IMG/VR virus record: IMGVR_UViG_3300022864_000001
Coordinates: 52,029-116,028 of that record
Reading direction: 5' to 3' (one strand)
DNA from: a virus
DNA length: 64,000 nucleotides
Below, piece after piece: positions 1 to 64,000 of this stretch; positions within the stretch are counted from its first letter, which is position 1; each line of letters starts with the position of its first letter. Under the pieces are notes generated by a model. It worked only from the letters and a program-made list of their open reading frames with translations. It did not search any database and was not told where the DNA came from. The position numbers and the translations under genes are program-made.

Positions 1-2458
1 GCGCGTTGCTTTGGCCAGTGGTGTAGCGTCCTGCCCAGTAACCAACTGCCGTGTTGAGATGGCCCGCTACCACCCTAGAGAGGGCACTATCACCGACGCC
101 GATGTTGAAACCCCCCGTGGTAACTGCGCCCAGACTATTAGCCCCAATCCCGATATTGTAGGTTCCAGAGCTTACCGAGTCCAGGGCGTGAAAGCCCACT
201 GCAACGTTGTTATCTCCAGTCATGCCGCCTGCATCGCCGTACAATGCGGACACGCCCAGGGCGACGCAGGAGTCTGCTGTCGTTAGATAGTAGCCCGCCT
301 TGAACCCCATTAGGACATTCTGCAGGCCCGTTGTCAAGGAGTAACCAGCGTTGGTCCCCGCGGCTATGTTTTGATGGCCCGTTGTCACTGCGTAGAGGGC
401 CTGATAGCCCAGCCCTACGTTCCCATCGCCGGCCATCCCCCCCGCATCGCCATATATAGCTTGATAACCGACGCTGACATTGTAATCGCCAGTCGTAATG
501 TTATAACCCGCATCAGTCCCGAATAGCGTGTTATACGTCCCTGTGCTAAGATTGTCTCCGGCATCAGCTCCTATAAGAGCATTGCTGCTTGCCCCACCAA
601 CCTCCATAATTTTGGTGGCCCCGTCAAACATTTCGATGTTGGTAGCAGACAACTTTATGTATTTATCAGATTGGTCTCCAAGGTAAACGACACTGCCTAT
701 AAATTGGCCGCGCACGACATCGCCGCTGTCCAGGAAGCGTATGCCATTCGTGGAGTCAATGGTCATATAGTCATCTACGCTGTACTGTCCTAAACCTACA
801 CCAAACGTAGACCCTGTATAGCCGTAGTGCCCATTGAGGTCGCCCATCGCGGCCATCTCCAGGCCACCCTGGACTATGATAAGTTTACCTGCTGGTGGAG
901 TCTTGGTAGTATCCAGCCCCAGAATAACCCCCGTGGCGCTTCCATAGGACGGATTCCAGCTAAACCCGCTTGGCAAGTCTGCTGCTACTATGAGCGTGCC
1001 ACCATATATTGCACTGGCTTCCTCTACGCCCACATTTCCGCCAGGGGGTAGTCCTACGACGGCGTTGTCATGCCACCCTGCGCCGCCCGATATTCCCCCT
1101 GTTCCCGCATCGCCGCGGGTCATGTCTCGCAATAACTCACCGAGGCTTGGTTGGAACTCAGCAAACGTAACAGAATGTTCTACCCCCCGCCTGCTGGGGC
1201 GTGTAGTGACTGTCTGTGTTACATAAGTATCGCCGCCACATCCTCCATATCCACATCCGCCAACGCCAGCGCCCCTGTCTGCGTCTAGCCCTATAGCTGT
1301 GCATGTTATCCCCAACGCCTCGCCAGAACCCAGGCCGTAGCGTTCTACGTTGACCCTGCCAGTGCGCCTGCGTATGGAATGTTCAGATAGATACGCATCG
1401 CCGTAAGCCTCGGCTTCCTCTACCGTGCTAATATCGCGATTGACTACGACGCGTGTTATTACTCGCCCGTAGTATGTCTGGCTGTTAACAGCATTGCGTG
1501 TGACAGCAACGGGTTGCCGATAAGTGTACTTGACGACGATGTTATTGACACCAACGGCAGGAGGGTCAGCAGCATCCCACCGGACTCTACCGCGATGGTA
1601 GTTGACCAATACGTCTACATCAGTGAATGTGTAGATAACGAAGTCTGTAGCCCATGTCTGGTGTGCGCCACCTACAGTGATGTTTACGATACTGCCAACG
1701 CCCGGATTGCTCAGGAAGAACTCTGCCTCTGCACCGTCGCCGCTGAAGGTGTCTGTCTGTATAGCTGAATCACCTTGACCGCCACGGACGATGACGCGAT
1801 TAACCAAGCCCTCTCCATCGTCTTCGATGCTCAGCGTGTCTTCTTGTGGCAGATACGACGTAGCCCAGTCAGGAGCATCGGTGTCTATCTCATACGCTGC
1901 CGAATCAGGTGTCGTGCCCTGCCAGTAATGCAGGTCCTTTGAGTAGTCAACGCGCCACTGGCTCCGAGTGCGTTTTGCTATTTGCTGTACTGCATCGTAC
2001 AGCGTGATGTTGTCGAATACGAATGAGTGTACGCCTACGCTTGCCGTGACATTGACGGTTGTGATCTCGCCCAGATAGGTAGTGAATAAATCGTCTAGTA
2101 CGGCCTCGTCAGTCTGGTCGGTGTAGTCCGAGTCAACCACTACCGTCTTTAAGAGTACCCCATAGTCCTGGCAGTATAGTGTTGCTCGTTGCTGCGAGAT
2201 GCTTTTAGCGGCTTGGCGTTTCAGGCGCGTGCAGTATCCAGCAAACGCGCGTGTTGCGCCCTCGTCGACCACGACCACTTCCTGCCACAAGTCTACCCGT
2301 GGCATCGTGCCGTCAGCGTCCTCTAGGACGAAATCCGCGACGTCGATTTCATGTGTTAGGGCACTCGTCATCTTTAATGAGTCGTGGACGAGATATGAAG
2401 AAACGTCATTCCCGCCAACGCTGATTCCAAAAACGTGCGCACTGTCAAGCACGGTCAT
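1..2458 (-). CDS. Tail tip / baseplate-hub protein with C-terminal beta-roll fibre repeats (partial, runs off the window)
   Basis: Manual translation from ATG 2458: MTVLDSAHVFGISVGGNDVSSYLVHDSLKMTSALTHEIDVADF...CQDYGVLL...WRVDYSKDLHYW. The distal part has NxAxGxxA repeats (GDYNVSVGYQA, GNVGLGYQALY, NNVAVGFHAL). It directly follows the tape measure gene. Its absence from the ORF track is consistent with no in-window stop. Confidence 0.8.
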   Translation of the reverse strand, partial: MTVLDSAHVFGISVGGNDVSSYLVHDSLKMTSALTHEIDVADFVLEDADGTMPRVDLWQEVVVVDEGATRAFAGYCTRLKRQAAKSISQQRATLYCQDYGVLLKTVVVDSDYTDQTDEAVLDDLFTTYLGEITTVNVTASVGVHSFVFDNITLYDAVQQIAKRTRSQWRVDYSKDLHYWQGTTPDSAAYEIDTDAPDWATSYLPQEDTLSIEDDGEGLVNRVIVRGGQGDSAIQTDTFSGDGAEAEFFLSNPGVGSIVNITVGGAHQTWATDFVIYTFTDVDVLVNYHRGRVRWDAADPPAVGVNNIVVKYTYRQPVAVTRNAVNSQTYYGRVITRVVVNRDISTVEEAEAYGDAYLSEHSIRRRTGRVNVERYGLGSGEALGITCTAIGLDADRGAGVGGCGYGGCGGDTYVTQTVTTRPSRRGVEHSVTFAEFQPSLGELLRDMTRGDAGTGGISGGAGWHDNAVVGLPPGGNVGVEEASAIYGGTLIVAADLPSGFSWNPSYGSATGVILGLDTTKTPPAGKLIIVQGGLEMAAMGDLNGHYGYTGSTFGVGLGQYSVDDYMTIDSTNGIRFLDSGDVVRGQFIGSVVYLGDQSDKYIKLSATNIEMFDGATKIMEVGGASSNALIGADAGDNLSTGTYNTLFGTDAGYNITTGDYNVSVGYQAIYGDAGGMAGDGNVGLGYQALYAVTTGHQNIAAGTNAGYSLTTGLQNVLMGFKAGYYLTTADSCVALGVSALYGDAGGMTGDNNVAVGFHALDSVSSGTYNIGIGANSLGAVTTGGFNIGVGDSALSRVVAGHLNTAVGYWAGRYTTGQSNA

Positions 2459-2479
2459 TGACAAACCCCTGTTATCATG

Positions 2480-5400
2480 CTACGAAATACCTGTCGTCCG
2501 TCGTATTTCGCGCCACAGCTCCTGCGCGAGAAGCGAAACATCTCTGTCATCCCTGATGGTCGTCCCGTTGAGGTTGATGGTAACGTTGGGGACAGATGCC
2601 ATCCCCCCCAGCGCCTCACTCTCTCCAATGCCCAACGTGGGCGGCAGGCCAAAGCCGGGTAATCTGCCCAGCCCCGCTATGCCGTGGTTGAATGCTGCTG
2701 TAGTATTGGCCATGTAATCTTCAACCCACTTTTCGTCGGGCAGCTCAGAGAATGGCCCCCACTCGGCAGGCGATGAGGGGAACAGTCCTGCTAGGGCTGC
2801 AATCTGCGCCTCGACTAGCCCAAGCCCCGCTGCTAGTCCACTTGCCAGTTTGTCCATGTAGTTATAACCAGGGTCCCACCAGGTGCTAGTGGCAGGCAAG
2901 TTTGAGACGCTTACTGCTGGTATTACAAAGTTGCTCATCATAGCCGCAATGCCTTGGTAATAATCTACAGCGCCAAACTTCAATCCGCCAGCCATGGCAG
3001 AGGCCAGCGCAAAACCCCAAGTATACCACTCATTCCACGCCACCGTCTTTGATGGCTGCACCTCTGTTTTAGTATCGCTCACTGCTGTTGTAACGTTTCC
3101 GAGATATTGGCCTATGCCAAGGGCCAGATTATCAGTATATCGTGCCCCTCGGTATTTCCAATCGTAATGGTCTACCAGGACACCCCCACCTGTATGCGGC
3201 ACTGTTAATTTAGTGTTAACGACACCAACTGCTGTTGAGACAGTAGTCGCTGAGCCTGATAGCCCCCCCGCCAAAGCAATGCCGTAGCCGGCCCCAGCAT
3301 CTGTCCATCCCTTCGTAGCGGGAAGAGCAGTTAAACCTCCGCCAATAGCGATGCCCACATCCGTTACAGCAGTATCTATATCTGTGTCCGCATCTCCCAA
3401 CCCGTCTGCAAGCGCCTGGAACAATTGCAAGATGAGATCAAGATATTCGTCGAGCGTCTCGGTAGATGGCAAGTCGGCGTCTGTTAGTGCCGTCAAAAAA
3501 CCCAGCGCGGCGGTAAGCCCCGTTACCATGGTCCCGATCTTCTCAGTAAACCATGTCACTGTGTTTACAGTATCAGGGCCGAGGTCATCGACAATCCAGT
3601 TGTTCATTGTCGTGATAATGAAGCCAATGGCGTCTGTGAAGTGGCTGACCTTCTTCTCGAACCATATAGGGGGTGTGTCGCCCTCAAACTCTGGTAACGT
3701 GGCATCAGCCAGCTTGCCAATGACGGTCAGTCCTGCCGACAGTGCCGTGAATAGGTTGGTCATCACACCACTGAATGTATCGGTAATGGTGACTTCTTTT
3801 GCGTCAAGCCCTTGGGCAAACGTATGCATATCGCCAAATATGAGATTGACTTGGCGTATGAAGAACCTGATCTTCCCATCGGTTGGGCTAAACAGGCCGC
3901 CAATACCACTTACCAGCAAAAGGGCTTCGTTGAGGCCAGTCATCAGTGCCCCTAGCGTGGTGCCAAAAGACGTAGTGAGCAGTAATCCCTCTGCCGAGAA
4001 GTTGGCGCCCGCACCTACGTATTCGCCCGTGCCCGTGAGCCACTGGTAGAAATGGTTGAAGATGTCTTCTACGTCTTCTATGAAGTCGTCTACGAAGGTA
4101 TCAAGTGGGCTGGCGTAGTAGCCCAAGTTTTTGAATATGTCCATTGCCGCGGACAGCCCGCCAAAGATGGCGCTTAGCGCAGTGCCCCACGCTATTACAG
4201 AGTCAAACTGGCTGGCTTCTTCCTCGGTCTGCGGATAGGTTGTCGTAATGTGGGTATAGAGTTTGTCAAATACACCCGTGGCCCACGTTGTAAATTCGGT
4301 CCATGCCTTGTCGGGGTCTACAAAGGTAGCAACATCGGCGGCAAGCGAGAGCGCCCCGCTCAGGCCAGACATGATGCTGCCCAGGGCACTACCCCAGGCA
4401 TTGACGAGGTCTAGCCCATCCTTCGTATAGACGTGTTGCCCATCGTCTGTTACGTGTTCTTCTGTGACCCACAGGTAGACAATGTCGAATATGTCCGTAA
4501 CCCAGGTAAAGAATGAGGACCAGATGGTATCGCTGGGTGCCGCCCAATCTTCGGACAGCGCGAACTCGGCGGCGGCTTGTATGCCTTGCACAAGCGCGGA
4601 TAGTGCGTCACCAAACGCGCCGACCAGGGCCATCTCTTTATCTGTCCATTCAGTTCCCGCAAGCCAAAAATAAAATGAGTTGAAGACAAAAGTGACCCAA
4701 TTGAAGAACTCAGACCAGACTTCATCGCCAGGGGCTACCCAACCTGCGGCCAGTGTAAAGTCGGCAGCAGCCTGCAAGCCCTGTACGAGCGAAGACAGCG
4801 CATTGCCCCATGCTTCGACTAGGGCAAACTCTGTTGCATCCCAGCCCCTAATCTCTAACCAGCCCTTGATTTTGCCGAGAAGTAACCAGACCCACTTGTA
4901 GAACGGGTCCCATATATCGGCGGCGGGCGCTGTCCAATCTTCTGCCAGCGTGAAATCAGCAGCGGCCTGTAATCCCTGTATGAGCGAAGATAGCGCGTCA
5001 CCAAATGTGCCGACCAAATTGAGTTGTTCCTCTGTCCAGCCCTGGCCCGTTAAGTACCCCAGGACTTTGCCGAAGAGCAATATAACCCACTTGTAGAATG
5101 GATCCCACACATCAGCGGCGGGGGCTGCCCAGTCTTCTGATAGCACAAAGTCAGCAGCGGCCTGTAAGCCCTGCATGAGTGAAGACAATGCGCCTGCAAA
5201 TGCGCCGACTAAATCAATCTGGTCTTTCGTCCACTCACTCCCGTCTAGCCAGCCGTAAAAGTCTGCGAAGACCTCTTTGACCCACGCAACCAATTTGTCC
5301 CATGCGTCTTCTGGCGGCTTCGTCCAGTCGGCGCGTAATTCAAATTCCGCGACTGTAGTCAGTCCCTCCATTAGTCTAGACAATGCGCCTGCAAATGCGC

Positions 5401-8400
5401 CGACTAAATCAATCTGGTCTTTCGTCCACTCACTCCCGTCTAGCCAGCTGTAAAAGTCTGCGAAGACCTCTTTGACCCACGCAACCAATTTGTCCCATGC
5501 TTCTTCAGGTGGTGGCATCCAGTCGGCGCTTAAGTTGAATTCTGCAGCCACCGCCAAGCCCTTCATCAGGTTTACAAGTGCTTCAGCAAACGCGCCAACA
5601 AGTTCTACTTCCTCTAGCGTGTAATCTGTTTCAAGCCAATCGTAGAACTCTTCAAAGACCTCCTGTACCCACTCTACAAAGTCATCCCATATATCTCCCC
5701 CTGGCAATGTGGCACTCCAGTCCTGAAGCACATCAGCAGCCTCAGCCAAGCCGCTCATCAAGCTACCAAGCGCATTCCCAAACGCCTCTACAATCTCCAG
5801 AACCGCGTCTTCTAGGTTTGCCCCTTTGCCTTCCCACTCGCCACGCCCGGCTATCCAGTCGTACAGTTTCAGGAACATATCTTGTACAGCGGTCATAAAG
5901 GCGTCAAGCGCTGTATCAGCAGGGGCGCTAAAGTCTTCTAGGCCCGTCAACACCTTCATTGCTTTGTCCAGGGCTTCGGCAATGGCCTCTAGTGTCTGGG
6001 CAAACTTGCGCACCTCATCGTCCAGTAGATATTCCGTGTCTTTGCGCAAAGCATCGAACTCTTCAATGATTTGCTTCCATGCTTTGCGGAAGGCGACCAT
6101 TTGCTCTTGAACGTCGTAGACGAGCTTCCATGCTTTCATCTCAGTGAGCAGTTTCATGCCCTTGCTTACTACATCAATAAGGGTGTCTAGATTTTCGGCA
6201 AAAGCCACAGCGTCAGCAAGCAACGCTTTGTCTATTTGCCGCGCTGCCATACCCAATTCCCTGGCTACGGTTGTCAAGCGCATAGACATGGCGCGGGCTT
6301 GTTGCTGAATCAATGGGCCTGGTATCCACTTTCCAAGCGCCACGAGTCCCTCTATGCCTGACTTCAGGAGGCCAACAATGCTTTCCAATCTCTCCGCGAA
6401 CTCTTTAGCATTTTCAACAGCTTCTGCGGGGATGGTCTTGGCGGCGTTCTTCAATTCGCGCGCCACCGTGGTAAGACGCATAGCAAGTGCGTGGGCCTGT
6501 GGCGCAATGGCCCCCTCGCCACGGACACCAAGTTCCCATTCGCCCAATTTGATTACCAAATCCAGCGCAGGCTTGATGCTCTTAACTATAGCCCCCACTC
6601 TTGAGGCAAACTCTTGGGCGTTTTTGACCGCTTCTGTTGGAATCGTCGTGGCGGCATTCTTTAGTTCGCGGGCAACTGTAACAATGCGCATAGCAAGCGC
6701 GTGTACTTTGTCCTCTATGCGCTTGCCAACCGTCCACAGCCCAAGTGCCGACACGCCATCTACCGCTGATTTTATAAAACCGATTATTGTTCCTGCGCGT
6801 TTGGCGAACGCCTCGGCATTTTTGACTGCTTCTTCAGGAATGGTCTTAGCAGCAAAGTTTAACTCGCGAGCAACTGTAACAATGCGGTTGGCAAGCGAAG
6901 CTATCTTGTCAATGATTCTTTCGCCAACTTCCCATTCGCCAATGGAGACAAAGGCCTTAATCGCATTGCTGATAAGTGAGAATACTGTCCCCATAGCAGA
7001 GCCAAATTGCTTGATTGCGTCATATTTATCTTTGTCAAAGCCCAACTCGCCCAGCTTGGCAACCATACTGCCAACGCTTGTAACAATGAGTACAATTTGC
7101 TCTTTGAGACGACCCCATCCCTCAGCAACGTCGGGCATTGGCACGGCATATTCAGCCAGTTCCTCAAACGCCTTCGACGCCTTCTCTACCATTGAGGCTA
7201 GTTTGCTTACCGTGTCAGCAGCAGCTTTGATGGGATCGGCTAGTTTGGCAGTACTGGTAGCGCCCTCGCGTGCCGAGCGCCCCATGTCGTCAATGCCATC
7301 TGTGAGGTCGTCTGCAACTTCTTGGCCTGCACCGAACTCGTCCCAGACGCCGTTTATGGCCTCGCGCGCGCCGTCTGTTAGGTTGTCAATCTCGGACAGC
7401 GCTGCATCCGTTGCGCCCTCAATTGAAGCTATTATCTTCCTGATCTTTGCCTCTGCAAGGTTGTCTGGCATGCCACCAGCTATTAGCGCCCGCATCATGT
7501 CGTTCAAGAACGCGTTCAGATGGTCTTTGTATGCCGTCATGCTGATCTTCAGCGTTTCCATGACGAACTTATAGCGTTCTGTAGCCGATGCCCCCTCAAG
7601 CACCATGCGGGTATCCTGCTCAGCTATCCAGAGCGCCATCTTCTGTTTGGTCTGTTCTCTGAGCTGGTTGCGTTCTATGGTATAAAGACCCTGTGTATGC
7701 CCAATCTTAACGCCCCAGAAGTTCTTGAGTGCAACATCTTGGTCAGCGTAGTTCTTGTCCAATATAGCCAGGCGGTCTATTGCGCCTTGGCTCACTTCGC
7801 CCGTGGCTTGGTTCGTTCCCCAGGCGATTATCTTGCCGCGTTCTTCTTCGTAGGATTGTAGCGAGCTCGCCAAATCCTCTTGCAATCCTACTTGTAGTTC
7901 AGCAATGGCAATCGCTTCTTCATCCGCCAGCGTCTGGCGTTCGTCTCTAGCTCCCAGGAGAATATTGTTATATTCTTCTTGCGCCGCAGCTAGAACCTTA
8001 TTCATTTCTATATGGGCTTCTGCTATCTCTTGACTGGTCTCTTCCGTCGCGACAGCATACCCCCTGGTAGATAGGCCAAGTTCTTCCATGGTGTCCATTA
8101 CTTCTTGGCTTACTATTACCACGTCTTCTCTTAGTTTGTACCATGCCTTACTAGCTTTGACGCCTAGCTCGTGGTCAAGCGTAAAGCTGAGTTCAAATAC
8201 TTTATCTCTAAGCCACGGTACGCGCTCAATGAGCAGGTCTAGATTCTTTTGATACTCCTTCGCTGAATGCGTGGCGCGATCCAGCCCGCCTGTCATATCC
8301 TCCGTTATATCGTAGGCTTTTCTCGCCGCGGCATCGTATAGTTCCCATTTCGTCATAAGGCCAGCGACCAGCGGGGTTAACCTCCCCGTTGATACTGCCA

Positions 8401-10207
8401 ACGCGCGGAAGAGGGGGTCAGCCTCAGCCAACAATCGCATTCGCTCGTCAAGTTCTTGCGGGGTTTCGCCGAAGAGCACCCAGCCTTGCCATCCGCGCTT
8501 TAGAACCTCCTGTGCCTTTGCCCACGCGAGCAATGCGGCCTGCATCTCCTCGGCTTTTTCGATAGCCATCTCTTCAGCTCTGACGGCTTCATAGAGAGCT
8601 TCTTCGAGATGCCGCGTGGCAGGGACAGCCTCAGTTTCTAGTATTCGGGTATATGCCTCATAGGTTCTGCCAAGTTCAATAGCTTTCTCTTGGGCCGCGA
8701 CAATGGCGCGTTCTTTCTCCTGTATGACTGTTATCAAGCCGCCAATCGCTAGTGAGAGGATGGCAATTATCGCGATTGGCCACCCAATAGCTATCCCGAG
8801 GCCCCCTATTGCGGTAGTGAGCGCCGGTATGGCAATCTTGACTAACAGAAGAGCGCCAGCCAGCGCCGTCAGTGCCGTAGAAGCAGCGAGGGTAAACGCT
8901 ATCATCTTTTGCCATTTGGGTTCAAGCAGCGTATATCCCTCTAGCACCTTCCAGATGGTATTGACAACCGCTTCCATTATGGGGATGAAGTGTTGGCCCA
9001 GTGCGTTGTTGAATTCTTCTTGTAGCCGGGGCAACGAGGTAACGGTTTTGCCAACAAACCCCATAGCGCGTTCATATGCCCCCGCGAGTTTAGCCCCCTC
9101 GCGAAGCACGGCGTTCAGCGCAGCTTGGTGTCGGTCGTGGACGGTCAACTCACCAACGATCTTGCCCTCTTGTTCTGCATATCGCGCATACTCGTGGTTG
9201 AGGTTAATCATAATGCCACGATTACGCAGAAGTCGAGTATTGAGCGTGGTGATACCGTAGACGAGCTTGTCGAGGGTCTCAGAGGTGTTTTCGTCGGCAA
9301 TGACTGCCGCGTTCCGTGCGACATTTGCCAATTCAGTGGCCTTGGACAGGTCTAGCTCATACTGTATCATGCGTATGAGCGCTTGGTTTGCGACCTGTGT
9401 GGTAGTGCCGAGGTCTTTGACGCGGTCGCGCAGTTGGTCTACTTGTTTGGCAGACTTGCCCGCATTTTCAGCAATGAGTTGTAGGACTTCGTTGGTGACT
9501 TCGGTGCGCGCTGCATACTTCGTAGCTTCGGCCAGGCCCTTCGTTACGACACCGGCGTAAGCTACCATTGCGGTGGCAGCGGCGGCGACCAATACTGTAT
9601 TCTGTTCTATGTATTGATTGAAGGTCTTGGTTTGTTCAGAGGCTTCTGCGAGGGCTTTGCTGTGGGCGGCGACGACGAAGTTGCCCTGTTCCATGACAGC
9701 CCTGAACATCTCCTCCTGCTTGGCCGTGGTACTGGCGTCGTTCCCCAATTGTCCCGTTACGGCACTGACGTCGATGAGCATCCCGTACTGGTCTAGGCCC
9801 GCCGATGTCAGATTGAGGACACTGTTGGTTAGCGTCCCCATTGCCTGGTCAGCGGTTTGGCTCGATATGGCCGCGCCTGCCATCGCGACATCAGTGAGCT
9901 GTAGGGCCTTGCCAAGGTCCATCTCCGCCATAGCAAAGCGCCCGACAGTCTGGGCGGAAGCCTCGGCGGATATGCCCGCTGCCTGCATTAGCCCCTGCGT
10001 AGTCGTCAAATGCTCTGCTGTAAGGCCCGCCTGCGTGCCGACATGTACCATAATGTCGGAGAAGGCGGTCTGTGATGCTATGCCCTTAACTGTGGACGCG
10101 GCAAAAGCCTCCGCAGACGCGGAGGCACTGGCCAGCCCGGCGGCATAGCCTTTTACATCGGCAATGAGATGGAGCGCTATTGTACCTAAATTTATTGAGG
10201 CAGCCAT
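2480..10207 (-). CDS. Tail tape measure protein (2575 aa)
   Basis: Very long Ala-rich helical ORF after the tail chaperones, with a TMP-type N-terminus, a hydrophobic segment, Trp-periodic repeats and a C-terminal VTINLNG motif. Confidence 0.95.
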   Translation of the reverse strand: MAASINLGTIALHLIADVKGYAAGLASASASAEAFAASTVKGIASQTAFSDIMVHVGTQAGLTAEHLTTTQGLMQAAGISAEASAQTVGRFAMAEMDLGKALQLTDVAMAGAAISSQTADQAMGTLTNSVLNLTSAGLDQYGMLIDVSAVTGQLGNDASTTAKQEEMFRAVMEQGNFVVAAHSKALAEASEQTKTFNQYIEQNTVLVAAAATAMVAYAGVVTKGLAEATKYAARTEVTNEVLQLIAENAGKSAKQVDQLRDRVKDLGTTTQVANQALIRMIQYELDLSKATELANVARNAAVIADENTSETLDKLVYGITTLNTRLLRNRGIMINLNHEYARYAEQEGKIVGELTVHDRHQAALNAVLREGAKLAGAYERAMGFVGKTVTSLPRLQEEFNNALGQHFIPIMEAVVNTIWKVLEGYTLLEPKWQKMIAFTLAASTALTALAGALLLVKIAIPALTTAIGGLGIAIGWPIAIIAILSLAIGGLITVIQEKERAIVAAQEKAIELGRTYEAYTRILETEAVPATRHLEEALYEAVRAEEMAIEKAEEMQAALLAWAKAQEVLKRGWQGWVLFGETPQELDERMRLLAEADPLFRALAVSTGRLTPLVAGLMTKWELYDAAARKAYDITEDMTGGLDRATHSAKEYQKNLDLLIERVPWLRDKVFELSFTLDHELGVKASKAWYKLREDVVIVSQEVMDTMEELGLSTRGYAVATEETSQEIAEAHIEMNKVLAAAQEEYNNILLGARDERQTLADEEAIAIAELQVGLQEDLASSLQSYEEERGKIIAWGTNQATGEVSQGAIDRLAILDKNYADQDVALKNFWGVKIGHTQGLYTIERNQLREQTKQKMALWIAEQDTRMVLEGASATERYKFVMETLKISMTAYKDHLNAFLNDMMRALIAGGMPDNLAEAKIRKIIASIEGATDAALSEIDNLTDGAREAINGVWDEFGAGQEVADDLTDGIDDMGRSAREGATSTAKLADPIKAAADTVSKLASMVEKASKAFEELAEYAVPMPDVAEGWGRLKEQIVLIVTSVGSMVAKLGELGFDKDKYDAIKQFGSAMGTVFSLISNAIKAFVSIGEWEVGERIIDKIASLANRIVTVARELNFAAKTIPEEAVKNAEAFAKRAGTIIGFIKSAVDGVSALGLWTVGKRIEDKVHALAMRIVTVARELKNAATTIPTEAVKNAQEFASRVGAIVKSIKPALDLVIKLGEWELGVRGEGAIAPQAHALAMRLTTVARELKNAAKTIPAEAVENAKEFAERLESIVGLLKSGIEGLVALGKWIPGPLIQQQARAMSMRLTTVARELGMAARQIDKALLADAVAFAENLDTLIDVVSKGMKLLTEMKAWKLVYDVQEQMVAFRKAWKQIIEEFDALRKDTEYLLDDEVRKFAQTLEAIAEALDKAMKVLTGLEDFSAPADTALDAFMTAVQDMFLKLYDWIAGRGEWEGKGANLEDAVLEIVEAFGNALGSLMSGLAEAADVLQDWSATLPGGDIWDDFVEWVQEVFEEFYDWLETDYTLEEVELVGAFAEALVNLMKGLAVAAEFNLSADWMPPPEEAWDKLVAWVKEVFADFYSWLDGSEWTKDQIDLVGAFAGALSRLMEGLTTVAEFELRADWTKPPEDAWDKLVAWVKEVFADFYGWLDGSEWTKDQIDLVGAFAGALSSLMQGLQAAADFVLSEDWAAPAADVWDPFYKWVILLFGKVLGYLTGQGWTEEQLNLVGTFGDALSSLIQGLQAAADFTLAEDWTAPAADIWDPFYKWVWLLLGKIKGWLEIRGWDATEFALVEAWGNALSSLVQGLQAAADFTLAAGWVAPGDEVWSEFFNWVTFVFNSFYFWLAGTEWTDKEMALVGAFGDALSALVQGIQAAAEFALSEDWAAPSDTIWSSFFTWVTDIFDIVYLWVTEEHVTDDGQHVYTKDGLDLVNAWGSALGSIMSGLSGALSLAADVATFVDPDKAWTEFTTWATGVFDKLYTHITTTYPQTEEEASQFDSVIAWGTALSAIFGGLSAAMDIFKNLGYYASPLDTFVDDFIEDVEDIFNHFYQWLTGTGEYVGAGANFSAEGLLLTTSFGTTLGALMTGLNEALLLVSGIGGLFSPTDGKIRFFIRQVNLIFGDMHTFAQGLDAKEVTITDTFSGVMTNLFTALSAGLTVIGKLADATLPEFEGDTPPIWFEKKVSHFTDAIGFIITTMNNWIVDDLGPDTVNTVTWFTEKIGTMVTGLTAALGFLTALTDADLPSTETLDEYLDLILQLFQALADGLGDADTDIDTAVTDVGIAIGGGLTALPATKGWTDAGAGYGIALAGGLSGSATTVSTAVGVVNTKLTVPHTGGGVLVDHYDWKYRGARYTDNLALGIGQYLGNVTTAVSDTKTEVQPSKTVAWNEWYTWGFALASAMAGGLKFGAVDYYQGIAAMMSNFVIPAVSVSNLPATSTWWDPGYNYMDKLASGLAAGLGLVEAQIAALAGLFPSSPAEWGPFSELPDEKWVEDYMANTTAAFNHGIAGLGRLPGFGLPPTLGIGESEALGGMASVPNVTINLNGTTIRDDRDVSLLAQELWREIRRTTGIS
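5183..5500. repeat. Near-identical ~120 bp direct repeat with 195 bp period inside the TMP (65-aa unit)
   Basis: agacaatgcgcctgcaaatgcgccgactaaatcaatctgg...aatttgtcccatgc starts at 5183 and at 5378; protein WDKLVAWVKEVFADFYxWLDGSEWTKDQIDLVGAFAGALS occurs twice. Confidence 0.9.
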
Positions 10208-10243
10208 TTAACCCCGCCTATTAGCGGGGCCATCTGCGTGGCT

Positions 10244-10591
10244 CTATTCGTCTTGCTTTTTGACAATTTGCACCAACCCTGGCATTCCGAGTGCTATGAG
10301 ACTAGCCGCCCCAGTAGGCAAGCCACCCGCTTTCCTCTTCGCGGGCGCGACACCACTGGCGAGGCGTTGTAGTCGCCGTAACGACCGCTTCTGCGCACGC
10401 TTCTCCTGGTGCGGAATCGCCGCAGCCTGTACAGCCGCCAACGTTTCCTCTGCACGCACAGCAGGTATCTGCTTGACGTAGGCCAGGAAACGCCTCATGG
10501 GCATTGCCATGATAACGGGGTCTGGATCGTTGTAGAAGCGCTTGTATCTAGCCAAGAGGTGGGCAACGTCTAGCCCACTTCCGCTTCCCCC
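10244..10591 (-). CDS. Tail assembly chaperone, frameshifted gpT-like part
   Basis: -1 frame relative to the upstream chaperone; open from the GGGGGAA site (GGSGSGLDVAHLLARYKRF...). Confidence 0.75.
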   Translation of the reverse strand, partial: GGSGSGLDVAHLLARYKRFYNDPDPVIMAMPMRRFLAYVKQIPAVRAEETLAAVQAAAIPHQEKRAQKRSLRRLQRLASGVAPAKRKAGGLPTGAASLIALGMPGLVQIVKKQDE

Positions 10592-10926
10592 GATTCCTCC
10601 CCTTCTTCCTCTTCGCCAGACAGACCCAGTTCACCACCGACAAACTCTGCCAGTTTCATTAGCATGGGCAACGTAAGCCCCTTTAGTTCTGGCTTGATGC
10701 TTGGGCAAGCCATGCTGATGATTTCCATGTTGAGTTCAAGCAGCCGCGCAGGGTTGTCTTCGGTAGCTTTTGTCGCCTCTTCCGCCAGTTGCTCGCGGCG
10801 CTGCAAAATCTGTAGTGCCACCTCGACAGACCGGGCAATGACGGGATATTCTTTGCCCCGAAGCATCACCGACGCTGGGGCGGGAAGTAGCTCATCGAGC
10901 GACAGGATTCTCTTGTTGTCAGTCAC
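10570..10926 (-). CDS. Tail assembly chaperone (gpG-like)
   Basis: 118 aa with an acidic C-terminus, between tail tube and TMP. Confidence 0.8.
   Translation of the reverse strand: MTDNKRILSLDELLPAPASVMLRGKEYPVIARSVEVALQILQRREQLAEEATKATEDNPARLLELNMEIISMACPSIKPELKGLTLPMLMKLAEFVGGELGLSGEEEEGEESGEAEVG
10585..10591 (-). other. -1 programmed ribosomal frameshift site G GGG GAA
   Basis: Minus strand TCG GGG GAA GCG near the end of gpG; a -1 shift enters the 10244..10555 frame. GGGGGAA is a known tail-chaperone slippery sequence in mycobacteriophages. Confidence 0.75.
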
Positions 10927-10954
10927 TTTTCCTCCGTTTTGTGCGTTGCTTTAT

Positions 10955-10983
10955 TTGACTCTTTCCTCGTTTTGTGGTAAAAT
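10955..10983 (+). promoter_or_regulatory. sigma70-type promoter for the antisense Arc/LAGLIDADG cassette
   Basis: TTGACT-N17-TAAAAT with extended TG. Confidence 0.7.
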
Positions 10984-11014
10984 GCTACTACTACAATATC
11001 GAGGAGGATTAACT

Positions 11015-11191
11015 ATGAAAGACTACGTTGGTTTCTCACTACGGCTTCCGCCCGAATTGCATCGGCAGATAAAGGCGCTCGCCAAACGCGATGTGCGTTC
11101 TCTCAACGGCGAGATGGTATACGCGCTGTGGCTATTCACTGACAGGCGACGTGTGTATCCCGACGAAACCGGGAAAGATGATGGCCGTTGA
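11015..11191 (+). CDS. Arc-family ribbon-helix-helix DNA-binding protein
   Basis: MKDYVGFSLRLPPELHRQIKALAKRDVRSLNGEMVYAL has the Arc signature (LRLP...RSLN.E); SD GAGGAGG. Confidence 0.85.
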   Translation: MKDYVGFSLRLPPELHRQIKALAKRDVRSLNGEMVYALWLFTDRRRVYPDETGKDDGR

Positions 11192-12140
11192 ATTGATTTG
11201 TCAACAATGTGGCAAGAGATACCTTGTTAAGCCGTCTGTTGCCAGAAAGGGCCGCAGGCATTGTTCCAAGAAATGCCACAACGAATCTATGAGACGACGT
11301 GTCCAATTGGTATGTAAACACTGCGGTAAAAACTTCAGTGTTATTCCCTCAAGAAGCCACCAGCAATACTGCTCGCGTCGTTGCCGCGATATGGTTTGGA
11401 ATAAGAATCTTACGCCTGACCAGCGGCGGAAATACCCAGTCAATGATAATGCGCTAAATGAGTGGACACCATTTTCCAGTTATGTGCTGGGATTGTTGGC
11501 TGCTGACGGCTGCATACGTGATACTCGGGGCCGCCAAGGCAGTTACATTACTATTTCAAACATAGACAGGATTCTACCAGAGATTGTTCGGGAACTTCTC
11601 GCCCCGACCAAGCCTCTCTATGAGCACAAAACTGCAACAGGAACCCCGCTATACCGTTGCGATGTACATTCCAAACCCCTCGTCGCGCGGCTAATCCAAT
11701 TGGGGCTTGTCCCTCGCAAATCTTCCGTTTTGCGCTTTCCCCCTGTTCCCAATCACGTGCTTGGGCATTTCGCAAGGGGGTATCTCGATGGCGACGGGAC
11801 AGTATGTATTATCAAAGGGCAACGGGTAAAAGGAAAAGACTATCCGCGATACCGCGGTCTCCTTATGAACTTTGTAGGAACGCCCGAATTCTTAGGTGAA
11901 CTATCTTCAAGGCTGTCTGCCGCCACGGGAGTCCGGGCCAAAAATCTCAAGCACAGGCCCGAAGCCAAGAATTGCGCGGTGCTCCAATATCGTAGCAAAG
12001 AATCGTGTCGTCTATTTCACTATCTTTATGGGCCTACCTCCGAAGACCCGTCTGGTATCCCCCACCTCCCGCGTAAGTGGCAAAGATTTATGGATTTCAA
12101 AGATTATGCTCTGGCGAAGGGCTATTGGAGGATGGAATAG
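11178..12140 (+). CDS. LAGLIDADG homing endonuclease with N-terminal Zn-ribbon repeats
   Basis: Motifs YVLGLLAADGCI and HFARGYLDGDGTV; two CxxCGK...CSxxC repeats. Confidence 0.85.
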   Translation: MMAVELICQQCGKRYLVKPSVARKGRRHCSKKCHNESMRRRVQLVCKHCGKNFSVIPSRSHQQYCSRRCRDMVWNKNLTPDQRRKYPVNDNALNEWTPFSSYVLGLLAADGCIRDTRGRQGSYITISNIDRILPEIVRELLAPTKPLYEHKTATGTPLYRCDVHSKPLVARLIQLGLVPRKSSVLRFPPVPNHVLGHFARGYLDGDGTVCIIKGQRVKGKDYPRYRGLLMNFVGTPEFLGELSSRLSAATGVRAKNLKHRPEAKNCAVLQYRSKESCRLFHYLYGPTSEDPSGIPHLPRKWQRFMDFKDYALAKGYWRME

Positions 12141-12181
12141 ACCACCCCCCAATAGCGTCCGGTAATTCTAAGCCTGTAATT

Positions 12182-12706
12182 CTAAATCTCTATTGTGATC
12201 CGCGAGGGCAAAACAGCAGGGTGCGCGGGGTCAAAACTTCCTGTGAATTCTACCTCGTACTCGCTTATTTCGCTATCGCTCAGTGTCACATTGACTGCCG
12301 AGCTCACATACGCGTAGGGCATAGTGATTACTACGCTCTTGTTCCCACACGTTGACATACCTGTGGCGATGATCTCCTGGTAATCGGTAGAGGCCAGTTG
12401 GCCCAGCGTTCCAGACCCATACCACCTACTGTTAGCATCCGAAGACGCGCCCAGGTGGTCCATCAGGACGGAAAGCTGGAAGTAACTTGTCTCCGCCATC
12501 GTGGTGGTTATGCGCGCCACAGCACCAATTACGAAGCCCGTACCGTTGATGTCTCCCCATGCTCCGTGCAAATCTGGGTGATAGCGCTCCACGTCAACCG
12601 TGAAGACAGTCTCGCCCGTCATTGCTCCAATATCCACGGTGGCAACCGTTACTGTTGCACCCGAGGCCAGCATCATATTGCCAGCCGTATTCGCTCCCAT
12701 TGTCAT
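12182..12706 (-). CDS. Major tail (tube) protein
   Basis: 174 aa, beta-rich, ends EYEVEFTG; upstream of the chaperones; SD GGAGG. Confidence 0.8.
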   Translation of the reverse strand: MTMGANTAGNMMLASGATVTVATVDIGAMTGETVFTVDVERYHPDLHGAWGDINGTGFVIGAVARITTTMAETSYFQLSVLMDHLGASSDANSRWYGSGTLGQLASTDYQEIIATGMSTCGNKSVVITMPYAYVSSAVNVTLSDSEISEYEVEFTGSFDPAHPAVLPSRITIEI

Positions 12707-12845
12707 TTTATACCTCCGTCGCGAGCCTTAATCTCGCATTCTTGATTCTGGGCTCTCGCGTAGCTCGTTCGCGCTCGGAGGCGCTGTAGTCATCTCTCCT
12801 GTTTTGTGTTGAGCAAAGGTCGCATAACGACCTTTACGTTACACG

Positions 12846-13118
12846 CTACGGAAAGTCATTCATATGCCCGCAACGCGGACACTTTACTTCTAGGCAAGCC
12901 TCTGATTCGGCACGGCATAGCAACTTACGGCACACGCCCCCCCTGTAGTCGGGGTTCTTGCATCTCCGCTCCTCAAGAATGGGCGGGAATGGTCCGCGCA
13001 AGGCCCGCGCTAACCCCGCGAGGACTGCGGCTAAGCTCCTCATCGCCCGGTTAGTACTGGTATACGCTGGTGCTCTTGTAAGTTCTTCTCCGTCTGCGGA
13101 TGCCGTTTGCTTGCTCAT
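12846..13118 (-). CDS. Mu Com-like zinc-ribbon protein
   Basis: RC..(x)..CRKLL...LEVKCPRCGHMN matches the Com-family pattern. Confidence 0.7.
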   Translation of the reverse strand: MSKQTASADGEELTRAPAYTSTNRAMRSLAAVLAGLARALRGPFPPILEERRCKNPDYRGGVCRKLLCRAESEACLEVKCPRCGHMNDFP

Positions 13119-13172
13119 TCTTGTTCCTCAGAATAATTAGATGAGACCATTGTCAATATATTCCTACTATAA

Positions 13173-13442
13173 TCATGCAGTTCCCCTGCGCCGATTCTCA
13201 AACTTGTGGGCGGTAAACTGGGATATGGGCCACCGCAGACCAAGTTCCTTTAGCAACTCAGGCAGGTATATCAGCCAGTCGCATGTCCAAACCACGTGGC
13301 CCCGCCACACAGTCCCAAACTCCCAATGGACAAGACCGCCCGCCGGTGGGTGGTACATGAACCACAAAAGACCTACACGTAACGACCAACACCCATGTGG
13401 AAGACGATTATATGGCTTTCTCAAGTTTGTCCCCCCTGGCAA
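13173..13442 (-). CDS. Hypothetical protein
   Basis: ORF in the minus-strand operon; no recognisable motif. Confidence 0.35.
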   Translation of the reverse strand: MPGGTNLRKPYNRLPHGCWSLRVGLLWFMYHPPAGGLVHWEFGTVWRGHVVWTCDWLIYLPELLKELGLRWPISQFTAHKFENRRRGTA

Positions 13443-13665
13443 GTCGCCAGATATGTTTTAATATAAGCGGCAATGCAACGGGCCATGCAGGCAATGAAAC
13501 TTTAAGGCGTCCCACAGCAATGGCAAGGCGCAAGGCCCTGCTTTGTCGCACAGCCTCTCTGAACCACAGGGATAGAAATGATGGATGCCGCGTATTTATG
13601 CGCACCAATACATTGCTGCCTGCTTGCTGAACTGTCATGTACTTAGGCAGGTGAATTTTAGCCAT
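13408..13665 (-). CDS. Hypothetical protein
   Basis: Follows the GT4 gene closely, with an SD. Confidence 0.5.
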   Translation of the reverse strand: MAKIHLPKYMTVQQAGSNVLVRINTRHPSFLSLWFREAVRQSRALRLAIAVGRLKVSLPAWPVALPLILKHIWRLARGDKLEKAI

Positions 13666-13668
13666 ATC

Positions 13669-14700
13669 CTAATCCCTCCACGTTCCTAACTTGCGCAGCA
13701 TCTTGGCTGCACGATGTGCAGCATGTTCCCACGTCCAGTTGTCGTAGACATACTCAGAAGCGCGTTGGCCTATGAGATAAGCCTCGTGCTGATTATCATA
13801 ACACCACTGCATCATATCTGTCATAACGTCTTTGTCCGGCGTATGGCCAAATTGGTCACACTCATAAGACGCGCTAGACGTAACGACGCGTTCTTGTCCT
13901 ACAATGGGTATCACCAAGTTATGTTCTTCTCGGACAAACTCAGCCATACCACTAGCTTTAGGGGCGATTACACACAAACCTGTTGCCATTGCCTCTAGGG
14001 GCATTAGCCCAAAGCCCTCACCGCGAGAAGGATATACCATCGTATCGCACATGGCCATGGCTTGGACCAGCTCGTACCAGGACAAGTTGCCCTGCAAGAA
14101 CTTGATCTTGTCATTCTTGGTCTTGTATGGCACGCCGTCCTGTGACATCTTTACGACCAATTCACAATCGGGCAGGTTCAGTTTGTCAAATGCCCGCATG
14201 ACGTCTACTGGCCCCTTGCGCGAGGGTAGGCCGTCAGTCCAGGCAAAGAACCTGTATGGTCTATCACCACGCCTGGCGGGTCGTTCAGGGTCTTCCCTGT
14301 CAATGAACGGGTATCGGTTGGGCTCGAAGCCGTATCCGCTTACCAAGATAGGCAAGTGTTTATCTGCTTCTAGCATTACGTCACGTACAAACTCGCTAGG
14401 AACCCAGATGTGACGGGCCAGTCTGTATAGCGGCAGAAGCGCTTTTGGCAACGGTCGGCACTCTACCATTGTGTGCCAGATTAAATCTGGGTTGTAGCGA
14501 GGCCCGGTGAGCCACGCATAAGGCACAGCTACGACCACACGCCAGTCGTGGTCCAGCGAAAACCTGTCACACAGCGAGATGTCGTCAACGTACTTTTCCA
14601 GAGAATGCGCGAGCATCATTCCCACGCGCCCGTAGCCACCTGCTTGGCTCGTCATTAGACTGCCCCAGGCGAGCTTCATTGGTTGCAGTCCATAACCCAA
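13669..14700 (-). CDS. Glycosyltransferase family 4 (GT-B)
   Basis: GGYG N-terminus, RKG, YPSRGEGFGLMPLEAMATG. Confidence 0.92.
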   Translation of the reverse strand: MGYGLQPMKLAWGSLMTSQAGGYGRVGMMLAHSLEKYVDDISLCDRFSLDHDWRVVVAVPYAWLTGPRYNPDLIWHTMVECRPLPKALLPLYRLARHIWVPSEFVRDVMLEADKHLPILVSGYGFEPNRYPFIDREDPERPARRGDRPYRFFAWTDGLPSRKGPVDVMRAFDKLNLPDCELVVKMSQDGVPYKTKNDKIKFLQGNLSWYELVQAMAMCDTMVYPSRGEGFGLMPLEAMATGLCVIAPKASGMAEFVREEHNLVIPIVGQERVVTSSASYECDQFGHTPDKDVMTDMMQWCYDNQHEAYLIGQRASEYVYDNWTWEHAAHRAAKMLRKLGTWRD

Positions 14701-14930
14701 CAGCTGGAGTCGTCCAACAGGCCCATATGGTTGTCGCCTGGCGCTAAACGTTCTAGCGGCGCTAAGCGTTCTAGGGCCGTAGCAATGCGTTCCAACGCGC
14801 TAGCTATCCTGTCTTCTGGCGTTACTGCTGTTGTTACTTCACCAAGAGGCCACGCCTCCCACGCATTTGTCCCGTAGTACTGCCGACCACTGTCGCGAAA
14901 TTCGTCGTAACCCTGAACTGATACCGACAT
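14676..14930 (-). CDS. Hypothetical protein
   Basis: SD GAGGAGGG; short coiled coil RIASALERIATALE. Confidence 0.55.
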   Translation of the reverse strand: MSVSVQGYDEFRDSGRQYYGTNAWEAWPLGEVTTAVTPEDRIASALERIATALERLAPLERLAPGDNHMGLLDDSSCWVMDCNQ

Positions 14931-14970
14931 CTAACCCTCCTCAACGCTCACGGCGTTCTTTTCGTTAGTC

Positions 14971-15192
14971 TCAACAACTCAGCGCGGGGGCTTCTACCCC
15001 CGGTACAAACTTGCACGCAATGGGTTGCCCAACAGGCCGCCCCTGTCGCGCCAGCAATTCTGTCATGGCAGCATATGTCGCATGGGCGTCCCCGCACATC
15101 TCTGGGCCAAGAACGTTATACATCCAGCGCGCGCAACCAATGAAGAGACAAGCCCTCTCTAGCGTTAAGACATCAGCTCGCGACAGGGTCAT
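14971..15192 (-). CDS. Hypothetical protein
   Basis: ATGA overlap with the upstream gene. Confidence 0.5.
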   Translation of the reverse strand: MTLSRADVLTLERACLFIGCARWMYNVLGPEMCGDAHATYAAMTELLARQGRPVGQPIACKFVPGVEAPALSC

Positions 15193-15884
15193 AGCCGATA
15201 GCCGCGCCCCCTCATTTCCTCAACATCTTCTGTCAGCAACCCAGATACGTCTGCGATGCTATTATTGCCGCGCCTGTACACAACTGAGTGTCGAACAGGC
15301 CATTGCCGAGTGCCAAGGACTATATCGTCGGCATCTCTTGATAGGCGGCGAGTGCCTCTGATCTCAACGTCCCAAGGCGATTCGCCCGGAATGAGATGCT
15401 TCAATAGCAGTTCCTTTCTCCACAAGCCCGTTAGCAAGCTCATGTGGTACGGTGATGCTGGGTCTGACTTTACGAGATCCAGCCGATCAGTCCAGCCATG
15501 CTCTGACATATTCGGGGCATAGAGGCGGTCGGTGCATAGATCAATCTTTAGAACGCCCCTGTGTTGGTGCATGTAGTTATACAGGATTCTAATTGCCGCA
15601 TCATCTACCGGTCGTACTAGCCAGTAGTCTTCAAGCATGAAGACGAATACTTCTTCGGACACCATCCCCAGGAACTTGATGAATGCGTCCGACCACTTGT
15701 CAATCGGATAGTCAGCCATGTCGCCCAAGGATACGAAGCTAAAGTTCGGCGGCAGCATGAAGTCGGGGTGCTTGAAACCGCCAACTACGACCCGCTGCAC
15801 TGGACTCCAGTATCTATTAAACAAATACGCGAAGGGCTGCAAGGCGTGCAAATAGTGGTCACAGGTGAGTACAAGGACCCCCAC
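15189..15884 (-). CDS. Putative GT-A fold glycosyltransferase
   Basis: VLVLTCDHY, FMLEDYWL (DxD-like), GLWRKE, SPWDVE. Confidence 0.65.
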   Translation of the reverse strand: MGVLVLTCDHYLHALQPFAYLFNRYWSPVQRVVVGGFKHPDFMLPPNFSFVSLGDMADYPIDKWSDAFIKFLGMVSEEVFVFMLEDYWLVRPVDDAAIRILYNYMHQHRGVLKIDLCTDRLYAPNMSEHGWTDRLDLVKSDPASPYHMSLLTGLWRKELLLKHLIPGESPWDVEIRGTRRLSRDADDIVLGTRQWPVRHSVVYRRGNNSIADVSGLLTEDVEEMRGRGYRL

Positions 15885-17239
15885 AATTCATCCATATACG
15901 AACGGCTCCGCACGCCCGCCCAAACATCGAAAATGCTACCTATGTCAAACGCAACCCCGCCCCTCTCTTTTACCCGCGCTGCATACATCTTCCCCAGGGG
16001 CCCCGCGCCTATGAGGAAAAGATGCCCAGGATATGGCACTTTGATTTCGTCCATTAGCTCATGGTATCTTGTAGGCCAATGGTAGTTGGCCCGCCGCTCG
16101 CGCATTGTCTGTGCCTCTACCGGAACAGGATACCATCGCACAGAGCCAATACCATACTCTGCTTGCAGTTGGCGCCCTATACCGCGGCAACCGATGATAC
16201 TAATGCTCTCTCGGCCTTTCAGCAATGGTTGAAAGAGGCGTTGTTGATAAAACTCAATGTGCAAATCGCCATTGGCCAGCTTGCCCCCGGGCGCAACGAG
16301 ATTGTATGCCTTTAGGTAGAGTTCTACTTTGTCCCAGTCCCCAGGTCTGCGTCTGTGCTCCTCGTCTGGTACGCCAATGATATCGGCCTGCCTTGCTGCT
16401 TGGCGAAGGTTGTTTGCCATGTTGGTTAAGTCGCCCCAGCTAAACTGTTGCGGCCCAAACCAATAGTCCAATGACCGGAATAGCGGCGTCCGCCTTTCGG
16501 TAAACTCCGGCCAGGCCAGCAAGCGTGCTCCACCATCGTTTATCCTAATTACCGACAATGGTCGCCCGCTGTCTATACAATCACACAGCCTGTCTAACAC
16601 CTCTACGGCATTGACATAGACAGGCTTAGGCCCAGCAGGCAGCAGATAGCCCTCTCGCATTGGTGGCATATTGCGATAGACCGGGAAACGCCATGCGGCC
16701 CAGGCCGCATCAAAGAATGCTCGGCCCAGATTGACCTTCCAGTAGATGTCGTCTACGACAATGACGCCCTTTGTATGCGCCACATTCATAATGTCCGTGT
16801 AGCACACATCATAACGGTGCAGGCCATCTACGAATGCGAAGCACAGCGGGCGTGCTTTCAATGCCGCCACGGTATCTTTGTTCGTTGACGCAGTGCGGAA
16901 GATGTCTATAATGTCTGCGTACTCCGCCGTGTTCTCTAGGAACGCGTCGTACTCCCATCCCTCGCATTCTGGCGAACCAGGCCCCCAGGGGTCTACGACG
17001 ACAACGCGACGACCATACTTTTGCGCTACCTCAGCTAGTATGCAGGTTGTTACGCCGGTCTTCGCGCCAATTTCTACGAAGTCGCCAGGGAATTGCCCAG
17101 CGCATAACTCAGCGACCCAGCGCAATCTATCTGGCTGACAGTGCCCGCCGCGGCCCTTCTTGGCACATTCTGGCGCCATCGGTTCGTCGAATTCTGCTGT
17201 GATGGCTTTTACGTCGCCGTATAGGGATAATGTGTTCAT
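15785..17239 (-). CDS. Class I SAM methyltransferase (Methyltransf_24-like) fused to a GT-D-like domain
   Basis: VEIGAKTG, VVDPW, FVDGLH.Y, VVDD; C-terminal half SVIRINDG, IIGV, LIGAGPLGK, DIGSIFD.WAG. Confidence 0.75.
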   Translation of the reverse strand: MNTLSLYGDVKAITAEFDEPMAPECAKKGRGGHCQPDRLRWVAELCAGQFPGDFVEIGAKTGVTTCILAEVAQKYGRRVVVVDPWGPGSPECEGWEYDAFLENTAEYADIIDIFRTASTNKDTVAALKARPLCFAFVDGLHRYDVCYTDIMNVAHTKGVIVVDDIYWKVNLGRAFFDAAWAAWRFPVYRNMPPMREGYLLPAGPKPVYVNAVEVLDRLCDCIDSGRPLSVIRINDGGARLLAWPEFTERRTPLFRSLDYWFGPQQFSWGDLTNMANNLRQAARQADIIGVPDEEHRRRPGDWDKVELYLKAYNLVAPGGKLANGDLHIEFYQQRLFQPLLKGRESISIIGCRGIGRQLQAEYGIGSVRWYPVPVEAQTMRERRANYHWPTRYHELMDEIKVPYPGHLFLIGAGPLGKMYAARVKERGGVAFDIGSIFDVWAGVRSRSYMDELWGSLYSPVTTICTPCSPSRICLIDTGVQCSGS

Positions 17240-17439
17240 GTGACAATTCCCGACATCTCTTGCACCTCTTCTCTGGCGCACCAAGCCACAAAGCCCCGAA
17301 GCCTTCCCTCTGTAAGTTCGTAGCAACTTCCGCAAAGGTTTTCTTCGGAATCCTCTAGCATAACCAGGTAGCGATTGATTGCAAAGCGCAGCCTGTCAAC
17401 GAAGCCAAATGTTATTAGAACCATGTTGTCAGTGCCCAT
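17236..17439 (-). CDS. Hypothetical protein
   Basis: SD GGAGGGG; stop overlaps the next start. Confidence 0.5.
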   Translation of the reverse strand: MGTDNMVLITFGFVDRLRFAINRYLVMLEDSEENLCGSCYELTEGRLRGFVAWCAREEVQEMSGIVT

Positions 17440-17515
17440 GTCCCCTCCAATACCATTGTTACGATACCTCAGAAGTTACAGACATCTTGCGATGAATTGT
17501 AACATCATTGAAACA

Positions 17516-17725
17516 TCACAGCCTAACAACGCGAGCGCCATCGGGCACACGGGGCAAATCCCTCCGTGGCGGGCCAAGGTTGCCATCCTCGTCCCTAGAG
17601 GCTACAAAGCAGCCCATCAGAGATTGCCATGTCCCGTGGGCAGCGATCCAGACAGCATACTCGCCACTCTCCGTTTGGCGTATTTCCCAATTTGTGAATT
17701 GCTCTGTCGCAACATATTCATTCAT
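17516..17725 (-). CDS. Small hypothetical protein, paralog of 17722..17922
   Basis: NEYVATEQFTNWEIRQTESG...WQSL versus NEDIATEQFTVGEVRQKKSG...WQSL. Confidence 0.6.
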   Translation of the reverse strand: MNEYVATEQFTNWEIRQTESGEYAVWIAAHGTWQSLMGCFVASRDEDGNLGPPRRDLPRVPDGARVVRL

Positions 17726-17922
17726 GGGAGTATCACTGGCTGACAACGCGGGCCTTCAGGGACAAGCGGCAAATTGACGGGGCCGTCGCCCTCCTTCCAG
17801 GTGAGAGCAGCGCCAGCCAAGGATTGCCACCCGTCACCGTTCCAGACAAACAGTTGTCCGCTCTTCTTCTGCCGCACTTCTCCAACTGTAAATTGCTCTG
17901 TCGCAATATCTTCATTTAGCAC
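17722..17922 (-). CDS. Small hypothetical protein, paralog of 17516..17725
   Basis: GTG start overlapping the end of the DUF616 gene; clear similarity to its neighbour. Confidence 0.6.
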   Translation of the reverse strand: MLNEDIATEQFTVGEVRQKKSGQLFVWNGDGWQSLAGAALTWKEGDGPVNLPLVPEGPRCQPVILP

Positions 17923-18568
17923 GGAACATCTCCTCTCGGTGCTCAGACCGCCAGAACATATCAGGCGCAAGCCCGGGCCACAAGTTGGCAGGAATAATCC
18001 CACACTTCATGTCCATCTTCCATAAGCAGTAGGGAAAACTGAGTTGGTCTCTGAGCGTGTAGTGTAGCATCTCGGTCCACCACGCCTCGTTGAAAGTTGC
18101 TATAGTATCGGTGTTGCGGCGGACAAGTACTCCAGTAGCAAACATTGGCCCTGCGTACCCCTCTTTCAAATAGGCGGCAAGCTGTCCATAGACTGCATCG
18201 ATGCTGCCACGCCCCGCAGTCACTATTGCCTTAGCTTCCTCGCGAATATCTTTATGCCACGGATGTTTGAACGCTGCCATGTCATGTCCGTCCAAGAAGC
18301 ACGCTACCTCGTCGGGCAATACCTTTAGCCCTATGTCGCCGTCGTGCCAAATAGTTGTGTCGGTATTGGGGAACCATCTGTGGGGCAATGCCTTGTACAT
18401 GCGCGCCTCGCGTCGCGGGTCTTTATGCTTTCTCTCTACAATGCGTATGTCCCAACCACGGGAGTTTACGTTAGCATCAGTGAAACAGACGTGGTGAGCA
18501 TGGGCTGTTTTGTTGGGGATGAGAAAGTCGTAATTGCCGAATATGGCTGTATATACGACGGTCTTCAC
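17912..18568 (-). CDS. DUF616 / TOD1-MUCI70-like glycosyltransferase
   Basis: VVYTAIFGNYD, CFTD, K.LPHR.F, WHDG, RDQLSFPY. Confidence 0.85.
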   Translation of the reverse strand: MKTVVYTAIFGNYDFLIPNKTAHAHHVCFTDANVNSRGWDIRIVERKHKDPRREARMYKALPHRWFPNTDTTIWHDGDIGLKVLPDEVACFLDGHDMAAFKHPWHKDIREEAKAIVTAGRGSIDAVYGQLAAYLKEGYAGPMFATGVLVRRNTDTIATFNEAWWTEMLHYTLRDQLSFPYCLWKMDMKCGIIPANLWPGLAPDMFWRSEHREEMFRAK

Positions 18569-19167
18569 AGCATCCCCTCTAGCACCTTGAACCTCAACGT
18601 CGCGCTATCTTGCAGCTTCCAATCGCTTATCGTTGCCCCCACCGCATGCTCGACAAATACGTGTTGCGCCAGAACGCTTCGCCATCCCTTCTTGTATGCC
18701 TGAAGAGTAAGCCAATTGTCTGAACCGTAATGGACAAAGTCGGGGTCAAGCAGCCCCACATCGGCGAAGACTTCGCTCTTTATGAGCGTACAGAAGAAAG
18801 ACAATAGAAATACGCGCCTGTGACCAAACGGCATCCCCGGCCAGCCAGAAGATTGTATCTCACCCCGACACCTGCCACTAGGCCCAGCGAAGCCGTATTC
18901 AGGCTTGCTATCTATGGCCTCCCTGAGCAGTACAAGCCAGTTGTCCGTTATTGGAACAGCGTCGTCGTTGAGCAAACACACATAATCGGTATCAAGCCGA
19001 CGCAGCCCCTTATTGACAGTCTTGGTAAATCCATCCCCGTCTACATCATGGACAATATCTAGCTTGGCCTCACACCCAGCATTGGCTAAGGCAGCCCGCC
19101 CAGTTGCTGCTGCAACATCAGGGCGCAACGTGGGGATGATGATGGTTATCATTTCCTTACGTACCAT
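18565..19167 (-). CDS. Glycosyltransferase family 2
   Basis: IIIPT, GFTKTVNKGL, LLNDD, VGLLDPDF.HYGSD. Confidence 0.88.
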   Translation of the reverse strand: MVRKEMITIIIPTLRPDVAAATGRAALANAGCEAKLDIVHDVDGDGFTKTVNKGLRRLDTDYVCLLNDDAVPITDNWLVLLREAIDSKPEYGFAGPSGRCRGEIQSSGWPGMPFGHRRVFLLSFFCTLIKSEVFADVGLLDPDFVHYGSDNWLTLQAYKKGWRSVLAQHVFVEHAVGATISDWKLQDSATLRFKVLEGML

Positions 19168-19730
19168 ACTGTATCAGGCAAAAACCATACGTCTTCAAGC
19201 AATTCGTCTACCGCCCGTATTACGCCAAGATACTGTGGCTCGTAGTCATGGCCCGCCAAGATGCCTCCCGTCCGTACAATGGGCAACCACGCCCTAATGT
19301 CGTCCTTTACTGACCGATACGAGTGATTGCCATCAATATACACCAAATCAAGCGATTCTGGCTCAAATAACTTCGCCGCCCATACTGACGGCAGCCGCCA
19401 TACGTGAACTATTTCGGGGTATTGTGCTCCAAACCGCAACGCGTGTTGAAAATCGCCCTCCCAATCAATAACATGCCCTATCTCACAACCAACGCGGTCC
19501 TCGCCCACAGCGCCCTCAACCGCATATGACCGCCATGGGTCAATAAGATGGTAAGCATCGAGTTGCTCCGCGCACGTAGACAATACCATTTCTGAACTAT
19601 AGCACTTGTGTACACCCACTTCGGCTACGGTTCGGCACTTACCGACTCGTATGAGGCCCACGAGTGACTGCGTATGCATTCCAGGTACGCGGTAGCGCTG
19701 GGCAGCTGCTTTCCGCCTATCGCTCACCAC
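19149..19730 (-). CDS. Class I SAM methyltransferase (Methyltransf_24-like)
   Basis: AEVGV, IDPW, DLVYIDGNHSY..VKDDI.AW...V..GGILAGHDY. Confidence 0.88.
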   Translation of the reverse strand: MVSDRRKAAAQRYRVPGMHTQSLVGLIRVGKCRTVAEVGVHKCYSSEMVLSTCAEQLDAYHLIDPWRSYAVEGAVGEDRVGCEIGHVIDWEGDFQHALRFGAQYPEIVHVWRLPSVWAAKLFEPESLDLVYIDGNHSYRSVKDDIRAWLPIVRTGGILAGHDYEPQYLGVIRAVDELLEDVWFLPDTVWYVRK

Positions 19731-19969
19731 TCAATATCCTCGCTTATCGTGCGTTCTTCTTCCCACCAAAACAGCGCCCGGTGGGCGTCTCGGACATGGC
19801 CCGCCGCGACATCTACCGCATCGAGGAATGGATTGTCTTCGTCGCGACCCTGATTATCCTGCCACGCCTCAATATCACCCAAGAGGGTGAAGAGTTCGTC
19901 TTGCCAACGACCAGCGCGGCGCTCTGCATTAAGGGGCACTCGCATCGTCCACAACCCCAATGAACTCAT
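19724..19969 (-). CDS. Hypothetical protein
   Basis: Packed ORF in the operon. Confidence 0.4.
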   Translation of the reverse strand: MSSLGLWTMRVPLNAERRAGRWQDELFTLLGDIEAWQDNQGRDEDNPFLDAVDVAAGHVRDAHRALFWWEEERTISEDIEW

Positions 19970-20237
19970 CTAAAAACCCGCGCATCTCCTGCGCCTTATC
20001 CTTGCTAATGAGAACACAGTCCCAATGTCCATATTTACAACGATAACCGAACACGTAACGTATGGCCGTCCATAAACGACGGAAGATATTCTCCCACGTT
20101 ATCAAATGCGGTTCCATGTACAACTCGTCTTCATCACCGCCATAACCGGGCCAATAGGTCAGGATAAACTGGTGTTCTGGCGAACCGCAACTGCAACTGA
20201 TTAGTTTTTCGCGCGGGCTTCCATCTCGTCGAGCCAT
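19929..20237 (-). CDS. Hypothetical phage protein (CxC..EH motif)
   Basis: ISCSCGSPEH...IRYVFGY..KYGHWD. Confidence 0.6.
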   Translation of the reverse strand: MARRDGSPREKLISCSCGSPEHQFILTYWPGYGGDEDELYMEPHLITWENIFRRLWTAIRYVFGYRCKYGHWDCVLISKDKAQEMRGFLDEFIGVVDDASAP

Positions 20238-20473
20238 TGGTAGAATCCTTTCGCAGACATGTCGCGCTTGCTTGGATCGTCATGCCCATCGCACGCTAGG
20301 AAGATTGCCCAAACTGCCCCATTCAATGTCCCTGAAAGGTCGTACAGGTCTTCGCTGAACTTGAAGGCGCCAACAATGTTCTCGGCATGCCTTTCGGCCC
20401 ACTTCTGGAACTCGGCGGCGAGCGGGGCCATTTCTTCTGAAGGGCTTTCTTTGCCCCCAATAGGGTTAGCCAT
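20201..20473 (-). CDS. Hypothetical protein
   Basis: SD AAGGAG upstream of MANPIGG. Confidence 0.55.
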   Translation of the reverse strand: MANPIGGKESPSEEMAPLAAEFQKWAERHAENIVGAFKFSEDLYDLSGTLNGAVWAIFLACDGHDDPSKRDMSAKGFYQWLDEMEARAKN

Positions 20474-21258
20474 CACATATTCTCCTTTACAATTTCCCAA
20501 AATCGCCCTGCGCTGTTCTCCAGGGCAGCAGGGTCATTCTCTAAATACCATTGCGACCCGATTAAGCCATTCAAGATTAACTCACATCCTGCGGCATCGG
20601 CCTCCACCACGGTTCTTCCAAAGCCATCAAGTACACGTGGCAGATACAGGAACTTCTCATAACCCGCCATTAGCTTAGGAACATCATCGTACCCAACGGG
20701 CCCGCGATACCACACATACTGTTCTTGACTCGGTATCGCCGTACCAGCACCATAGAAGTGGACAATCTCTTTGTGCGCCCTGGCCCAATGTACAGCCTCT
20801 AGAGTGCCCTTGTGCCGGTGCATTGCCCCAATCCAGATAATCCCTTCTCGCCTAGTGCTCCGTCTAGCAGCTTCTCTGAACCGCCCCAAGTCTACTGGCG
20901 GCGGGACGACTTCTGTTGGCACGTTTACAGGATACATGAAGTAAGACCCGTGAACCGGACTGTTGAAAATAACAACTTTGCTGTTGCCAAGAAACCACTC
21001 GCGTAGTTCGTCGTCACCTTCTGGCCACTGATCCCTTACCGATTTCACGACAGGTCTTTGTACAAAGCATTCGATGGCCGACGCATCGTATTCAGTCACA
21101 TTCAGGGCAACGTAGGCGCCTACATCTGCCGCAATATCGTTTGGCGGGCAGGGAACAATTTCTGCCCAAGCAGGAGCCGCGGCAACAAGGGCGTCGCCAG
21201 AAAGCTCAGCGCCGCCGCGGAAACCAACTACCCCGTCCGCTACCCATCCTATGCGCAT
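20473..21258 (-). CDS. Glycosyltransferase family 4-like
   Basis: GGAE, HKG, DGFGRTVVEA..AGC. Confidence 0.85.
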   Translation of the reverse strand: MRIGWVADGVVGFRGGAELSGDALVAAAPAWAEIVPCPPNDIAADVGAYVALNVTEYDASAIECFVQRPVVKSVRDQWPEGDDELREWFLGNSKVVIFNSPVHGSYFMYPVNVPTEVVPPPVDLGRFREAARRSTRREGIIWIGAMHRHKGTLEAVHWARAHKEIVHFYGAGTAIPSQEQYVWYRGPVGYDDVPKLMAGYEKFLYLPRVLDGFGRTVVEADAAGCELILNGLIGSQWYLENDPAALENSAGRFWEIVKENM

Positions 21259-21605
21259 GTTTGCCCAAACCGAGCTTCTGGAATATCAAGTTTCAGCAAG
21301 TCTGTTGAACCATATCGGTCAATGTGTATCTGTACAATGTTGTCGCGCTCAGCACGAATCACAATGTGCGAATCCCGGTAAGTGGCGATGCCAAGACTCT
21401 CTAGCTGGTTAAATAGCTCCTCGCGACTAATGCCTATTATGGCCGTCGTGCCAATATGGTCAACGCGTATCCGCACAATTTCTTCGTTGATGCTAAGGGA
21501 AATCTCTACACACCGTGTCTCGTAGGGAACAATGCCCCTTCCCCACAACCAATAGATGAACTCCTGGCCCAATATGGGGTCTGCGCGCGTGTCTGTTTCA
21601 GCCAT
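21249..21605 (-). CDS. Hypothetical protein
   Basis: SD GGGAG; weak internal duplication. Confidence 0.55.
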   Translation of the reverse strand: MAETDTRADPILGQEFIYWLWGRGIVPYETRCVEISLSINEEIVRIRVDHIGTTAIIGISREELFNQLESLGIATYRDSHIVIRAERDNIVQIHIDRYGSTDLLKLDIPEARFGQTCA

Positions 21606-21626
21606 CTAGTGACTCTCCCTACAATC

Positions 21627-21863
21627 TCAACTTCTCAACCTATGACTATTTGATTCATGAGACCTCGCCCACCTCGTTACAGCGGCAACACGGCCGTCAT
21701 TCTCTTGTTGTTCAGGATGCTCTTGAGCCTCGTACTCAGCATCGTCAACGGCATCATCAATAGCATCGCGTTCTGCGTCGCTAACTTCTAGTTCTTCGTC
21801 TGTGACTTTGGCCCATGCCTTGTTGCCCTGGCGGGGCCCAAACCCGTAAGTGCCTGGTGTCAT
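21627..21863 (-). CDS. Hypothetical acidic protein
   Basis: ATGA overlap with the tail terminator gene. Confidence 0.5.
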   Translation of the reverse strand: MTPGTYGFGPRQGNKAWAKVTDEELEVSDAERDAIDDAVDDAEYEAQEHPEQQENDGRVAAVTRWARSHESNSHRLRS

Positions 21864-22282
21864 GTTATGACGCTCTCCGCCCAAATTACATTAAATGCCG
21901 CCCACGCGTACGGCCACCCAAATTCTTTCTCATACATTATCGCAGGCCCGCCCACCAGGAAGGCTTGCATAATTCTCCTCGTCGTGGATACTGATTGCAG
22001 CCCTGCCCTATGTAATGCGTTGAATAGTTTTCTATAAATTTGCCAAGCCGCGAGGGGCGTTGAGCCATATGCGTATATATCATTACGCTCCGTATATACC
22101 GGAACGCTAATCTCTGCAATCGCGCTGCTAGGGATGAGTAGTACGGCATCCCGCGGCATACTGGAAAACTCATCGTCAGGCAATTTTGCTGCCCAGATAC
22201 GATTTGACACAGCAGTCGCCAATGTAGAATCGCTTAGCAAAAATGTACGCAATAACGCAGGCGTGTTAATGAGATCGGTCAT
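21860..22282 (-). CDS. Tail terminator / tail completion protein
   Basis: 140 aa, LRTFLL...VSNRI...LP; typical position after the gp10-like gene. Confidence 0.75.
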   Translation of the reverse strand: MTDLINTPALLRTFLLSDSTLATAVSNRIWAAKLPDDEFSSMPRDAVLLIPSSAIAEISVPVYTERNDIYAYGSTPLAAWQIYRKLFNALHRAGLQSVSTTRRIMQAFLVGGPAIMYEKEFGWPYAWAAFNVIWAESVIT

Positions 22283-22728
22283 TTGGCTAACTTGCCCGCG
22301 AGCACATGGTAAAGTCTCTTGGCAACATTACTGAACCCTTGCACGGCTGCTTGACTCGACGGATAGAGCCACGGGTAAATATATCGATTTCCTTTGTGGC
22401 TCTGCCACCCCAGTTCGAGATCGACGTCGTAGGTTTGTCCGCCAGGCAACTTACTGAATACAGCAGCCTCAGCCAGGTGCTCAGTATCACGTATTACAGC
22501 CATCCCGATAGCGTCCCGCAATTGGCCTGTGTCCACATTCGGGAGAAAGCCCGGCCAGGTTTTGTGCGGATGTGGGCCTGGGCCTACCCCCGGCGAGACA
22601 TTGTGCTTGGCTTGTGTTTGGACGGCTTTAGCAAGCTCTGTGACTACAGCTCGGGCGTACTTACGGCCCCCAAGCTTTAACTCCGCGGTATTTAATTGCA
22701 CCGTAACGCTGCCAGCGATTCTTGTCAT
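22279..22728 (-). CDS. HK97 gp10-like neck / tail-completion protein
   Basis: VDTGQLRDAI, LELG, YPWLYPS. Confidence 0.8.
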   Translation of the reverse strand: MTRIAGSVTVQLNTAELKLGGRKYARAVVTELAKAVQTQAKHNVSPGVGPGPHPHKTWPGFLPNVDTGQLRDAIGMAVIRDTEHLAEAAVFSKLPGGQTYDVDLELGWQSHKGNRYIYPWLYPSSQAAVQGFSNVAKRLYHVLAGKLAK

Positions 22729-22753
22729 GGATTATCTACCTTGCCCACGATAC

Positions 22754-22782
22754 ATTTTACCACAGAAGCGATAACTTGTCAA
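22754..22782 (-). promoter_or_regulatory. sigma70 promoter re-initiating the late operon downstream of the GIY-YIG insertion
   Basis: Minus strand TTGACA-N17-TAAAAT with extended TG. Confidence 0.75.
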
Positions 22783-22823
22783 GTGGGAGATACGAGATGT
22801 TTTGCACGCTTGTACTCTGCGAT

Positions 22824-22852
22824 TTGACAAAATATCGATTATGGTGTATACT
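22824..22852 (+). promoter_or_regulatory. sigma70 promoter for the antisense HTH/GIY-YIG cassette
   Basis: TTGACA-N17-TATACT; ATG only about 10 nt downstream (near-leaderless). Confidence 0.75.
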
Positions 22853-22861
22853 ACCAGCACT

Positions 22862-23071
22862 ATGAATAAACAAACAAACCTCGTTACGACTGCGCAAGCT
22901 GCTACCCAACTGGGCCTCACCTACTATCGCGTGATACAATTCATCCACGGTAGTCGTCTCCCCGCCGTGAAGCTGGGACGAGACTGGCTCATCCAACAGA
23001 AAGACCTCGATAAGTTTGCGGCTATCCCCCGTAAGACGGGAAGGCCGAGAAAGGCGAAAAATGATGGCTAA
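22862..23071 (+). CDS. Excisionase-like HTH (HTH_17) DNA-binding protein
   Basis: LVTTAQAATQLGLT...I..SRLPAVKLGRDWLI...DL; C-terminal AT-hook-like GRPRK. Confidence 0.85.
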   Translation: MNKQTNLVTTAQAATQLGLTYYRVIQFIHGSRLPAVKLGRDWLIQQKDLDKFAAIPRKTGRPRKAKNDG

Positions 23072-23993
23072 CAAGCGTCGCCGCCGCCCTATTGTCTGTG
23101 GTGTCTACGAGATAAGAAATCTAACCACACAAAAACGATATGTTGGAAGTTCAAAGAATATTTTCCGTCGTTGGCAAGACCACAAATCTAGATTGGTTCG
23201 TGGTTTCCATCACTCGAAATACTTGCAGCGCGCCTGGTACAAACATGGGGCAGCAGATTTTGTACTCTCCATTCTAGAACTGGTTGATAGCGAGACCCAC
23301 CTAATAGGGCGAGAACAATATTGGATGGACACCCTGCAATCCTTTGAGCGCGACAAGGGCTACAATGCTGACCCCATTGCTGGCAGCGAGCAGGGCATTA
23401 CTGCCAAGGCCATTGGTTCCAATCACGGCCTGACAACGTTGACTGAGGCACAGGTAGCGATTATTAAACAGCGCCTTGCCCTTGGTGACACCCTGAATAT
23501 GATTGCTAAGGATTATGGCGTTTGTTTTCAAACCATTAGCAATATCAAGCGCGGGCTTGTATGGCTACATGTGCCCAATCCCATACTAAGCGATGCCCAG
23601 AGACAAGAAGCAACAAGCCGCCACAAAAGACTGCGCAGTCTTCTAAGCCCCAAGACCAAGCTCGCCGAAGAAGACGTTATCGAAATTCGGCAACGCGCTG
23701 CCGCAGGCGAAACAGGCGTTTCCATCGCTAAAGACTACCCCGTTGGCTTTGGAGCAATTTGCGCCGCTATCAGCGGCAAGACTTGGAAGTCCACGCCAGG
23801 GCCCATCATACCTGATAGGAAGCGCGGCGAGGGTTCATCCTATGCCAAACTTACCGCTAAGGCTGTCTGCGAAATTAGATGCAGGCTAAAGAATGGCGAA
23901 TCCGCGGGGTCCATTGCCAAAGATTATCCGGTAACAAAGTCCGCTATCGGACGCATAAAACTAGGACAAACATGGAGACGCCTTATCTGTTAG
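23061..23993 (+). CDS. GIY-YIG homing endonuclease with three C-terminal HTH-like repeats
   Basis: CGVYEIRN...YVGSSKNI..RW..H; LT/LA...V..I+...A..Y.V....I..I..G..W occurs three times. Confidence 0.88.
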   Translation: MMANKRRRRPIVCGVYEIRNLTTQKRYVGSSKNIFRRWQDHKSRLVRGFHHSKYLQRAWYKHGAADFVLSILELVDSETHLIGREQYWMDTLQSFERDKGYNADPIAGSEQGITAKAIGSNHGLTTLTEAQVAIIKQRLALGDTLNMIAKDYGVCFQTISNIKRGLVWLHVPNPILSDAQRQEATSRHKRLRSLLSPKTKLAEEDVIEIRQRAAAGETGVSIAKDYPVGFGAICAAISGKTWKSTPGPIIPDRKRGEGSSYAKLTAKAVCEIRCRLKNGESAGSIAKDYPVTKSAIGRIKLGQTWRRLIC

Positions 23994-24388
23994 GGCACGG
24001 CCCTGTTGCAATAAACTTCAAGGTGCGAATCTGATCTCGCGCCAGTTCTTACAGCGACTAGCTCCGCGTTCAGGGTTAGCGCGCCATACGGTGAACTGCT
24101 AAATACAAGCCGGGCTTGTTCGCCGAACGTTGGCGCACCCGAGGAGTATGTGTCGCTATCCAGAGCTATGAACACCTGAAATTCTGCGGCCACCATCTCA
24201 CCCCTCGTGGGCGAAAAAACCTCCCACGGGCGGCCTGCTTCAAGGGTCCTAAGTCTACACTTTACGTCTGCCACCAGAGTGCCCCAAACTTTTACCGGCT
24301 GTCCAAAGTCGTCGTCAGCAACGGTCGTCCACGTCTCTATCGTACACTTGTGCGGCAGAATGGCCTTAAACCAACGACTTGTGCCCAT
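23990..24388 (-). CDS. Head-tail adaptor / head closure protein
   Basis: LPHKCTI...DDFGQP...W...VKCR, C-terminal HLEVYC. Confidence 0.75.
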   Translation of the reverse strand: MGTSRWFKAILPHKCTIETWTTVADDDFGQPVKVWGTLVADVKCRLRTLEAGRPWEVFSPTRGEMVAAEFQVFIALDSDTYSSGAPTFGEQARLVFSSSPYGALTLNAELVAVRTGARSDSHLEVYCNRAVP

Positions 24389-25239
24389 CAGAACCTATTC
24401 CAATAACTGCGGTATTTGTATTCCTCAATGATGAGGCCCACATCGTATGGGGCGGCCTCGCGTATGTCACGGCTGAGGAAAAATCCCATCGCTTGCTCAA
24501 AATCACCCTGCCTGACACGCGACACGCCTATTGTTTCCGCGTAATTGAGCAGAAAAACAACCCACCCGTTAGCCGCCCTCGTGATAGGCCCTTCCACGAG
24601 CCAGATACTAATCGCGTCGCCGTTGGCGTGAGCGGCAGCGGTCGTGCCGTTGATCCCCCGCGTGACAGTTAGCACTTCAGTAGTGGTATCTCGGTCCGTG
24701 ATGAGCATCTGCTCGTCGTTGACCTTGATTGTTTGGCGTGTAGCAAAGACGGCAGCATCGACTACGGTAACACTAGTCACGGCAGCGGTAATACCACCAA
24801 CGTCCTGTACCGTATCGCCGCTATCGGGCCAGGAGTTGCTATAGTCGGTGGAATAGCCCCATTTGCCTGCCAACGACAATGCCCTTTGCAGCGAACCTGA
24901 CCACTGGAACAGCGTGCCCGTATCGGTGCGGATATGCAGGCGTCGGTACGGAGGGCCGTTGAGTGGGTAAGTATAGAAATCCGTGCCATCGACAAGCACA
25001 TCGTCGTCCCCATTGGTGAACGTCGTGACAGCCAAGAGGTCGCGGTCTAGAATAAGTCTCCAATGGTCCTGAAAGTCGTAGTATCTGGTGCTAGACAGCT
25101 CATAGAAGAACCTATGCGTAAGAGCGTCTATCTCGCGGCTTACGACGGGTATGAGAGCCGAGATCGCCGAGTCGTCGTCTGTCCCAGATATGCCTGCGTA
25201 TAATTTTGCAGAGGCCAACGTGGTGTAGTCACTAAACAT
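24388..25239 (-). CDS. Head-tail connector (gp6-like) with an inserted beta domain
   Basis: YTTLASAKLY...DDSAISALI..VSREID...HR.F; G.WGY; insert ...LTVTRGINGTTAAAH. Confidence 0.8.
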   Translation of the reverse strand: MFSDYTTLASAKLYAGISGTDDDSAISALIPVVSREIDALTHRFFYELSSTRYYDFQDHWRLILDRDLLAVTTFTNGDDDVLVDGTDFYTYPLNGPPYRRLHIRTDTGTLFQWSGSLQRALSLAGKWGYSTDYSNSWPDSGDTVQDVGGITAAVTSVTVVDAAVFATRQTIKVNDEQMLITDRDTTTEVLTVTRGINGTTAAAHANGDAISIWLVEGPITRAANGWVVFLLNYAETIGVSRVRQGDFEQAMGFFLSRDIREAAPYDVGLIIEEYKYRSYWNRF

Positions 25240-25248
25240 AGTCTATCC

Positions 25249-25728
25249 TCAGTCGTCGGGTTTGCCATCCAGAGACGCCAGCGCCGTGTCTTCCAGGGCC
25301 TCTTGGGCCGCTTCGTCAGCAATCTCTTGTAATGCCACTACGAACCGATTGTCCACAGCCGCTTGCACGTCAGCTTTAGTAATACGTTCGTTGCGTCCCG
25401 TGCCCGTAACTTGACGCAAATCTATCGAGAATTCTCCTGCGAGCTTTCTTGCCGCCGCGGTGGCTTCTGGTTCGTCGGGTTCAGGAATGACAGGGACTTC
25501 TGTATCCAACGTTACAAAGCCCTTCTCGACCAAGCCGCGAGCATACCGGCCACCAGCTACAATAACAATTTCGTCAGGCTCGACCCAACCTATAGCTTTG
25601 TGGTCAGGCCCGGCCAGGACACTCCTGACGAGTACCCTCACTCTTACGCCGCGTGTTTCTTGCTTCTTCGGTTTCGCTAGGGCGTTGATTCCGTCTACCC
25701 ACTGCTGGGGTGTCATTCTCTTGGGCAT
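25249..25728 (-). CDS. Head-region protein with an E3-binding (PSBD) domain
   Basis: ATAAARKLAGEFSIDLRQVTGTGRNERITKADV matches the 2-oxoacid dehydrogenase E2 peripheral subunit-binding pattern. Confidence 0.8.
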   Translation of the reverse strand: MPKRMTPQQWVDGINALAKPKKQETRGVRVRVLVRSVLAGPDHKAIGWVEPDEIVIVAGGRYARGLVEKGFVTLDTEVPVIPEPDEPEATAAARKLAGEFSIDLRQVTGTGRNERITKADVQAAVDNRFVVALQEIADEAAQEALEDTALASLDGKPDD

Positions 25729-25906
25729 CTAGTGTCTCCTCTTGGCCATTGTGCGTTTTGTTATCAAAAGCGTCACATTCAGTGTCTCACGTAAGGGGTT
25801 GATTGTGTGTGCAATATGTTGCCGAAAACGGCACGCCTTGCACACATTGTCAACAAATCAATCCTGGTTGTTTGCAGATGCTTACCCAACAGGCAACATC
25901 CTGCAC

Positions 25907-26731
25907 TCATGAGTCGCGACGATACCAAAAGTTAAAACGCAATACCTCGTCATCGCCGGCCGCATCATTGAGGTCTTGGGCATCGGTCAAGAACCATACG
26001 AAGTACAACGTACTCAGGGGGTGGAAATGTACGGGTTGGTTGTAGACGAATACGCTGCCGCCATTGGCGTCAAACCGCCAATCCCCCGCGGCTACGGTTA
26101 TTTCCCCAATTATCGTAACCCTATCAGCAGCGGTCATTAGCGTGTCCCCTACGGCTATTGTTGGATTAGCATCAAAGATGTATAGAATCCCCGCGCTGTC
26201 TTGAACTGCCCCGGCGCCGTCCTCGGTGGCGTAGAAACCAAAGTTCACGATTTCGCCACTGTGTGTCCCGGCCAAGGCTACGCCAACCGAACCCCCATAA
26301 TCATCAGTGTTGACCTCTTCATCAATCCCGACCAATTCTGTCAGTCCCCCCTCTAGCAAAGCCGAAAATGGCTGAGTGTTCGCCACAGACATGCCCGCGG
26401 AATTTAGCACACCCTTGCCAGTAATCGTGATTGTGCCTGCGCTATAGATACTGACGCGGCAGCGGAATTGACTTTCCCCTGCTATGGGGAGATAGAACAG
26501 GCCATCAGCAGTCGCGGTGGTTGATCTCACTCCTGTAGTGCGATTTATGGCCTCAACAGAATACCAGGTAGTCCCATCGATAGTAGCCTCAAAGGTTATC
26601 GTGTCCCCGCTTATGCCCTCTATCTGAAAGCCCACGCCCGCGATGCCGCCCGCGTCTATGGCGGTGCCATTCCCAACGCCCGTCGCAGCAGCCTGGAATG
26701 TGCAATTAAATGTTGTTACTTGATCTGCCAT
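25907..26731 (-). CDS. Putative virion structural / decoration protein
   Basis: Beta-rich, Gly/Thr-rich; TITFEATIDGTTW motif. Confidence 0.6.
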   Translation of the reverse strand: MADQVTTFNCTFQAAATGVGNGTAIDAGGIAGVGFQIEGISGDTITFEATIDGTTWYSVEAINRTTGVRSTTATADGLFYLPIAGESQFRCRVSIYSAGTITITGKGVLNSAGMSVANTQPFSALLEGGLTELVGIDEEVNTDDYGGSVGVALAGTHSGEIVNFGFYATEDGAGAVQDSAGILYIFDANPTIAVGDTLMTAADRVTIIGEITVAAGDWRFDANGGSVFVYNQPVHFHPLSTLYFVWFLTDAQDLNDAAGDDEVLRFNFWYRRDS

Positions 26732-26748
26732 CAGTTATCTCCCTACTA

Positions 26749-27444
26749 TCATTCATGCCACTGCCGAATCTCTGGAAGTTCCCAGTTGCCTGCCCAAGCC
26801 CAGCCATTTCTGTGTTTTTGCCTACCAACATTCTTCACCCGTGGCACAGCGGGATAAATCTCATACAGCCCATTGTCCTGCACGTGCCTCAGTATATGCT
26901 TGTCCCAACTTACGCCCGGTAGTGCCCATCCGACTTTCTGCCACCTGTCTTTCCACGTTGCCCATCCCCACGGATGGAAAAAACATCTTCGCCTTGCGTC
27001 CGCCCAATGCCTCTCGCTATGAGCAGCAAGTTGATCAGGCGTCATTGGTTTTGTGCCGGGCCGATGATAGGCTGTGACAGAGAAGACGGTTGCGTCCCGT
27101 TCGTATTCGTCTAGTGCCCACTCAAAATATCTTAGACTATCTGGCCCTGGTATACAATCATCCTCAAGAACAATTACTCGGTCTCTTTGCGCAAAGACTT
27201 TCGTTAGCGCCTGCTGCATGTTCAGGCGAATGCCCATACGCTGTTCGTTGAAGAACCAGTGGTGTGCCCTAAAGAAGCCTGCGTCGCGTGCCCATTCAAG
27301 ATGTTCGATAACCTCTGGCGGCCCAGGCTCAACAAATGCCCAATAGGTATACTCGCCTACGCCGTCGCATCTGGATAGTGCCTCAAGCAACTGGCGCGTG
27401 AAGCCGGGCCGATTATACAATGTAGACACAATGACGTTATCCAT
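26749..27444 (-). CDS. GT-A fold glycosyltransferase
   Basis: YNRP, VIVLEDD, WGWATWKDRW, SWD, RVKNVG. Confidence 0.85.
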   Translation of the reverse strand: MDNVIVSTLYNRPGFTRQLLEALSRCDGVGEYTYWAFVEPGPPEVIEHLEWARDAGFFRAHHWFFNEQRMGIRLNMQQALTKVFAQRDRVIVLEDDCIPGPDSLRYFEWALDEYERDATVFSVTAYHRPGTKPMTPDQLAAHSERHWADARRRCFFHPWGWATWKDRWQKVGWALPGVSWDKHILRHVQDNGLYEIYPAVPRVKNVGRQKHRNGWAWAGNWELPEIRQWHE

Positions 27445-27557
27445 ATATGAGATGCCACAGCAACAACGCCAACAGGACAGTCAACGGAAGCGTGCCTATA
27501 GCCACAGCAAACACCTGCCGCCAAAACGGCGAGATTAGTTGCTTGCGCGATCTGTTT

Positions 27558-28316
27558 CTAGCCACTTCTATCCTCATAATGTCCCGTGACACAGGCCCTC
27601 AGAATCAGAAGCCCAGACAAATCATCTTGTACAACAAAGCGCATCTTGTCTTCATCCTCTGCCCTCAATACAGTATCCCGCCCAAATTGCAACGATATGG
27701 TCAGGAACGTATTCGTTCCATCGTGAATGGCATTGGTTAACTCGGCACGTGGAAACCATAGCCAATCTGCAAGCTGCTTGAACGTATTTGAGAACGTTAC
27801 CCCGCCAGCGTTGATGCGCTGATAGACTAACCCGCTTGCCAAACTCACGCCCAATAAATCGTCATACGCAATTCCCGGCAGTGTGCCACCTGCCTCGTCG
27901 GTATCGTACGCAGCGGCGACCGAGATTTGCATGTTAGTTAGCCACAACCAAGTGCCCTTGTCAGCTTCTAGGCAAAACTCAATCGGCGTTCCTGTCTGCT
28001 CGAACTGAATATCATCCAGATAAAACTTGGGCGACTTGCCTTCTTTGGCAACGATGCGTATTCTCAGAGCGTCTATCGTCCCCGATATGAGACCCATATC
28101 TGTCAGGGGGATAGCCAACTTTATCCACGTGTCAAAGTTGCTCCAGTCAAAATAGTCTTCTAAGTTGACTGCTGTCCCGATAACCGCGCTTGTTCCTGTA
28201 TCCCACCCATATACTTCAATGCTGTCGCCATTCTTCCAGTCTTTGTCTACGTAAATCCACGCACTGAGCGCAACATAGCCCGAAACTGTTAGGTTGCTGC
28301 CCTTGTCAAATTGCAT
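27558..28316 (-). CDS. Putative structural protein with a carbohydrate-binding-like jelly roll, probably 5' truncated
   Basis: SAWIYVD, W.KLAIPL.D, FYLDDIQF, DDLSGL. It starts abruptly inside the iscB remnant with no clear SD. Confidence 0.55.
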   Translation of the reverse strand: MQFDKGSNLTVSGYVALSAWIYVDKDWKNGDSIEVYGWDTGTSAVIGTAVNLEDYFDWSNFDTWIKLAIPLTDMGLISGTIDALRIRIVAKEGKSPKFYLDDIQFEQTGTPIEFCLEADKGTWLWLTNMQISVAAAYDTDEAGGTLPGIAYDDLLGVSLASGLVYQRINAGGVTFSNTFKQLADWLWFPRAELTNAIHDGTNTFLTISLQFGRDTVLRAEDEDKMRFVVQDDLSGLLILRACVTGHYEDRSG

Positions 28317-28702
28317 AACATCGTTGACGGCGGCAATCTTCCACTGCGCTTGCTAGAAGCACGATTGTTGAACCTCGGCGGACGATACCACTTTCTGCTG
28401 CGTCGCGCACGCCTGTTGGCCCGTCTGGCATCCATCTTTTTCTTGATGTCCAGGCGATGTCTCAATATGCCTGACATCAAGACTTGCCCATTCCCTACGC
28501 AACAAAACCCGGTGTGGTGACTGCCTTTGTCAACCCCCAATGTTACATCTTGCACATTCTCTTCGCAATCCCAGGTTAGTTGGATTGTGAATGGCTCGCG
28601 GTTGACTACGCGGGCTTTACCAGCTTCTAGTAAGTGACGCGCTTTAGCTGGCTTGCAGGGCATTAATTTGTTGCCATTCTTGTTGATTACGTATACTAAC
28701 AT
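28289..28702 (-). pseudogene. iscB: Truncated IscB (IS200/IS605 OMEGA nuclease): PLMP + RuvC-I + bridge helix only
   Basis: VYVINKNGNKLMPC.PAKARHLL..GKA, PFTIQL, LGVDKGS, RRANRRARRSRKWYRPPRFNNR, RLPPS; similarity ends at about residue 125, with no HNH or RuvC-II/III. Confidence 0.85.
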
Positions 28703-28709
28703 TCTGTCC

Positions 28710-28928
28710 TTACGACCTCCGTTAGTTAGAGTGAGTTGCTCCTCGCGGCTGTTAAGTAGGTTTGTCGCGCCTAGCACACATTCGCCTTTCGACTACCCTT
28801 AATGCTAGGCCACAGAGCTGAAAGCTGGAACAACACTCGCAGGTGTGATAGCCTACCTAACTTCTGCTACAAAGTAGCCCGCTGTTGGCCCCATACCCAT
28901 GTCTGTCTATAGGTTTAGGGGCCATTAC
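28710..28928 (-). ncRNA. omega-RNA (HEARO-like) scaffold upstream of iscB
   Basis: About 220 nt non-coding, directly 5' of iscB; TGGCCCC/GGGGCCA first stem; TCACACC, TCCAGC, GCTCTGT, AAACC, GCGAGGAG elements typical of these RNAs. Confidence 0.7.
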
Positions 28929-29007
28929 TCTTTCTACACATGGTAGATGAGCTATTCTTCGTTAGAAACGTCACCGCCCCCCGTTGGCGGGCGTCGGGCT
29001 GGAGATG

Positions 29008-29625
29008 CTATCTCCAGGGGGGTTCAGCAAGCGCCGCTGTCTCACAGACGGGGGCTGCGGTTGCCGGATGGGGGTTGGCACAGCAACCCACCAGTTCTGC
29101 TTTTGCCTGCTCCCAGGGCACGGTCTCGCCAGCTCTATAGGCTTGCACGGCCTCACGTGCGGCCTGGGCGTCTTCCAGGTCTTCAAGTACCTCAACGAGA
29201 GCGTGGGCTAGTTTTCTATGTAGGCTAACCCGATATGGCGCCCTTGCCTTTTTTAGCGCCTGGTGAGCAGCGTCAAGCTGCATGAAACAAGCCTCACACC
29301 TCGCAATCATACCCTTGCTATCCGTGATGTCATAGATTGAAGAGGCCGCAGCAATATACACATCATAGTCGCGGTAAGCCTCTTCAATGCCGCTAAGGGC
29401 ACGGTCATACTCTTCATAAGCAGGCTCAGTAGCTAGGCGATAGCGAGCCCTGTCTGGGCCGTGCAATAGATGCGAAGCAATCCATCCTACATTCAGCCCC
29501 AGTTCAGCAGCCCGCAACATATTGTCCAACGTTACTTCTGCGCCATCAGGCCACTCAGATTCAAACGTGAGAGCCTCGTCTTCCCAGGTATTGTGCTCCC
29601 GTAGAAACCCCGATGTGATTTTCAT
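29008..29625 (-). CDS. Phage protein with a C-terminal RelB/Phd-type antitoxin-like segment
   Basis: C-terminal LEDLEDAQAAREAVQAYRAGETVPWEQAKAEL. Confidence 0.55.
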   Translation of the reverse strand: MKITSGFLREHNTWEDEALTFESEWPDGAEVTLDNMLRAAELGLNVGWIASHLLHGPDRARYRLATEPAYEEYDRALSGIEEAYRDYDVYIAAASSIYDITDSKGMIARCEACFMQLDAAHQALKKARAPYRVSLHRKLAHALVEVLEDLEDAQAAREAVQAYRAGETVPWEQAKAELVGCCANPHPATAAPVCETAALAEPPWR

Positions 29626-29646
29626 ATTCCCCTCAACGTTGTCTAA

Positions 29647-29718
29647 TAGGGCAGGGCGGACTTGAACCGCCGACCGCGCCCTTATCAGAGGCGTGCTCTA
29701 CCGCTGAGCTACTACCCT
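29647..29718 (-). tRNA. tRNA-Ile(GAT)
   Basis: AGGGTAG TAGCTCAGCGGTAGAGC A CGCCT CTGATAA GGGCG ... GGCGG TTCAAGT CCGCC CTGCCCT A; no encoded CCA. Confidence 0.9.
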
Positions 29719-29725
29719 CGGTAAA

Positions 29726-29797
29726 CAGGCCAGACAGGATTCGAACCTGCATCCCGCGGTTTTGGAGACCGCTGCTCCGCCGTTGAGCTACTGGCCT
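29726..29797 (-). tRNA. tRNA-Trp(CCA)
   Basis: AGGCCAG...GCGGT CTCCAAA ACCGC...GCAGG TTCGAAT CCTGT CTGGCCT G. Confidence 0.92.
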
Positions 29798-29814
29798 AGC
29801 GCCATTGATGGCAA

Positions 29815-29889
29815 AGCCGAGAGCGAGATTTGAACTCGCGGCCTGCAGGCTACAAAGCTGCTGCTCTTGCCAAACTGAGCTATCTCGGC
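29815..29889 (-). tRNA. tRNA-Thr(TGT) with a C31-C39 mismatch
   Basis: GCCGAGA...GCAGC TTTGTAG CCTGC...GCGAG TTCAAAT CTCGC TCTCGGC T. Confidence 0.82.
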
Positions 29890-29892
29890 ACG

Positions 29893-29921
29893 ATTATACC
29901 TAAGAAAGTGATATATGTCAA
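29893..29921 (-). promoter_or_regulatory. Consensus sigma70 promoter for the tRNA cluster
   Basis: TTGACA-N17-TATAAT ending a few nt before tRNA-Thr. Confidence 0.8.
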
Positions 29922-29923
29922 AT

Positions 29924-30775
29924 CTACCAGTCCTCGAAATCGAGTCGCTTGAGCCAGTTGTCGGGGTCGGTCTCTTGGAAAAGCCTCACATGCTCTGGCG
30001 TAAAGACATCCCGCCACCCACCTACCAGCCCCTTACGAAATGTCGGGGACTTCTTCGTGTCCTGCCCAGAAGCAACCATCGCCGTTACGACACGATCCAT
30101 CGTCTTGTCATCAATCTTGGGCGGTGCGACTTCCATACAGCCCGCCAGGCGCTTCATGCCGTATTCTACGATGCGTTGTGCTGTCTCTGCCGGATGTAAC
30201 CGAGCGTCTTTGTACCGAACTGAGCAAACCCAGTCTTGGTCTAACCACGGCGCGTACAGTTCCCAACGCTCCATCACGCCAGGATAATATACAGGGCCAT
30301 ACTTGCTATCATCCACCTGAAGTCCAGTGATAACTGCTGACAACGCTTCGTTGAAGCCGCCAAGTCTTCGGTACGCCGCTTTGTCTAGGTGTCTGTCCTG
30401 CTCGCGTTTGCTGAGAATATGGTGCGTCTGCGACACGGCCACGTCTCTGAGGTCGCGGTAGATGAATGTCATGGCCAAACCAGCATAGTCCAATATGGCA
30501 CTTATTTCCGTGTTGTACCCACAGTGCCCGAAGTGGTAGTATCCAGGTCTCGTTTGGCATAGCGCATAGGTCACGTATCTTACGTTGTGCCAGTCGTTCG
30601 TCCAGGCGTGATAGGCGAATGAGCTGATCATCGTGCCCAACTTGGCGTACCGGCGAGCTGGCATCATGCGCGCGAAGGGCTGCAACATGGATTTGACCAA
30701 GTGAAGTCCGGCTTTGGGAAAACCGTTGCAGTACCAGCTCGGAGCTAAAATTGTCTCCGGTGGTGTGTCGGCCAT
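29924..30775 (-). CDS. PAPS-dependent sulfotransferase
   Basis: GFPKAGLH (5'-PSB), YRDLRDVAVS (3'-PB), FRKGLVGGW. Confidence 0.88.
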   Translation of the reverse strand: MADTPPETILAPSWYCNGFPKAGLHLVKSMLQPFARMMPARRYAKLGTMISSFAYHAWTNDWHNVRYVTYALCQTRPGYYHFGHCGYNTEISAILDYAGLAMTFIYRDLRDVAVSQTHHILSKREQDRHLDKAAYRRLGGFNEALSAVITGLQVDDSKYGPVYYPGVMERWELYAPWLDQDWVCSVRYKDARLHPAETAQRIVEYGMKRLAGCMEVAPPKIDDKTMDRVVTAMVASGQDTKKSPTFRKGLVGGWRDVFTPEHVRLFQETDPDNWLKRLDFEDW

Positions 30776-30795
30776 GCCGCGCATTTCGACGGATT

Positions 30796-31140
30796 TCAAA
30801 GGGCTGCCTCTAACCGCTGCCATAGCTCCATTGCGCTTGCGATGATACTCCGGATCGCCGTCACAGTTTCCAACCACCCCTCAAATTCGGGTTCAGCAGG
30901 CATGGTGTCCATATAGTATTCGATCGCGGCAACAGGGTCTGGCGGCGGAATGCTATGATGCTTCTCTTCGTAGGCATCTAATAGAATGGTAAGCACCTCA
31001 AGTCTGTCGGCATCAGGCGCGTCGGCCTTCGTCTCCCACAGCTCGTCGATCTGAGCCATGGCCCAGTCATAGTCCTCTTTAGTCTTGATTGGCCTAACGT
31101 CCACAGCCACCCCTAAGCAGTTATTTGATTTGTTTCCCAT
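30796..31140 (-). CDS. HigA-like antitoxin N-terminal domain lacking the HTH
   Basis: VRPIKTKEDYDWAMAQIDELW...PDADRLEVLTILLDAYEEKHHSIPPPDPVAAIEYYMD, then unrelated sequence. Confidence 0.75.
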   Translation of the reverse strand: MGNKSNNCLGVAVDVRPIKTKEDYDWAMAQIDELWETKADAPDADRLEVLTILLDAYEEKHHSIPPPDPVAAIEYYMDTMPAEPEFEGWLETVTAIRSIIASAMELWQRLEAAL

Positions 31141-31145
31141 GTCTC

Positions 31146-31275
31146 ACCTCTTGTTTGAAACTATCTCTTGGTTTGGAAGGGGCGGGCAGCGAGCCAAGAG
31201 GTTCTCGCGTTTAGCCGTCGCCTAGCCCGCCCCGTATTTTCTAACTCATTATACTTATGTTCGTAATTCTGTCAA
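31146..31275 (-). promoter_or_regulatory. Promoter plus structured 5' leader of the higA-like gene
   Basis: TTGACA-N16-TATAAT (31275..31248); stem GGGGCGGGC/GCCCGCCCC; internal ACCTCTTG complementary to the SD region CAAGAGGT. Confidence 0.65.
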
Positions 31276-31291
31276 ATCGAGCAAGCTAGAC

Positions 31292-33820
31292 TCACCCACG
31301 CAGTACGCCCGCGTAGACGAAATCCACGTCTGCAGATTTTGACGTAGTAGTCGTTGAGTTGACCACTACTGTAGCGAAGAGATTCACGTCAGGCGAAACG
31401 CCCACGTCTCCCGTCAGCGTGCCCTCAAGCACTCCGTCTATGAAGAATTTTATTTCTGAGCCGTCTGCAGAAACCTCGATCCTCAAGAGATTAAACACGT
31501 CAGCCACTGGCGCGGTACCCGTAGTCGCGTTGCCTGCGTCTTGCACTGTACTATCAACTGCGCACATAAAAAATTGATCGACGGTCGAATCCGTGTCATA
31601 TGTGAAGCAAGCTGCGTCATTGGCGACAGCGGTTACGGTTCCCGCGGCGATTGTGAACGGCTCTTCCAGTGCGGTAGAGTCGGTAAACCCTGCATTCACA
31701 GAGATGTCCGTGATGGCGGTGTCGATATTCAGCCTAGTTTCAAAGACCAGTCCGCCGTTATCGGCCTGCATCGGGATATGGCATACTATTTGCGAAGCAT
31801 CAGCAGCCGTTACGCCAGAAGCATCACCAGTTGTTAGCCGGATAACGCCGTTCTCCTGTGTAGCGAGAATCGCGGCGTCAATAGCCTCGGTATCCGTACC
31901 AGCATTGAGTATCCACGGCGTGTCGTTTTCGGTAATCGCTTGATACAGGAAGTCGTCGAATATCTCGAAGTACGTCTCGTGCTTCTGCCCTAGTTCCATA
32001 TCCACCGGCACACCGAACTCAACTTCCTCAAAGTCATTTAGTGTATTGACGGTGATATAGTCGTTGGTCGCTTCCTGGATGTCCAGGGCCGTTGCTACGT
32101 TGTCAGATAGTGCGACGATCAACGACTGTCCTGCTACTGCGTCGATAGTGCCGTCGCCGGTACCAGGTTGGTCAGAGAAAGTCGTAGTGCCATTGAGCGT
32201 GATGCTCCCTACTGTGCCAGCACCTACGCCGGTAGCGCCTGCGGTTATGACGATTTCACCAGCAGCGCCCGCGGTTGCTCCAGCGGTTCCGCCTGTGATA
32301 GTAACGCCGCCGCCAGCAGCAGTGCCCGAAGCAGGCGTGCCGCCGTCAATTGTAACAGCGCCACCAGCCCCAGCTGCTCCGCCAGCTCCACCGTCGATGT
32401 CGATTGCGCCACCGGCGTTCGCTCCGTCGCCAGCGCCGCCTGTGACTGCTACCGCGCCGCCAACGTCTGCCGCGCCTGCTCCGCCATCGATGTCGATAGC
32501 CCCGCCTGCGCCTGCTGTAGCGGATGCTCCGCCTACGATGGTAACGTCTCCGCCGATGCCAGCCGTTGCTCCGGCTGCGCCGCCTGCGACACTGACGTCT
32601 CCGCCAGCGGCAGTGGCAGTCCCGACACCGCCAACGATGTCTACGGCCCCACCTGCGCCATCAGCCCCGCCGATCCCGCCATTTATCGCTACTGGGCCGC
32701 CAGCTCCGGCTGCCCCGCCAGTTCCACCGTCGACGTCGATTGTGCCACCAGCGAAGGCGCCGTTTCCTGCGCCGCCCATGATTTCTACGTTACCACCGAG
32801 GGCTCCGGTTCCTGCCCCGCCGTCGATGTCTACAGCCCCACCAGCGCCTGCTGTAGCTGACGCTCCGCCGACGACGTTTACGTCGCCGCCGACGCCCGCT
32901 GTCCCAGCCGCGCCGCCCGCGATATCGACAGCGCCGCCATTAGCGGCAGTATTGCCTATACCGCCGGTGACTGTAACTGGGCCACCAGCCCCATTTACTC
33001 CGCCAAGGCCGCCGTCGATGTCTATCGTACCACCGGCAAAAGCGGCATTTCCTGCGCCGCCTGTGAGCTCAACATTTCCGCCAACGGCAGCTGCTCCAGC
33101 GCCAGCATTAATGTCCACGTCCCCACCGGCGCCTGCGGTATCCCCTGCACCGCCAATGATGTTTACGTCACCACCATCGCCGGCGGTTGTAGCATCAGTG
33201 CTTTGTAGCCCAAGGTCTTCTCCCTCTACTGTGACGATAGAGCCTGCACCCGTTCCCGCTGCGTCTGAAAGCGTCAGGCCCGCGTTTGCCGTGATGCCAC
33301 CACTAGCATGGAGTATCATCGTTGGCAAAGTAGCATGGCTTGCAAGGGTAATCATATCCTCGTAAGTTGTTACGCCAACGTCGTAAGCCTGCAAGTTCAG
33401 AGCATCGCCAGCCACAAGGCCGCAGCGGATGTCGATGTCGTTGCTGCTTCCTACTAGGGCGATGTCGTCACCAGAACTTCCCAACGTCATATAGTTATCC
33501 GCGTTGGCATCATAGATGATGATTTGCGGATACGTGGCGGCTGCCAACGCTTTGTCGGCAGTCATGTCAGCCTTTTCCAGGACGATTAGCGTATTACTGG
33601 CCCCAAGGCCCAAAAGCAAGGCGTCCTGTGTTTGGTTAGTATCCCATTCAAGCGCGCAATCAGTGCCTGTACCGATGATAAGCTGGGTGTCGTCTATGAA
33701 AGTCACGCTACCCTGAAAATCTACAGTACCACCCGATTGCACCTCAATTTCTCCGCCGGAGGCTATAACTAACTTGTCGCCTCCCGTTTCCAAATATACA
33801 GTCGTATTATATTGACTCAT
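31292..33820 (-). CDS. Gly-rich head fibre / capsid decoration protein (842 aa)
   Basis: About 20 tandem ~17-aa GGxVxIxGGxG repeats; C-terminal FDDF... lectin-like beta-sandwich; two genes after the capsid. Confidence 0.7.
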   Translation of the reverse strand: MSQYNTTVYLETGGDKLVIASGGEIEVQSGGTVDFQGSVTFIDDTQLIIGTGTDCALEWDTNQTQDALLLGLGASNTLIVLEKADMTADKALAAATYPQIIIYDANADNYMTLGSSGDDIALVGSSNDIDIRCGLVAGDALNLQAYDVGVTTYEDMITLASHATLPTMILHASGGITANAGLTLSDAAGTGAGSIVTVEGEDLGLQSTDATTAGDGGDVNIIGGAGDTAGAGGDVDINAGAGAAAVGGNVELTGGAGNAAFAGGTIDIDGGLGGVNGAGGPVTVTGGIGNTAANGGAVDIAGGAAGTAGVGGDVNVVGGASATAGAGGAVDIDGGAGTGALGGNVEIMGGAGNGAFAGGTIDVDGGTGGAAGAGGPVAINGGIGGADGAGGAVDIVGGVGTATAAGGDVSVAGGAAGATAGIGGDVTIVGGASATAGAGGAIDIDGGAGAADVGGAVAVTGGAGDGANAGGAIDIDGGAGGAAGAGGAVTIDGGTPASGTAAGGGVTITGGTAGATAGAAGEIVITAGATGVGAGTVGSITLNGTTTFSDQPGTGDGTIDAVAGQSLIVALSDNVATALDIQEATNDYITVNTLNDFEEVEFGVPVDMELGQKHETYFEIFDDFLYQAITENDTPWILNAGTDTEAIDAAILATQENGVIRLTTGDASGVTAADASQIVCHIPMQADNGGLVFETRLNIDTAITDISVNAGFTDSTALEEPFTIAAGTVTAVANDAACFTYDTDSTVDQFFMCAVDSTVQDAGNATTGTAPVADVFNLLRIEVSADGSEIKFFIDGVLEGTLTGDVGVSPDVNLFATVVVNSTTTTSKSADVDFVYAGVLRG

Positions 33821-33911
33821 ATTTCACCCCTAAGTCTAAGGGGCATCTTCATACCCCCCATTATTCTGTTGTAAGCCGGGGGCGAACAGAAGCCCGCCCC
33901 CAGCCCAAGGT

Positions 33912-34358
33912 CTATCCCACGAGTAGCACTGAGTTTCCAGATGGGAACGTGCCCGGTTGCGTTACGGGCAGGGTCTTGGCGTTCCATCCATAGAACACCA
34001 CACACCCATAGTCGTTAGCACCAGCAACGCCAGTGACATCCAGAGTCACATAGTCAAAGCCGTCACTGAGCCGCTCTGTAGCGAACTCAAGGACGAACAC
34101 CTGATCGTCGTCGTCGGCCGCGATGACATCTGTCGCCCCAGTCAAGTCTTTGATGCTCGCTGTTTCGGTAGCATCAGTATCCTGCTCAACCTGTAGTGTC
34201 AACGCGCTATCCAATGCTCCCAAGTAAACAACAAAGGCGCAGTGGGTATAGTTACCCACATAGATATACGACGCGCTAAGCGGATAGTGCTGGTTGACCA
34301 GCGTATCCTCAGTATTAAGCAGGAGCGTGTACATGTGTCTGTACCAGTTTTGTCGCAT
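33912..34358 (-). CDS. Capsid-associated (decoration/cement) protein
   Basis: 148 aa, beta-rich, immediately after the major capsid gene; ends PVTQ. Confidence 0.65.
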   Translation of the reverse strand: MRQNWYRHMYTLLLNTEDTLVNQHYPLSASYIYVGNYTHCAFVVYLGALDSALTLQVEQDTDATETASIKDLTGATDVIAADDDDQVFVLEFATERLSDGFDYVTLDVTGVAGANDYGCVVFYGWNAKTLPVTQPGTFPSGNSVLLVG

Positions 34359-34397
34359 TTTCTTATCTCCTCAACAGACATTCCTGTCTGTTATATT

Positions 34398-35825
34398 CTA
34401 GGCACTAACTTTTTGGACTGCCAGTTTGTACGTCTCAACCAACTGCCCACCAAGCCTGCGCCGCATTACGAACTTGACCGTGTTCAACTCAGCCTCTGTA
34501 CCACCCAGGAAGCGCTCGACAGTCATGCCCACGCGGTCGGCGATGTAGTACGCACTGAAATCGCCAAACAGGATGGGATATGCATCAGCAGCGATGCTCG
34601 GCATACCTTCTTGCATGTACACGGGATAGCCAAGCAGCATAAGCGGTTGTCCTGCTTGCTGGTCGGGTTCCCAGAGGTAGTTGCCCGCGCCATCCTTCAT
34701 CGTGCGGATCTCCTCAACAGTCGCCCGTTCCATAAGCCATCTGGCCCTGGGCAGATACTGCGACGCGATAGCATAAACCATTCCGATCAGGCCGTGCTTG
34801 GTAACCGCAGCGCCTGCGCCGTCCCACGTTAGGGCGTTGGCATTGCCAGTATCCTCTTCAGTCAGCCCCCCGACGTTAGCACTGCCAGGCAGGATGCCCA
34901 AGGGGCTCGCGCCACCAGCGCTCGTCAAGAATCTGTTGTCCTCATCAATCCCCGCCGCCTCTGCATACTTCGTCGCCAAGAAGTCCTCAACGTCGAAGAA
35001 GGCATCCTCAAGCATGTTCCGAGAGATTGGCGTAGTTGCCATAACCGTATGAATGGCAATGTTTTCCATGCCAAACGTCAGGTTCGTTTCTGATTGGCCC
35101 GCCGTGGGCGTCTCGTCAACCCATGTTACTCGGACAGCGGACGTATACTGGTCATCACCCCCAGTACCTACAGGGATGCTAACCATGTCGCGGCTGGTCG
35201 TCAGCTTGAATGCCCACGGGCGGATCATCGTAAATCCTGGCATACGCTCGATGACGCGGGAGTTGAAGTCTATTGGGACGGCGTAGCCGCCTAGCACATC
35301 ACTCCCCTCGACCATCGTAGCTTTTAGGACCTTGACGTCATAGATGCCCTGGGCCAACGCGTCCTTGATAGCCGCGGGCGTATAGACGATGTTGCGCATT
35401 GCTTTGCGCTCAATCGAGTCCATATCGTCCAGCCCAACACGCAAGTACTTGTTGAACGCTGCTTTCTGGGCCCAGTATTTCCCTACATAATCGTGGCCGT
35501 GAAGATTGGTCAGGAGGGACTTGACCATATTGTCGGTATCCCCGAATTTGGTTACATAAGCAGCCTTATGCACCATCTGTGCTGGTGTCTCAGTCGGCTC
35601 TACTGGATCGGGTGTCGGCAGATTGCCCCCACCCATCATCGGCAGTGGCGGGCGTACGGGTTCAGGTGTAGCCGCCTTGATATTGTCTACTTTCTGCATT
35701 TCCTCAATGGCCTCGGCAGTGCCCTCAGCTTCCTCGCGGAGCCTGCGACCGTTTTCCAAGTCGCCGTCCTCCAGGGCCTTGTGCGCTTCAATCTTGAGAG
35801 ATGCAAGTTTCTCTTGCAGATTCAT
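34398..35825 (-). CDS. Major capsid protein (HK97 fold)
   Basis: Coiled-coil delta domain; GGYAVP, WVDE, ISRNMLED, P.GIL, KDGAGNYLW, LLGYPV, ILFGDFS.Y.IADR. Confidence 0.95.
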   Translation of the reverse strand: MNLQEKLASLKIEAHKALEDGDLENGRRLREEAEGTAEAIEEMQKVDNIKAATPEPVRPPLPMMGGGNLPTPDPVEPTETPAQMVHKAAYVTKFGDTDNMVKSLLTNLHGHDYVGKYWAQKAAFNKYLRVGLDDMDSIERKAMRNIVYTPAAIKDALAQGIYDVKVLKATMVEGSDVLGGYAVPIDFNSRVIERMPGFTMIRPWAFKLTTSRDMVSIPVGTGGDDQYTSAVRVTWVDETPTAGQSETNLTFGMENIAIHTVMATTPISRNMLEDAFFDVEDFLATKYAEAAGIDEDNRFLTSAGGASPLGILPGSANVGGLTEEDTGNANALTWDGAGAAVTKHGLIGMVYAIASQYLPRARWLMERATVEEIRTMKDGAGNYLWEPDQQAGQPLMLLGYPVYMQEGMPSIAADAYPILFGDFSAYYIADRVGMTVERFLGGTEAELNTVKFVMRRRLGGQLVETYKLAVQKVSA

Positions 35826-35827
35826 AA

Positions 35828-36856
35828 CTATCCTCCTACTTCTAGGTCTAACAAGGCCAGCCGTTCGCGTTCCACAGCGATTTCCCATTGGCGCGCTTCT
35901 TCATCAGCGCCTTCGCCATCGTCAATCTCTGGGAACTCCAATCCGGCAGCCTTGTAAACTGCTTTCAATTCTGATACTGGGCGCTCCAGCATCCGATATT
36001 CCATGGGGGTTTGCGTCATAGAAACATCTACGATGCACCACTGTTCTAGCCACCCATCTTTCGCAACCTTTCGATGCCCAGAAAGACATCCCGTACTCGT
36101 GTGCAGGCTGCCTTCCGCAATCATGGCCGCGATGGCCGCGCGGTACTCATTGCCTTTCTTCATCTCGGCTTCGTACCACAAGCCCACGTCGTCAACTAGC
36201 ATGATGTCTACTAGGCCCACGACGCTGGCCTTCATTGTCTCATCCGCCCCGTGGTGGTAAAACAGTGGCAACTTGCCCACGGCATCGTATACATTCAGCA
36301 TCTCGCCAGTTTTGTCCGTGAAGTATTCCTTAACCAAATCCCTGCGGTCTGGCCCACCCCAAAGAGCAGCGTAAGCACCGAGGCGGTGTTGGCCTAATGC
36401 CTTGATCGCCAATCCAACAGGGGCGCCGCAGTTGCCCTTGGGGATTACGGTCTTGGTTTGAGCCTTCACTACATCAGCGCTGCTACTCGGCGCGCCCTTT
36501 GCCGCAACAGTTGGTTCAATCGCTTCACCGCCTATATGCTCACCAACGCTAGGCGCGTCGGGAATAGCCTTCGTTACTTCTACCCATTCGCGTTCGACTT
36601 CTGGGCGTTCCACTTCAACCCACTCGTCTTCATCAGCGAATGTCATTCCCCCACCAGCCTGGGTAAAGGGGACCTTGAAGTTCTTCGTTCTTTCCACGAT
36701 TACGTGCTCGTCCCACACTTCTCTTACCCATACACCTTCTGCCCCAGACCAATACGCTTCCTCCTCGCCGCTCACTGTGTAGAACTGCTGCCGGATCCGC
36801 GAGGTCAGCTCGTCCAGGTTTTCAGCCTTGTTCAAATCAATTATTTCTTCACTCAT
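35828..36856 (-). CDS. Prohead maturation protease
   Basis: YAALWG, D...EYF, LFYHH, VG, DDVGLWYEA, STG, SMTQTPME. Confidence 0.8.
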   Translation of the reverse strand: MSEEIIDLNKAENLDELTSRIRQQFYTVSGEEEAYWSGAEGVWVREVWDEHVIVERTKNFKVPFTQAGGGMTFADEDEWVEVERPEVEREWVEVTKAIPDAPSVGEHIGGEAIEPTVAAKGAPSSSADVVKAQTKTVIPKGNCGAPVGLAIKALGQHRLGAYAALWGGPDRRDLVKEYFTDKTGEMLNVYDAVGKLPLFYHHGADETMKASVVGLVDIMLVDDVGLWYEAEMKKGNEYRAAIAAMIAEGSLHTSTGCLSGHRKVAKDGWLEQWCIVDVSMTQTPMEYRMLERPVSELKAVYKAAGLEFPEIDDGEGADEEARQWEIAVERERLALLDLEVGG

Positions 36857-37008
36857 ATCTTTACCTTCCTTATTGTCCAGCCAGAAAAGTCTTTGTACAA
36901 AGAGAAAGCGCCCATGCATCGTGGACACGTTGGTCCAAACACATGGGCGCAAGGGGCGCAGCTTATTCGTATTATGTGACCATTTCGCGAATAGTCGGTT
37001 TCTTATTC

Positions 37009-37239
37009 TTATAGATGCATGTTACACAACGCCGCCAACCGTGACAACGCACGTTCGTCCATTAACCCAAAGTCTATAGCTAGGCGCACCAGATGAGCCA
37101 AGCCCAAGATATTCGTATGCTTTTGGCCGTGATGCCTTGACGTGATGCTGATGCGTCCCCCAGGCAGCAAATAACCGCAGGGAAGAACACACCCTGAAGC
37201 GTGCGCACACGTCAACGGGATTCTTTCTTCGTTAGCCAT
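37009..37239 (-). CDS. Small Cys/His zinc-binding protein (Com-like position)
   Basis: LTC..SGC.LPCG...I.ITSRHHGQKH.N; precedes a structured leader of the head genes. Confidence 0.55.
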   Translation of the reverse strand: MANEERIPLTCAHASGCVLPCGYLLPGGRISITSRHHGQKHTNILGLAHLVRLAIDFGLMDERALSRLAALCNMHL

Positions 37240-37322
37240 GATAGCGTGGCGGGCGCCGCGGGCGTAGCGAGAGTAAAATGGCAATAATTATCGCTATGAC
37301 CAACAGCGCCCGCTCCCACATG

Positions 37323-37703
37323 CTAAAGCGTGAAAGCCCGGCTACCCATGACCGCCCGTTGGGCAACGGCCATATCGACCGCGTCTAGCGTTTCGACGAA
37401 GCGTCCCCATTGCTCCCAACAAAGGGCCAGGTACTTATCCTTGTTGATGAAGAAGCGCAGGAATCTAATTTCAGACAAGTAGTTATCCCAAAACGGCCCG
37501 GCAATGGCCCACACGTCCTCTTGGCTAACTTCCTGTAGGGCATCTTCAGCAAACTCCATGACGAGTTCTCGCACCCACACCCAGACGTCCGCGAGTAGGC
37601 CATCTTTGTGCTTCTTCGCGAGATATATGGCCAGCCCGGCTAGGACGACTACTACCTGCCAAATCTCACCGAGGTTCTCAATGATCCAATTCCACCATGC
37701 CAT
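37323..37703 (-). CDS. Membrane protein, possible holin
   Basis: N-terminal TM helix (IWQVVVVLAGLAIYLA) followed by KKHK. Confidence 0.5.
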   Translation of the reverse strand: MAWWNWIIENLGEIWQVVVVLAGLAIYLAKKHKDGLLADVWVWVRELVMEFAEDALQEVSQEDVWAIAGPFWDNYLSEIRFLRFFINKDKYLALCWEQWGRFVETLDAVDMAVAQRAVMGSRAFTL

Positions 37704-37735
37704 GCTCTTTCTCCTTTACTTTAGCAAATTCTATG

Positions 37736-38572
37736 CTATTCTGTTCCGCCTTGTGTCTGTACTGCGTCAAGCAGTATCCACCCCTTATGGTGGGGCAGCT
37801 TGCCGTTCTTTACGCTGCCCATGTGGCCGTTGTGAAGCCCGCGCCCTTGACACATGCGCTTGAGGTTCACGCCAGCGGGGATAATCTCGCCGGTATCCCT
37901 GTGGATGAACGCGGGGTATGGCTTAGCCATAGCCGCGCCTATTTTGAGCCTTGTCCCCTTCGTGAGATGTTTCCCCCAGTTGTGGTTAAGCTCGCCTGTC
38001 AGGGATGCGCCTATCTTCTGTTTGTGGCCTTCAGTAAGGATATGGCCTAGACAGTTTTGGTTGCCCATCTTACGCTCGCTCTGCTGGCGCTTAAATTCGC
38101 CAGTGTGCTTGTACCCCTTGCCGTTTTGATTGCCTAGGCCATATTGATTGCCCAGTAGAGATATGCTTATCTTTTGTTTGCTTTCCTCTGTGTGATTACG
38201 CCCTAACCAGTGTTGGTTGCCCATCTGTGAAGCACTCATTTTGAGCCTTGACTTTTCTGTATGCTTACGCCCCGCCATTGACGATTTGGCATTTTGTGCA
38301 GTATTGTAGCTTTTTCCCTCAGCAATGCGCCTGTCAATCCACTTTTGTTCTACTGCAACAAGCAAAGCAGGGTCTTCTACTACTTCCAGAATATGGAACT
38401 CAAATATATCCTCGCCGTCCTTGTCCCAGGCCGCTTGGAAGTCTACGCAATGGTGTCTCCCATTACGGAGCGTATAAAGATGCTGCTTCTGCCGTTGCTC
38501 AATGTTCCCCGAGCTTCCAGTATATGCATACCCGTCCAGCCCGTTCTCAAACTCGTAAACACCCTGTATCAT
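37736..38572 (-). CDS. GIY-YIG homing endonuclease with NUMOD3 repeats
   Basis: QGVY...YTGSSGNIEQR..QH; G.KHTEE.K.K.S repeats. Confidence 0.88.
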   Translation of the reverse strand: MIQGVYEFENGLDGYAYTGSSGNIEQRQKQHLYTLRNGRHHCVDFQAAWDKDGEDIFEFHILEVVEDPALLVAVEQKWIDRRIAEGKSYNTAQNAKSSMAGRKHTEKSRLKMSASQMGNQHWLGRNHTEESKQKISISLLGNQYGLGNQNGKGYKHTGEFKRQQSERKMGNQNCLGHILTEGHKQKIGASLTGELNHNWGKHLTKGTRLKIGAAMAKPYPAFIHRDTGEIIPAGVNLKRMCQGRGLHNGHMGSVKNGKLPHHKGWILLDAVQTQGGTE

Positions 38573-38585
38573 GCCACAATATACG

Positions 38586-38807
38586 TTACGAAAACGCATT
38601 GTGTGCCTCGGAAAATATAGCTTTTACGCTATTGGTATCTTTGGCCCCTTGCAGTTTTGCGAGTATGTCTACAACTACCATCTCTGGTATCAGTGCCGCC
38701 ACGAATTCTCTCTCATTAGGCAGCTTACCCCTCTCCATTTCCCCGAGGGCTACTTTGCGCCACCTCTTCAACTCGCCCCGTACAGCTACACGAAGTGCTT
38801 TGTCTTC
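38586..38807 (-). other. In-frame continuation of the portal ORF after a single TAG
   Basis: GAT GTC TTA TAG GAA GAC AAA GCA CTT CGT ... TTG AAG AGG TGG: 73 further sense codons in the portal frame. Confidence 0.6.
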
Positions 38808-40202
38808 CTATAAGACATCACCCTGATCCTCCGGTTCTTCGGGCACATCATCGCCCCCTCCCCCAGCAAGACGATTCGTCAGCCTCTCCGGCGCTTCAGA
38901 ACCCGTCAGCGTGCCAACTCTTTGTCTCAATACCTCAACGCCACCAGGGGCAGCCAAGTGCTTCAGCAAGCGGACGGGTATTTTGCAGACCTCGTAGCCT
39001 ATGGGTTTTAAATCCAATACCGCGCGGTTCTCGTCTATCGTCCTGTCCTGGGAATATTGCGCGTATTCTTGCACGCTTATTGCCCTATCAGTGGGAATGA
39101 CGTTCGGCGACTTGGCCAGGAAATCATCACCGTAGAATTGCCGCATTACCAGCGTCCACTGGGCAGCAAAGCTGTCTAGTATGGGTTGCGTAGTGTTCTG
39201 GGCAAAACTTGCCAATACAGCATACAGATTCTCGCTGGCTACTTCGCCCGTTACTAAGCCGTTTGGTATGCCAAAAATCTGGTAAATCTGTCCACGGTTG
39301 AATTCGCGACTGAGCCGCAGTTGCATCTCCTCCATTGACTGTTGGATAATTTCAACAGAGAGGTCTCCACCACGAACGATGGCCGATGCGCGACCTTGCC
39401 CAAATTGCTCGTGGATTGCCTCTTTAGCCTCAACAAAATCAGTATCAGAGATTTCAGGTGGCAACGACAAAATAGCGGTCGGTACAGCGTTGTCTTCGCC
39501 ATAGAACTGCTGTTCCCAATCTGCCTGGGCCAAGTCTGTTCTAATAGGCGAAAGCGCTGCTGTCAGGCTGCTGAGTCCCTCCCAATAGCTCCAGAAATTC
39601 GGGAAGCGCAGACAGAATACGTTCTCGCCAGGCAACTGGTGCTTCTGCCCGTCAATGGTAATGACGTAATCAATGATAATGCGCCCTGTTATCCGCGACC
39701 TGTGCAACGTTTTGGGCAATGGAGACACTTTGTTCGATGGCAGGGGCCAAAGTTCCACCGGCTCGCCACGGCCTATCTTGGGCGTTGAGATAAAAATGTG
39801 TGCGTTCCCACGTAGAAGATACCAGCCCAAAGTATATCGCGCGATATAGTCGTAGCTGAACATATCGTTCGGCATACGAAGCAGTTTGTCGAACGCGTGG
39901 TTTGGCGTCGCAACAACTTCCCCGTCTGCCTCCTGTTTGGCCGCAAATGGCCGCGAGTCCTGGCGAGCTACCGCACTTCCAATGACACGTAACGCAGTCC
40001 AAACCGCGTATGATGTAATCGCAATAAGTTCAGCGTCAGACGAATCCACGGTTTGCCCGGCCCGCGACTCGGCCAGCTTCCCCATCAGGTTCATAATTAC
40101 GCGCTGAGAACTGGTATTGCCGTGCAACGGCGCCCGCGCGTATGCCCACGCGGAAGACCAATAGTGTAACCACCGCCCTAATGTGTTGGGAGGCCCTGTC
40201 AT
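38808..40202 (-). CDS. Portal protein (HK97 family)
   Basis: LL.MPN, LLRGNA, ELWPLP...V, GLSSL, F.....P.AIL, IFGIP. Confidence 0.92.
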   Translation of the reverse strand: MTGPPNTLGRWLHYWSSAWAYARAPLHGNTSSQRVIMNLMGKLAESRAGQTVDSSDAELIAITSYAVWTALRVIGSAVARQDSRPFAAKQEADGEVVATPNHAFDKLLRMPNDMFSYDYIARYTLGWYLLRGNAHIFISTPKIGRGEPVELWPLPSNKVSPLPKTLHRSRITGRIIIDYVITIDGQKHQLPGENVFCLRFPNFWSYWEGLSSLTAALSPIRTDLAQADWEQQFYGEDNAVPTAILSLPPEISDTDFVEAKEAIHEQFGQGRASAIVRGGDLSVEIIQQSMEEMQLRLSREFNRGQIYQIFGIPNGLVTGEVASENLYAVLASFAQNTTQPILDSFAAQWTLVMRQFYGDDFLAKSPNVIPTDRAISVQEYAQYSQDRTIDENRAVLDLKPIGYEVCKIPVRLLKHLAAPGGVEVLRQRVGTLTGSEAPERLTNRLAGGGGDDVPEEPEDQGDVL

Positions 40203-40252
40203 GTTTTTCTCATAGTCTCAATGCTCTTCTTCTGACTCTAAGTAATCAGACT

Positions 40253-40972
40253 TTAGCATTTCCTATATTGTTCGTTGAAGTTCAATGTCGCGTTGCACTT
40301 CTCGCAGATATAATTCCCAACAGTTGTTGCCCCGCAATGCCAACATTCCCGTGTAAGATTCTGCAACTCTTTCTCTGGCAAACGGTTGCCACCACAGAAC
40401 TTGCAGGTGTGGCTATTCCAATCGCATAGAGCGCCGCACCAAGGACACAAACGCGCCTTGGGCTGGCTTACAAAGCCCACGTCGCCCAACATTGCACCCC
40501 AATCAGGCACGCGTTCCTCATTCGTGGTGAAGCAGAAACCTGGCCCTAGCAGCAACGTAACCTTTATTGCAGGCCATGTCTCGCTGTTAAGGGTGCGGTC
40601 AATGCCCACTAACCATCCAGTCCACTTAGCGCGCTCTACAGCCTTGTCCAACAAATCTGTTCCACCGCCACATTGCGGGCAAGTCAAAACGCCTGTTGTA
40701 TAGGTCGTGCCACAATAACGACAAACATGCCCCCATCCAATGTCGCGGTAGCCAATATGCGAACCGCATTCTAGGTGGTTCATCGTTGCCGCGCTGTAGC
40801 CAAGTTCCAGTTCCATGTGCGCGGTTACGCCCGTAGAAACTAGGGCAAACGAGCCGTCAAATGTTGGCATTCTTACCGTATCGTTTTCAACGCTTAGGTT
40901 GGCCGCATATATGTGGCTCCCCAAGAACTTGCCACCAACGGGCAAAAAGTGGCGCATCTGTGTTGTCGCCAT
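40253..40972 (-). CDS. Multi zinc-ribbon protein
   Basis: Six CxxC pairs (CRYC, CPQC, CPWC, CKFC, CWHC, CEKC). Confidence 0.7.
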   Translation of the reverse strand: MATTQMRHFLPVGGKFLGSHIYAANLSVENDTVRMPTFDGSFALVSTGVTAHMELELGYSAATMNHLECGSHIGYRDIGWGHVCRYCGTTYTTGVLTCPQCGGGTDLLDKAVERAKWTGWLVGIDRTLNSETWPAIKVTLLLGPGFCFTTNEERVPDWGAMLGDVGFVSQPKARLCPWCGALCDWNSHTCKFCGGNRLPEKELQNLTRECWHCGATTVGNYICEKCNATLNFNEQYRKC

Positions 40973-40989
40973 GAAAAACTCCTGTTAAT

Positions 40990-41829
40990 CTATATCTCTG
41001 GCATGCAGTAACGCATTTCGGGCTTGGTGGGAATCGCGGCGGCTAAACCAGCGTAATATTGCAATAGGGCGCCGCGCCTTGCAAGCTTAATTATGCTTAT
41101 CTTCTGCTTGGTTGCGTCACTGTGCTTATGGCCCAGGTGGTATTGGTTTCCCCTTTTGGCATCGCTCATCTTTTGCTTGGCCGCGAGGGTGTGGTGTTTC
41201 CCCCACATGGGATGAAGAGGGCCCTTAACGGCATCGCCTATTTTGCGTTTGTGGTCTTCGGTGAGCTTCTTGCCTAAGTGGGCCTCGCGGTTTTTGCGGT
41301 TGGCTTCTTCAGTGTGGTGTTTCCCCCACATGGGGTTGCCCTCACCCGTATTGTTATCGCTCATCTTCTGCCTAGACTCTGGGGTATGCTTATAGCCCCG
41401 GGTGTTCTGGTTGCCCATCATGCGTTCGCTTTGCTTGCGGCAAAACTCCTCAGTATGCTTGTAGCCCAGGCAATATTGATTGCCTGTCGAGGCCTCGCCT
41501 ATTTTTCTCTTGTGGTCTTCTGTAAGGGTGCGCCCCCGCATCGGCGCGCCGGCGAAAGGTGCAACGTTATAGCAATTTCCCCAAAATGCATCCAAATACT
41601 CCTGCTCTATCTCTGTGAGCAGGCTGGTGTCTTCAATTACTTCCAGGACACAGAACTCAAACGCGCCTTCACCATACTTGTTCCAGGCGCGCTGGAGATG
41701 AATGCAGTGATGCTTCCCATGGCCAAGTGCGCGGCGGTGCTCCCCCCAACGCTTCTCAATATTTATTGAACCTCCTCTATACGCTTTCCCGCTCTGGCGA
41801 TGCGTAATCTTGTAAATGCCCTGAGTCAT
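40990..41829 (-). CDS. GIY-YIG homing endonuclease with NUMOD3 repeats (paralog of 37736..38572)
   Basis: QGIYKI...YRGGSINIEKRW.EH; NPMWGKHHTEE repeats. Confidence 0.88.
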   Translation of the reverse strand: MTQGIYKITHRQSGKAYRGGSINIEKRWGEHRRALGHGKHHCIHLQRAWNKYGEGAFEFCVLEVIEDTSLLTEIEQEYLDAFWGNCYNVAPFAGAPMRGRTLTEDHKRKIGEASTGNQYCLGYKHTEEFCRKQSERMMGNQNTRGYKHTPESRQKMSDNNTGEGNPMWGKHHTEEANRKNREAHLGKKLTEDHKRKIGDAVKGPLHPMWGKHHTLAAKQKMSDAKRGNQYHLGHKHSDATKQKISIIKLARRGALLQYYAGLAAAIPTKPEMRYCMPEI

Positions 41830-41850
41830 ATTTTCTCCAAAAGCGGACAG

Positions 41851-43524
41851 CTAGAAAAAGTCAATGAGGACTTTGCGTGCCGGTGCGAAGGTCAGCATCA
41901 GTGCCTCAAACCGATCAGGCGAGCGCTTGAGCTTCTCCCGCAACACCCGCTTTTTTGTTACCTGGAGTCCGAAATCTGTGTTGTCATACCGCGGTGCCAA
42001 AAGTTCCTCCAACAAGAGCTCGTCGGGCGGCAGCATCGCGCCCTTGTCCGTAGCGAGCCACTCTGCCACCTCGAAATAAAGCTGATCCCGTAATCGCCGG
42101 AACTTGAGCCGCGCCTCGTTTTGCGTCGGGGTTTTCGTCGGCTTCTCGCTGACCTTCACGCCCTGAGCGCGCGCTCCTTCTTTCCGCATAGCAGGTGCGA
42201 CGCCTGCACCAATCCCAATCGCGTCTACGTAGGCTACTTGTGCCCCGACGTCCTTGTAAATCTGGGTAGCCCTTAGAGCGCTCTCTCCTGTATCGACGCC
42301 CCTCCACGACAAGAGTCGCGCCACCCATCCGCCATAACGCTTGCACAAGACTGTAGCGTCGGGGCCTTGCTCCCCAATGTCTAGCCCAATTATAGGACTC
42401 GTCCCCTCTGGTGGCTTCTCACCGTGTACTGCAACGTAAGCATCCCAGCGCGCTCTCGCAGCATCAACATCGGCCTGTGGAATAAGCTGCTGCTCTTCCT
42501 GGGACGGATACCTCGCCAATACCATATACGCGAGCTCAGGTATTTTGACCGCCCGCCATCCAGCAGCCAACGGTGCATACGTACCGCCATCGTCTCTCTT
42601 GGCAGTTGTACCCACCAAGCAATCGGGCACTTGGAAGCAATTGCTGTCCGGCTCTTCACCTTCTACCAACGGTCGAGACCACTCGTTGATGCGCCTTACG
42701 GTCGTTTCGCGAGATACTGCGCCTGGAATGATGTCTCGTCCAGTTACGACGTTGATGTGGTCCAAAGCTGAAATCTTTACGACGTTGGCCTTGCCGTCTC
42801 GTATCATTCGATATACCGCGCCCATCTTGGCACGGGGATTGAACATGACGAGCAATCTATCGTGCGACCCGCTCATGCAGCTCTCAATCCCCCGGTAGAC
42901 CTCGTCAGGGACTGCGTCGCCCTCGTCCACCACAAAGAGCAAGTGGGGACTATGCCGCCCTGAAAACTTGGCCTCTCGTTGTGCCGCTGTGCCGCTCTGG
43001 GGTATGGTCACACCTGTGAGAAAAGACGGTTCGGGTTGCGCCGATGTTGCTGTTCGCTCAATGTGCAGGTTCAATATCTTGCTGCCAGAAAAGAGCCAGG
43101 GCGACCGGTTGTTCACAGCCCCGATTTCGCCCCAAAGCAGTTGTTTCAAGTTGCGCTCTGGCGGGGCCGCAGTGCTGTAGACTTTGGAATCAGGGAACAT
43201 GGTAAAGAACCACGCGCAGATGTGTGCTGCCGCAAAGGTCTTTCCTGTCGAATTGCCGCTCATGGCAATGGTTATGCGGTTATCCCTGACAGATTCCATC
43301 AGGCGCTTAATATCGTCGGTCAGCACTCCTACACCTAGCGCTTGTAAGCAAAACCCGACAGGATCGTCCACGTATTTGCTGCGCAGGGCGTCTAGGGTTT
43401 TCGCCCTGGCAGCCGCGGCGCCGCTTGGTAGAGCCACGCCCTTTTCTTTCGCTATCGCCTCGATCAGCGCGAGGTCGCGCAGCAGGCGGAGTCGATCAGT
43501 ATCGTCATTCGGCATCATCAACAA
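41851..43524 (-). CDS. Terminase large subunit
   Basis: Walker A SGNSTGKT, Walker B FVVDEG, nuclease IGLDIG...D, VDAIGIGAGV, SPDRFEAL. Confidence 0.92.
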   Translation of the reverse strand: MLMMPNDDTDRLRLLRDLALIEAIAKEKGVALPSGAAAARAKTLDALRSKYVDDPVGFCLQALGVGVLTDDIKRLMESVRDNRITIAMSGNSTGKTFAAAHICAWFFTMFPDSKVYSTAAPPERNLKQLLWGEIGAVNNRSPWLFSGSKILNLHIERTATSAQPEPSFLTGVTIPQSGTAAQREAKFSGRHSPHLLFVVDEGDAVPDEVYRGIESCMSGSHDRLLVMFNPRAKMGAVYRMIRDGKANVVKISALDHINVVTGRDIIPGAVSRETTVRRINEWSRPLVEGEEPDSNCFQVPDCLVGTTAKRDDGGTYAPLAAGWRAVKIPELAYMVLARYPSQEEQQLIPQADVDAARARWDAYVAVHGEKPPEGTSPIIGLDIGEQGPDATVLCKRYGGWVARLLSWRGVDTGESALRATQIYKDVGAQVAYVDAIGIGAGVAPAMRKEGARAQGVKVSEKPTKTPTQNEARLKFRRLRDQLYFEVAEWLATDKGAMLPPDELLLEELLAPRYDNTDFGLQVTKKRVLREKLKRSPDRFEALMLTFAPARKVLIDFF

Positions 43525-44101
43525 CAGTAAAGGACATAGACAACTTTGCGATAGTAACCTGGTATTCGGCCTTCAGTTGTTCACTCGTCATGGTCAATAA
43601 ATGTGCCACATCAGGCAGCCCCGCCGAGTCTCTCTCCATCTGCATGCTGATGTGGACAGCCCGCAACGCAGCGGCCGATGTCTCGAAGCCCTCGAGGCGG
43701 ATGTGTGCCATCCCCTTTTTTTGAAGTTCAATGAGAGAAGACTTGTGCCTGGTGAGCATCTCTTCCAGATAATCGGCCTCTGCACCCATGAGAGCGCGTC
43801 GGACGTGGTCGTCAAAAGCGCGCGAGCGAGCGGGCCAATCAAACGCGGTTTCCCAAAACGCCCAGTCGCGTGGAACCGCGGCACGTCCTTTGTACGCGGC
43901 GAGTCGCTCAGGGTTGCGCACCATGAGCATTTGCCTGTACGCCTTTTCACGGCTGCGCTTGCCGGGGAGTAGACTGCGCCAGAAGAAAAATGCCTCAAAT
44001 GCATCATCTGGCTCGTCAGGCAACTGGTGCCAGGGCGCGGTTTCATCGCCCACGAGCAATTCTAACTTCTCTGGTGTTAGGGCAAGGGGGCTATCGGTCA
44101 C
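43505..44101 (-). CDS. Terminase small subunit (putative)
   Basis: PW.QLPDE...AFEAF, W...FDW..R..AFD; directly upstream of TerL. Confidence 0.75.
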   Translation of the reverse strand: MTDSPLALTPEKLELLVGDETAPWHQLPDEPDDAFEAFFFWRSLLPGKRSREKAYRQMLMVRNPERLAAYKGRAAVPRDWAFWETAFDWPARSRAFDDHVRRALMGAEADYLEEMLTRHKSSLIELQKKGMAHIRLEGFETSAAALRAVHISMQMERDSAGLPDVAHLLTMTSEQLKAEYQVTIAKLSMSFTVVDDAE

Positions 44102-44145
44102 AAATTCTCCAAAGCGGACGCGAAGATAGACTTATAGATTTTCGC

Positions 44146-44174
44146 ATTATACCACAGAAACGCGATTTTGTCAA
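44146..44174 (-). promoter_or_regulatory. Consensus sigma70 promoter for the packaging/head operon
   Basis: TTGACA-N17-TATAAT with extended TG. Confidence 0.85.
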
Positions 44175-44214
44175 ATTGGAGAGGTCAAGTGTGCAGATAT
44201 GTCAAGTAGGGGAA

Positions 44215-44745
44215 TTACAGCGACTCGACGTAGAACGGGCCACAGACACCGTTGCTGAAATATGCCGCTACTTCTAGGGCGCGGAATATCCTGGCCTCTG
44301 CTTCCAAACGGCCCGTAGATCGCAAAGCACCAAGTGCATACTGTGCGCCACACCCCACGGCATCGTAACCGTCACGCCGCCGGAGAACCGCAAAGTCGCC
44401 GTTTACCTCATACAATTTCCCACCATACCCCATGAGGAACTGCCCACCTACCTCTACGTTGTTCTCAATGGTCGTAAACCCACCCTGCGCTAGCAACTCG
44501 CGAACCGCAGGCACGAAGCTGGCAACCAGAAACTCCATGCCGTCCTCGCATTCTTGCTTCGGCATAGTTAGCCCGTACTGCAACAGTTGCCCCATGCGAA
44601 AGCTGGTAGTGTACCCCATCAAAACATCGCCTACTACGAAGACTTTCCGGCCTATGCCCTGGCGGATATTCCAGCCATCAGCGGCAGCAGAATCGCCGCC
44701 CATCCAGACTTTCCCCTCTTGTTCGATGCCAATAATGCATGTCAT
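44215..44745 (-). CDS. Ntn-hydrolase (HslV / proteasome beta-like) peptidase
   Basis: MTCIIG (Thr2 nucleophile), GGDS, KVF, AVGCGA.YALGAL. Confidence 0.8.
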   Translation of the reverse strand: MTCIIGIEQEGKVWMGGDSAAADGWNIRQGIGRKVFVVGDVLMGYTTSFRMGQLLQYGLTMPKQECEDGMEFLVASFVPAVRELLAQGGFTTIENNVEVGGQFLMGYGGKLYEVNGDFAVLRRRDGYDAVGCGAQYALGALRSTGRLEAEARIFRALEVAAYFSNGVCGPFYVESL

Positions 44746-44812
44746 GCTTCTGCTCCAATCATCCTGATTTGTGCTACGATAATGCTCTTTTCACGCATTT
44801 ACGTAGCACAGA

Positions 44813-45580
44813 TTATTCCAACAATCTCAGTTGTGTGCCGGTGACTTTCGCCAGTCTCTTCTCGGACATCGCCGCGTATTCCGGATTCAGTTCGATCCCG
44901 ATGTAACTACGCCCTAATTCCTTGGCAACGACGGCTGTGGTTCCGCTTCCAAGAAACGGGTCTAGGACAACATCTCCTTTGTAACTGTAGAGTTTTATCA
45001 ACCTCTCTGCAATGGTTTCAGGGAAAGCGGCGGGGTGTTTCGTCGCGTTGGGTGACACAGCAGGAACACGCCAGACGCTCTTTGTCCACTGCAAGAACTC
45101 GTCTCGTTCTATGTCGCTCTCGCCCTTGGTTTCTTTCCCGTCCATCTCGTTAGAGGCCACGATGATGAGTTCGTGGACATCCCGTAGGCACGGATTAGAT
45201 GCTGACATCCACGAGCCCCAGCTGGTAGCCCCAGACCCTCGCCCAGACGAGTCTTTAGCCCAGATGATATGGCCTCTAAGGTGAAACAACTCAGCCAACT
45301 GCATTGTAATGGCTGATCCCAGTGGAAGATACGGGTGACGACCATAGCCCTGGCATACTATTACGGCAATCCTGCCATCCGGTTTCATCACCCGCTTAGC
45401 AGCCACCCAGGTTTTCATCATGTCTGCTAAGTATTTGGTGTCGTTTTCCCAATGCGAGTATTCTCTGGCGTTCAGGTACGGCGGGCTCGTTACTACTAGG
45501 TCTATACATCGCTCTGGCATTTCTTGCATTGCCGTAACGCAATCGCCGCAGATTATGGTGTCTACAACCTTGTCAGCCAT
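44813..45580 (-). CDS. DNA methyltransferase, beta class (probably N4-cytosine)
   Basis: DLVVTSPPY, HPAAFP, VLDPFLGSGTT, GIELN. Confidence 0.92.
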   Translation of the reverse strand: MADKVVDTIICGDCVTAMQEMPERCIDLVVTSPPYLNAREYSHWENDTKYLADMMKTWVAAKRVMKPDGRIAVIVCQGYGRHPYLPLGSAITMQLAELFHLRGHIIWAKDSSGRGSGATSWGSWMSASNPCLRDVHELIIVASNEMDGKETKGESDIERDEFLQWTKSVWRVPAVSPNATKHPAAFPETIAERLIKLYSYKGDVVLDPFLGSGTTAVVAKELGRSYIGIELNPEYAAMSEKRLAKVTGTQLRLLE

Positions 45581-45607
45581 TGTCTCCCCAGGTCTTTGTA
45601 CAAAGAG

Positions 45608-46495
45608 TTATTCAATCTCCCACCCTACAACATATTGTGGGCAAGTCGAGCTGTACTTGGCATCTAGCGCAGCTATCTCGCCACGGACGACCAGGAAACA
45701 GCCCTGCCACTCGCCAGTGTCAGAGTACCAGAGTCTCGTCTTGGCGCACTGAAGCGGCTGTATCGCTTCCAATAACCCCTCTTTGTCGTGTTGGGTAACG
45801 TGGGTCTCCCCGTTAGAGATGCGACGGATGAGGAAGTAGGTCTCGTCCTGTACAGGGCCAGGCGCGTGCTGTGCCGCAAGCGCCCTGTCCAGCACGTTGC
45901 CCAGCCGGTTGGGGTCATCCATGCGCCACCCCTTGCACCCAGCCTCCCCACAATCACAGGGATACGCGTATTGGCCTAATTCATGCAGTTGTTCTACCGT
46001 CAGGCCTGAGCGTTTAGCATAGCCTTCAATGAATGCTCGTTTCGCAAGAATTTTCTCGGCGTCACCTGATACTGTGTCAACCCAGTCCGCTATGCCAAGA
46101 AGCGCATTCTGCAAGCTGGCATTTATCTCTACCCAATCGCTACATAGCAAATATTCTGTTAGATGCTTGGCCAAGGCCCCAGGGGAAAGGGTTAAACACT
46201 CCAGTGGTTTATCCTCGCGAACCTGCACCCCCTCCCTGTCCGCCAGCGCCTCATCAACCAACGTTGCCAGTTGAAGAATGCAGGCGCCTGTATTATAGCC
46301 AGGCCATGTGCCTTGGGTAAATAGATATTCCCTCATTCTGTCGGTTATTGTCATCTTCTTACCCCCTGTCATTATTGCATGGTCCAACTTCCGCGATGCT
46401 TGAGCCATGAACGCGTCCTCCCAACCGGCAAACCAGGGCTCCATCATCTCTTGGTCGCGAATCACCTGTTTAAGTTCCCTTGATATATTTATCAT
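45608..46495 (-). CDS. Hypothetical protein (mosaic, with CDCG...C.GW motif)
   Basis: Long ORF bounded by palindrome B on both sides. Confidence 0.6.
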   Translation of the reverse strand: MINISRELKQVIRDQEMMEPWFAGWEDAFMAQASRKLDHAIMTGGKKMTITDRMREYLFTQGTWPGYNTGACILQLATLVDEALADREGVQVREDKPLECLTLSPGALAKHLTEYLLCSDWVEINASLQNALLGIADWVDTVSGDAEKILAKRAFIEGYAKRSGLTVEQLHELGQYAYPCDCGEAGCKGWRMDDPNRLGNVLDRALAAQHAPGPVQDETYFLIRRISNGETHVTQHDKEGLLEAIQPLQCAKTRLWYSDTGEWQGCFLVVRGEIAALDAKYSSTCPQYVVGWEIE

Positions 46496-46527
46496 GTTGC
46501 CCCATTATTAGTCTTTGCGCAAAGACT

Positions 46528-46794
46528 TTACTCTACCCATTCCAAGCTAATCTGATTCAGAACTGCCCGCATACGCCGTTCATCCCCTCTCCATACTGCC
46601 GACCACCTCTTCCTCCACGAACCCTGGCAATGTCTAATATAGCGTTGCAACAAATCGCCAAGGGGGGCACTGTATACTGGGCGCGGGAAAGTCCCTGTAA
46701 ACGCCTTCGCACCACTGCCATCTACAAATGTCATTGCAATGTCTTGCGTCTCGCCAGTATCAAACTGCTTCTTCCAATCAACAAATATTCCCAT
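46528..46794 (-). CDS. Hypothetical protein
   Basis: SD GGAGG; flanked by two perfect copies of palindrome B. Confidence 0.6.
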   Translation of the reverse strand: MGIFVDWKKQFDTGETQDIAMTFVDGSGAKAFTGTFPRPVYSAPLGDLLQRYIRHCQGSWRKRWSAVWRGDERRMRAVLNQISLEWVE

Positions 46795-46826
46795 TGCCTT
46801 GCCTCCGTTAGTCTTTGCGCAAAGAC

Positions 46827-48113
46827 TTATGCCAGCCGTCGCTCAGCCAACGCCAACGCCTCTTTCACACGCCTGCCGGCCATATCCTTGCCATACATCC
46901 TCTTGTGCAACTTGCGGACTGCACGCGTAGACGGCATCGTATCCCCACGTCCTCGTTCACGTAGAATGCATGCAATCAATGCATCTGGCACAGGTTTGCG
47001 CCTACGCCCACCACCGTTGACAGGGGGGTGATAATCGGGCAAATGCGCCGCCATCTGTTCCCGCCAGGCAGTAGCGTCTATGGTCTGCCCATTACCTCCA
47101 TTGGTGGGATATTTCTTGCATATGGACTCCACGGACTTTCGTGGATCGCTCACCAGTGGTGCTTGGAACCGCGTCTTTTGCCCACACGTGATGAGTATGC
47201 CGTCGCCTAACCCCAGCAGTTTGTGTGCATCCGTACCACTACATCCAGCGGCTACCAGGGCGTCGTCACCAGACATGACGCGGAACAGGACGCGGGTCGG
47301 AAAGTTCGCTTTTGCAATACTGCCGACGTCGCTCGCCATGGGTTTTTGTGTAGCTGCAACGAGGTGTATGCCGTGTTTGAGCCCCTGCGTTACTATGTGC
47401 TCAAGACAGCGAATCATGTCTGCGCCACCGAATCGGAGCATGTCTACCAGCTCATCAACGAATAGGACGATGCGGCTATCTATGCGATCCTGTGACCTAC
47501 GAACTTCCATTTCTTGGGCAACGTGGGCAAGAAGAGCGCCAGCAGCGTTTGGCTCTGTGGCAATGGGCCTCCACAAATGCGGCAGTCCATCTAACGTACC
47601 AAGGCCCTTTTCACCGATGTCTACAATGGCTATACGTAACGCATCAGGTGATGTGTTCTGGGCCATGCTTAATGCTACTGAACGGAGAAAGTTGCTCTTG
47701 CCTGAGCCAGTCGTGCCAGCGATGAGAGCATGGGCAACCGCGGGAGAGTCGAATCGCAACACCAGTGCTGTCGCGTCCGCGTCCATGCCTATGAGGGCCG
47801 TGTACGGTTGCAGTTCCCCAACGTATTCCATGAGCGCAGGAAAAGATACAGCTTGCGGGTCTCGTCGTGGTATGTCAATACGTATTGTCGCTCCTTGGCG
47901 CGATATATCTACGTCAGTCACACCCAGCGCCATCGCAATGGGTTCAGAGAGCCTCTTCACTGCATTAGGGTCGGTCTTAGGCCCAACCGTTAGCACAAAC
48001 TGCAACAAGCGGGGCGCGAGCGTACCGCGCCATACGACAGCGTTGATACCCCTCTGCGCCAGCAGGGTTTGGATTTGGGTTGCTTGCATCTGAAAGAGGT
48101 TGTTGGATGTCAT
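46827..48113 (-). CDS. FtsK/SpoIIIE-family DNA translocase
   Basis: HALIAGTTGSGKS, LFVDEL, GIHLVAATQKP, KANFPTR, A.KLLGLGD; C-terminal HTH-like segment; no TM domain. Confidence 0.92.
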   Translation of the reverse strand: MTSNNLFQMQATQIQTLLAQRGINAVVWRGTLAPRLLQFVLTVGPKTDPNAVKRLSEPIAMALGVTDVDISRQGATIRIDIPRRDPQAVSFPALMEYVGELQPYTALIGMDADATALVLRFDSPAVAHALIAGTTGSGKSNFLRSVALSMAQNTSPDALRIAIVDIGEKGLGTLDGLPHLWRPIATEPNAAGALLAHVAQEMEVRRSQDRIDSRIVLFVDELVDMLRFGGADMIRCLEHIVTQGLKHGIHLVAATQKPMASDVGSIAKANFPTRVLFRVMSGDDALVAAGCSGTDAHKLLGLGDGILITCGQKTRFQAPLVSDPRKSVESICKKYPTNGGNGQTIDATAWREQMAAHLPDYHPPVNGGGRRRKPVPDALIACILRERGRGDTMPSTRAVRKLHKRMYGKDMAGRRVKEALALAERRLA

Positions 48114-48133
48114 TGTTCATCCCTCAATAGACC

Positions 48134-48394
48134 CTAATTCGCCGTATTCAACGCCAAGCACCGAGCGACCCGCTCCTCTAAAGAACGGACAGGGTGGTCC
48201 GTCGGAATGTAATCAATCGCGAATGTCTCAGCCAGCGCCATGAGCGCGTCTCTAAAACCCCTGCGATACAGTTGCATCTCGCGCAAGTCAATGGCAGACG
48301 CTATGGCACAGTTTGCCTGATCAATGCCCCGAAGGGCTCCTCGCAGGTCTTCGCGTGACCAAACACGAAAGCCTGAACGATTCAGTTTTCTCAT
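48134..48394 (-). CDS. Hypothetical protein
   Basis: SD AGGAG; lies between the membrane protein and FtsK. Confidence 0.6.
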   Translation of the reverse strand: MRKLNRSGFRVWSREDLRGALRGIDQANCAIASAIDLREMQLYRRGFRDALMALAETFAIDYIPTDHPVRSLEERVARCLALNTAN

Positions 48395-48402
48395 AGTTAC
48401 TC

Positions 48403-48804
48403 CTAAGAGGGCTTATCACCCATATCACTAAACAGTACATCCGGCAGCATTTTCAGCACCGGCCCCTGTTCCGGCGGCGGCGGTGCGGGCCAGTCACCAT
48501 ATTGCTGTACAGGCGGAGCATAGCCCCGATACGGCGTGGGCGAGGGGAAGATGCGGGACCGTAGAGCAGCTTGGCTTCCTTCGCGGTACCGGGCCTCTCC
48601 GTTTGCCTTGTTCCACAGCACAGATATTGCCAGCACAGCAGAAATGAACAAGACGAGCAAGAATATGCTCAACCATTTTACTAACAGTTTGTTTAATTCC
48701 GGTTCGGGCAGAGCGCTCAGGTAGAATCCCAACACTGCCAGCAAGCATAGCGCCGCTAACAAAAGCGCCCATTTGATGCCACCGAAGTTCTTGTCTTTCC
48801 TCAT
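48403..48804 (-). CDS. Two-TM membrane protein with a Pro-rich tail
   Basis: WALLLAALCLLAVLGFYL and WLSIFLLVLFISAVLAISVLW, then PSPTP...PAPPPP. Confidence 0.65.
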   Translation of the reverse strand: MRKDKNFGGIKWALLLAALCLLAVLGFYLSALPEPELNKLLVKWLSIFLLVLFISAVLAISVLWNKANGEARYREGSQAALRSRIFPSPTPYRGYAPPVQQYGDWPAPPPPEQGPVLKMLPDVLFSDMGDKPS

Positions 48805-48812
48805 CGCCACCC

Positions 48813-49466
48813 CTATGCATCCAGCCCCAACGCCCCCAATAAGTGTTGCGTTTGCCACTGGTACTCTTCGTCCCAATCAGGCGCCACCCCTCTAGCGTCT
48901 TGTGCTACGCGCCGAACCATAGGCCCGATGGTCTTCCAGCTTGATGTATCACCCAATACCAACCACCAGAACGCGTCCCAAACGACAAGTTCTGCCGGTG
49001 TCCGGTTGCTAATTTCGCCCGCAGCCCATACCGCATCTACTTCTTTGCGTGTAGCCTCACCGTTGGCGAGCCGCCTGGCCATGGCCATCACAGGGCGCAG
49101 GTTGTCATGTTCTAAAGCAGCCCGTTCAGCGTAGTCACAGATGAGGTTGCGCATTGCCTGTTCGTTCCACGTTGTTAGCCGCTTGACTAAACGGCAACTT
49201 GCTGTTGTAACACACCCGCAAGGGCATTCAATAATCGCCCCGCCAGGTTCAACCTCGAACTCGTATAGTTCAGCATCCAACCACGCAACTACATCCTCTG
49301 CTCGTGGACGAATGAAGCAGTAACAATCCCCGGTTATTTGCATTTCGTCACCTTCGCCCTCAATCGGGTAGCCCTCATACGGCAGCATCCATTCGCCTAC
49401 GTACCACTGCCAGTCAGTGAATGTTTCTATGCACCCAGTTTGCATAAACTTGTAGTAAGTCATCAT
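48813..49466 (-). CDS. Hypothetical phage protein
   Basis: YYKF...W..GEW, LYE.E, CDYAER, AR..ANGEAT..E pattern common in phage ORFs. Confidence 0.6.
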   Translation of the reverse strand: MMTYYKFMQTGCIETFTDWQWYVGEWMLPYEGYPIEGEGDEMQITGDCYCFIRPRAEDVVAWLDAELYEFEVEPGGAIIECPCGCVTTASCRLVKRLTTWNEQAMRNLICDYAERAALEHDNLRPVMAMARRLANGEATRKEVDAVWAAGEISNRTPAELVVWDAFWWLVLGDTSSWKTIGPMVRRVAQDARGVAPDWDEEYQWQTQHLLGALGLDA

Positions 49467-49819
49467 TCATCCTCCTTGCATCGTTCTGCAACCATAAGCG
49501 CGGCGCGGCAAATAGCCAACGGGACTGTATCTGCCCAAGCGCACACATTGGGGATGTCAATCGCGACAATGGCAACGTAGCAATTCGCAGTAGGGAAGAC
49601 ATTGTCATATATATCAATTCTTATATTAGTTGTGTCATGCCCCTTCCAACCGCGCCTAAAGAATTCTACTATCGGCCACGCCGATGCAATGTTGGTAGAA
49701 TAATCAGGTATCCAATCAATCTCAGTCGGTGCCTTGGTGAACCCAAACACTTCCTGCGCTACCCACAAATCCATCTTGCGGCCTGCCGGTGTATCCTCAA
49801 TGACTGGCGTCATAAACAT
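49463..49819 (-). CDS. Phage ABA-sandwich domain protein
   Basis: PAGR.MD..VA..VFG, PDYSTNIASAW.IVE, ADTVPLAICRAAL. Confidence 0.75.
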   Translation of the reverse strand: MFMTPVIEDTPAGRKMDLWVAQEVFGFTKAPTEIDWIPDYSTNIASAWPIVEFFRRGWKGHDTTNIRIDIYDNVFPTANCYVAIVAIDIPNVCAWADTVPLAICRAALMVAERCKEDE

Positions 49820-50277
49820 CAGTTATCCTCCCTACATTGTTCTACAACCATAAGCGCTGCCCGACAGATCGCCAGCGGGACTGTGTCTGCCTGAACGCGA
49901 ACCGTGGCTGTAAAGGTATCTTTGTTAGCCAAGTACAGAAACGCGTCTCTGGGCGGATAGCTCGCAGGACAGCCATTAAACATCATGCAGGCAGACAGGT
50001 TGCCGCTAAACCCCCCTATCACCACTACTTCGACTCCGTCGCTCAGCATCTTTCCCACTATCTCCCATGCTGCCGCAATGTCGGTAGAGTAGTGGTGGGG
50101 CCAAGTAGAGGGAAGCCATACGCCATAGGTCTTCCATGTACCGTCCTGGCATCGCTGCCAATTATAAATCCGTTCTGGTTCAATCAGGCCAAACACTTCC
50201 CGCGCTATCCGCAAATCTAGTTCGCGGCCTGCTGGTGTGTCGCTAATGTTTGTGTGCATAATATTGTCTTCTATCAT
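49819..50277 (-). CDS. Phage ABA-sandwich domain protein (tandem paralog)
   Basis: PAGRELD..IA..VFG, HYSTDIAAAW.IV, ADTVPLAICRAAL. Confidence 0.75.
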   Translation of the reverse strand: MIEDNIMHTNISDTPAGRELDLRIAREVFGLIEPERIYNWQRCQDGTWKTYGVWLPSTWPHHYSTDIAAAWEIVGKMLSDGVEVVVIGGFSGNLSACMMFNGCPASYPPRDAFLYLANKDTFTATVRVQADTVPLAICRAALMVVEQCREDN

Positions 50278-50318
50278 TGCACCCTCTTTATTGCATGGTT
50301 TAGGGCAATTGGGGGGGG

Positions 50319-50708
50319 CTATGGATAATGGCCATGTTTTGCCTTGTATTTCTCGGTTTCTATATCAATGGGTGTAAGTAATTGGCCCCCGTGCTTAATG
50401 AGCGGCGACATGCTGATATAAACATGCCCCTTATTCTGCTCCATCGCTCCAGTGGCTGTGGTCCTTGTGATGTCCCACCAATTTACCCGGAAGGCAATTC
50501 TACACATAGGGCAAACGTGTTTTATAGACCCAGAGCTATGGGCCTCAACAGCGCCAGTTTCTGGATCGCGCCAATCGAAACTGCTGCAGCGATTGGGGGG
50601 AAAGATGTCCTCTAATGTATCTCCCCCGCACTGGGGGCATACATATTTTGACGGCGGGAATCGCGTGCCCGCTTCGTCTGCGTTTGCCCAATCTCTTAGT
50701 TTTAGCAT
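50319..50708 (-). CDS. Zinc-ribbon protein
   Basis: CPQCG...CPMC. Confidence 0.55.
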   Translation of the reverse strand: MLKLRDWANADEAGTRFPPSKYVCPQCGGDTLEDIFPPNRCSSFDWRDPETGAVEAHSSGSIKHVCPMCRIAFRVNWWDITRTTATGAMEQNKGHVYISMSPLIKHGGQLLTPIDIETEKYKAKHGHYP

Positions 50709-50890
50709 TTCTGGCCCAGTGCCTTAAAAAGCATCTCCGCACAAAACACAAAGAATAGCAAGCCCCATCAATACAGCTATTGATAGCCCGCACGTAACAA
50801 GAACGCGGTCTGTAACATGGCTGATTACGTCAGTAAAGGCGATGGCAAGTATCCCCAAAATACAGGCCGCCAAGGCAATGCCAGACAGAA

Positions 50891-51154
50891 TTAATGCAAG
50901 CATTGGCCCGCCACATTGCTACACTCAAGAAGAGCACAAACCAACATAGCTGCTACTGTCAGCCCCCACACAAGCAGCAGTGCCGCGCCAATCGCATTCG
51001 CTATCTCGCGCAAGACGCGCCCGCCCCTGACGGCAAAGAGAATCTCGCTGCCAATAACAGCAAACACCAAAATGGCAAAAATCCTGAGAATAGCACAAAA
51101 CATCATTCGGCTACACATTTCTCCTCCCCCTGTCCATACGTTGCCATTCTCCAT
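50891..51154 (-). CDS. Small membrane protein
   Basis: Two hydrophobic helices. Confidence 0.5.
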   Translation of the reverse strand: MENGNVWTGGGEMCSRMMFCAILRIFAILVFAVIGSEILFAVRGGRVLREIANAIGAALLLVWGLTVAAMLVCALLECSNVAGQCLH

Positions 51155-51510
51155 CCTTCTGACGCGAAGCGCACAGTATGCTTGTTGCCTCGCAAGAGAC
51201 TGCTGGCAATATACTCCCCAAGCAACCCCTGTATCTTATCCAGGGCATAAGCTGCCAACGCGGGCACAGTTGCTTCTGGTATCAGGCCCGCCGCAAAGAG
51301 TTGTTCAGCGCACCACTCGTAACGTTCGCATTGTTCGAGTGTCAGCGCAAGAAGGCGGTGTTTGTCAGCCGCATAGACCAATTCCCACTTCGACACGCCG
51401 GTATCAAACACAATCTCGGTGCCAATCGTGGCTTCTAGCTTATGGAGCTCGTCTAGCAAAGCGTTTATCTGGTCATACAACTTGGCCCTGGCATCATAAC
51501 TATTCATCAT
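51103..51510 (-). CDS. RHH-like paralog 5
   Basis: LALTLEQCERYEWCAEQLFAAGLIPEATVPALAAYAL. Confidence 0.55.
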   Translation of the reverse strand: MMNSYDARAKLYDQINALLDELHKLEATIGTEIVFDTGVSKWELVYAADKHRLLALTLEQCERYEWCAEQLFAAGLIPEATVPALAAYALDKIQGLLGEYIASSLLRGNKHTVRFASEGWRMATYGQGEEKCVAE

Positions 51511-51730
51511 CTTCTTCCTTGGCACAGAGATTCTCAACAATCTCTTCTATGTGTTCTGTCACAGCCTCACTGACCCCAACCAAAAGAAACTCAACAAGGG
51601 CAGGCAACGTATCGTCTGCTATCAGTCCCTTAGCAAATACCAACGTTGCTACAGCCTGATAGCGTTCGTGCTGTTCAGGTGACATACGCACTTCGCATGA
51701 TACGTCGTCCAAGCCAGTGCCGTCACTCAT
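51500..51730 (-). CDS. RHH-like paralog 4
   Basis: EVRMSPEQHERYQAVATLVFAKGLIADDTLPALVEFLL. Confidence 0.6.
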   Translation of the reverse strand: MSDGTGLDDVSCEVRMSPEQHERYQAVATLVFAKGLIADDTLPALVEFLLVGVSEAVTEHIEEIVENLCAKEEDDE

Positions 51731-52049
51731 CCTCTTCCCCCAGGAGGCTTTCTGCAAACGCGTAGAAATCCTCGACAACTTCGCACACATATGTTGTAAC
51801 GGCTTTCCCCCACTCGGCCAGGAGAAAATCCACTAGCGCAGGCAGCGTGGCCTCTGGGATCACGACCCTAGAATGCATCAATGTTGCCAAGGCCCGATAG
51901 CCTTCGTATTGTTCAAGCGACATGCGCACTTCGCACGGTATATCAGACAAGCCCAGATCAATGACTGGTGTATCGCTGCTCTTCTCCCGATCCTCAATGT
52001 CCGCATCTGGCGGCGCTACAAAGCCTCCTTTGTTGTTATCGTTACTCAT
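51723..52049 (-). CDS. RHH-like paralog 3
   Basis: EVRMSLEQYEGYRALATLMHSRVVIPEATLPALVDFLL. Confidence 0.6.
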   Translation of the reverse strand: MSNDNNKGGFVAPPDADIEDREKSSDTPVIDLGLSDIPCEVRMSLEQYEGYRALATLMHSRVVIPEATLPALVDFLLAEWGKAVTTYVCEVVEDFYAFAESLLGEEDE

Positions 52050-52207
52050 CTTCTGCCTCCGCTGGCGCTGTCCGCCACTCATCTTCGCCCAGCGGCTCAA
52101 TAGAATACCCCAGAGGATACTGCCCTGTAGGGTATCCCCTGGCGGGGGGTTCCTTTTCGTCCATTATTACTACCCAACGAATGCCGTTGTCCTCAAGTGG
52201 AAAGCGA

Positions 52208-52468
52208 TTACTCATCTTCTTCCTCCAGCAACCCCTCCAAGAAATCCGCTATGCCAGCAGGCAAACTGTCTTCCTCGTCCCATGCCTGCATAGCCGCAGC
52301 ATAGTCTTTAGCGACTGTTGCCAGTTCAGTAAACGGCAAACTCAACACATCAACCACTGCCAAGTCGTCGAGCAGGCGGGTCAATGCAGGCATATCCCCT
52401 TTTACAGCAGCAACGATTATATCCATCTGTTGCCCAATAGTGGGCTTGCGAAACAAGTATCTGCTCAT
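52208..52468 (-). CDS. Hypothetical protein
   Basis: ATGA overlap; acidic C-terminus. Confidence 0.55.
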   Translation of the reverse strand: MSRYLFRKPTIGQQMDIIVAAVKGDMPALTRLLDDLAVVDVLSLPFTELATVAKDYAAAMQAWDEEDSLPAGIADFLEGLLEEEDE

Positions 52469-52686
52469 GGTTCTCCCCCCACGTCTTGAGGCCAGTCAGT
52501 AACCGCAATCGCGCCAGGCTTTGTCACAAAGACATCCCTCTCTATCCATACAGAATTAAGATACACCCTCAACGCCTCCCTCACCAACGCCGAGATGCTA
52601 GGCTTCGGCAACTGCCCCCGTAAGAAGAGGGTCGCAGATACGCGCTTGCAGAAATCACTCTCCCCGGCCGTAACGCGAACGTTCAC
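52465..52686 (-). CDS. RHH-like paralog 2
   Basis: NVRVTAGESDFCKRVSATLFLRGQLPKPSISALVREALRVYL. Confidence 0.65.
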   Translation of the reverse strand: MNVRVTAGESDFCKRVSATLFLRGQLPKPSISALVREALRVYLNSVWIERDVFVTKPGAIAVTDWPQDVGGEP

Positions 52687-52904
52687 GTCGCCCCCTCCAT
52701 CCAGACGGAATTAATCAATCCGCCCACAACACGGTTTCTGCTTGCCAACTCAAGCGACTGGCTCCCCATGATGAGTATATGGTCTTCATCGCCCACAGCA
52801 CCCTGCGCACCCGCCATCGTTTTGAAGGCCCCAGTAAGCTCCCACTTGCCACCATCAGGCCAATCACCCTCGCCCACAAATAGCAGATACATCGGCTTTT
52901 TCAT
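52683..52904 (-). CDS. Small protein, paralog of 52901..53149
   Basis: YLLFVGE...GG.W.L...F.TM. Confidence 0.6.
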   Translation of the reverse strand: MKKPMYLLFVGEGDWPDGGKWELTGAFKTMAGAQGAVGDEDHILIMGSQSLELASRNRVVGGLINSVWMEGAT

Positions 52905-53149
52905 GCCGCCTCCAAGTTGCAGGATATGCCGACCGCAGGCTCGGTCCAGCCCAGCTTGCCATAGTTTACAAGTGCTAGTTTTAACACACCGTCCCCCACA
53001 GTGACAATGTGTGCCCAATAACCACCCCACTCACTAAGCTCTTGAGAACCAGCCGCGCGGGCCTCCTCCATTGTCCCGAAAAATGCTTTGAGGTCCCATA
53101 TGCCCCCATAGGAACGATAGTCCTCTCCGGCGAATAGAAGATATATCAT
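52901..53149 (-). CDS. Small protein, paralog of 52683..52904
   Basis: YLLFAGEDY...GGIWDL..FF.TMEEA. Confidence 0.6.
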   Translation of the reverse strand: MIYLLFAGEDYRSYGGIWDLKAFFGTMEEARAAGSQELSEWGGYWAHIVTVGDGVLKLALVNYGKLGWTEPAVGISCNLEAA

Positions 53150-53157
53150 GTCGCTAC

Positions 53158-53355
53158 CTAGTCAAAACCGGCCTGTGCCCAAGCAATGTATGCAAAGATG
53201 ATAAAGCTGATAAACACCATAAGAAAAATCGTTAGGGCCGTTCCGGCAGACGCACCCTCACCCAACAGCGACGCAGTGCGCCCCGCTACACCAAGCAGCC
53301 AACTGACTGTTCCGTAAACCAACAGTGCACCTATGATCCATACCTGGTTCTTCAT
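53158..53355 (-). CDS. Small two-TM membrane protein
   Basis: MKNQVWIIGALLVYG...LTIFLMVFISFIIFAYIAW. Confidence 0.55.
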   Translation of the reverse strand: MKNQVWIIGALLVYGTVSWLLGVAGRTASLLGEGASAGTALTIFLMVFISFIIFAYIAWAQAGFD

Positions 53356-53429
53356 GTTGCCCCCAATAGTGGTCTCGTAACCCGCGACGGCATCTTGTTC
53401 ACCATGTCTATGTATTCCTGTGATGTGTC

Positions 53430-53660
53430 CTAGTCCCGTGGTGGCATCGCGAAATAGGTTGGCCAGCTGCTCACGGGGCAGTCGCGAGCCCCTGATTTGA
53501 ATACGTCCCGCCCTACCCCCAGTACATCCAAGTACCGCGCCAACGCTTCTTTTATGAGTGCCGACGCCGTTGGCTCCCCCAGTTGCCCACGTACAAACAA
53601 CTCTTTTGCTACGCCCCTGCAAACTCGCCCCTCTTCATACGTCATGTCAATGTCCATCAA
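53430..53660 (-). CDS. RHH-like paralog 1 (first gene of the leftward operon)
   Basis: DIDMTYEEGRVCRGVAKELFVRGQLGEPTASALIKEALARYL; SD AGGAGG. Confidence 0.65.
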   Translation of the reverse strand: MMDIDMTYEEGRVCRGVAKELFVRGQLGEPTASALIKEALARYLDVLGVGRDVFKSGARDCPVSSWPTYFAMPPRD

Positions 53661-53690
53661 ACTACCTCCTATATGTGATATTGTACCACC

Positions 53691-53719
53691 ATTTTACCAC
53701 ACGTCGCAGAAACGCGCAA
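53691..53719 (-). promoter_or_regulatory. Leftward promoter
   Basis: TTGCGC-N17-TAAAAT with extended TG. Confidence 0.6.
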
Positions 53720-54349
53720 ATGGCAGAACGCACAAAAGCGGAACGGAACGGATACCGCGACAAGAAACCCGAATCAACGCCAAAAGAGAGCAAATAATGC
53801 CAGAAAACTGAAATTTCAACTAGCAAAATATCGCATTTGCACCAAATCCCGCAAAATGGAACGGAACAAAAGTGCAACTACCAACACCAAAACAGGCCAC
53901 AGTGTCAGGCACAGGCGTTCCGCTCCACGCTCCCAGGGGCAACGCAACGAGCCGACAGCACAGAGCGACAGGCAATAAGGACAAAGAAGGCCCAAAACGG
54001 GAATCTGGTCTGGGAACAGGTAGAACAGCGACTTATGTAAACTGGACATAATGTTGGGGTGGGGGGTGTTATGTCTACCCGCGCGCGCCCCTGCACGCTG
54101 GCCCGGCGTGTGCTATATGCATTGCGATGCACATTCAGACTATATATGATATGTAAGCTGAACATGTGTTCTACACTACGTGTACAATCGATTGTACTCA
54201 CGCCATAGTTATGCGCGATACTCTCAGCTTGTTATGTCTTGTGTTAGCGAATTGCCTATTGACAACGTGGTCCAGATGCATCATAATGGTTACAGTGTAT
54301 CATATGGTACACTATAATGTACGACTAGATATATCCTGGGAGGGATACA

Positions 54350-55240
54350 ATGTCCAGCAAGAATCAAGACACGACTGCTAATAGCACGGCAGACGTGACG
54401 GAAATCGGTGAGAATGAGAAGACCGCGAAGACGCAAGAGGAAATACTCGCTGGGTACGCGGTGGAAGTGAACGGCAAGACCCTGGCCGAATACGAAAGCT
54501 TGATCCATGAAACGTGGAACGTATCCACGTTAGCACGTCTGAAAGTCGGTATGCTATTGTCCATAGTTGTGGACAACAAGATGCTTGACGGAATAGACGT
54601 CAAGTTTTCCGAATGGGTCCAGGATCAGTTTTCAATTAAACCGTCATACGCGTATTTGCTCATGCGTGTGTGGGCAGACAAAGAAATCCGTCTGCTAGTC
54701 CAGGATCATGCCATGCCGCTTGAAGCGGCTGGAAACGCGTTGTCGCTGGGGACGAAATACGGTACCGGCGCAAGAAAAGAACTGACGGACTACGCACTCG
54801 TTGCTGATGGCACGGTTTGCAAATCCGCTAACGTGCTACGACGTAAAGCTGTAGAAATCAGAACGAAGGAGAACGCTCCAGCAGAAGCTCCAGCGCCGGC
54901 GTCTCCATCAGACGAGCTACGCGCCGCATTGTCTGTACAACGTGTGCTAGCGCAGGAGCGCACACGCTTGATGAGTAGCGTCAAGGCAATTGACGTCCGC
55001 GCCAGTGCTAACAATGACGAAATCGCCCGATTGACAATCCTGGTCAAAAGCCTGGCCGGCGATGTGGAAACCGAACCGGAAACCGAAGCTGAACCGGATC
55101 AACCGAATGCCACGCGCGCGGCTATGATTATGGCCACGAAGCATAACGTGGATTTGGACGATGTGACCGGTAGCCTGGCCGGCGGACGTGTGAACGTCCA
55201 GGACGTCAGGGACGCCATCAAGGCTGGACAAACCGCATAG
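54350..55240 (+). CDS. DUF3102-like putative DNA-binding protein with a C-terminal E3-binding (PSBD) domain
   Basis: RLKVGMLL...FSEWVQDQFSIKPSYAYLLMRV; coiled coil; NATRAAMIMATKHNVDLDDVTGSLAGGRVNVQDV. Confidence 0.7.
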   Translation: MSSKNQDTTANSTADVTEIGENEKTAKTQEEILAGYAVEVNGKTLAEYESLIHETWNVSTLARLKVGMLLSIVVDNKMLDGIDVKFSEWVQDQFSIKPSYAYLLMRVWADKEIRLLVQDHAMPLEAAGNALSLGTKYGTGARKELTDYALVADGTVCKSANVLRRKAVEIRTKENAPAEAPAPASPSDELRAALSVQRVLAQERTRLMSSVKAIDVRASANNDEIARLTILVKSLAGDVETEPETEAEPDQPNATRAAMIMATKHNVDLDDVTGSLAGGRVNVQDVRDAIKAGQTA

Positions 55241-55255
55241 TCTAGCACGAACACA

Positions 55256-55292
55256 GAAACCCTACCACAGATTCAACGTGGTAGGGCTTCTT
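55256..55292 (+). terminator. Probable intrinsic terminator
   Basis: CCCTACCAC-N9-GTGGTAGGG followed by CTTCTT, right after the stop. Confidence 0.6.
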
Positions 55293-55304
55293 CGCGTCTA
55301 CAAT

Positions 55305-55452
55305 CTACACCTAAGCCTAAGCCTACACCTAAGCCCACGTGTATACTGAAACGTCGCATACCACACGTCCACGACCTCGCAGACCACCTGGCCACGACCT
55401 CGCAGGAGCATATGCTCACGACCTCGCACACACACACGACCACGACCACACG
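55305..55452. repeat. Iteron-like direct repeats
   Basis: (TACA)CCTAAG repeats, then CACGACCTCGCA at 55370, 55393 and 55417, plus degenerate CACGAC copies. Confidence 0.75.
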
Positions 55453-55578
55453 TATCCTGTAACGTCACAGAATCCCCCACCCTTGACAATGACGTCAAGA
55501 TGTGCTATAATGTATACAGATGAAGCAGCAACCGCAGCAGCAACCGACAAGTCCAATCGATTGCACAAGGGGGAAACG

Positions 55579-55923
55579 ATGTACACCACGCTCTACACGT
55601 CCACAGAGCACTTTGACCACGAGAAGATGATGCAACTGCTTCTCAACCGCAACATTCTCTGCAATGTGTTCCCAATGCAGAGTGTCGCGCAGCGCCGGGA
55701 AACCGGCGAATGCTTTATCGAGACCGGCGCCAAAGTTGACATCTTCGACATCGCGCCGGACGCATTGATCCAGCTATGGACATCTATGCGGGATCACCTG
55801 GGCATTCACTGTCTGTACATTGAGTGCGACGGCTATTCCAATTGTATCTGCAACTGGGCACCGTATCGCCAGCAGTGCGCTTCCAACGGCATGGTGCCAC
55901 TGGAGTGCAGCGAGTACGACTAG
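55579..55923 (+). CDS. Early hypothetical protein (Cys-rich)
   Basis: SD AAGGGGG after palindrome A; stop followed by palindrome A. Confidence 0.7.
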   Translation: MYTTLYTSTEHFDHEKMMQLLLNRNILCNVFPMQSVAQRRETGECFIETGAKVDIFDIAPDALIQLWTSMRDHLGIHCLYIECDGYSNCICNWAPYRQQCASNGMVPLECSEYD

Positions 55924-55977
55924 TCCAATCGATTGAAGCCCCGCGGTAGTGAACCGCGGGGCGAAAGGAGTACGGCA

Positions 55978-56304
55978 ATGAAACGAAAGTCTGTCATTCT
56001 GGCAATCCTGTTGTTGGTAGTTGTGTTCGCGAGCGGGTGGTGCCCCATTGAGATTTGGGATCAAGTAGTGGGGCCACAACTTACCCAGGGCGAGTTAATC
56101 GCTTTGCTGGGTCCGCCCGATTTCGTTGGCACGTTTGCTAACGAGTATTATGACGGGCCACTATGGCAATACTACGATTTGACAGTAGATTGCGCCGGTG
56201 ACGGCACGGTCTACAATCAAAACTTCCTGTTTGAAAACGGAAGGGTTTTCTACGACTGGGTTGAATCCACACGGCGAGTCAATCTTTTCCTGCCGCTCAT
56301 CTAG
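55978..56304 (+). CDS. Exported protein with a SmpA/BamE-like motif
   Basis: Signal peptide MKRKSVILAILLLVVVFA; LTQGELIALLGPPD...WQYY...FENGRV. Confidence 0.65.
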   Translation: MKRKSVILAILLLVVVFASGWCPIEIWDQVVGPQLTQGELIALLGPPDFVGTFANEYYDGPLWQYYDLTVDCAGDGTVYNQNFLFENGRVFYDWVESTRRVNLFLPLI

Positions 56305-56325
56305 TCCAATCGATTGGAGGATAAC

Positions 56326-56583
56326 GTGAAACCATACAACGAGCAAGTGCTAGGACGTCCAGCAACTCTGTTTACAAAACCTGGCCAAACCATCAAGTGG
56401 TCTTGGACTGATTCGCAGAACTCCGGATCCGTCCCAAACCAGTCTGTTGACGTGTTCGCAGACGACAGCGACAGCAACATATTCGAAGACTCTGAGAAGT
56501 GCGCCGCCGGTTATTGGAAGGACAAGCTTGTTGTCACGTGGCATACGCAGTGTGACACGTGGTGGGTTTACAGCAGCCTGTAG
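56326..56583 (+). CDS. Early hypothetical protein
   Basis: GTG start after CAATCGATT-GGAGG. Confidence 0.65.
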   Translation: MKPYNEQVLGRPATLFTKPGQTIKWSWTDSQNSGSVPNQSVDVFADDSDSNIFEDSEKCAAGYWKDKLVVTWHTQCDTWWVYSSL

Positions 56584-56655
56584 CATCCAATCGATTGAAC
56601 GCCGACATTGACAACATCAGCCCCGTCTGCTATGGTGGGGCCAAGGAGAATTGAT

Positions 56656-56871
56656 ATGAAACCGTATCTCAAGATCAAGAAGGGCGCCTCGCGCCGAATG
56701 AGAGCGGACGCCAACCCGACTTTCGAAGAATGGATGGCTGCCCTAGACCGCATCCTGTGGAAGTACCGCGGACTGAGTATCTACGACCTGCCCGATTGCC
56801 AGTATCGTAACTGGTTCGACAGCCGCCTCAAGCCGGCATTCGCAATCAACCGCGCACTACGAAACGCATAG
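56656..56871 (+). CDS. Early hypothetical protein
   Basis: SD AAGGAG; TFEEWM..LD......GLS..DLPD..YR.WFD motif. Confidence 0.7.
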   Translation: MKPYLKIKKGASRRMRADANPTFEEWMAALDRILWKYRGLSIYDLPDCQYRNWFDSRLKPAFAINRALRNA

Positions 56872-57149
56872 CAGAAACAGGCCACAGGAACAGGCCCAAA
56901 TCCGTCAGGGGAACAGGCCCCATCGGTCATCATGTAGTCAGGCCCTCTCGCGACGCCGGGGCTACGGCTCGCGGCGCAAGGGGAGGCCCTTGACAACACA
57001 GGCCCCATACGTCATAATGGGGTCAGGCCCCTCCTGCCGCGGCCTGCTGCGGCACGCTTGTGGGGTGGTTAGCTAAATTGCACCACCAACGGCGGGAGGG
57101 GTCAAATACGCTTGTCGCAGAGACAGGCCAATCGATTGGAGAGGATACG

Positions 57150-57350
57150 ATGACCTACAACGAGTTTGCCAAGTTTTACCTTGAACACTACGAGGAGGCG
57201 CCCGCCGGAGAGGCAGGGTTCTGGATCGAGGTGCTAGACGGAGACCTGTTCCACTTACAGCAGGTCATTGGGCAATCAGGCACGTACTTGGTTGCGACGG
57301 ACGTCCTGACAGGTGAGGTCATTCGAGACGAGAGTCTGTGGCAGGAGTAG
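57150..57350 (+). CDS. Early hypothetical protein
   Basis: SD GGAGAGG overlapping palindrome A. Confidence 0.65.
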   Translation: MTYNEFAKFYLEHYEEAPAGEAGFWIEVLDGDLFHLQQVIGQSGTYLVATDVLTGEVIRDESLWQE

Positions 57351-57437
57351 CGTCTGATCAGCCTCTTGCCCATCGGGAGGTGGGCAGTGGGCTGCGCAGA
57401 TGGCGCGGCACAATCGATTGAACAAGGAGAAGATACG

Positions 57438-57629
57438 ATGAAGATCAGCCGTTACGACAACGCGCAGGTGAGTGTTCAGGGAACCACGATGACTATCACC
57501 GTGAACCTGGACGAGGAACAGGTGGACGTCCGCCCATCAGCATCGGGCAAGACAATGGTTGTTGCCACGACAGGCGGCGCCAAGAAGATCAACGGGGTCT
57601 CTGTAAATCTAACAGTCTATCGTAAGTGA
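57438..57629 (+). CDS. Small conserved protein (PSASGKT.VVATTGG motif)
   Basis: SD AAGGAG after palindrome A. Confidence 0.7.
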   Translation: MKISRYDNAQVSVQGTTMTITVNLDEEQVDVRPSASGKTMVVATTGGAKKINGVSVNLTVYRK

Positions 57630-57637
57630 TCCCCTCA

Positions 57638-57835
57638 GCCTTCTGTCACTGGTGGAGGCCAGTGGCAGAGGGCAAGCTGCACACCTTGGCGCGCCTCACT
57701 GGCCTTGTGCCGTGAGCGGGCTAGGTCCGTTGGAAGACGGGCGACTAACATCATGGGGTGGCAGCCATGGTGGGTGGGACGTGGCAAGGTGTGCAGCTTC
57801 GCGGAATATGTTGCAGCCGATGAAAAATATTCCGT
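57638..57835 (+). ncRNA. Candidate structured non-coding RNA
   Basis: 15-bp perfect stem 57674-57688/57785-57799 enclosing three hairpins, with flanking hairpins; strand assumed from context. Confidence 0.5.
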
Positions 57836-57999
57836 TGCGTAGACACATTGTAGATACCCGACAAACACAGTAGACTTAACAGAACATAAACGTACCCGTC
57901 CGGTATGCTTCTTTGTCACAAGGCATACTCTACTGGGATGGTAGACAATGTGGCCGTTTCGGTCATAGGGGCAGGCTACAATCGATTGGAGGCATTGAC

Positions 58000-58209
58000 G
58001 TGAACATTGCGAATTACAGGGTGCTCGTCTGGAAGAACGATGGCAGCTATGGCTGTCGGGCGTGGGCACACGCTGGGAGCAGGCGGACGATAAAGCAGTG
58101 CTTCGACAATGCCGTCGCGATTGCTGGCAAGCGCAACTGGCGGAGGGTGGTTGCCATTGCAGGCGACTATCTAACTGGCGAGACTGTGGCAGAGTGGAGG
58201 GCATCGTGA
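58000..58209 (+). CDS. Early hypothetical protein
   Basis: GTG after CAATCGATT-GGAGG. Confidence 0.6.
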   Translation: MNIANYRVLVWKNDGSYGCRAWAHAGSRRTIKQCFDNAVAIAGKRNWRRVVAIAGDYLTGETVAEWRAS

Positions 58210-58430
58210 AACAGGGAGATGTTTGTTGGGTAGTAGACTATACAGGGGCGATTGAAAAGAAAGTCGTCAAAACGCGGGTTGCGCGAGTTATCGATGCGCA
58301 TCCGGGCCGGTCTGGCGTGGTTATCAAGACAGAGGAAGGAAACCACGTTATGTCGGTAGCAGTATTCGACCACGCGCCGAAACTGGTGACGCTGTTGGAC
58401 GAATACGGCAGTTTCACAAAGTGGGTTTGA
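58206..58430 (+). CDS. Early hypothetical protein (SH3/KOW-like)
   Basis: GTGA overlap; KQGDVCWVV. Confidence 0.6.
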   Translation: MKQGDVCWVVDYTGAIEKKVVKTRVARVIDAHPGRSGVVIKTEEGNHVMSVAVFDHAPKLVTLLDEYGSFTKWV

Positions 58431-58454
58431 GTACAATCGATTGGAGGGATTGAG

Positions 58455-58784
58455 ATGGCGTGGACAACATGCGAGAGAGACGGAAAACTAGCAATCACGT
58501 TAGGCTGGGGCAAGGACTACCACACGCCCTCTGAGACCTGCGAGACCAGCATCAGCACCATTGACGCCGACCGATGGACGGGGTTGATGGGTAGGGCGGT
58601 GGAGTTTACTGGCAACATCGCTGTGATCTGGATTGATAACAGACCCTGGCGGATGGATACCAGCGAGTGGAAGCGGGTTACAGAAACCCGGCCCGTCAAG
58701 AAACCACGCAAGGGCAAGCGGCAGGGTATGCCCTATGACTGGGTTTGGGATACAGGGAGCTGGCGCAGGGCTTGGGTAGACTAA
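58455..58784 (+). CDS. Early hypothetical protein (Trp-rich)
   Basis: SD GGAGG overlapping palindrome A. Confidence 0.65.
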   Translation: MAWTTCERDGKLAITLGWGKDYHTPSETCETSISTIDADRWTGLMGRAVEFTGNIAVIWIDNRPWRMDTSEWKRVTETRPVKKPRKGKRQGMPYDWVWDTGSWRRAWVD

Positions 58785-58819
58785 CACGCGAAAACAGTTC
58801 AATCGATTGGAGGCCCAAC

Positions 58820-59194
58820 GTGAACGACAAGATGTATTACGCCGCGTTGCATGAAGCAGGCCACGCAGTGATGGCCAGGAAAGTATGCGGTTATGAGGGG
58901 CCAATTGAGGTGTCTCTGTCCCGTTGCCGCTTCCCTGATGGGTTTGCCCGCTGGGAGGATTTCTTGTTAGTCAAGTTGGCAGGGTTCGCAGCATGGGCAG
59001 TGCACGAGGAGGCCAAGGTCAACGCGCTTCCAGGCTACGTGCGGCTGGGCGCTTTGTTTACTGATGTCGCCGACCTGCTTGACTTTGGCGTAGCCATGGA
59101 AGACCTGTTCATCCCATTTGACGTTGCGGTTGCTAACCTAGAACTGCACTGGGGCGAGGTGCAGAAGTTGGCAGCCCGACTGTTGGACGATTAG
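58820..59194 (+). CDS. Small Zn-metallopeptidase-like protein (M41/M50-like HEAGH)
   Basis: AALHEAGHAVMA...LAG..A...D. Confidence 0.65.
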   Translation: MNDKMYYAALHEAGHAVMARKVCGYEGPIEVSLSRCRFPDGFARWEDFLLVKLAGFAAWAVHEEAKVNALPGYVRLGALFTDVADLLDFGVAMEDLFIPFDVAVANLELHWGEVQKLAARLLDD

Positions 59195-59292
59195 GGGCTT
59201 TGTTGCAAAGCCTTGACAAGCAGGGCTGAACGTGTCATAATAGATACAGACGTTTGGGACACTTTGGGATAACGCACAAGGAGGAGGCTACA

Positions 59293-60666
59293 ATGAATGA
59301 GCGGCTTGTCCTGCCGCAGGACCACTTTAAAAGACGGGTAAAAAATCAGTACGGCGATGTGCTATTTGCAATCGCCCGCGAGGTGGTCCAGAACAGTGCA
59401 GACGCGGGAGCAACCCGCGTTGACTTCACAGTTCTGGGCAATGGGTATCGCGCCCAAGACAACGGATGCGGTATGACGTTGGAAGAGGCAAGAAAGAGAT
59501 TCCTGCACCTGGGAGGCACATCTAAGGCAGACGGTGGGTTTACGGGCGTATTTGGGGCAGCAAAAGAGGTGCTGGCCCTGGCACATGATGAGTGGGCTAT
59601 ACGCGGGCAAGGCTTCACTACCACTGGCCACGGCGCGGGCAACATCGTCAGTAAGCCAGGCGGGATTACACGCGGGTTCTCCATTGAGGCAAGGTCGCCT
59701 GAACGCAAATGGGGATGGATGCGGGGCAAAATCGAGGGGCTCAGCCTGTTATCCAACGTTAGCATCTCTATCTACCAGGGCGGAGAGAAGATGCCCAAGG
59801 GCCGCAAGTTGCGCGATAGCCAGCTTGTCAAGGAGTACGAGTTTGGCAAGCTGTATGTGGTGAAAAATAGGCTGCGCCCCAACGAGGAGCGAGGCCAGAT
59901 GTATGTCCGCAGCAATGGACTCTTTACCTGCACATCGTGGATCGGTGGGGAGTGCCCATTCGTCTTCTACTTGGAGTTGGAGGGCAGTTCGACCGAGACA
60001 CTGACCGAAAACAGGAATTACCTGGCCAACGATGTACGACGAATGGTCATGGCAGATGTCCAATCGATTGCAAAACAGCCAGAGAGGCTGGAGCGTCGGT
60101 CTAAGCCAAAGACAGTCAGGCTGTACGGGAATGTTGCTACGTTTACCATGCCAGCGGCAGGTGCTGGCCCGACGTGTGCAATAGTACCAACAACAGGGGG
60201 CAACAGCACAACCCATGCCGAGATGGGCAGCCTAGACGTGGTGGACGAGGTAGGCCCGGCCCTGTGGCGCAGGTCGTTCCTGATGGTAGATGCTAAGAAT
60301 ACCAAGATGACCACGCCGAAAGGCAACTTCAGGCCGATGCTGAAGTCTACGCTGGAAGCGTGGCAGCACACCATCGGGCTAATTTGCAATGTGACCAAGA
60401 TAAGCAGGCCGTTGGTAGGATTGGTCTGTGACGATGCGGTAGCGGGCTGCCATACCACGTGGAGAGGCCAGCACGCAGTATGCATCAACCCCAGTCAGAG
60501 AAGGCTATCACCGTTTGCATTCATGTCGTTGGCAGTACACGAGCTGGCCCATATGTCGGTCGCCTCGCACTGCCAAGACTACGAGAATGCGCGGATGGCC
60601 ATCGACTTGGCAATTGGCGACTCGGCAGAAATGGTCATCCATTGTGTGAGGGGTTATCTGTCTTGA
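59293..60666 (+). CDS. GHKL (HATPase) ATPase with C-terminal HExxH
   Basis: REVVQNSADA, DNGCGM, GGTSK, GVFGAAKE; VHELAH...H near the C-terminus. Confidence 0.8.
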   Translation: MNERLVLPQDHFKRRVKNQYGDVLFAIAREVVQNSADAGATRVDFTVLGNGYRAQDNGCGMTLEEARKRFLHLGGTSKADGGFTGVFGAAKEVLALAHDEWAIRGQGFTTTGHGAGNIVSKPGGITRGFSIEARSPERKWGWMRGKIEGLSLLSNVSISIYQGGEKMPKGRKLRDSQLVKEYEFGKLYVVKNRLRPNEERGQMYVRSNGLFTCTSWIGGECPFVFYLELEGSSTETLTENRNYLANDVRRMVMADVQSIAKQPERLERRSKPKTVRLYGNVATFTMPAAGAGPTCAIVPTTGGNSTTHAEMGSLDVVDEVGPALWRRSFLMVDAKNTKMTTPKGNFRPMLKSTLEAWQHTIGLICNVTKISRPLVGLVCDDAVAGCHTTWRGQHAVCINPSQRRLSPFAFMSLAVHELAHMSVASHCQDYENARMAIDLAIGDSAEMVIHCVRGYLS

Positions 60667-60718
60667 CAAACAGGCCGCGATGTGTCATAATGGATACAGA
60701 GACTACAAGGAGGCTACA

Positions 60719-61183
60719 ATGAACGCGAGTAAACTGCTGAATGAGGTAGGGCTTGGTGGGCTGGGGGCAATCTTCGGCGATATGTCCATCGCTGAGGGAG
60801 AGATTAAGAAGGCCCAGACCAGGCATCCAGAACAGGCTGACGCCATCTGGAACACCTTTCGGTCACTGCAACGGCCAGTGGTGTTGACGGGCAAGGCCGT
60901 GACCCTGTATCAGGCCCATTGCGCCGAGTTGCTGGACAGGGTTGCCAGTGGCGGGGACGTTGACTTTGCCACAAAAGCAGAGGTTGTCGCGGTGTTGTCC
61001 GACGCGACGTTGAGAACACGCCTGCGCGCCCCTGCTGAGCATCTGTACCAGAGGCTCTTTTCGGAGCTGGGCTTTTCTTTTGGGGAACTTGAACCGTACC
61101 AATACGGTTCTGCGTGGGATACCGAGGAGCAAAACAGGGTGTTCTCGCAGATCGCAAGGCGACTAGATACTAAGCGGCGGTAA
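60719..61183 (+). CDS. Early hypothetical protein
   Basis: Own promoter and SD AAGGAGG; LYQAHC.ELLDRV..G.D...T.AE. Confidence 0.7.
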   Translation: MNASKLLNEVGLGGLGAIFGDMSIAEGEIKKAQTRHPEQADAIWNTFRSLQRPVVLTGKAVTLYQAHCAELLDRVASGGDVDFATKAEVVAVLSDATLRTRLRAPAEHLYQRLFSELGFSFGELEPYQYGSAWDTEEQNRVFSQIARRLDTKRR

Positions 61184-61230
61184 CGAGTCTTTGCGCAAAG
61201 ACTCCAATCGATTGTAACCAGAGGGCTGCT

Positions 61231-61410
61231 ATGATATGCGACCAGTGCGGAGAGAAGTACGAAGAAGAAGAGATGCAGCTCACGCGGTGTGGTCTTAACC
61301 TGTGTGGCCTGTGCTACGAAGACCACCGCAGAGAGGGCTGCACCGCCTGCGCCGAGGATGAGGCATTTGAGGCAGGGGACTATCTGTGTGATATAGGGAG
61401 AGGGACATGA
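61231..61410 (+). CDS. Small Cys-rich zinc-finger protein (59 aa, not in track)
   Basis: MICDQCGEKY...RCGLNLCGLCYEDH...CTAC; stop overlaps the next ATG. Confidence 0.6.
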   Translation: MICDQCGEKYEEEEMQLTRCGLNLCGLCYEDHRREGCTACAEDEAFEAGDYLCDIGRGT

Positions 61411-61634
61411 CCGACATCACAAAGATTCCGCTAGACGAACTGCGCGCAGACAAAAGAGCAAGCGAGGAAGATGCGCTTTTATGCTTAAATGCCATAGCGC
61501 TAGGGATTGGCACATACAGTGGAGAAAATACACAGAAGCGACTGGATGTCAACGTGGCAATTGTTGTCAAGATTGACGAGGAACTGAAACGCCGAAAGGA
61601 GGAGAGGCATGGAAAGGATTCCCTGGACAGTTGA
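61407..61634 (+). CDS. Early hypothetical protein
   Basis: Helical; I..EL.RR motif shared with the next ORF. Confidence 0.6.
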   Translation: MTDITKIPLDELRADKRASEEDALLCLNAIALGIGTYSGENTQKRLDVNVAIVVKIDEELKRRKEERHGKDSLDS

Positions 61635-61836
61635 TGACCTAGCCGAGAAAACCACTAAGAGACTACGCGCGATGAAGCATTGGAGAGAAGTAGGCTTGGG
61701 GCATCATCAAGCCAATCTCGCAGCGGGAGAGGTAATATATCCTAGCGGATATGCTGTTCAAACGGTGATTGAGATTGAGCAGACATCCCTCGCCGCGATT
61801 GATGCAGAACTAGCACGCAGGGTTGACAATCCGTAA
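61609..61836 (+). CDS. Early hypothetical protein
   Basis: SD AAGGAGGAG; IDAELARR. Confidence 0.6.
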   Translation: MERIPWTVDDLAEKTTKRLRAMKHWREVGLGHHQANLAAGEVIYPSGYAVQTVIEIEQTSLAAIDAELARRVDNP

Positions 61837-61866
61837 CGGGTATGTCATAATAGAAAGGAGGCTGCA

Positions 61867-62067
61867 ATGTTGAAAATCAGTAACCAAGCGAATGGCTACA
61901 AGATCAAACTTAGCAATCCGGGGTCAGGCAAGCGCGGGAAGAGCATATTCGCGCAGAACGTAGCTGAGTTACACGAGGCCATAGACCATTATTACATGGC
62001 TACTTTAGGGCATTGGGGCGAGAATGAGAACTGCCCGCTTTGCCGCGACATGCAGCAGCGTAGTTAG
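61867..62067 (+). CDS. Early hypothetical protein
   Basis: Own promoter, SD AAGGAGG; H...H...CPLC. Confidence 0.65.
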   Translation: MLKISNQANGYKIKLSNPGSGKRGKSIFAQNVAELHEAIDHYYMATLGHWGENENCPLCRDMQQRS

Positions 62068-62155
62068 TACAATCGATTGGAGACCATCGTTACCGGGGGG
62101 CTGACAACCCCAACGTCCGAGACACAAGAGTACAATACACCAAGGAGGAGACAAG

Positions 62156-62350
62156 ATGAAGAGGCCAACATGTATTGAGATAGCCAACAATTTTGACCTG
62201 TGGGGGGAGTACTTTGATCCCCACGCAACCACGACGCAAGAGGGGTTCGATGGCGGTTCGGCAGAGGAACGCCTTGCTCTGCTGCATGAGTACTACCCTA
62301 TCGATGATTGCAACTGCGGATGGGCAGAGCACAACGGGGGTGTAAAGTGA
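62156..62350 (+). CDS. Early hypothetical protein
   Basis: SD AAGGAGGAG; EIANNFDLWGEYFDP. Confidence 0.65.
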   Translation: MKRPTCIEIANNFDLWGEYFDPHATTTQEGFDGGSAEERLALLHEYYPIDDCNCGWAEHNGGVK

Positions 62351-63447
62351 ACACGAAAGACTTAAAACGCGCATTGGGCCAGTCCAAACCATTCATCTCA
62401 CGGTATTCTACGTTGCCCATTCTGAATAACGTAGCCCTCTATACTGGCGACGGGCGCCTCTGGATAGAGGCAAGCAACCTTGAAATCTTCTGCCGCATTC
62501 CCGTAGCCCACGCAGGCGAATTTGCGGGCATCACGGTAGAGCACAAGGTGCTGGCCAAAATCGCGGGCGCATTGGACTGCCCAACGTTAGACTTCGCCAG
62601 TGACAATGACCATCTTGTCATCACTGGCACAGGGACCACAGCCAGACTGCCGGGGATTGACAGAGACGAGTTCCCCATTACCCCGCGCAAAGCGGACAAG
62701 ATTATGGCCGTGATGGGAGCAGGTGTCTTGAAGCGCGTTGCAACGTTGGTCGCACCGTCCGCACTAACAGACGAATCTCGGCCTGTGCTGATGCAGGTAT
62801 GTGTAGAGTTGACAAAAGAGGGTGCGCTATTCATTGCTTCCGACGGCTATATGCTATCGAAGCTAGGCGTCCAGGCAAACGGCGACTACGCGGCTATCGA
62901 CGATGAAGCTACGCTGCTAGTCCCCGCCAAAGCATGGAAGGCTATCGCGGGATTGGCCTCGTCAGCGAACGAGGACGTGACGCTGGGCATAGTGTTGGAC
63001 AAAGAGGGCGAGCCCCGGCAGGCCATGTTCAGTTTCGCATCAGGGGCGCAGGCCGTAGCTATGCTGTACAATATGTCCCCATTTCCCAAATGGCAGGATA
63101 TTTGGCCTGCGGCGTTTACGGGCAGCGCAGTTGTTACCAATCTGGGCAAAGCAATCAAGCCATTGCTGTCCCTGGCGGGCCGCGATTACCTCAAGTCCGC
63201 CTGGATATTTAGCGACGCGGGCCTACACATCAGCGCCAAGGGTGAGGACGGAGCCAGTATGGCACGCTCTGTTGAAGCGGTAGTTACGGGCGAACCGCTC
63301 ACCATTCACTTTGACATAACGCGGGTCAATGATTTACTCAAACGCAAGAAGGGAAACTGGACTCTGCGATATGGCACTGATTTTAGCCCTATGGTATTCG
63401 AGATGGGGGCCTGGGCCACCGCCGTGATGCCTATGCTAGACAAGTAA
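62347..63447 (+). CDS. dnaN: DNA polymerase III beta sliding clamp homolog
   Basis: STLPILNNV, ASNLE, DEFP, DESRPVL..V, ASDGY.L, FP.W..I.P, C-terminal VMPM. Confidence 0.85.
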   Translation: MNTKDLKRALGQSKPFISRYSTLPILNNVALYTGDGRLWIEASNLEIFCRIPVAHAGEFAGITVEHKVLAKIAGALDCPTLDFASDNDHLVITGTGTTARLPGIDRDEFPITPRKADKIMAVMGAGVLKRVATLVAPSALTDESRPVLMQVCVELTKEGALFIASDGYMLSKLGVQANGDYAAIDDEATLLVPAKAWKAIAGLASSANEDVTLGIVLDKEGEPRQAMFSFASGAQAVAMLYNMSPFPKWQDIWPAAFTGSAVVTNLGKAIKPLLSLAGRDYLKSAWIFSDAGLHISAKGEDGASMARSVEAVVTGEPLTIHFDITRVNDLLKRKKGNWTLRYGTDFSPMVFEMGAWATAVMPMLDK

Positions 63448-63457
63448 AGGAGCAGAA

Positions 63458-63916
63458 ATGACAGACAAACTAAAGGAACTAGAGAATCGCCGTACCGCGG
63501 CCTGCGCCAACTTCTGCGCAGGTGTCACAACAGAACACCTTGAGGCTGGTTGGAATCTGCCCGCAATACTTATGGTAGTGGCAGAAATAGGCAATCACAG
63601 CCACGACAGTGTTGTCAGGAACCTGGCACGGAGCATAACGAGATGTATGGGGGCAGTTGTGATCATACAGCGGGTTGACGACATTACAATTTCCCTTGTA
63701 GAGCAAGGGGATATGGTTGCAGTAGTATCGTCTAGCAACGCCTTTCGCTGGGCGCTGCTGTTTGCTGGCGCAGAGGGTACGTTGGCAGCACTCAAAGCAT
63801 TGCTGGAAGAGGCGGAGACAGTAGTAAGCCTCGACGGCTTCCGCCCCAGAGACTTTCATACCATTCGAGCGGCGCAAGATGCTGTCGCCGCCGCCGAGGG
63901 AGGGGGTGAAGACTAA
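63458..63916 (+). CDS. Hypothetical phage protein
   Basis: SD AAGGAG; RR.AAC.N.CAGVTTE.LE motif. Confidence 0.65.
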   Translation: MTDKLKELENRRTAACANFCAGVTTEHLEAGWNLPAILMVVAEIGNHSHDSVVRNLARSITRCMGAVVIIQRVDDITISLVEQGDMVAVVSSSNAFRWALLFAGAEGTLAALKALLEEAETVVSLDGFRPRDFHTIRAAQDAVAAAEGGGED

Positions 63917-63917
63917 C

Positions 63918-63992
63918 ATGGAACTGGCAATCGTTGCGTTGTTGCTTATGGGCGTTTGGCTGCTGCTACACGCGCTGGTCGGGGGGCGCTAG
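63918..63992 (+). CDS. 24-aa hydrophobic peptide
   Basis: MELAIVALLLMGVWLLLHALVGGR*; the TAG is followed by palindrome A like other cassettes. Confidence 0.45.
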   Translation: MELAIVALLLMGVWLLLHALVGGR

Positions 63993-64000
63993 TACAATCG

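What the first reader, a model, noticed from the sequence alone, without database searches (positions are those of the whole stretch)
29008..31275. Candidate anti-toxin-antitoxin module: two DNA-binding-less antitoxin fragments flanking a tRNA cluster
Seen: 30796..31140 carries the N-terminal part of a HigA-type antitoxin and diverges exactly where the HTH would begin (after PDPVAAIEYYMD). 29008..29625 ends in LEDLEDAQAAREA...GETVPWEQAKAEL, resembling the toxin-neutralising C-terminus of RelB/Phd-type antitoxins fused to an unrelated phage domain. No cognate toxin is nearby. Between them lie tRNA-Thr/Trp/Ile with their own consensus promoter (and a sulfotransferase). Established: HigB/RelE toxins are translation-dependent RNases, some TA systems defend against phage, and phage tRNAs can offset host tRNA cleavage. 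Inference: orphan antitoxin mimics plus replacement tRNAs protect late translation.
Basis: partly seen in the sequence, partly recalled or inferred. Interest (0 to 1): 0.7.

Follow-up and report, generated by a model that had tools for sequence, protein, structure and literature searches.

The report
Phage genes built from antitoxin pieces
A 116-kb salt-lake phage carries two genes that keep only the toxin-binding parts of bacterial antitoxins and encodes no toxin, which fits a way of disarming host toxin-antitoxin defences but has not been tested.

Summary
ORF 30796-31140(-) is a HigA-family antitoxin homologue. Its N-terminal domain is 48/65 identical to the nearest homologue, but the helix-turn-helix region is only 5/59 identical and keeps 2/19 conserved columns. 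ORF 29008-29625(-) is a member of a phage-only protein family. A 94-nt in-frame piece (29184-29091) is 89/94 nt identical to the 3' part of a metagenomic phd/yefM antitoxin gene, and the flanks are unrelated. That piece encodes the toxin-wrapping helices only.

The cognate partners elsewhere are HigB (PF09907) and RelE/ParE (PF05016) toxins. The complete phage genome has neither. Each gene sits behind a perfect TTGACA/TATAAT promoter, and ORF205 follows tRNA-Thr/Trp/Ile with no terminator-like site between. One relative (L147) joins the flanking genes directly, so higA' is an insertion and not a decayed resident higBA.

The best reading (about 0.45) is orphan, DNA-binding-less antitoxin decoys that neutralise RelE-superfamily toxins. 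Co-folding of higA' with a HigB gave only weak support (0.40; best control 0.01). A functional link to the tRNAs is unsupported. Recombination debris beside a degenerate IscB/HEARO element is the main rival. This would be a new variant of a known kind, orphan-antitoxin counter-defence.

The parts
31248..31275 (-). Perfect sigma-70-type promoter (TTGACA-N16-TATAAT) in front of higA'
   Evidence: 12 of 12 matches; 11 perfect sites genome-wide against 0.035 in shuffles
31166..31232 (-). Structured 5' leader of higA' with a sub-threshold match to Rfam int-alpA RNA
   Evidence: 33.1 bits, gathering score 35.8, model positions 1-71 of 71
30907..31101 (-). higA' residues 14-78: conserved HigA-family N-terminal (toxin-binding) domain
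   Evidence: phrog_10398 E 4.2e-15; 48/65 identical to P0002; 23/31 highly conserved family columns kept; PDB HigA 5IFG/5YCL E about 1e-9 for the family profile
30796..30906 (-). higA' residues 79-114 plus stop: degenerate remnant or replacement of the HTH, modelled as one long helix; the TGA stop overlaps the TTG start of the sulfotransferase (TTGA)
   Evidence: 5/59 identical to P0002; 2/19 conserved columns kept and 4-residue gap in the recognition-helix region; helix 84-113; sequence
29924..30799 (-). Sulfotransferase. Probable TTG start at 30799, by homology with the TTG start of the L147 homologue. A resident gene, not part of the antitoxin-derived pair
   Evidence: PF00685 E 2.5e-8; 62% identical homologue directly after the fibre-like gene in L147
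29893..29921 (-). Perfect sigma-70-type promoter (TTGACA-N17-TATAAT) in front of the tRNA cluster and ORF205
29647..29889 (-). tRNA-Thr(TGT), tRNA-Trp(CCA) and tRNA-Ile(GAT)
   Evidence: ARAGORN; Rfam tRNA, 60.7-66.3 bits
29197..29625 (-). ORF205 residues 1-143: scaffold belonging to a phage-only family of unknown function
   Evidence: 674 representative clusters at E<=0.001; nearest Atlas clusters are 100% Viruses; model pLDDT 86
29091..29184 (-). In-frame captured piece of a phd/yefM-relB antitoxin gene (residues about 148-179), encoding the toxin-wrapping helices
   Evidence: 89/94 nt identical to L103, flanks 9/40 and 6/40; 32/32 aa identical to P0127/P0128; aligns to the C-terminal half of RelB in PDB 9G12
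29008..29090 (-). Read-through tail of ORF205 (residues 180-205 plus stop), mostly low-confidence
   Evidence: pLDDT under 50 for 193-205; no counterpart in 21 relatives
28731..28925 (-). HEARO (IscB omega) RNA, context: a degenerate mobile element immediately 3' of ORF205
   Evidence: 76.5 bits (gathering score 83), E 9.6e-15, model positions 1-211 of 211
28289..28777 (-). N-terminal fragment of an IscB/RRXRR nuclease (162 aa), context
   Evidence: NF040563 E 9.4e-43, positions 1-128 of 314, 146.5 bits, under the cut-off of 175; PF14239 E 3.7e-43

Best explanation
The phage carries two orphan 'antitoxin decoys'. Each is reduced to the part of a type II antitoxin that holds the toxin.

HigA' (114 aa) keeps the HigA N-terminal domain and has lost the helix-turn-helix. 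ORF205 is a phage-specific scaffold protein onto which the C-terminal toxin-wrapping helices of a Phd/YefM-RelB antitoxin were grafted in frame by a recent recombination with bacterial DNA.

Both genes follow promoters that match the host sigma-70 consensus perfectly. The inference is that they are made during infection and bind free HigB-type and RelE/ParE-type toxins, which host or rival-element TA modules release when their own labile antitoxins run out. This would keep translation going. Lacking DNA-binding domains, they would neutralise the toxins without acting as repressors.

Shown here: the homologies, the domain losses, the graft and its boundaries, the absence of any toxin gene, the promoter matches, and the insertion status of higA'. 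Inferred: expression, binding, neutralisation and the benefit to the phage.
For: HigA':
- The divergence is strongly asymmetric. The N-domain is 48/65 identical to the nearest homologue P0002 and the HTH region 5/59 (Fisher p 3e-14).
- Against the consensus of 62 full-length members, the N-domain is 54% identical (others mean 72%, minimum 60%) and the C-terminal region 7% (others mean 64%, minimum 49%). Conserved columns kept: 23/31 against 2/19.
- The family profile matches solved HigA of the E. coli HigBA complex (5IFG, 5YCL; E about 1e-9).
- The family's partner is HigB (PF09907) directly upstream. This holds in 63 of 78 bacterial loci (own HMM), in 12 of 18 viral loci, and is confirmed by Pfam for 9 upstream ORFs.
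- The phage has no higB or remnant of one.
- Relative L147 lacks the gene at the same junction, so it arrived as an insertion together with a perfect promoter and a leader. The Shine-Dalgarno-like AGAGGTGA ahead of the ATG is my reading of the sequence.
- Co-fold with a Geobacter HigB (L034): ipSAE 0.40, best of 3 controls 0.01, verdict 'weak support'. The mark was reached by 116 of 157 solved complexes and 2 of 215 mismatched pairs. Scores of 0.60 or under were seen in only 18 of those 157 solved complexes and in both mismatches that passed. The runs agree in at least 92% of contacts and the partner's pLDDT is at least 66.

ORF205:
- 94 nt (29184-29091) are 89/94 identical to a phd/yefM gene (L103), and identity falls to 9/40 and 6/40 in the flanks. 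Four of the 5 differences are at third codon positions.
- The encoded 32 residues are identical to P0127/P0128, which are PF02604 / TIGR01552 phd_fam proteins.
- All 21 aligned relatives of the scaffold end without this piece.
- P0125, which has a different N-terminus, carries the same module.
- In 12 metagenome loci such phd genes are followed by PF05016 toxins.
- The piece aligns to the C-terminal half of RelB in PDB 9G12. In that structure helices alpha2-alpha4 wrap RelE1 (PMC12620021, passages read).
- The model places the piece as helix, loop, helix.

General:
- Phage orphan antitoxins that defeat TA defence are established for DarTG (PMC11825919, abstract and passages; PMC11481870, search listing).
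- A HigB-toxin TAC system aborts lambda infection (PMC11980606, passages).
Against: - There is no functional or expression data.
- The host is unknown, so it is not shown that the host has matching HigB or RelE toxins.
- The co-fold is only 'weak support'. A HigBA complex is solved, so even that score may reflect memory of the family.
- The Phd graft is so recent that its intact state says nothing about selection. An in-frame, correctly oriented capture has roughly a 1 in 6 chance by accident.
- ORF205 runs on into a 26-residue tail, much of it low-confidence, that looks accidental.
- The graft lies about 165 nt from a degenerate IscB/HEARO element, in a region rich in mobile-element debris.
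- Decay of higBA does occur on viral contigs: L016 has a higB remnant followed by a 67-aa HTH-less higA.
- HigA' N-domain identity to the family consensus (54%) is below every other member sampled (minimum 60%).
- No polymorphism was available to test purifying selection, because the contig pieces from four runs are identical over both genes.
Confidence: 0.45

Rival explanations
1. Recombination debris. HigA' is the decaying leftover of an acquired higBA or higA. The Phd piece is a neutral, accidental in-frame capture of bacterial DNA in a hotspot of mobile-element traffic. Neither product has a selected function as a toxin binder.
For: - A degenerate IscB fragment and its HEARO RNA lie directly 3' of ORF205.
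- The genome holds many GIY-YIG and LAGLIDADG homing endonuclease genes.
- L016 shows a decayed higB remnant next to a truncated higA on a viral contig.
- ORF205 ends in a mostly low-confidence read-through tail.
- The graft is about 95% identical in nucleotides to a bacterial gene, so it is too young to have been tested by selection.
- The co-fold was only weak.
Against: - Divergence in HigA' is not uniform: 48/65 identical in the N-domain against 5/59 in the C-terminal region. Neutral decay would not spare one domain.
- The frame stays open and ends exactly at the sulfotransferase start (TTGA overlap).
- The gene has its own perfect promoter and no higB remnant.
- It is absent from the same site in L147, so it is not a resident module that decayed in place.
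- The Phd piece begins and ends at the limits of the toxin-wrapping region, and a second, unrelated scaffold (P0125) carries the same module.
- Two DNA-binding-less antitoxin derivatives lie within 2.2 kb of each other.
Confidence: 0.3
2. The two proteins are functional but not as toxin neutralisers. The HigA N-domain and the Phd helices could serve as interaction modules for other partners, for example host proteases or chaperones that turn over antitoxins, or phage proteins. Or ORF205 could simply perform the unknown native role of its phage family, with an inert appendage.
For: - The ORF205 scaffold family is large (674 clusters at E<=0.001), phage-only, and normally lacks the appendage (21 of 21 relatives), so it has a function of its own.
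- L022 embeds a HigA N-domain inside a 511-aa viral protein with no higB nearby.
- The HigA' tail is modelled as a long amphipathic-looking helix, not as disordered junk.
Against: The only documented partners of these two modules are HigB and RelE/ParE toxins. This rests on the gene contexts, and on the structures 5IFG and 9G12 found. No alternative partner is indicated by any result here.
Confidence: 0.15
3. One reading: the antitoxin mimics and the three tRNAs form one functional unit, in which the tRNAs replace host tRNAs destroyed by the same defence.
For: - ORF205 starts 21 nt after tRNA-Ile with no terminator-like site between, so it is probably co-transcribed from the tRNA promoter.
- The genome also encodes an Rnl1-like RNA ligase (PF09511), a family known from memory for tRNA repair in T4.
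Against: [quoted passage not shown]
- Ile, Thr and Trp codons are simply common in the phage, so ordinary codon supply explains the tRNAs.
- No tRNA follows the sulfotransferase within the 830 nt available in relative L147.
Confidence: 0.05

Closest known systems
E. coli K-12-type HigA antitoxin of HigBA (PDB 5IFG, 5YCL; homologues named 'HTH-type transcriptional regulator/antitoxin HigA')
   Same: The N-terminal domain is homologous (phrog_10398 E 4.2e-15; family profile against 5IFG/5YCL E about 1e-9; 23/31 conserved columns kept). The family pairs with PF09907 HigB.
   Different: The HTH_3 DNA-binding domain is degenerate and shortened (2/19 conserved columns, 4-residue gap, C-terminus missing). 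There is no higB. The gene has a separate consensus promoter and a structured leader. It sits in a lytic-looking DTR phage, inside the structural gene block.
Phd/YefM-RelB antitoxins paired with RelE/ParE toxins (PF02604; solved example RelB1-RelE1, PDB 9G12)
   Same: Residues about 148-179 of ORF205 are 32/32 identical to the C-termini of P0127/P0128 and align with the toxin-wrapping half of RelB in 9G12.
   Different: The N-terminal Phd/YefM dimerisation and DNA-binding domain is absent, and the module is grafted onto an unrelated phage-family scaffold. There is no downstream toxin gene.
Phage orphan antitoxins and antitoxin mimics used as counter-defence: NADAR/DarG-like enzymes and AdfA against DarTG (PMC11825919), the vibriophage antitoxin mimic (PMC11481870), TifA against ToxIN (PMC10853763); Dmd of T4 (recalled, not read here)
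   Same: A phage-encoded relative or mimic of an antitoxin, without its toxin, proposed to neutralise a host TA defence toxin.
   Different: Those cases concern type III and type IV systems or non-homologous binders, and they are experimentally shown. Here the candidates are pieces of type II antitoxins for RelE-superfamily toxins, stripped of DNA-binding domains, one of them as a chimera, and they are untested. My four literature searches listed no paper describing a phage HTH-less HigA or a grafted Phd C-terminus. That is a limited search, not proof of absence.
Orphan antitoxins in plasmid leading-region anti-defence islands (PMC11541004, passages)
   Same: A mobile element carries antitoxin genes without toxins near other establishment or anti-defence genes, and they are proposed to inhibit host or rival TA systems.
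   Different: Those are plasmid genes and full-length antitoxins. The role is likewise only proposed there.

Membership tests
HigA antitoxin (E. coli K-12 type, HigBA) | N-terminal toxin-binding domain homologous to the family | tested here: met
HigA antitoxin (E. coli K-12 type, HigBA) | C-terminal HTH_3 (PF01381) DNA-binding domain | tested here: not met
   No PF01381 hit at E<=1; 2/19 conserved columns and 7% identity to the consensus; one long helix in place of an HTH
HigA antitoxin (E. coli K-12 type, HigBA) | higB (PF09907) toxin gene directly upstream in an operon | tested here: not met
   0 matches in the whole genome; a promoter and a leader lie upstream instead
HigA antitoxin (E. coli K-12 type, HigBA) | Binds and neutralises HigB | tested here: inconclusive
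   Co-fold ipSAE 0.40 against best control 0.01, verdict 'weak support'; a similar complex is solved, so the score may come from memory
Phd/YefM-RelB antitoxin (PF02604) | N-terminal Phd/YefM dimerisation and DNA-binding domain | tested here: not met
   No PF02604 hit on ORF205. The only genome match lies elsewhere (G000 45235-45396). The N-terminal 143 residues belong to a phage-only family
Phd/YefM-RelB antitoxin (PF02604) | C-terminal toxin-wrapping helices | tested here: met
   32/32 aa and 89/94 nt identity to phd genes; alignment to RelB in 9G12
Phd/YefM-RelB antitoxin (PF02604) | RelE/ParE (PF05016) toxin gene directly downstream | tested here: not met
   0 matches in the genome. HEARO RNA and an IscB fragment follow ORF205
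Phd/YefM-RelB antitoxin (PF02604) | Neutralises its toxin | not testable with these tools
Phage orphan-antitoxin counter-defence (functional class) | Phage-encoded antitoxin relative with no cognate toxin in the phage | tested here: met
   genome complete with direct terminal repeats
Phage orphan-antitoxin counter-defence (functional class) | The host encodes the matching toxin as a defence | tested here: inconclusive
   A near-identical phd gene with a PF05016 toxin exists in metagenome locus L103, but the host of the phage is unknown
Phage orphan-antitoxin counter-defence (functional class) | Rescues the phage from TA-mediated abortive infection | not testable with these tools
   Needs a cultured host and phage, or a heterologous assay

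The most novel reading that the evidence does not exclude
Phages assemble toxin 'sponges' by domain shuffling. Short toxin-wrapping peptides of host type II antitoxins are captured in frame onto members of a large phage-only scaffold family (674 clusters), which displays them free of the DNA-binding and autoregulatory parts. ORF205 and P0125 would be two independent products of this process, and HTH-less HigA a parallel route. If so, many unannotated C-terminal appendages on phage proteins would be stolen antitoxin peptides that record which host TA systems act as defences.
Probability: 0.2. Interest if true: 0.8.

Novelty: new variant of a known kind. Interest (0 to 1): 0.62.

Why it matters
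Type II TA systems with RelE-superfamily toxins are among the commonest bacterial gene pairs, and their role in phage defence is still debated. A natural phage gene that carries a freshly captured toxin-wrapping peptide of a Phd/YefM antitoxin (about 95% nucleotide identity to a bacterial gene), next to an HTH-less HigA, would be direct genomic evidence of selection on phages to neutralise such toxins. It would also give two concrete toxin-decoy pairs that can be tested by simple co-expression. Finally, it suggests a search rule for hidden counter-defence genes: antitoxin toxin-binding segments without DNA-binding domains on phage scaffolds.

Tried and rejected
- Single-protein scans of viral contigs with HigA', ORF205, the Phd alignment and P0125 found no relatives.
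- The context of P0125 (ENA contig, 38.8 kb) and of P0002, P0127 and P0128 could not be fetched. So whether P0125 is viral is unknown.
- Synteny test in relatives. Capsid-based relatives L142, L143 (91% identical) and L144 (69%) end before the region. L145 and L146 share only part of one downstream protein. Only L147 covers the fibre-like/sulfotransferase junction. Its DNA after the sulfotransferase is unrelated, so the ancestral state at the ORF205 site is unknown.
- Selection test from population data. Contig pieces from four runs (X9, X7, X13, X18) lie on both ORFs with 0 differences. For example X9 covers 30655-31284 and 28555-29399, and X7 covers 28200-29519. The only variant contig diverges within the sulfotransferase gene (63 differences, X7). 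No joint skips higA' or the graft. So there was no polymorphism to analyse. The runs are all salt-lake metagenomes and may be one campaign.
- No RNA holder was listed, so nothing can be said on expression.
- Foldseek of the ORF205 model against the PDB gave no match at E<=0.001. The protein Atlas gave only unnamed viral clusters.
- The PHROG and Pfam libraries have no family for the ORF205 scaffold.
- The sub-threshold Ntox1 hit on HigA' was rejected as chance. It is short, below the cut-off, and overlaps the junction between the two parts.
- A frameshifted HTH in another reading frame was rejected.
- The idea that the 73-aa Phd-like ORF elsewhere in the genome is the missing N-half of the donor was rejected. 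It is only 20% identical to that family.
The pair Phd graft with RelE/ParE was not folded.
Full report
**Setting.**
The window is bases 52029-116028 of a 116,028-bp virus record with direct terminal repeats, rated 100% complete. The finding lies in the minus-strand structural block, downstream of the portal gene (38808-40202) and the capsid gene (34398-35888, PF05065 E 6.5e-55). It sits among glycosyl-, sulfo- and methyl-transferase genes and several homing-endonuclease genes. Contigs holding the stretch come from runs labelled salt-lake metagenome.

**The observation.**
- ORF 30796-31140(-) encodes 114 aa, and ORF 29008-29625(-) encodes 205 aa.
- tRNA-Thr(TGT), tRNA-Trp(CCA) and tRNA-Ile(GAT) lie at 29815-29889, 29725-29798 and 29647-29718 on the same strand.
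- Two 12-of-12 matches to TTGACA-N16/17-TATAAT lie at 31275-31248 and 29921-29893.
- The whole genome has 11 such perfect sites against 0.035 expected from shuffles. So the phage evidently relies on host sigma-70-type promoters, and two of them serve this 2.3-kb stretch.

**HigA'.**
- Residues 14-75 match the whole 66-position profile of phrog_10398 (E 4.2e-15). They also match the N-terminal third of phrog_1373, 'transcriptional regulator'.
- A sequence search gave 142 proteins at E<=0.001 among 145 candidates. Most are about 124 aa, carry PF01381 and are named HigA by their sources.
- A profile of 18 family members matches solved E. coli and Shigella HigA (5IFG, 5YCL; E about 1e-9) over its whole length.
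- Its partner is clear. A PF09907 HigB gene lies directly upstream in 63 of 78 bacterial loci (my HMM) and in 12 of 18 viral-contig loci. Pfam confirmed this for 9 upstream ORFs.

The phage protein follows the family up to PDPVAAIEYYMD and then departs.
- Against the nearest homologue P0002, the N-domain is 48/65 identical and the rest 5/59 (Fisher p 3e-14).
- Against the consensus of 62 full-length members it keeps 23 of 31 highly conserved N-domain columns but only 2 of 19 in the HTH region. It has a four-residue gap in the recognition-helix region and lacks the last about 16 family positions.
- No other reading frame encodes the HTH.
- The AlphaFold model (pLDDT 75.7) shows three N-domain helices and then a single helix 84-113, not a helix-turn-helix.
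- Hydrophobic positions of the tail line up loosely with the family, so it may be a decayed remnant rather than foreign sequence. Identity is at chance level and I leave this open.

**Is HigA' a decayed resident higBA?**
The one relative that covers the site says no. In L147 the fibre-like gene is 64% identical and the sulfotransferase 62% identical. The fibre-like gene stops at 6130 and the sulfotransferase starts at 6188, with only a hairpin-bearing 57-nt spacer between them.

In the window the same two genes are separated by about 500 bp, which carry:
- the perfect promoter;
- a structured leader with a sub-threshold match to Rfam int-alpA (33.1 bits against 35.8);
- what I read as a good Shine-Dalgarno sequence;
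- the higA' ORF.

The TGA stop of higA' overlaps the TTG start of the sulfotransferase (TTGA).

There is no higB or higB remnant anywhere in the genome. By contrast, viral contig L016 shows what decay looks like: a higB C-terminal remnant behind stop codons, followed by a 67-aa higA stump.

**ORF205.**
- Residues 1-143 belong to a large family of small proteins: 674 representative clusters at E<=0.001 and 34 at E<=1e-10. The nearest Atlas clusters are 100% viral. Pfam and PHROGs have no named family for it.
- All 21 relatives that I aligned end near '...AL.EALE', without what follows in the phage protein.
- What follows is a Phd/YefM C-terminus. A search with residues 135-205 returned 27 proteins, 22 of them with PF02604. 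The 32 residues LEDLEDAQ...AKAEL are identical in P0127 and P0128, both phd_fam by NCBIfam.
- At the DNA level, 29184-29091 is 89/94 identical to the phd gene of metagenome locus L103. Identity drops to 9/40 and 6/40 immediately outside. Four of the five differences are third-position changes.
- This is a recent, sharply bounded, in-frame capture of bacterial DNA.
- In 12 metagenome loci such phd genes are followed by an 86-102-aa PF05016 toxin. Three of these, when checked, gave weak TIGR02385 RelE/StbE matches.
- The Phd family profile matches RelB of PDB 9G12 (E 6.8e-11). The captured piece aligns with that protein's C-terminal half.
- The paper on that structure states that the N-terminal sheet and helix alpha1 dimerise, and that helices alpha2-alpha4 wrap RelE1 (PMC12620021, passages read).
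- So the phage took the toxin-holding part and none of the dimerisation and DNA-binding part.
- The model (pLDDT 86, pTM 0.74) carries a long helix 103-164 through the junction, then a loop and helix 171-183. The last residues score low: the blocks for 181-205 have mean pLDDT 57, 48 and 47.
- A second protein, P0125 (116 aa, unrelated N-terminus), ends in almost the same module. Its contig could not be retrieved.

**No toxin.**
- Pfam scans of 176 ORFs found no HigB (PF09907) or RelE/ParE (PF05016) toxin match.
- Six-frame searches with PF09907 and PF05016 found none.
- My HigB HMM found none.
- The single sub-threshold Ntox1 hit on HigA' itself (18 bits, cut-off 25) I take as chance.

**Mechanism.**
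The best-supported reading is that both genes encode toxin-binding decoys.
- TA-based defence works when labile antitoxins disappear or are displaced and free toxin shuts down translation. This is established knowledge; a HigB-toxin TAC example against lambda is cited in PMC11980606 (passages).
- A phage-made protein that retains the toxin-binding surface would re-capture the toxin.
- Loss of the DNA-binding domain removes repressor activity, and probably dimerisation.
- Perfect host-type promoters would allow expression by host RNA polymerase even though the genes lie in the late block.
- Phage orphan antitoxins of other TA types are proven counter-defences (PMC11825919, abstract and passages; PMC11481870 and PMC10853763, search listing).

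I tested binding in silico for HigA' (residues 12-114, with alignment) against a Geobacter HigB (with alignment).
- The ipSAE was 0.40 and the best of three controls 0.01, with the verdict 'weak support'.
- The mark was reached by 116 of 157 solved complexes and 2 of 215 mismatched pairs. Scores of 0.60 or under were seen in only 18 of those 157 solved complexes and in both mismatches that passed.
- The runs agree in at least 92% of contacts, and the partner's pLDDT is at least 66.
- A HigBA complex is solved, so this shows likeness at best.

**Rivals.**
- Debris is the main rival. The graft is too young to have been tested by selection. An in-frame, same-orientation capture is about a 1-in-6 accident. 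ORF205 reads on into a 26-residue tail, much of it low-confidence. A HEARO/omega RNA (28731-28925; 76.5 bits against a gathering score of 83) with an IscB N-terminal fragment (28289-28777) lies just downstream.
- Against debris stand five points: the domain-selective conservation of HigA', its precise fit to the neighbouring start codon, its own promoter, the second scaffold with the same module, and the coincidence of two DNA-binding-less antitoxin derivatives 2 kb apart.
The partner toxin families are mRNA interferases, not tRNases (PMC11980606, passages). The codons served are ordinary in this phage.
- What is true is that ORF205 begins 21 nt after tRNA-Ile with no terminator-like site between them. 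So it is probably co-transcribed with the tRNAs.

**Limits.**
- The host is unknown.
- No relative covers the ORF205 site.
- The contig pieces from four metagenome runs are identical over both genes, so no selection test was possible.
- No RNA run was listed.
- The statement that no such phage gene is in print rests on four full-text searches only.

**Verdict.**
- This would be a new variant of a known kind of counter-defence, if functional.
- Confidence is about 0.45 for the decoy reading and 0.30 for debris.

Noticed in passing
window 28289-28925 (-): A HEARO (IscB omega) RNA lies at 28731-28925 (76.5 bits, just under the gathering score of 83). It is followed by a 162-aa ORF that matches only positions 1-128 of 314 of the IscB model. 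This is a degenerate RNA-guided-nuclease element inside a DTR phage, directly 3' of ORF205.
   Followed up: partly
window 31166-31232 (-): The 5' leader of higA' folds into a structure that matches Rfam int-alpA RNA over the whole model at 33.1 bits (gathering score 35.8). It could be a regulatory leader that travelled with the inserted gene.
   Followed up: partly
window 30796-30799 (-): The TGA stop of higA' overlaps a TTG that aligns with the TTG start of the L147 sulfotransferase homologue (TTGA). This suggests translational coupling, and a shorter sulfotransferase (291 aa) than the 317-aa GTG ORF.
   Followed up: partly
G000:C1:45220-45441 (-), outside the window (locus L149 1486-1707): A 73-aa ORF resembles the N-terminal domain of Phd/YefM (PF02604 22.1 bits, E 1.3e-5, under the cut-off; hhalign probability 86%, 20% identity) and lacks a toxin-binding tail. 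It is the mirror image of ORF205, and it is not the donor of the graft.
   Followed up: partly
G000:C1:27032-28096 (+), outside the window (L003 8032-9096): An Rnl1-like RNA ligase (PF09511, E 3.3e-12) lies in the same genome. From memory, this family repairs cleaved tRNA in T4. No kinase/phosphatase partner was seen in the Pfam scan.
   Followed up: no
window 13669-19730, 26749-27444 and 29924-30799 (-): Glycosyltransferases (GT1/GT4, GT2, GNT-I-like, TOD1/MUCI70-like), Methyltransf_24 proteins and a sulfotransferase are interleaved with structural genes, next to an 842-aa glycine-rich fibre-like protein. This may be a virion glycan-modification set. Relative L147 has two sulfotransferase paralogues.
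   Followed up: no
whole genome; window 44146-44174 (-), 55483-55511 (+), 31248-31275 (-), 29893-29921 (-): There are eleven perfect TTGACA-N16-18-TATAAT sites in 116 kb, against 0.035 in mononucleotide shuffles.
   Followed up: yes
L022 2647-4182 and L020 2986-4230 (viral contigs): In L022 a HigA N-domain (phrog_10398, E 3.1e-15) is embedded at residues 119-172 of a 511-aa viral protein with no higB nearby. In L020 a full HigA continues as one 414-aa ORF behind a higB.
   Followed up: partly
window 29592-30689: One metagenome contig (run X7) differs at 63 positions, concentrated in the middle of the sulfotransferase gene, while neighbouring pieces are identical. This suggests a mosaic strain variant.
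   Followed up: no
window 11091-12140 (+), 23016-23993 (+), 37736-38599 (-), 40990-41829 (-): LAGLIDADG and GIY-YIG/NUMOD3 homing-endonuclease genes are scattered through the structural module, with further GIY-YIG genes in the rest of the genome.
   Followed up: no

Follow-up and report, generated by a model that had tools for sequence, protein, structure and literature searches.

The early region of this phage is punctuated by copies of a 10-bp palindrome, CAATCGATTG, lying between short genes, which raises the question of what reads them. An earlier note on this DNA offered three answers: a multi-site repressor or roadblock, recombination between single-gene cassettes, or a signal in the RNA. 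The window analysed (64,000 bp) comprises bases 52029–116028 of the 116,028-bp record of a 116-kb uncultured phage, whose ends share a 34-bp overlap, indicating a circular assembly. We found 13 exact copies within the window's final 10 kb (cores at 54185 within site 1 and at sites 2–13 of Table 1), against 0.11 expected from shuffles, of which none in 100 reached 13. The first 54 kb hold no exact copy, and one-mismatch variants are absent from the window and number only three genome-wide. This recount agrees with the earlier one of 13 exact copies plus another truncated at the edge, with none noticed upstream. Extending the count to the whole circular genome, as had been suggested, gives 18 exact copies, the additional five lying at genome positions 29 (the one that the window truncates), 3621, 10544, 10936 and 29532. 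All 18 are confined to the rightward, plus-strand early/replication arm, the 64-kb late arm containing none, and they are clustered beyond chance (spacing CV 2.72 versus 0.93 simulated; matched in 0 of 5000).

The symmetry of the site reaches beyond the core, to ±7, and includes the central CG: T is found at -2 from the core in 16 of 18 copies and A at +2 in all 18. The actual site is a 14-bp dyad, TnCAATCGATTGnA, suggesting that a dimer reads it on double-stranded DNA. At ±6 the left position is A or C, and G in none of the 18. Only one copy, at 54182–54197, is a perfect 16-bp palindrome, GTACAATCGATTGTAC, so that both the flank extension and the perfect first copy described previously are borne out. 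That copy had been placed ahead of the first early promoter; it is indeed upstream, but sits in a divergent control region, about 65 bp before the -35 hexamer of the promoter at 54259.

With gene starts picked by Shine-Dalgarno sequence, 17 of the 18 copies are intergenic, the sole exception being that at 60061, and most sit immediately upstream of a ribosome-binding site. The gap from site to start codon is 9–17 nt at 11 of 18 sites, half of all sites (9/18) continue directly into the GAG of the ribosome-binding site, and at six junctions (sites 3, 4, 5, 9, 13 and the window-end copy) a stop codon precedes the site by 2–4 nt. The arrangement set out in the earlier note, with all but one copy intergenic, stop codons just before the sites and the final G often opening the next Shine-Dalgarno sequence, thus holds genome-wide for the first feature and at the numbers of sites given for the others. 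At three strong promoters the site lies over or just past the start (genome 10544, genome 3621 and window 55554), at about +17, over the start itself and at about +36. No site falls between the promoter of gene 54350 and its own start.

Table 1 Sites, promoters and neighbouring features in the window (window coordinates).
Feature	Position	Strand	Context
Site 1, perfect 16-bp palindrome GTACAATCGATTGTAC	54182..54197	.	Divergent control region, ~65 bp upstream of the -35 of gene 54350's promoter
Two tandem sigma-70-like promoters, TTGACA-17-CATAAT and GTTACA-18-TATAAT	54259..54318	+	Precede gene 54350
First early gene, 296 aa, candidate reader	54350..55240	+	
Sigma-70-like promoter, perfect 12/12 with TG	55483..55511	+	Site 2 ~36 nt past predicted start
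Site 2	55554..55563	.	Leader of gene 55579-55923, 15 nt ahead of ATG
Site 3	55926..55935	.	Stop codon 2 nt before; then GC-rich hairpin and RBS of gene 55978
Site 4	56307..56316	.	Stop 2 nt before; continues into GAGG; 9 nt to GTG of gene 56326
Site 5	56588..56597	.	Stop 4 nt before; 10 nt upstream of -35 hexamer of promoter 56608-56636
Site 6	57129..57138	.	11 nt to ATG of gene 57150
Site 7	57411..57420	.	17 nt to ATG of gene 57438
Site 8	57979..57988	.	11 nt to GTG of gene 58000
Site 9	58434..58443	.	Stop 3 nt before; 11 nt to ATG of gene 58455
Site 10	58800..58809	.	10 nt to GTG of gene 58820
Site 11, sole intragenic copy	60061..60070	.	Within 457-aa GHKL-ATPase-like ORF 59293-60666
Copy of second palindrome family (GAGTCTTTGCGCAAAGACTC)	61185..61204	.	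Abuts site 12
Site 12	61205..61214	.	16 nt to ATG of gene 61231
Site 13	62070..62079	.	Stop 2 nt before; 76 nt to gene 62156-62350
Window-end partial copy	63995..64000	.	TAG 2 nt before; completed at genome 29-38 over the circular junction; 9 nt to ATG

The same word is common to many unrelated phages, cultured ones included. The cultured Rhodobacter phage RcTiptonus (MW677527), in which we found no protein similarity to the present phage, carries 38 exact copies, and five other uncultured phages of 77–134 kb carry 13–34 each. The RcF-like and related phages of this size, of which RcTiptonus is the cultured example, share the identical 10-bp core, again with T and A at ±7; however, theirs is a lattice of TGCAATCGATTGCA, with TG..CA flanks and a copy every 2–5 kb across the whole genome, whereas the present phage has A or C in the flank, never G, and nearly all of its copies are intergenic and clustered in the early arm. 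Of the six phages other than the present one, four (RcTiptonus, G214, G216 and G217) have copies spaced evenly beyond chance (CV 0.41–0.64, P ≤0.005). Comparison with the annotation, made for RcTiptonus alone, puts ~45% of its copies inside genes. Four of the six encode ParB_N proteins; the domain was not detected in G213 or G214, which also carry the word.

These comparisons bear on several explanations. A site acting in the mRNA, as a translation-control or processing signal near the ribosome-binding site or through long-range duplexes between two copies (computed at -14.5 kcal/mol), would fit the spacing to start codons and the continuation into GAG, and has a parallel in the start-associated sequences that PMC4351075 names for Cluster K mycobacteriophages. 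Yet an RNA signal would not be expected to show perfect two-fold symmetry out to ±7, local hairpins are inconsistent (they differ in structure and average -3.2 kcal/mol), site 1 precedes the promoters and the word is intragenic in other phages, leaving this alternative weakly supported at best and, in our judgement, improbable. Nor is the comparison with an integron, in which single-gene cassettes would be gained, lost or shuffled at the sites, supported by our data. The sites do bound short genes matching no known family, all copies are identical, and the word lies 16–115 bp from a serine recombinase gene in two Paracoccus-family bacterial genomes; but a six-frame search detected no serine or tyrosine recombinase, consistent with the previous remark that none was visible. 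Full symmetry, central CG included, would give recombination no direction, so that inversions would be expected, yet all genes keep one strand. Furthermore, in the sole structural variant found (contig L014) the junction connects two cassettes of GIY-YIG paralogues rather than two sites, an early gene shared with phage G215 has no flanking sites there, and the similar Cluster O mycobacteriophage repeats are not involved in rearrangements (PMC4351075). Together with the intragenic copies of RcTiptonus and the even spacing in four of six other phages, this makes recombination very unlikely. That same even spacing and intragenic placement, like the resemblance to the 17-bp dyad repeats of Cluster O (PMC4351075), would rather suit docking points for another symmetric DNA-binding factor, concerned with genome organisation, replication, protection or marking instead of transcription. 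In the present phage, however, the late arm is empty and the copies cluster at early gene junctions and promoters, so gene control fits better and we consider such a role outside transcription unlikely.

What, then, might read the sites? Gene 54350 is the first gene past the perfect 16-mer and its promoters, and its product, suggested earlier for a gel-shift assay, is the best candidate, since its model resembles ParB, Noc and KorB in their DNA-binding domains. Residues ~30–175 are predicted to adopt a ParB/Noc/KorB-type DNA-binding fold, followed by a predicted coiled coil (186–236) and a C-terminus (254–295) predicted to be like a peripheral-subunit-binding domain, with a pLDDT of 76 overall and 84–93 in the DNA-binding domain. 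A fold search spanning 48,161 chains gave ParB-parS (Z 9.3), Spo0J (Z 8.4) and KorB-operator (Z 8.3; 111/114 residues aligned, rmsd 2.8) as best matches, with longer KorB chains at Z 7.2–7.4. Only ParB, Noc and KorB structures fill the top nine rows of a second fold comparison, where Spo0J-parS (Z 10.7) and Noc's DNA-binding domain (Z 9.7; 115/116 residues aligned) stand highest; these scores, Z 7–11 in all, lie under the level that is safe for helical-protein matches. Foldseek also ranked ParB-parS first, with weak E-values of 0.4–2.5. A ParB N-terminal (CTPase) domain was found neither in the 54350 protein nor elsewhere among the proteins encoded by the phage, so the 54350 protein cannot be a KorB-like sliding clamp. 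We detected no sequence or profile similarity between it and RcTiptonus gp23 or any ORF of the six other word-carrying phages. One word with readers sharing no detectable homology would fit a host reader better, and this needs explaining.

Such a host reader could be a sugar- or metabolite-sensing LacI-family repressor, borrowed to gate or roadblock the early genes, or else decoyed by the copies from its host operon. The LacI-family resemblance remarked on in the earlier note holds, since TGCAATCGATTGCA, the form found in RcTiptonus, agrees with the LacI-family operator consensus, TGnAAnCGnTTnCA, and stands beside LacI-family genes in bacteria. Among 120 sampled loci with the exact 14-mer in reference bacterial genomes, 31–33 have a LacI-family gene within 400–500 bp, and no other regulator family recurs; in two Paracoccus genomes and in Pseudoxanthomonas and Sphingomonas, Pfam confirmed LacI along with the sugar-binding core. 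At a LacI-regulated promoter region in one Paracoccus-family genome, the full site 1 sequence GTACAATCGATTGTAC occurs in three copies. LacI/GalR operators, including the CcpA cre roadblock sites, are likewise CG-centred 14–16-bp dyads, the exact word appears to serve as one beside such genes in Proteobacteria, and LacI/GalR repressors bound within transcription units can block elongation. The phages sharing the word have no detectable reader in common, and a LacI domain is absent from the three records searched (the present phage, RcTiptonus and G006). Against this, LacI-family operators normally have G and C at ±6, which the present phage does not retain; they serve small local regulons, with 0–3 copies per sampled bacterial genome compared with 18–38 per phage, and dependence of many phage lineages on one such operator is hard to account for; and a phage-encoded candidate reader adjoins the best site. 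We regard a host LacI-family reader as the main rival to the operator array proposed below, though a doubtful one.

We propose, at roughly even odds, that a dimeric protein binds the TnCAATCGATTGnA copies as double-stranded DNA operators making up one early-gene shut-off regulon, the likeliest reader being the 54350 protein. This multi-site repressor or roadblock is the best-supported of the original alternatives, given 18 exact and strongly clustered copies in a single arm, a dyad that extends past the core, intergenic placement at or just after three promoters and otherwise between cistrons, the lack of a consistent RNA hairpin, and the absence of any encoded LacI domain or recombinase. A reader of the phage's own is suggested by the fold matches and by the position of gene 54350 behind the perfect 16-mer. 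Multi-copy palindromes are also what ParB, Noc and KorB recognise, the sites of ParB (parS, 16 bp) and Noc (14 bp) being CG-centred, and four of the six other word-carrying phages encode ParB_N proteins; both observations agree with such a reader. Host RNA polymerase would fire the early arm's strong sigma-70 promoters, and the reader, possibly dimerised through its long coiled coil and carrying a small C-terminal domain that may bind protein, would build up and fill the 18 sites. Where these lie at or after promoter starts, initiation or escape would be blocked; between cistrons, the elongating polymerase would be blocked in stoperator fashion, and the early genes would be silenced jointly following a brief burst. 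We propose that this regulon comprises host-takeover and anti-defence genes; gene 62156–62350 matches Pfam AcrF31, an anti-CRISPR family.

Known systems resemble this array in part. The stoperators of Cluster A mycobacteriophages, read by L5 gp71-type repressors, are likewise many copies of a short site in intra-operon gene gaps, where the bound repressor halts elongating polymerase (PMC9283540, PMC6550527). They differ in lacking symmetry, in following the direction of transcription and in having a monomer as reader (PMC9283540, PMC4351075), and they serve prophage immunity, whereas the present site is a perfect dyad, its array occupies the early arm only, and no integrase was found in this phage. 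The Cluster O repeats (TGTTCGGNNNCCGAACA) are also numerous (>30 copies, the arms invariant); intergenic positions are frequent, roughly a third of the copies are intragenic, a dimeric protein is predicted to bind them, they are unlinked to rearrangements, and the phages are not obviously temperate (PMC4351075). Being genome-wide and without a tie to start codons, they stand nearer to the RcTiptonus-type lattice than to the early-arm cluster described here.

Another parallel is KorB and its operator OB of the IncP plasmid RK2 (PMC11790492; PDB 1r71, 8qa8), where a mobile genome likewise carries many copies of a single palindromic operator, beside promoters in some cases and distant in others. 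The OB silencer spans 16 bp and precedes its target promoters by 4–10 bp at proximal positions or by 45 to >1,000 bp at distal ones (PMC11790492). KorB silences gene sets globally, as we propose here, and its DNA-binding domain is matched by the 54350 model. The present system differs in its site sequence, in a candidate reader without the CTPase domain, so that no sliding clamp is expected, in copies that crowd between cistrons directly before ribosome-binding sites, and in belonging to a phage, in which the searches made found neither integrase nor partition genes, rather than a plasmid. Although a KorA-like partner was not identified here, a second palindrome abuts one of the sites, loosely as the KorA operator lies beside OB.

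Thirteen exact copies of the 10-bp palindrome CAATCGATTG (palindrome A) are present in the window, as an earlier note had counted, against 0.11 expected by chance in dinucleotide-preserving shuffles, and no one-mismatch variant of the word was found there. The window covers bases 52029–116028 of a viral record of 116,028 bp. The ends of this record overlap by 34 bp, which indicates a circular assembly, so that the copy truncated by the end of the window is completed across the record ends. Counting the motif over the whole contig, a check proposed in that note, gave 18 copies in the genome. GC skew and ORF layout define a plus-strand arm of early and replication genes (clamp, helicase, primase, methyltransferases and homing endonucleases), on which all copies lie, and a 64-kb minus-strand arm of structural genes with 0 copies. 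The spacing of the 18 copies is extremely clustered (CV 2.72, matched in 0 of 5,000 simulations).

The impression that all but one of the copies are intergenic extends to the whole genome, where 17 of 18 lie between genes, with gene starts picked by Shine-Dalgarno sequence; the sole genic copy falls within a GHKL-ATPase-like gene. The unit described earlier, a site 2–4 nt after a stop codon, is seen in six of the 18 copies, and the end of the site lies 9–17 nt before a start codon in 11. GAG directly abuts nine copies, in agreement with the suggestion that the site merges into the ribosome-binding site. Outside the core, T occupies position -2 in 16 copies and A occupies +2 in all 18, and this dyad symmetry past the core makes the unit a 14-bp dyad, TnCAATCGATTGnA. 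Site 1, the first in the window, is indeed a perfect 16-mer, GTACAATCGATTGTAC; a typical copy elsewhere reads GTACAATCGATTGGAG. Predicted RNA folding in 30-nt windows around the sites is weak, with structures that differ among sites (mean -3.2 kcal/mol). Symmetry to ±7 together with the lack of a hairpin points to a dimer reading double-stranded DNA.

Coordinates of the sites, promoters, genes and secondary features
Feature	Window	Genome	Strand	Description
Site 1	54182-54197			perfect 16-mer
Exact copies 1-13	between 54185 and 62079			on the plus-strand arm
Genic copy	60061			within GHKL-ATPase-like gene
Five further copies		29 (29-38, copy cut at window end), 3621, 10544, 10936, 29532		on the same arm as the 13
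Plus-strand arm	from 54.1 kb	through record ends to 42 kb	+	early and replication genes
Promoter and site		promoter 10514, site 10544		site over predicted start
Promoter and site		promoter 3569, site 3621		site at about +17
Promoter and site	promoter 55483, site 55554			site at about +36
Further perfect promoters		289, 3569		
First early gene	54350-55240		+	296 aa, candidate reader
AcrF31-like gene	62156-62350		+	64 aa, downstream of a site
Second palindrome	61188, 46812, 46512, 45593, 36890, 27184	274-41843		
Second palindrome abutting site A	61185-61214			
Second palindrome adjoining strong promoters		274, 18505		several copies
Late-arm protein gene	25249-25728		-	shares C-terminal domain with first early protein
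Giant ORF	2480-10207		-	~2400-2575 aa, structural arm

The early 10 kb was found to carry seven or eight strong promoters of sigma-70-like form (TTGACA-17-CATAAT), the genome has two further perfect promoters, and three promoters have a site in a classical operator position (Table). Site 1 does lie upstream of the first early promoter, as had been claimed; at ~65 bp from the -35 hexamer and 155 nt from the start codon, it is better placed in a divergent control region than simply ahead of the promoter. The remaining copies stand between cistrons with no promoter near, where a bound protein could act only as a roadblock, and junctions having their own promoter are mostly without a site. Reading the sites themselves as promoters was set aside, with TACAAT in 10 of 18 copies, TCCAAT in the others, and -35 partners that are weak or missing. 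A restriction-site reading of the word was likewise set aside, since the depletion of ATCGAT outside the motif is only mild (8 observed, ~24 expected). TCGA is about two-fold rarer than expected across the whole genome (228 versus 449), and the scarcity of both words may reflect restriction-site avoidance.

Almost none of the genes enclosed by sites match known families. One 64-aa product has a Pfam match to the anti-CRISPR family AcrF31 (E 3.7e-10, above cut-off), by which the early region looks, as judged from sequence, like a host-takeover and anti-defence module; the match suggests a host with type I-F CRISPR-Cas as well as an anti-defence role for this region.

A second dispersed palindrome, AGTCTTTG-YR-CAAAGACT, occurs in 20 copies genome-wide. 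Most of them sit on the early arm, downstream of a stop codon and upstream of a ribosome-binding site, and a few are on the late arm. In contrast to palindrome A, it makes a consistent hairpin of 6–9 bp. One copy abuts a site of palindrome A, and several adjoin strong promoters.

The first early gene directly follows the perfect 16-mer. Its protein has few homologues, and no relatives of the family were found in IMG/VR. We modelled it from a six-sequence alignment (pLDDT 76 overall, 84–93 across residues 40–175). In a search of 48,161 representative chains, independent of Foldseek, the top three matches were ParB-parS (Z 9.3), Spo0J (Z 8.4) and the KorB-operator complex (Z 8.3), values below the safe level for helical folds, and the KorB complex aligned over 111 of 114 residues with an rmsd of 2.8. 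On a second look, the nine best rows were all DNA-binding domains of ParB, Noc or KorB (Z up to 10.7); matches to ParB, Spo0J, Noc and KorB ranged over Z 7.2–10.7 and up to 115 of 116 residues, again below the safe level for helical folds. Foldseek ranked ParB-parS first, weakly, and no sequence, profile or Pfam similarity backing a ParB/KorB fold was found. In the model, the DNA-binding domain comes after just ~27 disordered residues and is followed by 50 residues of coiled coil, which could plausibly mediate dimerisation, and by a C-terminal domain resembling the peripheral-subunit-binding domain of E2 acyltransferases. A six-frame search of the genome for ParB_N (PF02195), the CTPase sliding-clamp domain, gave no match at E up to 0.1. 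On this modelled fold, we regard the protein as a candidate ParB/KorB-fold reader of the sites, not as an identification.

Searches for other readers gave no LacI domain (PF00356) at E up to 1 when the phage genome was scanned in six frames, and neither helix-turn-helix or ribbon-helix-helix families nor repressor families among ~80 phage proteins scanned; the ribbon-helix-helix paralogues named in the earlier note were not confirmed by Pfam. KorB was rejected as an encoded reader, its six-frame match being at chance level only and inside the clamp gene. A protein Atlas search returned nothing. The remark that no recombinase is visible holds genome-wide, with no match to Resolvase (PF00239) or Phage_integrase (PF00589) in six frames.

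Among the systems that work most like the phage array are KorB with the OB operators of plasmid RK2 (PMC11790492) and the stoperators of Cluster A mycobacteriophages. ParB/KorB-type systems use a palindromic 13–16-bp site in several copies, comparable to the 18 exact 14-bp dyads here, one of them a perfect 16-mer, but their reader combines a helix-turn-helix DNA-binding domain, which the phage candidate is only predicted to have, with an N-terminal CTPase clamp domain that the candidate is without. Stoperators, like the phage sites (17 of 18 intergenic, most without a promoter near), are numerous and stand within operons, off promoters, in the short gaps between genes. They are, however, asymmetric and oriented with transcription, whereas the phage core is a perfect palindrome, symmetric to ±7; and their reader is a temperate phage's immunity repressor, whereas here no integrase or resolvase was found in six frames, and no repressor family among the ~80 proteins scanned. 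The start-associated sequences of Cluster K mycobacteriophages are asymmetric, lie a fixed short distance before starts and are thought to act in translation; 11 of 18 phage sites end 9–17 nt before starts, but they are symmetric, site 1 is upstream of promoters and one copy is genic. Descriptively, the array falls in with the 17-bp dyad repeats of Cluster O phages (PMC4351075), themselves unexplained.

The operator form of the LacI/GalR family is a 14-bp dyad, TGnAAnCGnTTnCA, with a central CG. The phage site keeps the AAnCGnTT core, the outer T and A and the central CG, but misses the G and C at ±6 (G on the left in 0 of 18), whereas the form found in RcTiptonus, a cultured Rhodobacter capsulatus phage (MW677527, 94 kb), matches this consensus fully. 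The LacI-operator comparison made earlier is broadly borne out as to site form, and in bacteria the word adjoins LacI-family genes at a number of loci. At 31–33 of 120 sampled loci with exact TGCAATCGATTGCA, a LacI-family gene, of an architecture confirmed by Pfam, lies within 400–500 bp, and no other regulator family recurs near these 120 loci. In the family that contains Paracoccus, TnCAATCGATTGnA is present in 30 of 201 genomes, mostly as a single copy, while a reversed control pattern is present in 3. Five word-holding bacterial genomes have 1–3 copies each; host-wide abundance of the word, which had been raised against the array, was rejected for the sampled genomes, at 0–3 copies each.

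In one genome of the Paracoccus family (locus L254), the exact 16-mer of site 1 occurs three times, at 3578, 6024 and 6046, in the vicinity of a LacI-family gene and of the promoter serving an M24 peptidase/ABC transporter operon; these copies make up a clear bacterial operator, identical in sequence to the phage site. In two genomes of this family, the palindrome lies 16–115 bp from the starts of homologous serine recombinase genes (L255 at 3730, L256 at 3965), at one of them doubled and beside a phage-type integrase, and it may there serve a mobile element as a res-like site or an operator.

The word recurs in other phages. A pattern scan of IMG/VR gave a 17.9-kb fragment with five copies, whose capsid shares 76% identity with the capsid of the Rhodobacter capsulatus RcF phages. 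In RcTiptonus there are 38 exact copies and 18 with one mismatch, of consensus T[G/A]CAATCGATTG[C/T]A; ~21 copies lie between annotated genes, often 4–30 nt before a start codon, and ~17 inside genes, where they often read xTG CAA TCG ATT GCA. Its exact copies are evenly spaced, and three of them stand in a 660-bp non-coding stretch (87284–87946) right after gp125, the annotated immunity repressor, and gp126. Five further IMG/VR genomes of 77–134 kb have 13–34 copies, nearly all with TG..CA flanks, and four of the six other phages space their copies more evenly than chance would give (CV 0.41–0.64, P at most 0.005). Genes common to the present phage and these phages are generic replication and methylase genes only, and no ORF similarity to RcTiptonus was found (blastp, E below 1e-3). 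ParB_N is present in RcTiptonus and three other word-bearing phages and was not found in two (G213 and G214); no ORF family except a DnaB-like helicase is common to all of them, and the annotated DNA-binding proteins of RcTiptonus were rejected as a common reader, none being conserved across the word-bearing phages. The paper describing RcTiptonus and companion phages does not mention the repeat, and a literature search for the 10-mer found nothing relevant; in the papers searched, we found neither the word, nor its use by many phage lineages including cultured ones, nor the clamp-less ParB-fold candidate.

The present phage itself has no DNA match among GenBank phages. Protein searches gave one distant match for the clamp and identities of just 30–35% for the capsid; homologues 47–57% identical to the first early protein and 65–71% identical to the clamp protein are also known, and a scan of IMG/VR and metagenomes gave only near-identical short contigs as relatives. 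An IMG/VR contig (L014, 6,250 bp, 99% identical to genome 114051–3244 and 14106–15664) skips 11.4 kb, joining genome ~3244 to ~14600 via repeated cassettes of GIY-YIG homing-endonuclease paralogues; either the contig derives from a deletion variant or the assembly joined it at the repeat.

Because it fits the symmetry, placement, promoter geometry and gene position together, the best reading is an operator array read by the ParB/KorB-fold early protein and shutting off the early genes, to which we give an even chance; shut-off would proceed by promoter occlusion and by roadblock at the sites. That a host LacI-family protein reads the sites is unlikely, given that the phage flank differs, although this would best account for one word in phages without a common reader. 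Somewhat less probable is a broader version, in which the core recurs in unrelated phages because a conserved host LacI-family repressor reads it, tying early genes or whole-genome silencing to a host-sensed metabolite, or in which dozens of copies are decoys that switch on a host operon. We see only a slim chance of a non-transcriptional docking role, which suits the even lattices of other phages and suits the clustered array here less well. The proposal of an RNA-level signal is quite improbable, with RNA folds at the sites that are weak and unlike one another. Least probable by our reckoning is cassette recombination of the integron-like kind once suggested, which fails because the site is symmetric, no recombinase was found in six frames, and the junction in L014, the sole variant contig available, falls within the GIY-YIG cassettes and not at a site.

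If the operator-array reading is true, this would amount to a phage counterpart of KorB-type "one operator, many genes" silencing, achieved by a ParB-like DNA-binding domain without the clamp and aimed at early genes for host takeover and anti-defence, an anti-CRISPR-like gene among them. It would also offer a concrete, testable mechanism of early-gene shut-off in a phage without cultured relatives. Since the word is repeated 13–38 times in many other phages, including the cultured RcTiptonus, its reader and function can be tested now in a laboratory system. That the word is also a LacI-family operator in bacteria leads one to ask whether phage regulators and host regulators bind the same sites in competition.

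Two observations concern the structural arm. Its giant ORF is similar by blastp to one in G216, a provirus-like phage. A late-arm protein has only the C-terminal peripheral-subunit-binding-like domain in common with the first early protein (E 1.2e-7), and this small, protein-binding module is used twice in the phage.
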